IMG/VR virus record: IMGVR_UViG_3300037297_000328
DNA from: an uncultured virus (IMG/VR IMGVR_UViG_3300037297_000328)
Taxonomy: Duplodnaviria > Heunggongvirae > Uroviricota > Caudoviricetes
Length of the DNA stretch: 20,000 bases
Reading direction: 5' to 3' (one strand)
Below are positions 1 through 20,000 of the stretch, piece after piece. A model generated the notes under the pieces. That model worked only from the letters and a program-made list of their open reading frames with translations. It was not told the DNA's origin and ran no database searches. The translations under genes were made by a program, and so were the position numbers. How positions within the stretch are numbered: position 1 is the stretch's first letter; each line of letters begins with the position of its first letter.

Positions 1-345
1 AAGTGGAAACATCGGGTTGTGCATATTGCACGAAAGTTCCCATGGTTAATAAGATTGCTTAATTTTAAATACTCTTATTGCGAAAAATGCGGGTTAACAT
101 GGAATTGGGTTGAGCCTTTTGTTGTGGAAACTGGTAAATATTTTGGCGTTTTTGCAGTATGCGAACATTGCTTTAAAAAGTCGACAATTGAACAGCTAAA
201 AGAATATTATACTTCTATTTACTTAATGCAAAAAAAGGCTATGGCTCAAATTGGCTATAATGATCCTTACTTTTCATTAAAGCATTTATTAAACTGTGTG
301 GAAGATTCTTATAATGAAATTAATAATCTAAGTTCTAATAACTAG
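1..345 (+). CDS. Hypothetical Zn-finger protein, probably 5'-truncated by the window
   Basis: The frame is open from base 1 (KWKHRV-VHIARK...). It has two CxxC pairs (CEKC, CEHC) and stops at TAG 343-345. Confidence 0.7.
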   Translation, partial: KWKHRVVHIARKFPWLIRLLNFKYSYCEKCGLTWNWVEPFVVETGKYFGVFAVCEHCFKKSTIEQLKEYYTSIYLMQKKAMAQIGYNDPYFSLKHLLNCVEDSYNEINNLSSNN

Positions 346-360
346 TTTCTAATATCTAAT
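328..360 (+). repeat. Heptamer-periodic junction repeat, copy 1 (ctaagtt-ctaataa-ctagttt-ctaatat-ctaat)
   Basis: Near-identical to 549-581. It overlaps the stop codon of the preceding ORF. Confidence 0.8.
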
Positions 361-371
361 ACAAGACAAAA

Positions 372-566
372 ATACCAAGAAGAATAAGACAAGACTTGAT
401 TTCCGAAACAGAATCAAATATTGATGTTGCGATTGCAGGCGTGGAATTACTTGGTGCCAATGAAAAATTAACCGAGGCTATAATGTTGTTATCTAAAGCC
501 AGGGAAATTGTGTCAGATTATATTGATGGTCAAATAAATGAATGTGAACTAAGTTCTAATAACTAA
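372..566 (+). pseudogene. Small helical phage-type ORF lacking a clean ATG (IPRRIRQDLISETESNIDVAIAGVELLGANEKLTEAIMLLSKAREIVSDYIDG...LSSNN)
   Basis: The frame is open 360-566 and ends TAA. The only plausible N-terminal start is TTG at 396. Upstream 'ata caa gac aaa a ata cca' looks like a decayed start plus a 1-nt slip. Not in the ORF track. Confidence 0.5.
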
Positions 567-581
567 TTTCTAAGTTCTAAT
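549..581 (+). repeat. Heptamer-periodic junction repeat, copy 2
   Basis: ctaagttctaataactaatttctaagttctaat. It gives the same C-terminus (LSSNN*) as the previous ORF. Confidence 0.8.
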
Positions 582-596
582 ATATAAATAAAATAC

Positions 597-1430
597 ATGG
601 AAAACAGGAACATAAACAACCAAACAAAGTACATAATTGCAGTGCATAATAAATTTGATAAATATGCTATTCAAACTTCAATCGAAGAGGCTAACAATTA
701 TTTAGAGCGCTTCCCCGAAAGAAAGGCAATAATTGTGTCCGGCATATATCGCAATGATGATATTGCTAAAGAAAAATACACGCAATCAATGGCCGCAAGA
801 AATAAAGGCAAACTAAAATTAATGACATTTGAAGGAACACCGCACGAAGATGTATTAAGTACAATTTTGCTTGGTTTTAAAAATGGGTTGATAATTATTC
901 ATGAAATGCAATTTAATGAAACATTTCTGGAAAAATTAATTAATTATCACGAAAAAAACATTGATGTAATTATTCATCGCAATAAAATGCTGTTCAGTAT
1001 GGCCGAAGTAGCTTACTTCAATCAACAGTCGCGTATTATTCAGCAATTTGTTGATCGCGGAGAAAATTATATTATGCCCCGCCGTATTATTGTTCGCATG
1101 CACAACGACAATGATTTTGCGATTAACAAGGAGGGACTAATACGCTACATGCAGGAGTTTGGAGAAAAAATTGGATACAAATTATTCCTTTGTCAGTTTA
1201 TTTTGCTTAAAAAAAGGCATGGATTAAGACGGGAACTGGAAAGGGTTTGTGCAGTTGAGAATGAAAAATTTGAAGATTTTATCGATCCTTATTTTTTTGA
1301 GAAAGAAACAGCAAATTACGTATATTTCGAAATGGCATCAATGGATATTATTGCAAATGCTGATATTGACTTAATAAAAGAAAGCGAAAAAGATTTAATA
1401 AGAATATTACAAGAAAACGAGGAGGTATAA
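597..1430 (+). CDS. Degenerate (Walker A-less) paralog of the adjacent packaging ATPase
   Basis: Colinear blocks shared with 1430..2362: TILLGFKNGLIIIHEM/TIADYYKNGLLILEEM, NIDVIIH/GVDVILH, VRMHNDND/LRLHKAND, NYVYFEM/YMVYCDF. No GxxxxGKT motif. Confidence 0.7.
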   Translation: MENRNINNQTKYIIAVHNKFDKYAIQTSIEEANNYLERFPERKAIIVSGIYRNDDIAKEKYTQSMAARNKGKLKLMTFEGTPHEDVLSTILLGFKNGLIIIHEMQFNETFLEKLINYHEKNIDVIIHRNKMLFSMAEVAYFNQQSRIIQQFVDRGENYIMPRRIIVRMHNDNDFAINKEGLIRYMQEFGEKIGYKLFLCQFILLKKRHGLRRELERVCAVENEKFEDFIDPYFFEKETANYVYFEMASMDIIANADIDLIKESEKDLIRILQENEEV

Positions 1431-2362
1431 TGGCATCCAGGGACGCACTGGCACAAATAGTCGTAGGCAAGCAGGGTTCTGGTAAAACTTACTCTACTAA
1501 TGAAGAGATTGCTATTTATCGAGGTAAATTTAAGAGGCCGGTACTGATCATCGATAGGAAAGGTGAATATACTAATTACAAATCAGTATATTATGACCCT
1601 GATGTAAAAGACCGCGAGAAAAGAGCTAAAGGGAATCCTAATAGCGGGCATGGGATTAAATCCATTCACTTGCCACATATTTACCGCATTGTTTGTTTCG
1701 ATAAAAACCAGCGACCAATGGATGCAAACCAGATGGTTGAATTGATTTTAACTATTGCCGACTATTATAAAAACGGTCTGCTAATTCTCGAAGAAATGAA
1801 TAGCTACATACGTCGTACTATTCCTCCGGCTTTTTATGCATTTCTTACCACATTGCGGCACAATGGCGTAGATGTAATACTCCATTTTCAGGCCAACGGC
1901 GACGCACACCCTGATATCTGGAGTCAATGCACTACATTACGTCTACACAAAGCAAATGATAGTGTAACATCAATAGTTGGTAAGCGCGGTTTTGATGCCG
2001 ACCGCTTTGAATTGGCACGTATAGCTGAACTGGCTATTTATGAAAAATACCAGAAAGGGGTAAAATTAAAAAAAGCTGCAATGCTAAAGTACGGGCATGA
2101 AGAAAATTTCCCAAAAGAGGTAAAAGAAGAAATAAACAGGCATATTTATTACATGGTTTATTGCGATTTCGATCTAAGCCAGATAAGTAATATGCACCCA
2201 GTTGATTTTAGGAAAGCATGTACAATATTTTTATACCAGGAAAAAACGCAGATAAAAGATTTGATGCAGATTGAAGATGAACATGGGCGAAAGATTTACC
2301 CAAATAAAAATGCTGCGATTCAAAAATTAGTTAGCGATAAAGAACTGGTTTACATTAATTGA
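1430..2362 (+). CDS. A32-like (FtsK-HerA superfamily) genome-packaging ATPase
   Basis: Walker A GKQGSGKT near the N-terminus, VLIIDRKGEY strand, Walker B LLILEE, and Arg-finger/sensor LRHNGVDVILHFQ. No TM segment. Start overlaps the upstream stop (TAATG). Confidence 0.85.
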   Translation: MASRDALAQIVVGKQGSGKTYSTNEEIAIYRGKFKRPVLIIDRKGEYTNYKSVYYDPDVKDREKRAKGNPNSGHGIKSIHLPHIYRIVCFDKNQRPMDANQMVELILTIADYYKNGLLILEEMNSYIRRTIPPAFYAFLTTLRHNGVDVILHFQANGDAHPDIWSQCTTLRLHKANDSVTSIVGKRGFDADRFELARIAELAIYEKYQKGVKLKKAAMLKYGHEENFPKEVKEEINRHIYYMVYCDFDLSQISNMHPVDFRKACTIFLYQEKTQIKDLMQIEDEHGRKIYPNKNAAIQKLVSDKELVYIN

Positions 2363-2373
2363 GCAAAAAAACG

Positions 2374-2381
2374 TATCTTTG
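2374..2381 (+). promoter_or_regulatory. Bacteroidota-type -7 promoter element (TAnnTTTG)
   Basis: TATCTTTG in the intergenic gap, 5 nt before ATG 2387. Confidence 0.55.
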
Positions 2382-2386
2382 TAGAA

Positions 2387-2620
2387 ATGAAAAAGAAAAA
2401 ACCATCTTTAGGATTAACAAAAAAACAGCGAAGTGCCATTGTGAAAAAGGCACGTGCAAAAAAGGACTTAGGAAAGCCTGGCAAGGATTTTAAGAAAGTG
2501 GAGACAAAAGCGTATACCTATTACCGAAAGAAAGGAAAAAGTCCGGCAACGGCCAGAAAAATAGCTAAAAAAGTGGCTGCAAGTCAGTTTTGGAAAACGC
2601 AGGCAAAAAATAAAAGATAA
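2387..2620 (+). CDS. Small, extremely Lys/Arg-rich protein; candidate DNA-condensing/core protein
   Basis: 77 aa dominated by K, R and A, with only three acidic residues. Confidence 0.65.
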   Translation: MKKKKPSLGLTKKQRSAIVKKARAKKDLGKPGKDFKKVETKAYTYYRKKGKSPATARKIAKKVAASQFWKTQAKNKR

Positions 2621-2898
2621 TGGCACAAGGAATACAAGTAAATAACAGTGGAGAAACAGATATTTTTTATATAGAAAGAAAAAAAAGAGAACTATATCAA
2701 TATCGTGAAAGACATAGTAATTCTGATATAAAAATGGTTGTTTCAACTGTTGAAAATAAGCACCTAGCAGATAAAGGGATAATAAATAGAATTAAAAAAA
2801 TACCCGTTAATGGTAAGGGACGGAATATAAGTAACCTAGGAAAGCTTATATTCCGAATGGCCCGAAAAATAATAATAGCTCTAAGAATTAGATTCTAA
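2620..2898 (+). CDS. Hypothetical basic protein
   Basis: ATG overlaps the upstream TAA. 92 aa, no recognised motif. Confidence 0.55.
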   Translation: MAQGIQVNNSGETDIFYIERKKRELYQYRERHSNSDIKMVVSTVENKHLADKGIINRIKKIPVNGKGRNISNLGKLIFRMARKIIIALRIRF

Positions 2899-2951
2899 TT
2901 TCAGGGTTTTAATTTCTAAAAAAATACCGGAATACAGGAAAGTTTTAATAA

Positions 2952-2991
2952 AGTATTGAGATATTTGTCTAATAGCTTATATCTCAATACT
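2952..2991. promoter_or_regulatory. 13-bp perfect inverted repeat upstream of the protease gene
   Basis: agtattgagatat (2952-2964) and atatctcaatact (2979-2991), with a 14-nt loop, ending 16 nt before ATG 3008. Confidence 0.55.
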
Positions 2992-3007
2992 AAATACTTA
3001 TTTAAAT

Positions 3008-3859
3008 ATGGAAGAATTTAATAAGATTAAACAAAACACTGGAACATTCCTGTTGAATATGAAAAAATCTCCGTTGGATGACAGGGATTTTAAAGCTGAA
3101 ACTATCTATCCGGATCAGGTAGAGCTCCCAAAGAAACTTGACCTAAGACCTTATCTATACCCTGTGGTTAATCAGGGTGTTCAGGGTACGTGTAGTGCAC
3201 AAGTAGCAGCCTGTATGAAAGAATACCAGGAATATAAGTTACAGAAATTAACGGGCATTGAAGGTGATATGTCGCCTCAGTTTGTATACAATTTGCGCGA
3301 AGAGCCAGATTACGAAGGCATGACGCCGCGCGAAACAATGAAAATTTTGCAACAATATGGTATTTGCCGTGAAGCCATATATCCTTATAATACTATTGAA
3401 TACCCAATGTATATTTCGCAGGATGCCTATGCCGATGCACTTACTTTTCGTATTCAAAATTATGCACAAATCAATACAATTGATGCACTGAAAAAAGCAT
3501 TAGTAAAGGATGGTGTATGTTATATTTGTTTTCCAGTGTATAACTCAGGTATGCAAATGTGGAAGGCCGCACAGGGAGATATAGATATGGGTGGCCATGC
3601 GATGGCTGTAGTAGGCTATGATGACGACAAAGAACATTTTATCATTCGCAACTCATGGGGCGAAGATTGGGGTGATAATGGCTATACCTATTATCCGTAT
3701 GAAGATTTTGGGGCGCATTGGGAAATATGGGGTAGTGTGGACAAAGAGAGCGCATGGCCGGAATTTGATGTGAGTGAATATAAACAGCCTATTAAGGCAA
3801 GTCATTTACTTTGGATAGGTGCGGCAATATTGTTAATATATGTTTATGCAACTAAGTAA
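3008..3859 (+). CDS. Papain-like (peptidase C1) cysteine protease with C-terminal membrane anchor
   Basis: LPKKLDLR, NQGVQGTC (oxyanion Q and catalytic C), GGHAMAVVGYDD (H), IIRNSWGEDWGDNGY (N). C-terminal hydrophobic LLWIGAAILLIYVYATK. Confidence 0.92.
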   Translation: MEEFNKIKQNTGTFLLNMKKSPLDDRDFKAETIYPDQVELPKKLDLRPYLYPVVNQGVQGTCSAQVAACMKEYQEYKLQKLTGIEGDMSPQFVYNLREEPDYEGMTPRETMKILQQYGICREAIYPYNTIEYPMYISQDAYADALTFRIQNYAQINTIDALKKALVKDGVCYICFPVYNSGMQMWKAAQGDIDMGGHAMAVVGYDDDKEHFIIRNSWGEDWGDNGYTYYPYEDFGAHWEIWGSVDKESAWPEFDVSEYKQPIKASHLLWIGAAILLIYVYATK

Positions 3860-3874
3860 AGAGCAAAACAAATC

Positions 3875-4063
3875 GTGTTGGCAGTTATTTATTTTATAAT
3901 TGCCCTGGTTTATTCTTTATTTTTGGCATACGTGGCTGATAAAATAAAGCATTACGAGTCAACTGAATTCGTTATTATCACATTTGCCATCCTTGTTTCA
4001 GCTTTTTTTATTATATTTGCATTAGTCGCGATTGGAAAATGTTTTTTTAGAATAGATGATTAA
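3875..4063 (+). CDS. Small two-TM membrane protein
   Basis: Two hydrophobic helices separated by KIKHYES. GTG start. Confidence 0.55.
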   Translation: MLAVIYFIIALVYSLFLAYVADKIKHYESTEFVIITFAILVSAFFIIFALVAIGKCFFRIDD

Positions 4064-4098
4064 AGAAATTATAAATTATAGATTATAAATTAAAAATC

Positions 4099-4329
4099 AT
4101 GAAAAAAGTAAAGAAAACTACAAAATACTTAGTATCAAGAACTGTTTTTTCAGACTATGAATTAAAACTAATTTCCGATAAAGGAATTAAACTTAAAAAA
4201 AGAAACAATAGATATTATGTTACGGTGAAACCTAAATTTACGGGCAATTTTAATTCTGTAGACGTTTTAGTTGTAGGTTATCCTACAATGACGAAAACTC
4301 TAAATACTGGATACTTAAAGTCTTACTAA
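4099..4329 (+). CDS. Hypothetical basic protein
   Basis: ATG after an A-rich leader. 76 aa. Confidence 0.6.
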   Translation: MKKVKKTTKYLVSRTVFSDYELKLISDKGIKLKKRNNRYYVTVKPKFTGNFNSVDVLVVGYPTMTKTLNTGYLKSY

Positions 4330-4340
4330 TTTCTAAATAC

Positions 4341-4606
4341 ATGCCACTATTCGTTTCGAAAACTGCGGTACCATTGATAATACCGCACTAGGTTTTTACT
4401 GGTGCCGTAAAAGCATTCGTTTTAAAAGCAAACAACTGGATGGAAAGGCATTGTGTTCTGAATGTGTTCCACCTGAATTTTACGATGGAAGCAAGAACGA
4501 TGGAGGAAAATGGCATAACAAGTTTCCCAAAGAAAAATTTGATATAAAAAAGCACGATACAAACGATTATATTAATATTAATCAAAAAGGCGAGATAATA
4601 CATTGA
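4341..4606 (+). pseudogene. Frameshifted Zn-finger phage-type protein (MPLFV[C]ENCGTIDNTALGFYW...ALCSECVP...GKWHNKFPKE)
   Basis: ATG 4341 reads MPLFV. Restoring one base at 4356-4357 (tc to tgc) gives CENC and a continuous frame to TGA 4604-4606 with a second CxxC (CSEC). Confidence 0.7.
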
Positions 4607-4789
4607 AAAATACCAGGACATATCAGAACTTAATCAGTCGTCTTGGAATTGTTTATTGGAGCAATTCTACATGGGAAATAGTTGATATCAATGTAAAAGA
4701 AGAATAATTTATATTAGGAGTATTATATAAGCACATTGAGATAAGGTCAATGTTTCATATTTTACAGTCAAATAATTAAATAGGAATAC

Positions 4790-5014
4790 ATGGTATTAAA
4801 AACTAAATACAACATTGGCGATAAGATATGGTTTGTATCGCACAATATGGTAAATTCAGGACGTATTGATGCGGTAAGTGCTTCAGTAATTAAGAGGATA
4901 TCAGGGGTTTCATCTCGTGTATTTTATCGTATAGAAGGCACGCTTGTTGAAATAGATGAAAAATATGCATTTGAATCGAAAGAGGATTTGAAAAACGCCT
5001 TATTTTCTGAATAA
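4790..5014 (+). CDS. Small hypothetical phage protein (TKYNIGDKIWF; SH3/KOW-like pattern)
   Basis: 74 aa with a beta-rich pattern. Translationally coupled to the next gene. Confidence 0.65.
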   Translation: MVLKTKYNIGDKIWFVSHNMVNSGRIDAVSASVIKRISGVSSRVFYRIEGTLVEIDEKYAFESKEDLKNALFSE

Positions 5015-5709
5015 TGAAAAAAGTCCTGATAGCAACTCCAACCAGTACAAACAAAGACTATATTTTCCTTGACTGGTTTATCCATACCAGCAATTTTACT
5101 TATCCGAATAAAGAAATAATTATCTGCGATAATTCCCATGATATTACTTATCATGAGAAATTAAAAGCAATGGGTGTAAATTGCCTGTATGTGGCACCAA
5201 AAAGCCGGCGATCTCATGATTACATTACCGAGAGCCAAAACGTGCTCAGGGATTATTTTTTAAAAGGCAATTACGATTATTTTTTTTCATTAGAGGTCGA
5301 TATTTTTCCTCCGCGCAATATAATTGAGAAACTATTAACTGCAAATAAAAAGATAGTGGCGGCTCCTTATTTTTGGAATTTCGGAAAACAAAGCCAGGTG
5401 TTGTTGGTTTATTTCAGGCAAACCGGCGAAAAAGAATTTATTACCCATGAACCCGATTTTGCTGAAACCCTGCAGTTCTTCGATGGTAATGTAAATCAAA
5501 TTTACGAAAATGGTATTGGTTGCACATTAATTTCCCGGGAAATAATCGAAAAAATACCCTTTCGTGTTGAGTCCGGGAAACCTGGTTATTCTGATACTTA
5601 TTTTTATATCGATTTATTTAAGCTAGGATATAAAAACTGGATGGATACCAGCGTATTTTGTAAGCATTACAATAGCGATTGGGGCGGAATTATTGATAAT
5701 TATGTATAA
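5014..5709 (+). CDS. GT-A fold (GT2-like) glycosyltransferase
   Basis: N-terminal VLIATPT strand, IIICDNS, DYFFSLEVD (DxD-equivalent), GIGCTLISR, SDTYFY and C-terminal CKHY. Confidence 0.8.
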   Translation: MKKVLIATPTSTNKDYIFLDWFIHTSNFTYPNKEIIICDNSHDITYHEKLKAMGVNCLYVAPKSRRSHDYITESQNVLRDYFLKGNYDYFFSLEVDIFPPRNIIEKLLTANKKIVAAPYFWNFGKQSQVLLVYFRQTGEKEFITHEPDFAETLQFFDGNVNQIYENGIGCTLISREIIEKIPFRVESGKPGYSDTYFYIDLFKLGYKNWMDTSVFCKHYNSDWGGIIDNYV

Positions 5710-5907
5710 CGTATGGTGGTATGGATTAAAATTTTAACGGATTAGAAATATGGAATTTATAGAATACTTTAAAGAACGAGAAAAAGACCTAATAAAAGCA
5801 GTTGGTGAAAAAGAATGGGAAGATAACAAGGTATATTATGTAGAAGAAATAATTGAAATAGTAAACGAATGGCAATTAAAATTTTTACCTATATCACGTG
5901 TTAGCAA
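5704..5907 (+). other. attC-like imperfect inverted repeat with a long loop containing an ORF start
   Basis: Left arm GTATAAC...ggattaaaattttaa. Right arm ttaaaatttttacc...GTTAGCAA. The left arm overlaps the GT stop codon. Confidence 0.4.
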
Positions 5908-6007
5908 TTTGTTGTGTGGCTTTTTCGGGCCTAAAAATGACAGTAGTTCAGCAACAATATGTAAGCATTGTGGAAGAGAAAAATGGATGCACCCAAAAGT
6001 CACATAA
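5750..6007 (+). CDS. Small bipartite protein: acidic helical N-half plus C-terminal Cys/His module
   Basis: C...CKHC...H module starts right after the GTTAGC (V-S) site. Confidence 0.65.
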   Translation: MEFIEYFKEREKDLIKAVGEKEWEDNKVYYVEEIIEIVNEWQLKFLPISRVSNLLCGFFGPKNDSSSATICKHCGREKWMHPKVT

Positions 6008-6015
6008 TTGTTGCT

Positions 6016-6047
6016 AACGCTGAGCTAAACAGCGTTTTAATGCTGTT
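6016..6047 (+). repeat. 32-bp hairpin-containing direct repeat, copy 1
   Basis: aacgctgagctaaacagcgttttaatgctgtt, with stem aacagc/gctgtt. One mismatch to 6691-6722. Confidence 0.85.
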
Positions 6048-6205
6048 TAAGGTATGAAAAGGATATATTAAATTTCAAGCAAGCAATCAAAGAAGTTAAA
6101 AGTGAGTGGGGTAAATTTTTGAATTTAAGCTAACGACTTTATTTATCTTATTTTCAACTACTTGCGATTTATTTCAAATAATCTTGAAAAAAAAACGATT
6201 AAATG

Positions 6206-6235
6206 TATTTTATATTAAAATAATGTTTATATTTG
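6206..6235 (+). promoter_or_regulatory. Bacteroidota-type promoter (-7 TATATTTG, 6228-6235) with an upstream palindrome (candidate operator)
   Basis: TAnnTTTG match. tatttta-tat-taaaata at 6206-6222. A-rich leader to ATG 6278. Confidence 0.6.
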
Positions 6236-6277
6236 TAGAGTCAAAAGCAATAAAGCAAAAACTTAAAAATTTTAAAA

Positions 6278-6508
6278 ATGGGAAAAATATTAACTTATGA
6301 TAAAGCTCGAAAAAGTGGCACAAAAATTATTGGTAAAAACACTAAAAAGTACCACGCTAAATTTATTGAAAGTACTAAAAATGGACAGGTTAGTATTTGG
6401 AAAATTAAAGGTGGTTATGCTGTTACAAGATTTTCAGATAGTTTTTCAACTATTTACAAAACAATTAGAGGTTGTAAAATGACTAAATTGTGGCAATTGC
6501 ATAAATAA
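6278..6508 (+). CDS. Hypothetical basic protein
   Basis: ATG after promoter and A-rich leader. 76 aa. Confidence 0.6.
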   Translation: MGKILTYDKARKSGTKIIGKNTKKYHAKFIESTKNGQVSIWKIKGGYAVTRFSDSFSTIYKTIRGCKMTKLWQLHK

Positions 6509-6509
6509 A

Positions 6510-6680
6510 ATGAAAAATACTCACGGAGGTAAAAGAAAAAACGTAGGAAGAAAACCTGTAATTGATAAAAAGTTACAGGTTTCTTTTTACATAGAACAAT
6601 CCAAGATTGAGAGATTTGGAGGATTGAAAGAATTTAAGGCTAAAATTATTGCTCACATCAATAAAGTTGCTGCGAAGTAA
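6510..6680 (+). CDS. Small putative DNA-binding protein (GGKRKNVGRKP motif, RHH-like remainder)
   Basis: MKNTHGGKRKNVGRKPVIDKKLQVSFYIEQSKIERFGGLKEFKAKIIAHINKVAAK*, 56 aa. Below the ORF-track cutoff. Confidence 0.7.
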   Translation: MKNTHGGKRKNVGRKPVIDKKLQVSFYIEQSKIERFGGLKEFKAKIIAHINKVAAK

Positions 6681-6690
6681 TATAGTGAAT

Positions 6691-6722
6691 AACACTGAGC
6701 TAAACAGCGTTTTAATGCTGTT
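6691..6722 (+). repeat. 32-bp hairpin-containing direct repeat, copy 2
   Basis: aacactgagctaaacagcgttttaatgctgtt. Confidence 0.85.
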
Positions 6723-6748
6723 ATATTTTGGTTTTTAAAATTTCAGCG

Positions 6749-7006
6749 ATGGCAAAAGAACAGCAAAAAATAAAAGCGTTTGTAACTGAATGGACAGATA
6801 AAACAGTTACATACAACTGCTTTGAAATAGGACAAACAAGATTCTCAGATTTGAAACCATTGTTTGATGGGATGAAATTATTTAAAGGGAAAAATATTTG
6901 GTTTGAAACCGAAATAATACCAGGAATAATGACAATAAAAAACAACGAAAGCAAGAAAAACCGTTTTATTCAGCTTTGGAATTACTACGTGCATGGGAAA
7001 TTTTAA
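6749..7006 (+). CDS. Hypothetical protein
   Basis: In-frame ATG at 6749 (MAKEQQK...) preferred over TTG 6728. Confidence 0.55.
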   Translation: MAKEQQKIKAFVTEWTDKTVTYNCFEIGQTRFSDLKPLFDGMKLFKGKNIWFETEIIPGIMTIKNNESKKNRFIQLWNYYVHGKF

Positions 7007-7038
7007 AAACTTTAATTGTTATAATTAATCAAAAAACA

Positions 7039-7524
7039 ATGAGAACACCAAAAAAGATAGATTTTAATTTATTAAAGCAGGAAGCCGAAACCCAAATAGG
7101 TGAGCTGGAGAAGCTAATAGAAGAAACCCAGAACGAAATAAAAGAACTTTCGGCAAAAGAAGAGCTTACCGCCGATGAACGAAAGTTTCTTAATTTTATT
7201 AAAAATGAAGTTATTGAGCACGGGAAAAGCCTTCGTGCAAAAAAGATGCTATATGATGAATACCTTATTTGTTCTCAGGAACAAGAAATTCTTGATCAGA
7301 GGGAAAGAATTGAATGCCGTAAAAATTTTAAGTTTGTTTATCGGCAGGCTTTAAAATTGAAAAAAGATTTTGATATTCTTCCTGCTCTTCGTGCGCATTT
7401 ATCCAAAGTCTTAAAAGAATACAAAGATAGTTTTTCTCCTGAGGAAAAAACTTTATATTATATGAGTTTGAAAAGAGAGGTGAAAATATGTACCGAATAT
7501 AAAAAGAATACAGTGAAACGATAA
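7039..7524 (+). CDS. Hypothetical coiled-coil/helical protein
   Basis: ATG 7039 after an A-rich leader. E/K/L heptads (EAETQIGELEKLIEETQNEIKEL). Confidence 0.7.
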   Translation: MRTPKKIDFNLLKQEAETQIGELEKLIEETQNEIKELSAKEELTADERKFLNFIKNEVIEHGKSLRAKKMLYDEYLICSQEQEILDQRERIECRKNFKFVYRQALKLKKDFDILPALRAHLSKVLKEYKDSFSPEEKTLYYMSLKREVKICTEYKKNTVKR

Positions 7525-7576
7525 AATCATTGACATTATAAAATAACTTAGTTACAATATCTCATTGTAATAGCTG

Positions 7577-7613
7577 TAATCCCTGACATTTTTTGTCAGG
7601 GATTATTGTTTTT
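7577..7613 (+). terminator. Intrinsic terminator
   Basis: 12-bp perfect stem taatccctgaca/tgtcagggatta, followed by ttgttttt. Confidence 0.75.
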
Positions 7614-7691
7614 ATACTTGTATAATTATATAGAACTTAGTAGTTGATTTTTTAAAGCACAAGAGGGAGCCAGTAAATTAAATTCAAAACA

Positions 7692-7799
7692 ATGGAAGAT
7701 TTGAATTGGAAATATGTCGGTATTACTGCTTTAGTTGCACTGGGCGTTGTTATTATGTATGACCGTGTATTGAAGGATTATATTCCAGGCGGTAAGTAG
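7692..7799 (+). CDS. 35-aa single-TM protein directly upstream of the candidate capsid gene
   Basis: MEDLNWKYVGITALVALGVVIMYDRVLKDYIPGGK*. A-rich leader. Not in the ORF track. Confidence 0.7.
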   Translation: MEDLNWKYVGITALVALGVVIMYDRVLKDYIPGGK

Positions 7800-7837
7800 A
7801 CAGTAAACTTATGGTTTAACTTTTTACACTTAAAAAA

Positions 7838-8428
7838 ATGGATTATAAACAAAGAATTGCCATGTATCATAATAAGGCAAACGGTGCGTACAATAACGCA
7901 AACGGTGGATTAGTCAGGGGGGCGCAAGCTCTTAATCCTGTCGATAGGACGTTGAGTGTTACACTTACTCCTATTTCAACTACTATTTCTGGTGCTGCTC
8001 GTATTTTTGGTGCTTTTGTCTCTCCTGATGAGACTTATAATACTGCCAATAACATGACAGTCGCTATATCTGAAAGTTCTCACATCCAGGTGAAAAAAGC
8101 TTCTGAAGCCAACCCGTTTAGGGTTAAAGGTGTTTTATACACCGTATCGAATGCTCTTCAGTTAGCTCAGCCTATTGTGATCACAAAGGCCAGCATAGCT
8201 GGTAGTTCTGAGATTGCCACTTGGCAGCCTCAAAATTACACTGCACCAACCAATTACAACGCTTTACAGATTAAAACATCTGCATTGCAGGCTGTGATTG
8301 ATGGTTACACCAGATTCGATATAAATTTTCTTGCGGGGTATAATGCGTCAATGATATTGACCATAAACGATAAGGTGGATCAGAGTTCACTATTATCTAA
8401 TAAGGTGCCTATCAAATCGGCAGAATAA
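7838..8428 (+). CDS. Candidate major capsid protein (single jelly-roll size, beta-rich)
   Basis: 196 aa, soluble, rich in A/S/T/N, with alternating beta-strand patterns. Heads the structural block and is followed by a strong terminator. Homologous to the termini of 12929..14641. Confidence 0.6.
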   Translation: MDYKQRIAMYHNKANGAYNNANGGLVRGAQALNPVDRTLSVTLTPISTTISGAARIFGAFVSPDETYNTANNMTVAISESSHIQVKKASEANPFRVKGVLYTVSNALQLAQPIVITKASIAGSSEIATWQPQNYTAPTNYNALQIKTSALQAVIDGYTRFDINFLAGYNASMILTINDKVDQSSLLSNKVPIKSAE

Positions 8429-8452
8429 ATCCTGTATTCCAATAATCATTTT

Positions 8453-8490
8453 AAGACGGGTTGGGAAAGTCCCAGGCCCGTCTTTTTTTT
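8453..8490 (+). terminator. Intrinsic terminator after the candidate MCP
   Basis: aagacggg-ttggga-aag-tcccag-g-cccgtctt stem running into a T8 tract. Confidence 0.85.
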
Positions 8491-8503
8491 AAATGCTCCT
8501 TTT

Positions 8504-8893
8504 ATGGATGATGAAAAAATACTTTGGACTGAATATATAGCAAGAAATAATCCTGATGCATTAAACTACTTGTTGGAGCAATATGGCTATTTACGTGCAT
8601 ACAGTCTGGAAGAAAGGTTGACCGCAATAGATACCTTGCAGCAAGAATATGGACACGAAGCAACAATCAATCTATTGCGCATCCATCCCGATTATGAGAT
8701 GATAGTTGAAGACAATGAACAACTTAACCCGCCAAAAGAAATAATAAAAGAGGTTGAAGTTCAGCAACCTCAAGTACAGGTAAGTGATCCTGTAAAAGTA
8801 AGTGTTGATAATGGATTTCATAATACATTAAAGGATGTATTACTGATTATTGGTGCTATTTGGCTCGTAAAAATAATAATATCAAAAGATTAG
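8504..8893 (+). CDS. Putative virion membrane protein (helical N-domain, C-terminal TM)
   Basis: C-terminal VLLIIGAIWLVKIII. Confidence 0.75.
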   Translation: MDDEKILWTEYIARNNPDALNYLLEQYGYLRAYSLEERLTAIDTLQQEYGHEATINLLRIHPDYEMIVEDNEQLNPPKEIIKEVEVQQPQVQVSDPVKVSVDNGFHNTLKDVLLIIGAIWLVKIIISKD

Positions 8894-9366
8894 TGAAAGT
8901 AAATAATAAAATAATACAGCGAGCAGTTGCTCAGTCAATAGTAAGGGATACGCCCGACTTAATAAAGTTGGTGAAAAAATATAAGCCTGTTGATGATAAT
9001 ATAAGTTTGCTCGATTTATTATTTGATGTTCAATATTTGCTCGAAAATGATAGAAAATTTGCAGCAGAATACACAAATTTTCTTTTACAGAAAAAAAGAC
9101 TTATCAATTATAATAGTGCAACAGGTTTGCTTGCCGGGGTTACTAATTTAATAGGCTCTGTTGTAAATTCAAGCACCCAAAAAAAAGAGCAACAATTAGA
9201 GTATTCGAAGCTTAGTTCTCAGAATACTCAGCAATTAATGCAATTTATGATGCAGGAGGAGCAAGCGCAGCTTGAAAAGGAGAAACAAAAAACAAATATT
9301 ATATATATAGCAATAGGTTCATTCGTATTGCTGACAGGAATTGTAATTTTTGCTAAAAAAATGTAA
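8893..9366 (+). CDS. Putative virion membrane protein (YNSATG motif, Gln-rich coil, C-terminal TM)
   Basis: GTG 8893 overlaps the upstream TAG. TM IIYIAIGSFVLLTGIVIFA followed by KK. Confidence 0.75.
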   Translation: MKVNNKIIQRAVAQSIVRDTPDLIKLVKKYKPVDDNISLLDLLFDVQYLLENDRKFAAEYTNFLLQKKRLINYNSATGLLAGVTNLIGSVVNSSTQKKEQQLEYSKLSSQNTQQLMQFMMQEEQAQLEKEKQKTNIIYIAIGSFVLLTGIVIFAKKM

Positions 9367-9368
9367 AA

Positions 9369-9626
9369 ATGTGTTGTAATAATGCAAATGGAGACATATT
9401 AAGCGGTATTGGCGATTTATTTATCTCTGATGAACAAAAAAAATTAAATGAATCGTACTTGCAGGATGCTGAATTGGAAAGGCAAAAGACAGAAGCCATG
9501 ATAGAATATCTTAGTAAGCGAAAGGCTTTGGCCGGTTCGCCAAGTGCCGGGATGGATCAGCAGACATTAATTGTTCTTGGAGGTGTTGGCGTATTAGCCG
9601 TATTTGTTATAATAATGATGACATAA
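9369..9626 (+). CDS. Small C-terminally anchored protein (NNANGD motif)
   Basis: TM LIVLGGVGVLAVFVIIMM. Confidence 0.75.
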   Translation: MCCNNANGDILSGIGDLFISDEQKKLNESYLQDAELERQKTEAMIEYLSKRKALAGSPSAGMDQQTLIVLGGVGVLAVFVIIMMT

Positions 9627-9637
9627 ATAAGAATACT

Positions 9638-10219
9638 ATGAAAGGTGATGTTTTTTCAGCAACAAGCTATTATATGCCAGGCAATCAATGGAATTTTGCA
9701 GAAGGAGATATTTTCTCGGCAATAGGAGATATAATGGAGCCGTGCGAACTTGATCTGCCTTATCCTGACTCACGTTTGCAAATGCTGCGGGATACTGTTG
9801 AATTAAGGCGTGAAACGTGGGCGCAGGCGAAAGCTGCAAGGGATATTGCGTACAAGGATTGGGCCGATTGTAAGCGAAAACTATTTTGCAATGCAGGACC
9901 AAAAAATTCAACATTGAATGCCCGCGAAGGCGAAGAAGAAGCTGCGCGCGTTGCGCTTGAGTCTGCCGAGAAAAACCTTTCGCAGGCTGTGGCTGCTAAT
10001 GAGGATGCCGAGGATGATTATCGTTTTTGTGTCGATCAGTACGCGAGGATCATGAGCCAGCAATCAAAAATTGAGAGTGAAGAGCAAAAACTGGATATTG
10101 AAGAACAAAAAGTCTCAACAGTAAAACTTGAAACCAGTAAGGATTATGCCAAATATGGCCTTATCGGACTGGGTGTTGCGGGATTATTTGTATTTGGTTA
10201 TTTAATTTTTAAAAAATAA
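9638..10219 (+). CDS. Coiled-coil protein with C-terminal TM (KGDVFSAT and FAEGD motifs)
   Basis: A/E-rich heptads. TM YGLIGLGVAGLFVFGYLIF followed by KK. Confidence 0.8.
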   Translation: MKGDVFSATSYYMPGNQWNFAEGDIFSAIGDIMEPCELDLPYPDSRLQMLRDTVELRRETWAQAKAARDIAYKDWADCKRKLFCNAGPKNSTLNAREGEEEAARVALESAEKNLSQAVAANEDAEDDYRFCVDQYARIMSQQSKIESEEQKLDIEEQKVSTVKLETSKDYAKYGLIGLGVAGLFVFGYLIFKK

Positions 10220-10230
10220 AAGCTAAAAAA

Positions 10231-10395
10231 ATGGCAAAGAAAAAATCATTAAAAGTGTATAGAGATTACACTAAGACGCATAAAAACCAAAAGGCTGCCA
10301 AAAGTCATGCCGCAAGAATACGAAAGCGTGGAGGAATGGTATCTGTAGAAAAAACTTCTGCGGGATACAGGGTAAGGTCATCATATAAAAAATAG
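10231..10395 (+). CDS. Small highly basic protein
   Basis: MAKKKSLKVYRDYTKTHKNQKAAKSHAARIRKRGGMVSVEKTSAGYRVRSSYKK*, 54 aa. Fills the gap between neighbours. Not in the ORF track. Confidence 0.7.
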   Translation: MAKKKSLKVYRDYTKTHKNQKAAKSHAARIRKRGGMVSVEKTSAGYRVRSSYKK

Positions 10396-10400
10396 AAGTC

Positions 10401-10640
10401 ATGGGAATGATGTATGTTGAGGATCCTAATAAATACTTTAATATTCCTTATATAGAGTATTTACAAAGTACTGTAGGCGATACCGGTGAGCAATTGCTTG
10501 AAGAAAAAGAGACAGAAATTGCACAGCGCAATGTCGAGGTGGGCGCTTCGAATATAGGCAAAACGCCGTTTATTATACTTGGTCTGGCAGTAATAGGATT
10601 GGTTACGATTGTGATTTTAAAAAAGAAAAAAATAATTTGA
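10401..10640 (+). CDS. Small C-terminally anchored membrane protein
   Basis: TM FIILGLAVIGLVTIVIL followed by KKKK. Confidence 0.75.
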   Translation: MGMMYVEDPNKYFNIPYIEYLQSTVGDTGEQLLEEKETEIAQRNVEVGASNIGKTPFIILGLAVIGLVTIVILKKKKII

Positions 10641-10641
10641 G

Positions 10642-11358
10642 ATGAAATCAAGTAGAAAAATAGGAATATTCATTTTTGGGTTAGGCATAGCTGGCATAGC
10701 GGTTGCAACTTATTTTTTATTAAAAAAAGAAAAAAAAGCTAAAGTTGCGATACCTGTTCAGGATAGTGATATGCTATCCGGGGAAAAAGAGAATATTTCC
10801 GAAAGCTCTATTGATAACACCCAAACTTCAACAGATACTAAGCCTGTAGAAGTTAGACATATGACTATGTATGATATTCCTCGTCCAACTTGGTATACGC
10901 AGGAAATGGAGAAGAAATTCAGAAATAGTTATCAGGGTTACATGAGTGGCGGCGATGCCATGAAGCAAAAATACAAAGACTGGATTGCTAAGTGGCCTGG
11001 CGAAGCCTTTAGAGTAGATACTTTTGACGATTATTGTATTGAAAGTGCATTGCAGGATATTCATGCTGCATTTAGTCTTAATTTTCTGCAACTATCTGAA
11101 TTAAGAAGGTTCTATGGCGTAGGCCGCGACCGCTTGTTGCCTAAAGACCCCGAACAACCTAAGCCTGAGTGGCTGAATAAAAATGATATGGAATACCATA
11201 TGTGGTGGTATTTTAACTATTACTACAATGAACAAAACTACGGTGGAATAAAAGAGTCGTTTTATAAAGGATTGGATCAGATGGCTCACGACAATGGGAT
11301 AAATATGTCTGATATTGAAGACGCAAAACAATATTACAGTACTTCACAGGTAATTTAA
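10642..11358 (+). CDS. N-terminally anchored membrane protein of unknown function
   Basis: TM IGIFIFGLGIAGIAVATYFLL followed by KKEKK. Aromatic-rich C-domain with a possible internal duplication (PRPTWYTQEME / PKPEWLNKNDME). Confidence 0.75.
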   Translation: MKSSRKIGIFIFGLGIAGIAVATYFLLKKEKKAKVAIPVQDSDMLSGEKENISESSIDNTQTSTDTKPVEVRHMTMYDIPRPTWYTQEMEKKFRNSYQGYMSGGDAMKQKYKDWIAKWPGEAFRVDTFDDYCIESALQDIHAAFSLNFLQLSELRRFYGVGRDRLLPKDPEQPKPEWLNKNDMEYHMWWYFNYYYNEQNYGGIKESFYKGLDQMAHDNGINMSDIEDAKQYYSTSQVI

Positions 11359-11360
11359 GC

Positions 11361-11630
11361 GTGATGAAAAAAAGAACAAAATACGGATTATTTATAATAG
11401 CTGTCTTCGCGATTGGTGTTTACTTTATAGCCAGAAAAAGGCGGGTGAAAATGCAGACAGTAGCGCCTGTAAAGATTAAAGAAGATAGTGAGGACGAATT
11501 AATAGAAATAGAAGAAAGACATCCTATTGATTTTTTGCCGCCTGAAGATATTATAAAGGATATGCCTCTTGGTGATAATACAGAGGAAAGGCCTTCTATT
11601 GATTTATTTCTGCCTGATGAAATTAATTAA
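11361..11630 (+). CDS. Small N-anchored membrane protein with an acidic, Pro-rich tail
   Basis: TM YGLFIIAVFAIGVYFIA followed by RKRR. Confidence 0.7.
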   Translation: MMKKRTKYGLFIIAVFAIGVYFIARKRRVKMQTVAPVKIKEDSEDELIEIEERHPIDFLPPEDIIKDMPLGDNTEERPSIDLFLPDEIN

Positions 11631-11695
11631 AAAAGAGACAATAATTAAAATAGAAGAGATATACTTTTTGAAGAATCATATAAATAAATATTATA

Positions 11696-12187
11696 ATGAA
11701 AAAAAAGGCAATGAACGCCAAAGGCGATGTGTTTAACGCCAAAGGCGATGTGTTTAACGCCAAAGGCGATGTGTTTAACGCCAAAGGCGATGTGTTTAAC
11801 GCTACCAAAATAACACCTTCTTTCTATCATAAGGCAAATCCATTGTTAGGAAAAACACAGGCTGAAATTGATGTAATTTATGCGTCAAAACCTTACGATG
11901 CCGATTATTATGATTGGCTGGATAACTATTATGAGCCTGAAACTGCAACGCAGGACAAGAATAGGTTTTATACAACTATTTCCGACATCCTTGGACTAAC
12001 GGACAAGGCAGTGGATATCAAAAATAAATTTGAGACCGGTACTACAGTTAATGAAGGACCTGTATCAATGGATATGCAATTAGGTGGTGAAGAAAGGAAA
12101 GGTAAAAATACCATCTGGTATGTGCTTGGAGGAATGGTTGTCGTTCTTGTTGTTGTTGGTGTAGTTGCATCGCGTAAAAAGAAATAA
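11696..12187 (+). CDS. C-terminally anchored protein with N-terminal (NAKGDVF)x4 repeat
   Basis: TM IWYVLGGMVVVLVVVGVVA followed by SRKKK. Confidence 0.8.
   Translation: MKKKAMNAKGDVFNAKGDVFNAKGDVFNAKGDVFNATKITPSFYHKANPLLGKTQAEIDVIYASKPYDADYYDWLDNYYEPETATQDKNRFYTTISDILGLTDKAVDIKNKFETGTTVNEGPVSMDMQLGGEERKGKNTIWYVLGGMVVVLVVVGVVASRKKK
11714..11802 (+). repeat. Perfect 21-bp tandem repeat x4 plus a partial copy (aacgccaaaggcgatgtgttt)
   Basis: Units start at 11714, 11735, 11756 and 11777. In frame, no spacers. Confidence 0.95.
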
Positions 12188-12915
12188 TGCGATTTTTTGT
12201 TATTACAAATAATAAAAAAAAAGTTATTGAGCTTGACATACTTACCAAAGGCAACAAGATAGGTGTAATTGGTCATGATGTTGATAAGCCTAATACAGAA
12301 TATTTTAACCGGATGGTGGTGAAAGACGGAACTTATACGTTTAATCTTCCACAATCTCCGAAAGTACTAAAAGTTATCGTTCTTGAAGTTAATGAAGGAG
12401 ACACGGATGAATCAGATAAATATGAAATCACTGGTTTTAGATATGCTGATTTGCCTAAGCAAGCACTAATTACTGACCAGTATACATCCGAATTTATCAA
12501 GTTTGCTCAGGAGTTTTCGGCAATGGCAGGTTATCTGCCACCTAATGATTATTACAGCGATAATCGTAATTTTATGATACGGTTATTACCAGAAATCAGG
12601 GAAGATCCAAAAACTCCATCGAGAATACACACCGAAACAGGTGTGATTGAAGTGTCTAAGAAATGGTTTGATGGCATGACGGTGCCTGGCAGGATGGCTA
12701 TTTTGCAGCACGAATTTGCACATAATAATTTGAACAATAGCTACAAGAATAATAATGAAACAGAAAAAGAAGCAGATGAAAACGCTCTACAAATATATTT
12801 GGCATTGGGTTATCCAAAAGTGGAATGGATGTATGCATGGACGCACATTTTCGAGGATCACGAGTCTCATTTTGATAGGTTGGATAATAGTAATGCCATG
12901 TTGCAAGGACTGTAA
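12187..12915 (+). CDS. Zincin (HExxH) metalloprotease-like protein, M48-like motif spacing
   Basis: RMAILQHEFAH followed by ETEKEADENALQIYLALGYP. Beta-rich N-terminal domain. Confidence 0.75.
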   Translation: MRFFVITNNKKKVIELDILTKGNKIGVIGHDVDKPNTEYFNRMVVKDGTYTFNLPQSPKVLKVIVLEVNEGDTDESDKYEITGFRYADLPKQALITDQYTSEFIKFAQEFSAMAGYLPPNDYYSDNRNFMIRLLPEIREDPKTPSRIHTETGVIEVSKKWFDGMTVPGRMAILQHEFAHNNLNNSYKNNNETEKEADENALQIYLALGYPKVEWMYAWTHIFEDHESHFDRLDNSNAMLQGL

Positions 12916-12928
12916 TTATGATATACTT

Positions 12929-14641
12929 ATGAAGGATTGTGGATTAATAAATCTGACATTTAATAATCCTACTAGCGAAAGCCAGTTGGTTAAAATTCTT
13001 GATGTGCTTAATCCTGATGGCGGTGCAACGACATATACTAGTGCCGGAAAAATATTTAATACTACAGAGGGCTCTGGAAACGGATCACAATTACCTACAG
13101 TCAATTTGCTTAAAGATTATTACTATGATAATACGAATAATATTCTTTATGTAGCTACTTCTTCAGGTATATGGGTATATGATATTAATACTGATACAGG
13201 AAGTATAATTAATACTTCTACAGGTGTCACCGGAGATAATTTACCGAATAACGATATTGTTGCAATAGCAAAAGACATCACAAATAATGTATTATACGCC
13301 GGATCACAAATTTCACCAGGCGTGATAGTGCTATGGAAGTATGACATGGATGCAGGGTCTGGATTAATCTATAATGCTACAGGAGGAGTAAGTGGAGGCG
13401 ATAACCTGACTTCGAATACATTACGTGGCATTACATTGAATGGTGACGATACTTTAGTATACGTGTCTGGTCCTACATTTATCTGGTCATTGACGATAAG
13501 TACAAATGTTGGTTCTGACATATCTCCTGCTACCGGCGATCCTGTTCCTTCTGGTCTTGGAAATAACGGAAAAATCTACTACGATTCACAAAATAATTTT
13601 TTGTGGGTTGGACTGCTCGAGTCCGGTTTATACCGATACGATATTTCACTTTCAGATGGCAAATTATATACAACAGTTACAGGTGTTGGAAGTGGGGAAC
13701 AATTGCCCTCAGATGCAAACTACAGGCCAACACAAAAGAATAATATAATATACGTTCCGACAGGCCGGGGTATTTGGGTGTATGACATAGGCACAGATAC
13801 AGGAAGCATTATAGATGATAGTGCTTCTGTAAATGGAGACCCGCTCCCCTCTCCAAGCACAAGCATTGTCAAGTCTGTATTTTATGATGCCGAAAATGAT
13901 AAGTTATGGGCGGGCATAAGAAACACTAAATATCAAATATGGTCTTACGATTTTGCGACCAATACAGGTGCAATTATTGATTCTGCTGACAGTGGCGATG
14001 TATTGCCTTCCCTTCCTGCCAGCGTTGGCATAGTCCTTTACGCAGATGGTTCGTTGTATAATATAATAAGAGAAGGTGGAGGTATTTGGAAATATACCGT
14101 AAGTAGTGTAAGCGCCATTATTATCACGGGTAATGATGGGAACTCAATATCTGATTATAGCGAAATTGTAAATTCTGTAAAAACAAACCCACTAGAAATA
14201 AACCGTATTGTATTTAAGAGTAATAATGCAGCTCAAATTGCTAATATTTTAACCGCAAAATTACGCACGATTACAGGATATGAAGAACAATATACCATTA
14301 ATTTTTCAGATTATGTAGATCCTCTATTGCCTTATCATACCGTACATATTGATTTACCTGAGCCAATATTAATTGATATTAATAATTTCATGCAGATGTC
14401 AATTAATGCAAATACGTACGTGAATTTTATTTTTGAATTTTGCCAGGTTAATTATAATGCAATGCTGGATAATGATTGGATTAATAAAGGTTTTATTGGA
14501 CCGCCTATAAGTGGAGGGTTTGGAGACGAAGGAATTGTGCCAATACAAGCCTCAATAGTTTCATCTAAAAAGTGCGGTTGGCTTTGTTGGATTATTATTA
14601 TTGCTGGTGGTTATCTACTATATAAATATTATAAAAAATAA
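12929..14641 (+). CDS. Candidate spike/vertex protein: capsid-like domain with an inserted 7-blade beta-propeller and C-terminal TM
   Basis: True start is probably ATG 12929 (MKDCGLINLTF). Seven repeats of about 50 aa (G-D/E-x-LP...D..NN.LW/Y.G...GIW.YD). The C-domain aligns with 7838..8428. TM WLCWIIIIAGGYLLY followed by KYYKK. Confidence 0.75.
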   Translation: MKDCGLINLTFNNPTSESQLVKILDVLNPDGGATTYTSAGKIFNTTEGSGNGSQLPTVNLLKDYYYDNTNNILYVATSSGIWVYDINTDTGSIINTSTGVTGDNLPNNDIVAIAKDITNNVLYAGSQISPGVIVLWKYDMDAGSGLIYNATGGVSGGDNLTSNTLRGITLNGDDTLVYVSGPTFIWSLTISTNVGSDISPATGDPVPSGLGNNGKIYYDSQNNFLWVGLLESGLYRYDISLSDGKLYTTVTGVGSGEQLPSDANYRPTQKNNIIYVPTGRGIWVYDIGTDTGSIIDDSASVNGDPLPSPSTSIVKSVFYDAENDKLWAGIRNTKYQIWSYDFATNTGAIIDSADSGDVLPSLPASVGIVLYADGSLYNIIREGGGIWKYTVSSVSAIIITGNDGNSISDYSEIVNSVKTNPLEINRIVFKSNNAAQIANILTAKLRTITGYEEQYTINFSDYVDPLLPYHTVHIDLPEPILIDINNFMQMSINANTYVNFIFEFCQVNYNAMLDNDWINKGFIGPPISGGFGDEGIVPIQASIVSSKKCGWLCWIIIIAGGYLLYKYYKK

Positions 14642-14644
14642 AAA

Positions 14645-15349
14645 ATGAAAGTAAACAGAAATCTCACAAAAGGCTTAATATTAGGTGCCGCAATAACTGG
14701 CCTTATTTTGTACATGCGAATGCGTGAAAAAAATAAAGCGCTTGAGGAAAGTTATAATGAACAGTTAAATTTACTACAACAAGAAGATATGACCGGTTCT
14801 GAAACTGCTAATAAAAACGAAGAGTTTATTGAGCTTGGAGATGAATGTATATTGATTGGAGATTTAAAAGCTACATTTAATTCATGGTTAGGCAATCAGC
14901 GCATGGACACAAATGACTTATATGACGCTGTAACACGTGATATTTTTAAAAAGGTAATGGAAAATACTACACACATTATGCAGGAGGATGATAGTCTACG
15001 CAAAATGATGATATATGACATTGTAAAAACCAATGCAAATATTGTAGATGCTGATTTGCCTCCATATCCGCTAAAATATGAATATACGCAAGGTATGGTG
15101 GCATTGGGCGATAAAGGCGGAAGTGTTGCCGACCTGCAAAAATTAATAAATATGCTGTATAAGTACTATTACCCTGTGACGGAAAAACAAATATCTGTAA
15201 ATAGCACTTACGATAAAATAACTGCGGCTGCGGCTGTAAAATTATTTGCCGGAACTTCGGCATTAATTGACGAGGATAAAGCGGCTGTAAGCAAAGAATT
15301 TGTGGCCAATATGACCACAATGATTAACAATTTAAAAGTAATTAACTAA
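14645..15349 (+). CDS. N-anchored protein with peptidoglycan-binding (PG_binding_1-like) domain(s)
   Basis: TM LILGAAITGLILYM. LGDKGGSVADLQKLIN...VNSTYDKITAAA, with a degenerate earlier copy LGDECILIGDLKATFN...TNDLYDAVT. Confidence 0.6.
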   Translation: MKVNRNLTKGLILGAAITGLILYMRMREKNKALEESYNEQLNLLQQEDMTGSETANKNEEFIELGDECILIGDLKATFNSWLGNQRMDTNDLYDAVTRDIFKKVMENTTHIMQEDDSLRKMMIYDIVKTNANIVDADLPPYPLKYEYTQGMVALGDKGGSVADLQKLINMLYKYYYPVTEKQISVNSTYDKITAAAAVKLFAGTSALIDEDKAAVSKEFVANMTTMINNLKVIN

Positions 15350-15361
15350 AAAAGTAGAAAA

Positions 15362-15604
15362 ATGAGAGTAAATCCGAAAAAAGACGTTATGAGGTCTGCA
15401 ACTGGCGAAACAGTACCTGTTCCAACAACAAATACTGTTGTTAGTGAAAAAAAATTCTCTTTATCGAATACAACTGATAAAATGGGAATCACTACTGCAG
15501 GTTCAATCGCAAAAGGTTTTATCTGGGGCTTGGTAATTGGCGCCGGAACTCTACTTGCCATTGGCATGTGGAAAGATAAAATAAATATAAGCTACAACAA
15601 GTAG
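15362..15604 (+). CDS. Small membrane protein (RSATGE motif, C-proximal TM)
   Basis: TM FIWGLVIGAGTLLAIGMW. Confidence 0.7.
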   Translation: MRVNPKKDVMRSATGETVPVPTTNTVVSEKKFSLSNTTDKMGITTAGSIAKGFIWGLVIGAGTLLAIGMWKDKINISYNK

Positions 15605-15639
15605 ATGTAGCCCAGTGCTACATCCTACTTATTGTAGGG
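15601..15639. terminator. Intergenic hairpin (possible terminator or processing site)
   Basis: gatgtagc-ccagt-gctacatc, plus an adjacent cctac-ttatt-gtagg. No immediate U-tract. Confidence 0.35.
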
Positions 15640-15674
15640 TCTGATTTTTAAAAAATCAATTAAAGTATTGCATT

Positions 15675-17369
15675 ATGAATGATATTTTGGACAATATTAA
15701 TCCACATGTGCTAGAATACCAAAGCGCGACTGGCAGAATAGCAGAAATTCTAATTATAGAAACTGCTCCAAATGTTTTTTCCGCTCCCGTAGAATCAACG
15801 TTAGGAGACTGGGCTAATGAAGAAGGCTTTGACAAAGCTGTTATAACATGGAGACACAAATATGCTGCAGATGGAAACGGATGGGTTAAATACGTTTCGG
15901 GAAATTGGGTAGATACAATACTTACAATTCCGGCAGAGAAGTTTCCTATAATAATTGAAACGTTTTATCAGCTAAGGGATGCTTATTTGTCTCAAATATC
16001 ATTGATTACTCAAAATGTAAGTGGATCGTTAAATCCTTCTTCCGGGTATTTTATTGATAGTTTGCTGAATGCTATTGTTGCAAAAAAACCGGCAAATATA
16101 CAATACAATATTACTGTTACTGATATGCCTGGTGACAATTTAAATTTTGTTGTCCCGGCAATGGAAAATAAAAATGCATTTGCCTATTTTAGTGAAGCAT
16201 ACGAAGCTTATATGGCATCATATGTATATCCTACAGAAACATTTAACCTGAATTTCACAGGCAGTTCATATGAAAATGATGTGTATACGATTAAATCAGG
16301 ATACAACAGGAATCAAACATTAATTATCAATGTTTCAAACCTATTGCCTGATGGTAGTGTTTTAAGTTTTCAAATACCTCCTTTTGATGCACCTAGTTAT
16401 AATGCATACTTGCAGGCGGCATACGAAGATTTTATGTCTTCATATGTATATCCTACAGAAACATTTAATTTGGTGTATGGAAGTTCTAATTACGATAACA
16501 ATGTTAACGTAATTATGAACAACTATAATCGAAATCAGTCGCTTATTATTAATGTCGAAGGCGTTATCCCGGAAAGTCAGCAAGTGTTAACATTTGAAAT
16601 ACCTCCTTATCAATCACCAAATTACGATCAGTATTTTCAGGCGGCATACGATGAAGCTATGCAAAATTATGAATTTCCAAAATTATACATCAATATTAAC
16701 GGTGCCGCATCAACATATAGTGCCGAGGTTGACAAATTAATTGATAAGTATGGCGACAGAAATGGGGCTATTGAGATAACTGTGGAAGGAGTATTGCCTG
16801 ATGGTAGTGTGTTAACATTCACCATACCTGCTTTGGATATGGCAAATTATGATGAATATTTTCAATTAGCGTATGATGCATGGATGAGCGGTTATGATGA
16901 TGGTTCAAGTGAAGTTACTACCGGTGATGATTCAGGTAGTCCGCTCAGCGAGGAAACAATAAATGAAATTACCACTACAGCCGAAGAGATTATATCAAGT
17001 GGTGACGATGTTGTTATTTCAGGAGAGGATAAGTTAAGCGAAATAGTAGGCGATGAATTGGTTGGTACATTAAGTAGCGGCATACTTGGCGGTGGCGGCG
17101 GAGGAGGTTTTATGACCACCGATGAAGAAGGAAATATCGTAACTGCCGATGGCGGTTTTGTTGCTGTGCCAAAGGGACTAAGAATAACAGGATATATTTA
17201 TCCTTACTTATTCTTGTTTATTACACTTGCGGGCGGGGCAATCGGCTTTTTTGTCGCAAAAAGATACAAGCAGCAAACACCTGCTATGTTAGCATTAATA
17301 GCAGCCGGGTTAATGGGCGGATCGGCTGTAGGAATGAAGGTAAAACCGCCTGTAAAGGTGCCAAAATAA
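15675..17369 (+). CDS. Large repeat protein: 4-5 tandem ~74-aa alpha/beta domains, acidic/Gly linker, two C-terminal TMs
   Basis: Repeats YVYPTETFNL...YNRNQ.LIINV...P...VL.F.IPP...Y..Y.QAAY...M. Identical 29-nt DNA at 16218 and 16440. GGGGGGG linker. Confidence 0.8.
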   Translation: MNDILDNINPHVLEYQSATGRIAEILIIETAPNVFSAPVESTLGDWANEEGFDKAVITWRHKYAADGNGWVKYVSGNWVDTILTIPAEKFPIIIETFYQLRDAYLSQISLITQNVSGSLNPSSGYFIDSLLNAIVAKKPANIQYNITVTDMPGDNLNFVVPAMENKNAFAYFSEAYEAYMASYVYPTETFNLNFTGSSYENDVYTIKSGYNRNQTLIINVSNLLPDGSVLSFQIPPFDAPSYNAYLQAAYEDFMSSYVYPTETFNLVYGSSNYDNNVNVIMNNYNRNQSLIINVEGVIPESQQVLTFEIPPYQSPNYDQYFQAAYDEAMQNYEFPKLYININGAASTYSAEVDKLIDKYGDRNGAIEITVEGVLPDGSVLTFTIPALDMANYDEYFQLAYDAWMSGYDDGSSEVTTGDDSGSPLSEETINEITTTAEEIISSGDDVVISGEDKLSEIVGDELVGTLSSGILGGGGGGGFMTTDEEGNIVTADGGFVAVPKGLRITGYIYPYLFLFITLAGGAIGFFVAKRYKQQTPAMLALIAAGLMGGSAVGMKVKPPVKVPK

Positions 17370-17376
17370 GAGAAAG

Positions 17377-17526
17377 ATGTTATTTTCAAAATTAGTACAA
17401 GGTCAGCGTTTTCAAATTCTTGTCACATTGGGCGGGGCTATCATATTGGCCTTTGGAATATATGATAAGATTGTAAACATTAAGAAAAATAAGTTAGAAA
17501 TTAAAAAACTGGAAAATGAAGGTTAA
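17377..17526 (+). CDS. 49-aa single-TM protein
   Basis: MLFSKLVQGQRFQILVTLGGAIILAFGIYDKIVNIKKNKLEIKKLENEG*. Not in the ORF track. Confidence 0.65.
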   Translation: MLFSKLVQGQRFQILVTLGGAIILAFGIYDKIVNIKKNKLEIKKLENEG

Positions 17527-17800
17527 GTATTTTGTAATAGGTGGCCTTGCGCTTTTCTTGTATCTGGCTTGGCAAAAGAAAAAGCGAGAGAAAGAAGAAG
17601 CTGAAATTGAAAAGGTTTTAGAAGATAATGCAATGCCGACACAAGAGCAGATCGATTTGATCAGGCTTAAGCTTGAGGATTTCCTAAAAGCAAATTTCAG
17701 ATGGAGCAGCATTGATGAAATAAGAGGATGGGTTATAGATATCACATCAAATTTGGAAGAGTATAAAAAGGATTTGGAAAAGTATTCTGAGGATATATAA
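17516..17800 (+). CDS. Small N-anchored membrane protein
   Basis: TM YFVIGGLALFLYLAW followed by QKKKR. Confidence 0.75.
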   Translation: MKVKYFVIGGLALFLYLAWQKKKREKEEAEIEKVLEDNAMPTQEQIDLIRLKLEDFLKANFRWSSIDEIRGWVIDITSNLEEYKKDLEKYSEDI

Positions 17801-17806
17801 CAGAGA

Positions 17807-17914
17807 ATGACTAATGTAGAAAAAGGAATATTGATTTTTGCAGGGATTGTAATCATTACGTATGGCTACATAAGGGTTCGTGAAATAAAGGAAAAAATTG
17901 AAAATATTATATAA
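17807..17914 (+). CDS. 35-aa single-TM protein
   Basis: MTNVEKGILIFAGIVIITYGYIRVREIKEKIENII*. Stop overlaps the next ATG. Confidence 0.65.
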   Translation: MTNVEKGILIFAGIVIITYGYIRVREIKEKIENII

Positions 17915-18558
17915 TGGCTGTTAAATCAAATACCGTTCGAATACGTACAACCGGCTCTAATATGGGCTTGTTTCGTATCGTGTTAATCAGCAGTATCGGA
18001 ATAATTTCGATTATTTTATTAATTAAATTAATAAGAAAAGGACGTGCTGTATCAAGTGCTAATCGCGCCGATACCGATGTTAATGTACAGTTAGCTACAA
18101 TGCTTAATAGCGCAATTCATCCTGCCAGATCATTTGTGGGCGACCTTTTTACAGGCGCCGATAAATCTGAACTTTTTTCACTGGCAAAACAAATCAATAA
18201 GCAGGGCAATTTTCACGATGTTGCTACAGAATATTACAGGCTGTATGAAGAGTCGCTTACTCACGAAGTACAAGATGCACTTGGTCGGGACTATCAACAA
18301 TTTCTAAACATTATCTCTGGCGAAGGGATAACTCCTACGACAGCGAATAACCTGGCAAAAAAACTGTATGACGCATATAAAGGATTGACAGGACTTTTTG
18401 TATACGTGTCTTCTAATGAAGTAGCTACCATTCAGGAATATACAAGATTGACTGATAGTGATCAACAAATTGTTCAAGCTGCATATAATAGTATGTACAA
18501 TAGAAATTTAGCTTCTGATTTAATGGAGGTCGCAGATGATTTAACACCATTTTATTAA
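17914..18558 (+). CDS. N-anchored protein with two annexin-like repeats
   Basis: LATMLNSA...GADKSELF...VATEYYRLYEESLTHEV and LAKKLYDAYKG...SNEVATI...VQAAYNSMYNRNLASDL resemble the annexin pattern A..L..A.KG.GTDE...I...Y...Y...L..DI. Confidence 0.55.
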   Translation: MAVKSNTVRIRTTGSNMGLFRIVLISSIGIISIILLIKLIRKGRAVSSANRADTDVNVQLATMLNSAIHPARSFVGDLFTGADKSELFSLAKQINKQGNFHDVATEYYRLYEESLTHEVQDALGRDYQQFLNIISGEGITPTTANNLAKKLYDAYKGLTGLFVYVSSNEVATIQEYTRLTDSDQQIVQAAYNSMYNRNLASDLMEVADDLTPFY

Positions 18559-19190
18559 TGAAAGTAGATTTTAAACATATTGGTGGTGAAATCAAGGGAT
18601 TAATAAAAGACCATCCTCAATTGGCTATAATATTAGCAATAAGTACACCTGTGGCCATATTCGCCGGATGGTATTACTGGAGGCGTAAAAGTAGGATTGT
18701 GCGAACGGCAAAGAAATTTATAGGGCAGGAAGAAATCCGGAATAATATGGGCTTTATCGATGCCGAATTTCAGAAAATGATAAGTCAGTATGGTGATTAT
18801 ATGGCAGGCAACCAGTGGTGCATGAGTTTTGCAAAAGCGGTATGGTTATTAACTTTTGGGAAGAAATACCAGGCACAGCTTGATGAGTTATTAACCCCAA
18901 GCACGATTACCACCTGGACAAACTTTGAAAATGATAAGAGCGGTGATTTTAAGACCTCTGATAAACCAAGCCGGGGTGCGATAGTAATTTGGCAGCAACA
19001 TGTTAATGGTGCGCCACAATGGAAGGGCCATGCCGGTATTGTGCAAAAATGGAACAACGAAGAATTCCAGACTATTGAGGGAAATACCGCAGCCATACAA
19101 GGAATTGACCGTGTAGCTGAAAAAATACATACTTATAAATGGGATGTAAACAATGGCTTGAGATTAAAAGGATTTATAAGCGTAAATTAG
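18558..19190 (+). CDS. CHAP-domain peptidoglycan hydrolase with N-terminal signal-anchor
   Basis: AKKFIGQEE, QWCMSF (Cys), PSRGAIVIW, GHAGIV (His), TIEGNT. TM LAIILAISTPVAIFAGWYYW followed by RRK. Confidence 0.88.
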   Translation: MKVDFKHIGGEIKGLIKDHPQLAIILAISTPVAIFAGWYYWRRKSRIVRTAKKFIGQEEIRNNMGFIDAEFQKMISQYGDYMAGNQWCMSFAKAVWLLTFGKKYQAQLDELLTPSTITTWTNFENDKSGDFKTSDKPSRGAIVIWQQHVNGAPQWKGHAGIVQKWNNEEFQTIEGNTAAIQGIDRVAEKIHTYKWDVNNGLRLKGFISVN

Positions 19191-19195
19191 ATAAA

Positions 19196-19405
19196 ATGAC
19201 ACAGGAAGAAAAAATAAGATTATCGGCACGAAAAGCTGGCGTGGTCGCCGGCGGAATGGCTTCTTTAGGTTTTGGTGCCGGATTATGGTATGCATATAAG
19301 CATGACCAAAAATTTTGGGGTTATGTTGGGTTTGCATTATTGGGCAGCATTGTATTTGGCGCTGCCGGACGTATAATCGGTGGTTTAATGGTTAAAACTG
19401 AGTAA
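19196..19405 (+). CDS. Small Gly-rich two-TM protein (virion membrane protein or holin candidate)
   Basis: In-frame ATG 19196 (MTQEEK...). Two hydrophobic Gly-rich helices. Adjacent to the CHAP gene. Confidence 0.65.
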   Translation: MTQEEKIRLSARKAGVVAGGMASLGFGAGLWYAYKHDQKFWGYVGFALLGSIVFGAAGRIIGGLMVKTE

Positions 19406-19406
19406 T

Positions 19407-19988
19407 ATGAAATTTGACGATAAAAAAATATGGATATTTGGAGGGATTAGCCTGGCTATTTCTGCGGCTTTATTTTACTGGTATTACAAGAAAAAAGCTA
19501 AACCATCTGTAAGCGCAAGTAATGTTGATAAAACTATCCATGATGAAGGTTTTAACCCGGCTATACTTGAAAAGAAAGACAATACTTTTGTTTCGCCGAA
19601 TGTCACGGCCAGCTTGAATAATATTTCAGATGAACCGGTCGGTTTACAAAAAAATACGGTTTCTTCAGATATAAATAAACCTGATGCTTATAATCCTTTC
19701 GGGCTAGTTACCGAAACAACTATCGGAGACATTGTGATAACAGCGCCATGCACCAAATGGACAGACAATAACTTCCCATTAATGAAATGCATGAAAGGAA
19801 ACGATGTTTCTCAGTTGCAGAAGATTATTAATAAAATGTATGCTTCTAAAATAGGTATGACAGTAAAAGAGGACGGCTACTTTGGGCCACAGATGGAAAT
19901 GGCCGTAAAAGCGGCGTTTGGTGTCTCCCAAATAAGCTACATGGAATTTTTAAAAATTAAACTGAAATATGACTCTACATACTATTAA
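19407..19988 (+). CDS. N-anchored protein with a C-terminal PG_binding_1-like domain
   Basis: TM IWIFGGISLAISAALFYWYY followed by KKK. FPLMKCMKGNDVSQLQKIIN...EDGYFGPQMEMAV. Confidence 0.75.
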   Translation: MKFDDKKIWIFGGISLAISAALFYWYYKKKAKPSVSASNVDKTIHDEGFNPAILEKKDNTFVSPNVTASLNNISDEPVGLQKNTVSSDINKPDAYNPFGLVTETTIGDIVITAPCTKWTDNNFPLMKCMKGNDVSQLQKIINKMYASKIGMTVKEDGYFGPQMEMAVKAAFGVSQISYMEFLKIKLKYDSTYY

Positions 19989-20000
19989 AATAAAAATTGA

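Follow-up and report, generated by a model that had tools for sequence, protein, structure and literature searches.

A probable catalytically dead paralogue encoded directly upstream of a putative genome-packaging ATPase in an uncultured virus

The stretch of DNA analysed here, hereafter called the window, comprises 20,000 nucleotides from an uncultured virus (IMG/VR record IMGVR_UViG_3300037297_000328). Near its start are two overlapping ORFs, the second of which codes for a P-loop ATPase. A first-pass annotation described the pair as an active ATPase preceded by a degenerate copy of itself, and our analysis bears out this observation as a whole. The locus therefore raises the question of whether the upstream protein is truly related to the ATPase and, if so, what it might do for the virus without the means to hydrolyze ATP. 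We consider it probable that ORF1 is a catalytically dead paralogue that arose by one tandem duplication, and it may serve the motor as a non-catalytic structural partner. The gene pair consists of the following elements.

597..1430, plus strand: ORF1, 277 amino acids, degenerate paralogue (pseudo-ATPase) of the ATPase that follows it, based on the ORF list, its family and hhalign.
1430..2362, plus strand: ORF2, 310 amino acids, FtsK-HerA-superfamily P-loop ATPase and putative genome-packaging ATPase, based on fold matches, phrog_2666 and DUF87.
1428..1432, plus strand: TAATG stop-start overlap of ORF1 and ORF2, read from the sequence.

The sequence confirms that ORF1 is intact and that the junction reads TAATG, as first annotated. 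The TAA stop codon of ORF1 (1428-1430) and the ATG of ORF2 (1430-1432) have a single A in common, an arrangement in which ORF1 would be made together with the ATPase from one transcript. A GAGGAGG sequence sits just 5' of the ORF2 start codon. However, this probably represents merely codons for E-E-V, because only two of the 25 putative starts in the window carry a Shine-Dalgarno-like motif.

The identity of ORF2 is best approached through its own conserved motifs, which are located as follows.

1466..1489, plus strand: ORF2 Walker A, G13-KQGSGK-T20, with G18 and K19 invariant and the motif present in 30 of 30 family members.
1778..1795, plus strand: ORF2 Walker B, L117-LILE-E122, with E121 invariant in 30 sequences.
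1856..1891, plus strand: ORF2 R143-H144 (candidate arginine finger) through the sensor strand D148-VILHF-Q154, from the 30-sequence alignment.

Residues R143, H144, D148, H152 and Q154 are invariant across the 30 ATPase sequences. By analogy with FtsK and TrwB, R143 is a candidate trans-acting arginine finger and Q154 a candidate sensor. An AF2 model of ORF2 (mean pLDDT 70) has as its best solved match in Foldseek the STIV2 packaging NTPase B204 (E 4.6e-6, prob 1.00). B204 also heads the VIA results (Z 8.1, 165 residues aligned), followed by HerA, VirB4 and DndH, and each of the eight top-ranked entries belongs to FtsK-HerA (Z 8.1 to 6.1). Matches in BFVD include a corticovirus NTPase, an STIV protein, the PH1 ATPase and NCLDV A32, and the protein matches phrog_2666 (1.6e-13). 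Among the 30 members of the ATPase family, Pfam recognizes DUF87 (the HerA central domain) in 23, Zot in nine and Pox_A32 in one, and a search of PDB sequences with the ORF2 profile returned only weak and uninformative SRP54 P-loop matches. ORF2 was initially labelled as A32-type. The fold places it among ATPases of the A32/B204/HerA kind, but the Pfam model for Pox_A32 (PF04665) is absent from the six families listed for ORF2 at E values up to 10.

The most probable function of ORF2 is genome packaging in an uncultured phage. No capsid protein or terminase was recognized with Pfam and PHROGs in 20 window ORFs, nor in 30 members of conserved neighbor families, and there is no recognizable jelly-roll capsid nearby. 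For a conserved 196-amino-acid protein at 7838-8428, the Atlas neighbors offered nothing usable; other conserved neighbor families map to 8504-8893, 8860-9366 and 12187-12915. Because no capsid protein was identified, ORF2 is assigned to packaging from its fold, size and gene neighborhood together with the lack of a terminase. Similarly, scans of 69 of the 83 called ORFs of a complete 59.7-kb relative (G001) with Pfam and PHROGs revealed no large terminase, portal or HK97-type capsid protein. Searches with tblastn using ORF1, ORF2 and the ATPases of two relatives found no match in 50,697 GenBank phage records, and scans of viral_contigs with single-protein queries and one ORF1 sub-alignment found no relatives. 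The related contigs span 50-85 kb, and the bacterial viruses known to use such ATPases are far smaller. Given the contig size, the lack of a recognized terminase, portal or capsid and of any relative among the GenBank phage records, the virus group may represent a type of non-tailed bacterial virus that has yet to be described.

Evidence that ORF1 is homologous to this ATPase depends on the depth of the alignments compared. ORF1 and ORF2 alone yield a single 49-residue BLASTP segment with a weak E value of 0.001, and hhalign with shallow alignments (three ORF1-family and six ATPase sequences) gives P of only 40.7%. With 26 ORF1-family sequences against six ATPases, this rises to P 97.0% (E 1.2e-10, 228 columns), and with 26 against 30 it reaches P 98.2% (E 5.7e-14, 205 columns). 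Controls in which the ATPase alignment was reversed (one) or column-shuffled (ten) gave P of 0.1-0.2%. The profile-profile comparison proposed with the first annotation is therefore significant, and we regard this comparison of two families of sequences as decisive for homology. The colinearity extends over 205-228 columns into the C-terminal helical part and pairs all five of the motif pairs noted at the outset, namely (ORF1/ORF2) TSIEEANNYLERF / YSTNEEIAIYRGKF, KNGLIIIHEM / KNGLLILEEM, IDVIIH / VDVILH, RMHNDND / RLHKAND and YVYFE / MVYCD. When the ORF1-family HMM was run against 6,415 six-frame ORFs, it produced 50 matches at E 1e-3 or better, comprising 14 ORF1-family ORFs, 36 ATPase ORFs and nothing else. 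In the reciprocal search, the ATPase HMM matches four of the 14 ORF1-family ORFs (E 8.8e-6 to 1.7e-4).

Predicted structures give a more clouded picture, and they leave some room for the rival view that the resemblance to the ATPase is spurious and that ORF1 has an unrelated, Rossmann-like alpha/beta fold, for example a glycosyltransferase-like one. The shallow alignment yields a poor AF2 model of ORF1 (mean pLDDT 54), for which Foldseek finds nothing in the PDB at E 1e-3 or better and lists GT-B enzymes among its top rows at E of about 1e-2. The ESM Atlas neighbors are likewise glycosyltransferase-like (score 0.92, 141 shared features, TM below 0.5 with a poor model), and the pairwise BLASTP value offers little resistance to such a reading. 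However, these Atlas and Foldseek leads come from models with pLDDT of 0.43 and 54. The profile match with its clean controls, and the restriction of HMM matches outside the ORF1 family to ATPases, make an accidental resemblance extremely unlikely. A glycosyltransferase identity can be rejected in its own right, as Pfam, with its glycosyltransferase models, returns no match at E 0.01 or better for any of the 26 family members. In VIA, the same poor model draws almost exclusively P-loop or RecA-type NTPases, at middling Z of 4.7-5.8, including VirB4 (Z 5.3) and 8wiv (Z 4.8), and the independent AF2 models of ORF1 and ORF2 place core strands and helices in the same order. Searches of PDB sequences with ORF1 profiles yielded no match from the first alignment and, from another, only an uninformative 48-residue match to lysine aminomutase beta (E 0.002).

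If ORF1 descends from an ATPase, its family alignment indicates which parts of the ancestral active site have been lost and which segments persist. The relevant positions are listed here.

642..668, plus strand: ORF1 V16-A24 (VHNKFDKYA), aligned with the Walker A position, no P-loop and variable in the family.
879..908, plus strand: ORF1 K95-M104 (KNGLIIIHEM), kept KNGL strand, aligned to ORF2 K114-N124, with H-E in place of the Walker B acids.
960..980, plus strand: ORF1 I122-R128 (IDVIIHR), kept 'sensor' strand, aligned to ORF2 V147-F153, with the Q replaced by N129.
1095..1103, plus strand: ORF1 R167-M-H169, kept RxH motif, aligned to ORF2 R171-L-H173.

In the hhalign pairing, H17-NKFDKY-A24 of ORF1 faces the Walker A of ORF2 (G13-KQGSGK-T20), and a Walker A motif of the form [AG]xxxxGK[ST] is found in none of the 26 ORF1-family proteins compared with 30 of 30 ATPases. 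Residues H102-E103 lie opposite the Walker B acids E121-E122, H118-E119 opposite R143-H144, and N129 opposite the sensor Q154, and none of these ORF1 residues is conserved in its family. The family alignments thus uphold each of the substitutions read earlier from the single sequence, in which Walker A had become HNKFDKY and the Walker B EE had become HE, and in which the R-H pair and the sensor Q had lost any conserved counterpart.

Other positions are strongly constrained. In the ORF1 family K95 is nearly invariant, and N96 and G97 are invariant in a closer set of sequences. D123 is nearly invariant and H127 is invariant in the closer set of 11, and both are common to the ATPase. R167 and E137 are invariant and H169 is nearly so, whereas the invariant R128 is particular to ORF1. 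The correspondences between ORF1 and ORF2 are D123 with D148, H127 with H152, R167 with R171 (nearly invariant in the ATPase family) and H169 with H173 (invariant there). The protein would thus have kept its core strands together with several non-nucleotide residues common to the ATPase, and the kept set would comprise KNG95-97, D123, H127, E137, R167-x-H169 and Y243. Some of these conserved polar residues (D123, H127, R128, E137, R167 and H169) could be imagined to form a non-canonical site through which ORF1 still binds or hydrolyzes nucleotide. We judge this very improbable, given that the P-loop is absent in 26 of 26 members, that the aligned segment is variable, and that the active ATPase, too, conserves most of the kept residues, at positions outside its nucleotide motifs.

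A search of 1.84 billion proteins places 24 clusters at 50% identity in the ORF1 family, and 17 of these match with E values of 1e-10 or better. Because neither Pfam nor PHROGs has a model for it, the family is at present called hypothetical everywhere. Its reading frames are intact and code for about 270-290 amino acids. In every one of 36 locus pairs, ORF1 has evolved more quickly than the ATPase, and dS is saturated or undefined in nearly all of these pairs, with the ORF1 frames still open. The best reading of these sequence comparisons is that ORF1 has been kept under selection after the loss of catalysis. Conservation of a protein in which all ATP-handling motifs are lost suggests that the motor uses a non-catalytic partner subunit.

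The genomic setting bears on whether that partnership is with the motor at all. ORF1 lies directly upstream of the ATPase gene in 11 of 102 loci (the window counted as one), so the pair is indeed conserved in related genomes, as the first-pass annotation had proposed to check. In ten of these 11 pair loci, one of which has an ambiguous start, the genes overlap or are separated by 14 nucleotides or less, and the eleventh (L035) has a 457-nucleotide spacer. Adjacency is not obligatory, because the ORF1-like gene of the complete relative G001 lies 7.1 kb upstream of the ATPase. This detached copy, the faster evolution of ORF1 and its own invariant R128 are what might be expected if the protein had been neofunctionalized for a job unrelated to the motor, such as capsid assembly or scaffolding, DNA binding, or interference with HerA-type proteins of the host. 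This explanation nevertheless seems rather unlikely, since the gene order and stop-start coupling are maintained in ten of the 11 pair loci and ORF1 is confined to genomes with this ATPase lineage. Profile homology, motif loss, an intact family and gene order together favor the original description of ORF1 as a retained pseudo-ATPase.

The same loci offer clues to the origin of the duplicate. In an ATPase tree from a quick IQ-TREE search, which has a midpoint root and several long branches, a single group of 15 rows (SH-aLRT 92) unites the 11 pair loci, G001 and three loci too short to test, and ORF1 is absent from the remaining 75 rows. In 84 of the other loci, the position directly upstream of the ATPase is occupied by a protein that we call U, and the order U-ORF1-ATPase is found in four loci. 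U has no match in Pfam or PHROGs, and it can be ruled out as a relative of ORF1 or the ATPase (hhalign P 0.1%). These arrangements are consistent with a single tandem duplication, basal to one sub-lineage of the virus group, which would have inserted a second copy of the ATPase gene between the conserved upstream gene U and the ATPase. This copy would then have lost its Walker A loop and Walker B acids, the sensor glutamine, and the R-H pair that lies about 20 residues past Walker B. One ATPase (locus L085) joins the 15-row group from outside on a long branch and has the top score of all ATPases against the ORF1 HMM (47.9 bits), and this locus likely lies near the point of origin of ORF1.

A second degenerate ATPase paralogue is present in another lineage (locus L098), which suggests that the motor gene has been duplicated, with decay of one copy, more than once.

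How might such a protein support the motor structurally without catalysis of its own? The first annotation named a hetero-oligomeric motor subunit, a vertex adaptor and a regulator, all of which are candidate roles. ORF1 may form its own ring or adaptor that docks the ATPase ring at the capsid vertex, comparable to PRD1 P6 with P9. Another arrangement is a mixed single ring in which ORF1 and the ATPase alternate as in an alpha3-beta3-like heterohexamer, with ORF1 at the non-catalytic position. The two proteins are paralogues with a common core from a tightly coupled gene pair, and ORF1 has kept interface-type residues (D123, H127, R167 and H169, equivalent to D148, H152, R171 and H173). However, the invariant R143 has no conserved counterpart in ORF1. 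If R143 acts in trans, as in FtsK and TrwB, each ATPase site in a mixed ring would be left without a finger, and we therefore think that this arrangement is improbable. Because ORF1 lacks the arginine that a neighboring active site would require, a separate ring or adaptor appears more likely than alternation within one ring.

Known motors provide some guidance for this preferred model of a separate docking ring or adaptor. ORF2 resembles STIV2 B204, PRD1 P9 and poxvirus A32 in its size of about 300 amino acids, its Walker A and B motifs, the R-H pair about 20 residues past Walker B and the Q on the next strand. It departs from this kind in having no Pox_A32 match, no recognized jelly-roll capsid nearby and contigs of 50-85 kb. 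We know of no ATPase of the B204/P9/A32 kind that adjoins a dead paralogue. The remark in the first annotation that no such arrangement is known for A32-type motors agrees with our literature search, which likewise found no description of such a pair.

In PRD1, P6 is a small accessory protein or 'packaging efficiency factor' that works with the A32-type ATPase at the unique vertex, where it aids the incorporation of P9 and joins it in a 12-fold complex (PMC4267777). The P6-P9 pair is our favored working model for ORF1, but the analogy is functional only. One difference is that ORF1 is demonstrably an ATPase paralogue by hhalign, whereas to our knowledge there is no evidence that P6 is one. We raise only tentatively the possibility that an A32/B204-type motor has here become obligately two-component, with a nucleotide-free paralogue in the vertex or portal complex of an undescribed, non-tailed virus group. 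If true, ORF1 would be a homology-derived counterpart of P6 and would provide these viruses with the docking ring that is otherwise missing from them.

Much less is understood about A32/FtsK-HerA-type packaging motors than about tailed-phage terminases, not least about how these ATPases dock at the capsid vertex and which partners they need. A dead paralogue encoded with its ATPase offers a concrete, expressible two-protein system for distinguishing stacked from mixed rings and recruitment from regulation, in a virus group that is itself uncharacterized.

Outside viruses of this kind, non-catalytic paralogue subunits are known among ASCE proteins, including alpha/B of F1/V1, the archaellum protein FlaH with FlaI, and Rad51 paralogues such as Shu1-Shu2. 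In such systems, a P-loop or RecA-type ATPase was duplicated, catalysis was lost, and the dead copy was kept as a structural or regulatory partner. The ORF1/ORF2 pair resembles them in this sequence of duplication and loss, and the fold neighbors of the two models include FlaH, RecA, DMC1 and Shu1:Shu2. F1 alpha retains nucleotide binding and supplies an arginine finger, whereas ORF1 has neither a P-loop nor a candidate finger. The setting also differs in being a viral packaging motor, and the pair thus adds a viral example to the evolution of pseudo-enzymes by tandem duplication.

The window is AT-rich (GC 0.28-0.39), its plus strand carries almost all of its long ORFs, and the two genes of interest are arranged in tandem.

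597-1430, plus strand: ORF1, an ORF of 277 aa
1430-2362, plus strand: ORF2, an ORF of 310 aa
ORF2 residues 13-20, plus strand: Walker A sequence motif, G13KQGSGKT20
ORF2 residues 117-122, plus strand: Walker B sequence motif, LLILEE

The first-pass annotation described these genes as an active packaging ATPase preceded by an intact, translationally coupled but catalytically dead copy. The tandem pair is confirmed, and the ORF1 stop codon indeed overlaps the ORF2 start codon (TAATG), giving the two genes an operon-like coupling. The sequence GAGGAGG is located immediately 5' of the ORF2 ATG and probably reflects just the codons for E-E-V, because few putative starts in the window (2 of 25) have a Shine-Dalgarno-like motif. 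If so, coupling would occur via the stop-start overlap.

ORF2 is an FtsK-HerA-superfamily ATPase, as supported by both sequence-family matches and fold matches of an AF2 model (mean pLDDT 70). Pfam matches are weak (Zot at 3.2e-4, with AAA_10, DUF87, Terminase_3 and TrwB under their cut-offs). The PHROGs match is to phrog_2666, 'terminase large subunit' (1.6e-13), which is also matched by the ATPase of the relative G001. Across the ATPase family, DUF87 (the HerA central domain) is found in 23 of 30 members, Zot in 9 and Pox_A32 in 1, and the residues invariant among 30 relatives are G18, K19, D42, E46, G116, E121, R143, H144, D148, H152, Q154 and H173. Foldseek places the model closest to B204, the packaging NTPase of STIV2 (E 4.6e-6, prob 1.00), with HerA lower in the list. 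B204 is also the top VIA-align hit (Z 8.1, 165 residues, rmsd 3.5), followed by HerA, VirB4, DndH-C and then four further HerA-type chains. The top matches among viral models are a corticovirus NTPase, an STIV1 protein, the Haloarcula virus PH1 ATPase and a giant-virus A32 ATPase, and ORF2 is of like size and shape to the packaging ATPases of non-tailed dsDNA viruses. The label 'packaging ATPase' is putative and is based on fold, size, gene neighbourhood and terminase absence, since no capsid protein was found in the window or among the conserved neighbour families.

When ORF1 and ORF2 are compared alone by BLASTP, they share a single 49-residue segment (E 0.001), and hhalign with shallow alignments (3 versus 6 sequences) gives P 40.7%. 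An exhaustive profile search from the ORF1 alignment yielded 24 representatives at 50% identity, 17 of them at E 1e-10 or better and most 266-293 aa in length. With 26 ORF1-family members, hhalign gives P 97.0% against 6 ATPases (E 1.2e-10, 228 columns) and P 98.2% against 30 ATPases (E 5.7e-14, 205 columns), versus P 0.1-0.2% for one reversed and ten column-shuffled ATPase alignments. The profile alignment is colinear from the N-terminal strand through the C-terminal helices, and it exactly pairs all five motif pairs from which the relationship had originally been proposed. Across all retrieved loci (6,415 six-frame ORFs), an ORF1-family HMM matched 50 ORFs at E 1e-3 or better, comprising 14 ORF1-family members, 36 ATPases and no others; in the reverse scan, an ATPase HMM matched 4 of those 14. 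At the level of sequence, homology between ORF1 and ORF2 is established.

AF2 models from separate alignments place the core strands and helices of both proteins in the same order, but Foldseek returned no match at E 1e-3 or better for the ORF1 model, which is poor (pLDDT 54). The top VIA rows for this model are nearly all P-loop or RecA-type NTPases, with Z of just 4.7-5.8. The modeled fold is consistent with homology and is no independent proof of it.

The pattern [AG]xxxxGK[ST] is carried by 30 of 30 ATPases versus 0 of 26 ORF1-family members, none of which matches any Pfam family. Four sets of catalytic ORF2 positions are without a conserved counterpart in the ORF1 family, which agrees with the reported losses of Walker A, the Walker B EE (now HE), the R-H pair and the sensor Q.

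ORF2 positions whose counterparts are not conserved in the ORF1 family
Walker A: opposite ORF1 VHNKFDKYA
Walker B acids E121-E122: opposite ORF1 H102-E103
R143-H144: opposite ORF1 H118-E119
Q154: opposite ORF1 N129

Common to both families (ORF1 numbering) are KNG 95-97, D123, H127, E137 (opposite D162), R167-x-H169 and Y243; the ORF1 family also has an invariant residue of its own, R128. In each of 36 locus pairs, conservation is lower for ORF1 than for the ATPase (for example, 53% versus 76% and 51% versus 65%), and across these pairs synonymous sites are saturated and dN/dS is therefore not estimable. Purifying selection on ORF1 is nevertheless indicated by sequence comparison, because ORF1-family frames of about 270-290 codons stay open at saturating divergence and residues remain invariant down to about 20% identity.

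Few close relatives turned up in the collections that are readable with gene context. No relatives of ORF1 or ORF2 were found among GenBank phages, or in IMG/VR using single-protein queries. An alignment-based scan identified 22 viral, 80 metagenome and 4 genome-bin loci, and the upstream gene was screened in the 102 viral and metagenome loci (one duplicate contig removed, the window counted as one). A same-strand ORF of at least 50 aa lies directly upstream of the ATPase in 98 of these, and the remaining 4 end at a contig edge. This ORF belongs to the ORF1 family in 11 of the 98 (the window, L029, L030, L031, L034-L039 and L041), to a single unrelated family, called U, in 84 (among L002-L022 and L040-L108), and is a singleton in 3. 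U proteins are acidic, span 280-450 aa, have no Pfam or PHROG match, and give hhalign P 0.1% against each of the ORF1 and ATPase families. The ORF1 and ATPase genes overlap or are separated by at most 14 nt in 10 of the 11 pair loci (with one ambiguous start); in the eleventh, L035, they are separated by a 457-nt spacer. In G001, a complete 59.7-kb genome with terminal repeats that contains locus L001, the ORF1-like gene is a 374-aa frame 7.1 kb upstream of the ATPase. Profile homology, motif loss in 26 of 26 members, open frames and a conserved pair make it very probable that ORF1 is a retained pseudo-ATPase, as first annotated, and this reading is well supported.

In a maximum-likelihood tree from a quick search (90 distinct ATPases, midpoint root, long branches), one 15-row group (SH-aLRT 92) unites L001 and three untestable loci with all 11 pair loci, and ORF1 is present in 0 of the 75 rows outside it. 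Four pair loci have the order U-ORF1-ATPase, with U genes upstream of ORF1 at the following positions.

L029:5550-6407
L034:1691-2464
L038:8441-9208
L039:7112-7876

The window itself yielded no U homologue. The ATPase of L085, which has U upstream, sits on a long branch that joins the ORF1-bearing group from outside; no other ATPase scores as high against the ORF1 HMM (47.9 bits), in an alignment that sets the L085 Walker A opposite the degenerate segment. Gene order, the ATPase tree, the U-ORF1-ATPase loci and L085 all fit a history in which a single tandem duplication inserted a second ATPase gene between U and the original one, and the upstream copy then lost its catalytic motifs.

A further, short ATPase paralogue (L098:5982-6569, plus strand, 196-aa frame) lies 3.4 kb upstream of the main ATPase (L098:9941-10906) on L098, a 68-kb metagenome contig that belongs to the U-type lineage. 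The motifs of this paralogue are partly decayed (Walker A GSQNTQKT, Walker B LLIIEN, R-H to R-T, HFQ to NFI), and it scores 61.8 bits with the ATPase HMM and 17.3 bits with the ORF1 HMM. These features suggest an independent instance of duplication and decay.

Directly 3' of the ATPase gene is a very lysine-/arginine-rich 77-aa ORF (2387-2620) with no Pfam or PHROGs family match, whose product could be a DNA-binding or DNA-condensing protein. The two small ORFs 5' of ORF1 each end in ...LSSNN-stop, and in both cases a stretch of about 25 nt comes next that is nearly the same at the two places (CTAAGTTCTAATAACTA, then TTTCTAA; 328-358 and 549-586). We consider this a local repeat, possibly a regulatory site or duplication scar, because its 12-mer is not above chance window-wide (8 versus a mean of 5.07).

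Other genes of the window bear on the type of virus.

3008-3859: papain-like peptidase, 283 aa (Pfam Peptidase_C1, E 4.1e-18)
7838-8428: conserved neighbour-family ORF
8504-8893: conserved neighbour-family ORF
8860-9366: conserved neighbour-family ORF
12187-12915: conserved neighbour-family ORF

The peptidase has a hydrophobic C-terminal tail and is an unusual gene for a phage structural or lysis region. The four neighbour families occur near the ATPase in 22-59 loci, and that of 7838-8428 is frequently duplicated within a locus (78 members, 59 loci). No family or fold could be assigned to these ORFs, which are candidates for capsid or membrane proteins. The window further encodes a CHAP-domain protein and a peptidoglycan-binding protein, and neither Pfam nor PHROGs revealed a terminase, portal, capsid or tail family in it. 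G001 (L113-L115) encodes an integrase, a repressor, ParB-like proteins, methyltransferases and an endolysin; a PHROGs scan of 69 of its 83 called ORFs gave no large terminase, portal or HK97-type capsid match. Related IMG/VR contigs are 48-84 kb, and tblastn of four of the group's ATPases against 50,697 GenBank phage records gave no match. Of the four genome-bin loci, one carries the label Saprospira, one Bacteroidota, and two are from bins labelled archaeal, and a Bacteroidota-like host fits the near-absence of Shine-Dalgarno motifs. The group may represent an undescribed kind of non-tailed phage with Bacteroidota-like hosts. Three related loci (L056, L071 and L072) are inside contigs of 1.74-2.05 Mb, and thus some members of the wider group are also either integrated in small cellular genomes or binned with them.

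ORF1 would be made together with the ATPase and act as its non-catalytic partner. By analogy with FtsK and TrwB, R143 of ORF2, the invariant arginine about 20 residues past Walker B, would be the trans-acting finger. ORF1 has no counterpart of R143, so strict alternation of the two proteins in a single ring would disable active sites. For this reason, the analogy favours ORF1 as a separate ring or adaptor that might dock or regulate the ATPase ring at the vertex. So reasoned, a role for ORF1 in the motor has about an even chance of being correct.

Full-text searches of the openly accessible literature turned up no account of an A32-type ATPase with a dead paralogue next to it, and the terms 'second ATPase', 'two ATPase', 'inactivated' and 'paralog' are absent from PMC5894146. 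What appears new, within that literature, is the viral setting of such a partner, in a virus group that is itself uncharacterised. The nearest documented case to the proposed arrangement is PRD1. Dead paralogous partners of ASCE ATPases are a known theme, which ORF1 joins.

Follow-up and report, generated by a model that had tools for sequence, protein, structure and literature searches.

In phage T4, the capsid targeting sequence (CTS) attaches to the scaffolding core and is cut off by the prohead protease, and adenovirus carries short Gly-containing consensus sites in many of its virion proteins. The adenovirus fibre docks on the penton base through a tail motif, and encapsulin cargo-loading peptides sit mostly at the C-termini of soluble cargo. 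According to the accessible part of PMC3012670, the CTS is the sole feature that the T4 internal proteins share, and through it they are brought into the particle under assembly. In the hexon cavity of adenovirus, on the inward side of this jelly-roll capsomer, a single pocket is contested by the N-terminal peptides of pVI and pVII (10.1101/857581, in the portion available). In the sections of PMC6750898 at hand, a small jelly-roll protein and the spike protein at the PRD1/PR772 vertex (P31 and the N-terminal base of P5) share a homologous jelly-roll domain, and the PR772 membrane protein P16 anchors the vertex to the membrane.

Here we analysed a window of 20,000 nucleotides from an uncultured virus (IMG/VR record IMGVR_UViG_3300037297_000328), in which a short motif recurs in seven proteins; its core is A-x-G-D and its fuller form Phi-x-[N/S]-A-x-G-D-[IV]-[FL]. 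The virus is apparently a tailless, membrane-containing bacterial virus, with a genome of ~73 kb against about 15 kb for PRD1 and PR772. We found no cultured relative or published description of it, and tblastn against 50,697 phage records gave no match; the long relative used for comparison, L003, is a single syntenic genome (n = 1). We tentatively read the motif as a conserved tag for virion assembly that most likely serves as a docking peptide.

As with the T4 CTS, a short N-terminal peptide alone is common to unrelated proteins. However, T4 has a tail, an HK97-fold head and no membrane, whereas the carriers here are tail-anchored proteins and a jelly-roll capsid protein, and the tag can be tandemly repeated. 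The likeness to adenovirus lies in the N-terminal peptides of different virion proteins sharing one pocket there, but here the shell protein itself is tagged and the carriers are membrane-anchored; moreover, adenovirus cleavage is demonstrated and carried out by adenain, a clan CE protease, whereas the only clear peptidase here is of the papain family. The PRD1/PR772 vertex finds a parallel in two proteins of the window that share a jelly roll (7838..8428 and 12929..14641), although a short shared tag is not described there and sequence similarity is not detectable. The fibre tail motif and the encapsulin peptides are likewise short terminal docking codes for a shell protein, with sequences and folds unrelated to the tag here.

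All strings quoted in the initial annotation are present in the window sequence at the positions it gave, and all window features below lie on the plus strand. The capsid-type protein (7838..8428, 196 aa; a single jelly roll, major or vertex) carries HNKANG at residues 11-16 (nt 7868-7885) and a second copy, YNNANG, at residues 18-23 (YNNANGG, nt 7889-7909); the tag stands after an N-terminal helix, in a flexible arm before the beta-sandwich. In the tagged membrane proteins, the sole membrane helix lies at the far C-terminus, and one to eight copies of the tag stand at the very N-terminal end of a leader that varies in length. The 85-aa tail-anchored protein at 9369..9626 begins MCCNNANGDILSGIGDLF and contains CNNANGDIL (residues 3-11, nt 9375-9401) and an additional GDLF (nt 9405-9422). 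Its tail-anchored neighbour at 9638..10219 (193 aa) has MKGDVFSAT at residues 1-9 (nt 9638-9664) and NFAEGDIFSAIGDIM at residues 19-33 (nt 9692-9736). A third tail-anchored protein (11696..12187, 163 aa) carries NAKGDVF four times in tandem (nt 11711-11806), coded by a perfect 21-bp repeat at 11714-11802 (4.2 copies, 100% match). Weaker members of the set are a tail-anchored protein with an internal YNSATG (8893..9366, GTG start at 8893; nt 9109-9126), a C-anchored 80-aa protein with MRSATGE (15362..15604; residues 10-16, nt 15389-15409) and a C-anchored 564-aa protein that begins MNDIL and contains YQSATG (15675..17369; residues 15-20, nt 15717-15734). The tag-coding codons differ between genes, so the likeness is at the protein level and not a shared DNA element. 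A further string, YNATGG (13370-13387) in the C-anchored 570-aa spike-like protein (12755 ORF, 12929..14641), was judged a chance match and is absent from the L003 counterpart.

To compare the motif with chance, sequences were shuffled within each of the 37 window proteins (6133 aa), every pattern having been picked after the data were seen. A.GD occurs at 11 sites in seven proteins where 1.5 sites would be expected (a count that none of 2000 shuffles reaches), [NS]A.G within the first 40 aa at nine sites in six proteins (0.64 expected; 0/2000), and Phi.[NS]A.G, with the capsid protein left out, at nine sites in seven proteins (1.1 expected; 0/1000). Enrichment over shuffled controls thus exceeds chance for the tighter patterns; bare A.G is weak by itself (40 sites against 25.8; 4/2000 shuffles). 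Many of these 40 loose sites fall in membrane helices. The strict pattern appears in only two non-capsid proteins of L003, a protein count equalled in 155 of 1000 shuffles, which speaks against docking. A regular expression taken from the wider capsid family only, Phi.N[AFYLVI].G, is found in five of the other window proteins against 2.9 expected (140/1000 shuffles; not significant by protein count), so that equating the capsid tag with the membrane-protein tag rests mainly on the NAxGD of close capsid homologs. The proposed restriction of the tag to the capsid protein and C-anchored proteins holds: 5 of 11 C-anchored proteins carry it within their first 40 aa, as against 0 of the 25 remaining non-capsid proteins (Fisher p = 0.0012, with the topology classes of 12755, 14645, 17516 and 19407 corrected by eye from sequence).

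The AF2 model of the 7838 protein, built from 126 sequences, reached a pLDDT of 93.6 and places the N-terminal helix at residues 3-17. The tag region (residues 11-30; pLDDT about 68) is the sole lower-confidence stretch, against 93-98 elsewhere, as expected if the arm becomes ordered only in assembly. Its structural matches to jelly rolls have Z of 6.1 or less. The best is PR772 chain 6q5u_O (124 residues, Z 6.1), which we take, from this length and the model of residues 1-124 in the part of PMC6750898 available, to be the P5 base, a vertex (penton-base) domain. The earlier designation of this jelly-roll capsid-type protein as candidate major capsid protein is reasonable, but it may be a vertex protein instead, which counts against docking. 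The 12929..14641 protein contains a region homologous to this jelly roll (nt 14150-14440; profile A3, E 4.4e-16, 50.3 bits, 37 proteins).

The capsid-protein family comprises 184 clusters at 50% identity. Phi-x-N-x-x-G lies in the first 80 aa of 76 of its 143 representatives, against 22.5 ± 4.3 in 500 shuffles (maximum 37), and N-x-x-G-[DE] occurs 50 times within the first 80 aa and four times later. Among the 15 close homologs, [FY]-x-N-[AV]-x-G is kept in all and NAxGD in nine; in the second copy N20 and G23 are invariant and A21 is found in 14 of 15 sequences. Across 20 diverse members (26-60% identity), at least 90% retain N20, level with core strand residues. Two tandem copies are frequent in capsid homologs, and the tag is kept down to 26% identity (26-76% range) while its flanks vary.

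Conservation extends to the membrane proteins. All nine members of the 11696 family have 3-8 tandem A-x-G-D-[VI]-F heptads, with differing codons and copy numbers, and the 9638 family has 1-4 copies ahead of a conserved PYP domain in three database homologs and the L003 homolog. The L003 counterpart of the 9369 protein begins MTCCNNSIGDWF. BLASTP among 9369, 9638 and 11696 detected no similarity outside the tag, so its retention or acquisition did not depend on the remainder of each protein; its NAxGD core recurs on unrelated tail-anchored proteins of both the window and the syntenic L003. Three of the seven window carriers have only degenerate counterparts in L003, which counts against docking: the 8893 counterpart has YNSTKNADGE at the aligned place, the 15362 counterpart has KKAEGT, with A-x-G alone kept, and the 15675 counterpart begins MKGDITG and has no clear YQSATG match, its N-terminal alignment being unreliable. 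Conservation of the motif is uneven: the second capsid copy and the tags of 9369, 9638 and 11696 are conserved, YNSATG, MRSATGE and YQSATG only partly so in L003, and HNKANG, like YNATGG, is not retained among homologs. The capsid protein and the tail-anchored 9369, 9638 and 11696 form a robust core of four families. A further point against docking is that no position of the capsid family is better conserved than the Asn, whereas in the arrays it varies (N, K, S, H, G, R, E) and A, G and D are fixed.

The motif had initially been proposed to be a virus-wide processing or assembly tag. A virus-wide tag under selection is supported by its conservation in homologs at 26-76% identity, its confinement to one topological class of proteins and its presence in the syntenic relative; the processing half of the proposal fits some features poorly. 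In this alternative, which we regard as possible but unlikely, the tag is a maturation cleavage site, as in adenovirus, poxviruses, ASFV or T4, and one of the encoded proteases removes N-terminal leaders. Two proteases had been annotated, and one is clearly real: the 3008..3859 protein is a papain-family (C1) cysteine peptidase (Pfam PF00112, E 4.1e-18, 66.7 bits, cutoff 20.7) with visible catalytic residues (Q...C, H, N) and a C-terminal membrane anchor. Being tail-anchored itself, it would share a membrane face with the tags, and this keeps cleavage in play against docking. It was not found in the compared portion of L003, a partial contig. The second candidate reader, a soluble 242-aa HExxH protein and possible zincin (12187..12915), gave no Pfam, profile or PDB sequence match and only weak structural neighbours among M48/M78/U49 peptidases (TM 0.40-0.45), although its HEFAH is conserved in L003 (49% identity) and its gene adjoins the heptad-array gene on the downstream side in both genomes. 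That adjacency would suit cleavage, as would the short Gly-containing consensus near the N-termini of several virion proteins, an intact peptidase anchored like its putative substrates, and tag-bearing leaders of varying length that precede conserved domains like propeptides. Papain-family enzymes prefer a hydrophobic P2, which the conserved hydrophobic or aromatic residue two to three positions ahead of the Ala might supply. The C1 peptidase is nevertheless no adenain/Ulp1-type enzyme, the kind that recognises the Gly motifs first invoked, and a Pfam scan of all 37 window proteins returned no clan CE protease. Arrays with 7-residue spacing would be chopped into heptapeptides, and motifs starting at residue 2-3 leave nothing to remove. 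M-K-G-D-[VI]-F half-motifs stand right at the initiator Met in the 9638 and 11696 families and in L003 16851, a position that makes sense for a binding epitope but not for a scissile site. Conservation also covers the capsid helix that precedes the tag, with Y3 and Y10 kept in at least 90%. In a variant, the tag would dock first and then be cut; the T4 targeting sequence is a cleaved leader as well as a docking tag, of which PMC3012670 mentions the targeting role.

Asn, Gly and Asp are classic turn and cap residues, and it is conceivable, if improbable, that the tag is a self-contained structural element without a common reader, its likeness across proteins arising by convergence on these turn-formers. 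On this view N-x-x-G would close the capsid protein's N-terminal helix as a C-cap or hinge, and the membrane proteins would repeat a unit of strand (D-V-F) and turn (N-A-K-G), which might form a small beta-meander or bind a cation at the turn. The family logo agrees, with A at -4 and F/Y at 0 followed by N-x-x-G at the end of predicted helix 3-17, and the exact 7-residue period in most 11696 homologs suggests a repeat fold. However, the L003 array is spaced at 6-9 residues, unlike a regular solenoid, and no Pfam repeat family matches. Convergence would hardly give the five-position NAxGD identity that close capsid homologs share with two unrelated membrane-protein families (about 0.1 expected per 6000 aa from residue frequencies).

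Quite doubtful is a modification sequon, in which the Asn (or Ser) of a flexible N/S-A-x-G would accept a sugar from a virus-encoded cytoplasmic glycosyltransferase and the arrays would be multi-site targets. The Asn is invariant in the capsid family, and N and S alternate at this position among window carriers. Chlorovirus Vp54 offers a precedent, with N-glycans on Asn outside N-x-S/T (PMC5408694, in the part consulted). Both genomes keep a glycosyltransferase-like gene (window 5014..5709, plus strand; L003 4251-4949), and L003 has a further weak GT-D-like match. The window protein's matches are weak, though (PHROG glycosyltransferase E 0.0037; Pfam Anp1 E 0.0018, below cutoff; none in NCBIfam or PDB), the N is the least conserved array position where A, G and D are fixed, and the space between shell and membrane would be an unusual place for glycans. 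That the motif has no special function, reflecting chance with recent slippage in one gene or shared ancestry of small tail-anchored paralogs, is highly improbable and largely refuted for the four core families: post hoc patterns, 40 loose A-x-G sites, an identical and hence recent 21-bp repeat and three weakly conserved carriers of seven would fit it, but shuffles never reached the tighter-pattern counts, the tag outlasts its variable flanks down to 26% identity, arrays persist in 9/9 family members with different codons and copy numbers, and the jelly-roll capsid protein is not paralogous to the anchors.

Under the docking reading, the N-termini of the tail-anchored proteins, oriented by analogy with the PRD1 assembly model, would share with the capsid N-arm the compartment between the inner membrane and the shell, and all tags might plug into one common binding site. 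At a guess, the simplest candidate would be a site on the jelly-roll lattice that is normally filled by the N-arm of a neighbouring subunit. Tandem arrays would make binding multivalent and avid; the tail-anchored C1 peptidase may trim the tags afterwards, which docking does not need. Docking of this kind would recruit membrane proteins into the particle and fasten the membrane to the shell.

The initial annotation had proposed that a short x-A-x-G(D) peptide recurs across the putative virion proteins, and every string it quoted is present where it was placed. We measured enrichment with within-protein shuffles of the 37 window proteins (6133 aa); the patterns were picked post hoc, after the data had been seen, and more weight therefore goes to whether homologs keep them. 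The A.GD pattern occurs at 11 sites in 7 proteins against 1.5 expected, a level reached in 0/2000 shuffles, and [NS]A.G within the first 40 residues at 9 sites in 6 proteins against 0.64 expected (0/2000 shuffles). With the capsid-type protein excluded, Phi-x-[NS]-A-x-G gives 9 sites in 7 proteins against 1.1 expected (0/1000 shuffles). The bare A.G form (40 against 25.8 expected, 4/2000 shuffles) is weak alone. Codons differ from gene to gene, which rules out a shared DNA element behind the tag; the exception is the array of the protein starting at 11696, a perfect 21-bp tandem repeat at 11714-11802 (4.2 copies, 100% match).

The first carrier is a 196-aa protein (7838-8428), which the models predict to be a jelly-roll capsid-type protein, either major shell or vertex protein. 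An AF2 model built on 126 aligned sequences reached pLDDT 93.6 and pTM 0.82, with an N-terminal helix (residues 3-17), the tag in a lower-confidence stretch (~68, residues 11-30) and a beta-sandwich at 38-180. It superseded a first model from 15 sequences (pLDDT 60.4, weak fold matches), and an ESM Atlas look-up was discarded on account of the Atlas model's pLDDT of 0.32. Foldseek against PDB returned no match at E <= 1e-3, and jelly-roll capsid proteins dominate its weak list. In VIA-align against 48,161 chains the top match was PR772 6q5u_O (124 residues, Z 6.1, rmsd 3.3, 98 aligned), with FLiP 5oac_A (Z 5.5), PM2 P1 2w0c_L (Z 4.6) and SPV1 6oj0_Z (Z 4.6) among the others, all matches lying below Z 8 with non-viral sandwiches (Ena pili, nucleoplasmin) interleaved. 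From its chain length, we take 6q5u_O to be the N-terminal base of PR772 P5, which passages of a published account model as residues 1-124 (PMC6750898). The earlier label of candidate major capsid protein thus keeps its capsid-type part; the protein may be the major shell protein or a vertex protein, the top match being a presumed vertex base. Pfam, PHROG and NCBIfam contain no match to this protein.

The capsid profile also matches residues 466-562 of the 12755 open reading frame (E 4.4e-16, 50.3 bits, in a search of the 37 window proteins), so a large C-anchored, spike-like protein carries a homologous jelly roll. Its true start is probably 12929, giving a 570-aa protein (12929-14641, + strand) with the jelly-roll-like part at 14150-14440. 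It resembles a capsid-fold-based spike or vertex protein, and would relate to the 196-aa protein as P5 relates to P31 in PR772. Its N-terminal two-thirds are repeat-rich and propeller-like, and the same profile region is matched by two longer database proteins, P0157 (585 aa) and P0160 (791 aa). The YNATGG string of this frame was rejected as a tag copy: it is a chance match, absent from the syntenic metagenome relative L003.

In the capsid family the tag is strongly kept. All 15 homologs at 55-76% identity carry [FY]-x-N-[AV]-x-G around residues 18-23, with NAxGD in 9/15, N20 and G23 invariant and the flanks variable; the upstream copy HNKANG is not retained in these homologs (n=15). Searching 1.84 billion representatives with the profile retrieved 184 clusters with E <= 1e-3, of which 84 had E <= 1e-10, and the family is a large uncultured one with proteins of 200-250 aa. 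We kept 143 members of the 150 matches listed for the 184 clusters, dropping 7 with a length outside 150-360 aa or an odd start residue; P0110 (2097 aa), an unrelated repeat protein matching profile positions 18-68 only, was dropped. Among the matches listed, Phi-x-N-x-x-G falls in the first 80 residues of 76/143 members against 22.5 +/- 4.3 after shuffling (maximum 37 in 500 shuffles), and the remaining parts of these proteins hold 22 sites over 21,010 residues. The family logo reads A(-4)...[F 62%, Y 24%]-x-N-[A 27%, F 24%, Y 23%]-x-G-[D 19%, G, S, E] at a median position of 18, and N-x-x-G-[DE] is concentrated in the first 80 residues, with 50 occurrences there and 4 further on (164 proteins). 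In a 20-member alignment (26-60% identity), 90% or more of the sequences have N20, on par with core strand residues. One member, P0027, has the tag at its N-terminus and a second, extended copy, NNASGDIFANG, in a C-terminal extension (residues 228-240). In many distant members (P0041, P0043, P0045, P0053, P0057 and others), the N-terminal tag region and the jelly roll are separated by long, extremely acidic inserts rich in Asp, Glu and Tyr.

The window covers 20 kb of an uncultured contig of ~72.8 kb, its credible genes all lie on the + strand, and their upstream regions are A-rich and without Shine-Dalgarno sequences. Few of its 37 proteins match known families (Pfam, PHROG). Family matches identify a Zot/FtsK-like P-loop ATPase (1430-2362, +) and two proteins with N-terminal membrane anchors, a CHAP domain protein (18558-19190, +) and a peptidoglycan-binding-domain protein (19407-19988, +). 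These last two could be particle-borne wall-degrading entry enzymes, which argues for a bacterial host. Two very basic, Lys/Arg-rich small proteins of 77 and 54 aa (2387-2620 and 10231-10395) may be DNA-condensing or core proteins. From 8.5 kb onward runs a series of small proteins with one membrane helix each, placed either far C-terminally or N-terminally. Together with the lack of any tailed-phage head, portal or tail gene within the 20-kb window, this fits a tailless, membrane-containing virus, as judged from 20 kb of ~73 kb.

We searched for relatives at several levels. The ATPase, capsid-type protein and HExxH protein gave no tblastn match in 50,697 phage records, where cultured relatives were sought; viral contig scans with the capsid protein, alignments A1, A2 and A4 and the peptidase yielded no true relative, L001 being a spurious match to a high-GC tailed-phage contig. 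A capsid-alignment scan of 185,579 species genomes found neither a relative nor an integrated copy. The metagenome scan returned as relatives only L002 (1 kb) and L003, 18,953 bases of a 46.9-kb contig with a 50% identical capsid homolog and the same gene order as the window. L003 begins with genes that read, in translation, as DNA methyltransferase-like and tyrosine recombinase/integrase-like (221-1859), hinting at a temperate lifestyle.

The tag is also maintained in the membrane proteins. All 9 members of the 11696 family (31-54% identity) start with 3-8 tandem [x]-A-x-G-D-[VIF]-[FV] units and end in a membrane helix followed by a basic tail; given this spread in copy number, the array probably grows and shrinks through slippage. 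Basic tails (RKKK, KK) past the membrane helix are seen in the tail-anchored proteins of the window. The 9638 family (3 database homologs and that of L003) has 1-4 copies followed by a conserved PYP-containing domain, and several members open directly with M-[KY]-G-D-[VI]-F. In L003 the capsid protein carries FKNANGA, the 9369 homolog MTCCNNSIGDWF, the 9638 homolog four tag copies and the 11696 homolog eight GD[IV] units. Among the weaker carriers, YNSATG corresponds to YNSTKNADGE and MRSATGE to KKAEGT, and YQSATG is without clear counterpart; the strict pattern finds 8 sites in L003, but in only 2 non-capsid proteins. By this count four families are robust, three are tentative and one match is due to chance, and conservation in homologs holds for the robust four, with HNKANG not retained, YQSATG unmatched and YNSATG and MRSATGE partial in L003.

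The five-position core NAxGD joins the capsid copies of close homologs with those of two unrelated families of membrane proteins, and the F-x-N-x-x-G of the 9638 family agrees with the wider capsid logo. Yet the wider-family expression Phi.N[AFYLVI].G is not significantly enriched in the other window proteins when carriers are counted (5 against 2.9; 140/1000 shuffles), and in the 11696-type arrays A, G and D are fixed while the Asn position varies. The minimal x-A-x-G(D) of the initial annotation is thus the fairest statement of the common part.

Carriers also share a topology. A hydropathy scan, corrected by eye for the proteins starting at 12755, 14645, 17516 and 19407, sorted the window proteins into 11 C-anchored, 8 N-anchored and a remainder without anchor. 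Of the C-anchored proteins, 5/11 have the tag within their first 40 residues, against 0/25 of the other non-capsid proteins (Fisher p = 0.0012), bearing out the suggestion that it is confined to the capsid candidate and C-anchored proteins and missing from N-anchored ones. N-anchored proteins have no free N-terminus, which makes their missing tag partly trivial; the same cannot be said of its absence from soluble proteins. Among the C-anchored proteins is the C1 peptidase itself. Under the PRD1 assembly model, the side of the host membrane that faced the cytoplasm comes to face the shell in the viral membrane. If this model applies, the N-termini of the tail-anchored proteins would lie in one compartment together with the peptidase domain and the inside of the shell.

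We tentatively assign the tag to docking or assembly, as a short linear motif bound at one common site that would most simply lie on the jelly-roll lattice. Favoring docking are the multivalent arrays of variable copy number and spacing, the half-motifs starting at the initiator Met, the conserved helix preceding the tag in the capsid protein and the placement of the tag in a flexible arm. There are precedents in other viruses: passages of one study place the N-terminal peptides of adenovirus pVI and pVII in one pocket of the hexon cavity (10.1101/857581), and passages of another describe a capsid targeting sequence on T4 internal proteins (PMC3012670). As in T4, the tag sits N-terminally (within the first 40 aa) on otherwise unrelated proteins, those starting at 9369, 9638 and 11696; unlike in T4, the capsid-type protein is a predicted jelly roll and not an HK97-fold head, and Pfam and PHROG matches to an HK97-fold head, scaffolding core or prohead serine protease are absent from the window. 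A complex prediction, run without controls, of two copies of the capsid core (residues 28-196, 126-row alignment) with residues 1-45 of the 11696 protein (9-row) scored 0.01 (mark 0.32), which speaks neither for nor against docking.

A broader form of docking, which we consider doubtful, is that, across a large lineage of big tailless viruses not yet described, mimicry of the capsid arm works as a general code for tethering, with anchors plugging the lattice. Tail-anchored proteins would copy the capsid N-arm peptide and occupy lattice sites meant for neighboring arms, and the number of tag copies (1 to 8) would determine the number of capsomers held by each anchor. By this means the tag would select membrane proteins for the particle and fasten membrane to shell, and the tail-anchored papain-like peptidase may release these contacts at maturation or entry.

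That the tag is instead a protease cleavage site is unlikely, although the likeness to the Gly motifs of adenovirus ((M/I/L)XGX-G), poxvirus (AG|X) and ASFV (GG|X) is real: here too a short consensus is common to several putative virion proteins, and it is kept in homologs. The virus encodes an intact, tail-anchored papain-family C1 peptidase (3008-3859, +; PF00112, E 4.1e-18, 66.7 bits against a cutoff of 20.7, residues 40-228), whose translation shows QGVQGTC, GGHAM and IIRNSWG with the catalytic Gln/Cys/His/Asn, and the hydrophobic residue before the tag core would suit a papain-type P2 site. However, cleavage would cut the arrays into heptapeptides and would leave nothing to remove at start-adjacent motifs, and the C1 enzyme is not of adenain type. 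Adenovirus differs here, for the window has a papain-family enzyme in place of a clan CE (adenain/Ulp1-like) protease, the Pfam scan of its 37 proteins (20 of ~73 kb) giving Peptidase_C1 and CHAP only. The closest C1 relative among viral contigs (48% identity) is at 6044-6835 of the 6.8-kb contig L004, whose main gene, a long RNA polymerase subunit with apparent intein-like inserts, is giant-virus-like; this suggests gene exchange or a common pool among very different viruses.

Of the two encoded proteases invoked earlier, only the C1 peptidase is clearly recognizable as such. The HExxH protein (12187-12915) has its motif, as HEFAH, invariant between the window and L003, but could not be placed with any peptidase family: it has no Pfam match at E <= 5, no peptidase among PDB sequence matches, and weak M48/M78/U49 structural neighbors in the Atlas at TM 0.40-0.45. 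It falls in sizeable virus-labelled ESM Atlas clusters of 68-147 members (TM 0.89-0.90 against the cluster models) without a Pfam family, and is a member of an unnamed viral protein family. In nodavirus-like systems, cleavage at N|A is an Asn-dependent self-cleavage; we set this aside, since the proteins bearing the tag are numerous and unrelated and the arrays do not hold Asn constant.

A purely structural cap or turn element is improbable. Still less probable is a glycosylation sequon, for which passages on chloroviruses offer a precedent (PMC5408694) and against which stands the weak glycosyltransferase evidence in the window, a glycosyltransferase-like protein (5014-5709, +) with weak matches. 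Chance or paralogy is very unlikely, the 9369, 9638 and 11696 proteins having no similarity outside the tag that would make them paralogs.

Full-text literature searches found no description of such a tag in membrane-containing phages, and in a 2019 review of these phages the terms 'protease', 'cleav' and 'proteolytic' are all absent (PMC6356626). Peptide tags for particle assembly and maturation are known; what is new is their presence on tail-anchored membrane proteins and on the jelly-roll protein itself. If the tag were cleaved by a protease, membrane-containing phages would have their first described maturation-cleavage system. How internal-membrane viruses, PRD1 included, select their membrane proteins and fasten vesicle to shell is poorly understood, and a short, portable peptide code used by both shell protein and membrane partners would be a simple, directly testable answer. 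If true, it could become a tool to load foreign proteins into such particles, and would help to recognize virion proteins across this lineage's many uncultured genomes (184 capsid clusters at 50% identity).

Follow-up and report, generated by a model that had tools for sequence, protein, structure and literature searches.

A jelly-roll paralogue with an inserted seven-bladed beta-propeller and a hydrophobic C-terminal tail in an uncultured virus

The locus and the layout of its 570-aa product

The window, by which we mean the whole 20-kb stretch of DNA that was analysed, is part of a contig at least 72.8 kb long, and on its plus strand carries an open reading frame that starts with ATG at 12929 and ends with a stop codon at 14641, giving a translation of 570 aa and agreeing with the coordinates given in the first-pass annotation. 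Extension of the frame to 12755 would make it overlap the upstream gene, and the N-termini of homologues coincide with the equivalent of 12929, which supports the start as given; the exact 570-aa product is also present as a database record. The AF2 model of the protein had a mean pLDDT of 78.9 and a pTM of 0.63. The features considered here are the following.

7838..8428, plus strand: 196-aa jelly-roll protein, paralogue of the 570-aa protein and candidate major capsid protein (MCP)
12929..14641, plus strand: whole gene, stop included, for the 570-aa protein (jelly-roll paralogue, propeller insert, C-terminal anchor)
12929..13027, plus strand: residues 1-33, two N-terminal beta strands (4-13 and 19-23; strand pLDDT 72-75)
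13028..14110, plus strand: residues 34-394, seven-bladed beta-propeller, as judged from motifs, model strands and structural matches
14114..14464, plus strand: residues 396-512, helix and six strands (the C domain), homologous to about residues 81-176 of the 196-aa protein
14465..14572, plus strand: residues 513-548, linker of variable length (pLDDT <50 for 514-550; variable alignment columns)
14573..14638, plus strand: residues 549-570, hydrophobic helix (552-569 in the AF2 model) followed by a basic tail, a tail anchor

The 570-aa gene lies 4.5 kb downstream of the 196-aa gene, and the 20-kb window holds no third copy of the barrel. The window also encodes a P-loop ATPase (Zot, weakly, at E 3e-4; AAA_10; phrog_2666 at E 1.6e-13), for which a PDB sequence search gave nothing useful, together with a papain-family protease, CHAP and PG_binding lysis genes and a series of small proteins that each end in a hydrophobic helix and a basic tail. 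Among the 21 ORFs scanned there was no capsid, portal or tail family of tailed phages, and a tRNA scan of the window found no tRNA. The gene cluster is collinear with another contig over 15 gene pairs. Genomic relatives were limited to two metagenome loci, of which L002 was informative, and none was found in GenBank phages, IMG/VR, PHROGs or GTDB species genomes; as the first three of these collections hold no relatives, the locus may mark a virus group missed by current detection.

Kinship with the 196-aa jelly-roll protein

An ungapped match between the C-terminal part of the 570-aa protein and the product of 7838..8428, originally counted as 13 identities in 58 positions, proved to be real. 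BLASTP aligned residues 406-465 with residues 78-137 of the 196-aa protein at 14 identities in 60 (E 0.001 as a single comparison), and hhalign with the two family alignments, that of the 196-aa protein comprising 15 sequences 55-76 % identical, matched residues 408-504 to 81-176 over 95 columns (93.1 %, E 3.2e-7), so that at the profile level the match carries on through the ILID/NFIF segment, as had also been suggested. With the C domain alone the comparison to the 196-aa family gave 95.8 % and E 7.4e-9, and relatives that lack the insert matched the same family at 93.3 % and E 2.6e-7. When six-frame ORFs of the window and of loci L001 and L002 were searched, the C-domain HMM matched all three MCP-type ORFs (E 2.7e-8 to 3.9e-6) and the MCP HMM matched both ORFs of the 570-aa type (E 1.5e-4 and 2.3e-3), with no further ORF at E <0.05 in either search. 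The C-domain profile, run against 1.84 billion proteins, gave 25 matches at E<=1e-3, one of them the 197-aa MCP-family protein P0046 (E 7.4e-4). On these sequence comparisons, the 570-aa protein and the 196-aa jelly-roll protein are paralogues.

For the N-terminal strands the outcome was divided. They had been thought to resemble the first strands of the MCP (INLTFNN..VKILD against LSVTLTP..ARIFG), and in a global alignment of the insert-less relatives with the MCP family they do fall in that register, at low confidence; the resemblance did not reach significance in sequence, as hhalign against the MCP family gave E 0.23 from 10 sequences and, once 25 were used, E 0.13, the sole local match in the latter case being xxLFx against ARIFG, and the N-segment HMM matched no MCP ORF in the window, L001 and L002. 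The motif of residues 1-33, [LI]xLxLxN..T/S......[LI]F (the N-motif), was found in 25 family members whatever their type of insert, and we read this segment as strands one and two of the jelly roll. Convergence, or accidental similarity of two domains rich in beta structure, with the N-terminal strands being part of the propeller or free-standing, would fit a pairwise identity of merely 23 % over 60 residues and the insignificant N-terminal similarity, and is scarcely credible in view of profile E values of 3e-7 to 7e-9, HMM matches in both directions, an MCP-family match in the library-wide search and an N-motif that is retained in propeller-free relatives.

The order of the secondary-structure elements is the same in the AF2 models of the two proteins, with the insert taking the place of loop 59-79 of the 196-aa protein. 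In that protein strands 38-47 and 52-58 precede the loop, and helix 80-91, strand 94-103, helix 106-109 and strands 113-118, 124-129, 144-154, 158-164 and 169-177 follow it; residues 396-512 of the 570-aa protein comprise helix 410-419, strand 422-431, helix 434-438 and strands 440-446, 452-458, 471-482, 486-492 and 496-506.

The AF2 model of the 196-aa protein (pLDDT 60.4) was jelly-roll-like, and VIA-align matched it to chains of PR772, phiCjT23, HHIV-2, FLiP, SPV1 and satellite and gemini viruses at Z 5.5-7.8, scores that by the tool's own statement can mean merely a shared arrangement. Non-viral sandwiches were also matched, among them Ena pilins (Z 7.4 and 6.8) and an arabinofuranosidase (Z 7.8), none of the solved structures gave a Z of 8 or more, and matches in BFVD had E around 1e-4 with TM 0.2-0.5. 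In the ESM Atlas, whose models were poor (pLDDT 0.32 and 0.43), neither the 196-aa protein nor the insert-less relative P0043 had usable neighbours. A PDB sequence search found no similarity of the 570-aa protein to any solved chain and, for the 196-aa protein, only matches at E>=0.015, and NCBIfam had no match for either. Because of its jelly-roll-like model, the structural matches in this range and its high conservation, we take the 196-aa protein as a candidate for the major capsid protein.

The propeller as an insert in the jelly-roll domain that varies among relatives

Seven G[DES]x[LVM][PT][STN] motifs spaced 46-55 aa apart occur in the 570-aa protein, and its AF2 model has seven four-stranded blades (28 strands) at residues 34-394, which together bear out the seven repeats noticed at the outset. 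The last blade takes its outer strand from residues 34-43 and is thereby completed, which places the two ends of the insert side by side, so that the whole domain can plug into a loop. Foldseek matches of the model in the PDB were propellers, and its best VIA-align matches, over residues 37-393, were 4a2l_A (Z 29.2) and 3v9f_A (Z 28.1); such whole-model searches (Foldseek PDB, VIA and BFVD) are dominated by propellers and barely probe the barrel made up of residues 1-33 and 396-512. Weak support for the pairing of these two segments came from folding them as separate chains, which scored 0.58 (runs of 0.57, 0.60 and 0.58; best of three controls 0.03). The pass mark of this test was attained by 116 out of 157 solved complexes and by 2 out of 215 mismatched pairs, with scores of 0.60 or less comprising just 18 of the 157 solved complexes yet both of the passing mismatches, and with these benchmark counts applying roughly since our own alignment was the input. 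Contacts agreed between the runs to at least 91 %, with a partner pLDDT of at least 71.

Relatives differ in what lies between the N-motif and the C domain, as shown by a comparison of homologues of the kind that the first-pass annotation had proposed. A propeller-sized insert of 351-383 aa is present in 17 proteins, a Fib_succ_major lectin-like insert in three proteins with the N-motif (221-233 aa) and in a fourth without its N-terminus, and two other segments also occupy the position; in three insert-less proteins, 162-232 aa long, just 19-22 aa replace the insert. This count of gaps omits P0029, P0032, P0035 and P0041, which look N-terminally incomplete, and P0040, which is without the N-motif. 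All four of these Fib_succ_major proteins matched the Pfam family above its cutoff, with E between 1.6e-20 and 7e-27. One source labels a cluster of these relatives 'TIGR02145 family'. A further protein, P0036 (788 aa, 10 stretches), was discarded as a repetitive spurious match, its i-E with the C-domain HMM being 3.1.

The N-motif thus accompanies the C domain and not the propeller, and because the two co-occur regardless of what lies between them, the propeller is best regarded as inserted within the jelly-roll domain and not as a neighbouring domain. The earlier proposal of a capsid-type paralogue split by an inserted propeller finds support in the homology of the C domain, the N-motif kept in insert-less relatives and the common order of elements. 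The barrel would be discontinuous, with residues 1-33 forming its first two strands and residues 396-512 the remainder, and the propeller would follow the second strand, at what its position suggests is the C-D connection, immediately ahead of the helix that leads into strand D.

At the syntenic locus L002 the counterpart of the 570-aa protein is 34 % identical to that of the window, as compared with 50 % for the 196-aa protein and 42-49 % for three flanking genes, and this faster divergence than that of its neighbours fits a protein that interacts with the host. The same figures bear on a different reading, in which the 570-aa protein would be a second shell protein in the facets and its propeller a tower over the whole capsid, as in viruses with two single-barrel proteins. 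Two paralogous single-barrel proteins do occur here within one morphogenesis cluster, which speaks for such a reading. The two genes are, however, 4.5 kb apart and non-adjacent, the paralogue diverges faster than the plain protein, its insert is swapped or missing among relatives, most members carry a membrane anchor, and propellers of about 360 residues would probably crowd one another if every second shell subunit bore one; we consider this reading distinctly improbable.

Membrane anchor, proposed role and comparison with known systems

The C-terminal transmembrane segment that had been proposed is evident at residues 549-570, where the Kyte-Doolittle hydrophobicity (17-residue mean) reaches 1.80, compared with 0.39 over the first 40 residues. 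A single helix at the extreme C-terminus and the absence of an N-terminal signal sequence are the marks of a tail anchor. A similar hydrophobic tail was seen in 22 of the 30 family members examined, and as the other eight are without it, the family does not depend on this anchor. The linker of residues 513-548 that leads to it is probably disordered, as judged from the model.

We lean, with caution, towards the 570-aa protein being a duplicated capsid-type jelly roll that serves as a membrane-anchored host-recognition protein, probably at the vertex, with an exchangeable ligand-binding cassette. The virus would be a tailless phage of an undescribed kind, probably with an internal membrane, and the gene would have arisen when the phage's gene for its small, capsid-type jelly-roll protein was duplicated. 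The barrel would be built into the virion, most likely serving as a penton-like vertex subunit at the five-fold position, the insert would act as a swappable module binding a host surface structure, and the 36-residue flexible linker with the C-terminal helix would tether the protein to a membrane that we presume to be that of the virion.

The tail anchor also suits a quite different role, in which neither protein is in the shell, the 570-aa protein is tail-anchored in the host cytoplasmic membrane with a cytoplasmic propeller acting in assembly, takeover or exclusion, and the true capsid gene lies elsewhere on the contig. A C-terminal anchor without a signal peptide predicts that the large domain is on the cytoplasmic side, many non-viral sandwiches are among the jelly-roll matches, and another capsid gene may lie elsewhere, as 20 of at least 72.8 kb were covered. 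The position of the insert, at the terminus-proximal end of the barrel, points the same way. In the jelly-roll topology the C-D connection is at the same barrel end as both termini. The N-terminal helix of VP9 of HCIV-1 is located at the membrane (PMC6414509), and with a stance like that of VP9 the propeller would face the interior, a point against the host-recognition role favoured above. A further point against it is that the corresponding loop in the 196-aa family (residues 59-82) is the most conserved stretch of that family; such strong conservation is unusual for an exposed loop. Against a role outside the shell stand the collinearity of the cluster and its make-up, in which small membrane proteins surround a highly conserved 196-aa protein in the manner of the morphogenesis modules known from membrane-containing phages, the lack of any tailed-phage capsid, portal or tail family in the 21 ORFs, and the swapping of carbohydrate-binding-type inserts (Fib_succ_major), which is hard to reconcile with a cytoplasmic site of action. 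We judge this alternative to be unlikely.

The reading as a vertex-type host-recognition protein can be extended, tentatively and as something possible rather than probable, to an all-in-one vertex protein from a hitherto unrecognised group of large tailless phages with a membrane (contigs reaching 47-73 kb, hosts probably Bacteroidota), with a shell of the 196-aa single jelly-roll and a host range that is changed by whole-domain swaps in one barrel loop. If true, a single polypeptide would combine penton, receptor-binding module and membrane tether, and the homology still detectable between shell and vertex proteins would give direct evidence for an origin of vertex proteins in capsid-gene duplication. 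Kinship at the sequence level between a plain and an elaborated jelly roll in one genome is seldom preserved, and it bears on the evolution of vertex or tower proteins out of capsid proteins. Little is known of the receptor-binding proteins of tailless membrane-containing phages, and their annotation is difficult; the signature of a split barrel that is conserved around a variable insert could help to identify them and to predict their ligands. A full-text search of the literature open without journal subscription listed no report on this family or on jelly rolls into which a propeller or a Fib_succ_major domain is inserted.

Among internal-membrane phages, vertex proteins are known as P31, P5, P2 and P16 of PRD1 and P1 of PM2, the last with its domains in series. 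For the archaeal viruses HCIV-1 and HHIV-2, PMC6414509 describes a penton protein VP9, a membrane protein VP13 and separate spikes, and terms the penton a 'universal adaptor'. The likeness to the arrangement proposed here lies in a single jelly-roll subunit beside a jelly-roll shell protein, a single-pass helix in the membrane beneath, and a distal host-recognition part that varies between related viruses; the difference is that barrel, membrane helix and receptor-binding part are there separate polypeptides, apart from the serial domains of PM2 P1, whereas here they form one chain with the putative binding module inside a barrel loop. Viruses of the Helvetiavirae type have two adjacent MCP genes and an FtsK/HerA-type packaging ATPase; the 20-kb window has one plain barrel, a paralogue 4.5 kb downstream and the ATPase weakly matching Zot, AAA_10 and phrog_2666. 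The adenovirus penton base is a jelly roll with a distal domain formed by insertions in its D-E and F-G loops, and the resemblance, as an analogy only, is that of a vertex-type jelly roll in which loop insertion gives a large receptor-engaging distal domain; it differs in the loops used (the C-D position here), in the inserted fold, in the domain of the host and in being without a membrane anchor.

The inserts themselves have bacterial counterparts. The closest to the propeller are those of the Bacteroides hybrid two-component sensors BT4663 (4a2l) and BT3049 (3v9f), which likewise have seven blades and align over 303-306 residues at 17-18 % identity. Reg_prop (PF07494) matched the window protein (P0001) at 16.5 bits and E 0.0095, below the gathering cutoff of 20.4, and 5 of 10 relatives at E<=0.1 (best E 3e-6); there were no other Pfam or NCBIfam domains in the 570-aa protein. 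The propeller may be host-derived. It differs from the sensors in being a single propeller inside a viral barrel, without kinase, receiver or DNA-binding modules, and the sensor propellers, from the titles of their PDB entries, bind glycans in the periplasm. The Fib_succ_major domain (PF09603 / TIGR02145) of Bacteroidota and Fibrobacter proteins is the one found at the propeller's place in the four relatives; it is absent from the window protein itself, and this comparison bears on the cassette idea alone. A cassette of this kind would change specificity by exchanging a domain within a loop, unlike the fibres of tailed phages, which are modular end to end.

Layout of the spike and its relation to the 196-aa protein

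The protein under study, here called the spike, is the 570-aa product of an ORF running from the ATG at 12929 to the stop codon at 14641 on the + strand, and an identical product is present as a database record. A longer frame starting at 12755 was rejected, as it overlaps the upstream gene and the N-termini of relatives match the start at 12929. AlphaFold2 modelling with 10 family sequences as input (mean pLDDT 78.9, pTM 0.63) gave the elements listed below. No signal peptide was found in the spike, and a C-terminal anchor is present, in agreement with the C-terminal transmembrane segment proposed in the first-pass annotation.

Elements of the spike in the AlphaFold2 model (residues)
4-13 and 19-23: N-terminal strands
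34-394: 28 strands forming seven four-stranded blades
410-506: one helix and six strands
514-550: low-confidence stretch
552-569: terminal helix

Comparison of the spike with its paralogue, the 196-aa product of 7838-8428 (+ strand; MCP candidate), gave 14/60 identities in BLASTP (E 0.001). Using family alignments of 10 spike and 15 MCP sequences, hhalign matched spike residues 408-504 to MCP residues 81-176 over 95 columns (93.1 %, E 3.2e-7), and the C domain (residues 396-512) by itself to the MCP family at 95.8 % and E 7.4e-9. The complete six-frame ORF set of the window and of two metagenome loci was searched with two HMMs. That of the C domain picked out the three ORFs of MCP type (E 2.7e-8 to 3.9e-6), that of the MCP the two spike ORFs (E 1.5e-4 and 2.3e-3), and neither matched any other ORF. 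Judged by these sequence comparisons, the similarity of the C-terminal domain to the 196-aa protein, as noticed at first pass, is real. For the N-terminal strands, the register given earlier was recovered in the sole local match (xxLFx with ARIFG) and, at low confidence, in a global alignment; their sequence similarity to the MCP was not significant (E 0.23, or 0.13 with 25 sequences).

The family of the 196-aa protein has 15 members, 55-76 % identical to it, and its model, a two-sheet sandwich with an N-terminal helix, is poor (pLDDT 60.4). VIA-align of this model against 48,161 chains gave Z scores of 5.5-7.8, none reaching 8, to many jelly rolls, including those of PR772, phiCjT23, HHIV-2, FLiP, SPV1, satellite viruses and geminiviruses, with non-viral sandwiches also among the matches; BFVD matches were weak and included CRESS and plant-virus capsid proteins. 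For these reasons 'major capsid protein' is a reasonable but tentative label.

The propeller and other inserts of the proposed split barrel

Seven G[DES]x[LVM][PT][STN] motifs occur in the spike, spaced 46-55 residues apart, and together with the seven modeled blades they confirm the seven repeats counted previously. Strand 34-43 closes the last blade, which brings the two ends of the propeller next to each other. Structure searches with the whole spike model (VIA-align, Foldseek) matched only propellers, the best being 4a2l_A (Z 29.2, rmsd 3.3, 303 aligned, 18 % identity) and 3v9f_A (Z 28.1), periplasmic sensor domains of Bacteroides hybrid two-component systems, which the spike propeller resembles; seven-bladed WD40 proteins ranked after these (6-14 % identity). 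Pfam Reg_prop scored 16.5 bits in the spike, below the cutoff of 20.4, and was found in 5 of 10 relatives (best E 3e-6). A putative capture of the propeller from a Bacteroidota-type host fits these observations.

A C-domain profile built from two sequences, when searched against 1.84 billion representative proteins, gave 25 matches at E<=1e-3, and a separate search added a third insert-less relative (P0047, 169 aa).

Classes among the 25 matches of the C-domain profile
11: query-like, 518-570 aa
4: with a Fib_succ_major domain (PF09603, E 1.6e-20 to 7e-27, above cutoff)
2: other inserts, P0044 (no family found) and P0045 (weak propeller-like matches)
2: insert-less, P0043 (162 aa) and P0042 (232 aa)
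4: short or incomplete forms
1: MCP-family protein (197 aa, E 7.4e-4)
1: spurious repeat protein

P0047 is deposited as 'MAG: hypothetical protein [Parachlamydiales bacterium]' and the MCP-family protein P0046 was automatically named 'Ca2+-binding RTX toxin-like protein'; these labels come from the sources and probably say little, being products of binning or auto-annotation.

The gap between the N-motif (two conserved strands, residues 1-33) and the C domain was 351-383 residues in 17 proteins, 221-233 in 3 Fib_succ_major forms and 19-22 in 3 insert-less forms, the N-motif of P0044 and P0045, missed by the HMM, having been placed by eye. Since motif and domain co-occur at differing gaps, the N-terminal strands go together with the C domain rather than the propeller, which makes the insert a cassette; relatives indeed carry propeller-sized, Fib_succ_major, other or no inserts at the same position. 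Three further observations concern the proposed discontinuity of the barrel. Aligned with the MCP family, the insert-less relatives gave 93.3 % (E 2.6e-7). In the respective models two strands precede the insert of the spike or the loop of the 196-aa protein, and the order thereafter is the same, element by element. When residues 1-33 and 396-512 were folded as two chains, the score was 0.58 (0.57, 0.60, 0.58) against 0.03 for the best control, with contact agreement of at least 91 % and partner pLDDT of at least 71, which is weak support. Of 157 solved complexes 116 passed the mark, as did 2 of 215 mismatches; at 0.60 or under, only 18 of the 157 passed, together with both of those mismatches. 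These counts hold only roughly because the alignment used was the analyst's own.

Gene neighbourhood and related loci

All confident genes of the window lie on the + strand and are densely packed. Most proteins encoded between 8504 and 15604 have a hydrophobic helix and a basic tail at the C-terminus.

Genes around the spike gene (+ strand)
upstream: P-loop ATPase (Zot E 3e-4; phrog_2666 E 1.6e-13)
3008-3859, upstream: papain-family protease (E 4e-18)
8504-8893, 8860-9366, 9369-9626, 9638-10219, 10401-10640, 11696-12187 and 15362-15604, among others: small proteins with a hydrophobic helix and lysines
downstream: CHAP and PG_binding lysis genes

The small proteins (8504-12187 and 15362-15604) mostly have a terminal hydrophobic helix followed by lysines, resembling tail anchoring, and all have counterparts in L002, a metagenome locus from a 46.9-kb contig. 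Fifteen gene pairs are collinear between L002 and the window at 30-59 % identity, the spike homologues being 34 % and the MCP homologues 50 % identical. This collinearity begins after the ATPase/protease part and covers the next 13 kb; for window 1-5000, BLASTP found nothing corresponding in the opening 4 kb of L002 (1-4250), and the replication/packaging side of such elements seems to have been exchanged. Contigs bearing family members reach 72.8, 70.8 and 63.5 kb. Searches of GenBank phages, IMG/VR and 185,579 species genomes gave no relatives.

Directly 5' of the spike gene, a 242-aa protein (12187-12915) with a HEFAH (HExxH-type) motif is 49 % identical to its L002 counterpart; Pfam, PHROG and NCBIfam gave no family for it at a meaningful E. 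The 564-aa protein of 15675-17369 has internal repeats of ~85 aa and two C-terminal hydrophobic segments, and shares with the syntenic 567-aa protein (L002 16851-18554) only the last 71 residues (59 % identity), the remainder being unrelated; like the spike, it thus combines a membrane anchor with an outer part that can be replaced. At 7582-7605 lies a terminator-like element, a perfect 8-bp hairpin (CCCTGACA/TGTCAGGG) with a T-run after it, and a 35-codon ORF with a hydrophobic core (7693-7799) separates it from the gene of the 196-aa protein, just 5' of the latter.

The motif NA.G[DGE] is strongly enriched on + strand ORFs, with 7 occurrences in the window (7895, 9381, 11714-11777; shuffle mean 0.27, max 2) and 6 in L002 (including 12338-12452; shuffle mean 0.2, max 3). 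Both the 196-aa protein, whose family has invariant N20 and G23, and an 85-aa membrane protein have it near the N-terminus, and 11696-12187 holds four tandem 'NAKGDVF' copies. The motif could be a putative processing or assembly signal, the papain-family protease being a candidate enzyme.

Proposed placement and comparison with known viruses

Phages of the PRD1 type, which wrap a host-derived vesicle in a protein shell, assemble that shell on the cytoplasmic face of the membrane. Because it has a C-terminal anchor and is without a signal peptide, the large part of the spike should stay on this face. We propose that its barrel, a copy of the shell protein's fold, would take a place in or beside the shell, most simply at a vertex, with the insert offering a ligand-binding surface and with linker and helix tethering the unit to the membrane.

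The main reservation concerns orientation. In a standard jelly roll, both termini and the connection that follows the second strand share one end of the barrel. In VP9 of HCIV-1 this end faces the membrane (PMC6414509). The loop equivalent to the insertion site is also the most conserved part of the 196-aa family. This leaves two options: the barrel is oriented differently here, or the insert does not project outward as a simple exposed spike.

In HCIV-1 these roles are divided: VP9 forms the penton, VP13 underneath is a membrane protein with a single pass, and the spikes are proteins of their own (PMC6414509). No sequence relation of the spike to any solved chain was found, so it is not a member of the penton, spike or adenovirus penton-base families; no description of its family or architecture was found in the literature searched, and it may belong to an unrecognised virus lineage. 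By analogy, the spike would work like a penton-plus-spike unit. It would also be like the adenovirus penton base, in which the distal domain is likewise built from a loop insertion.
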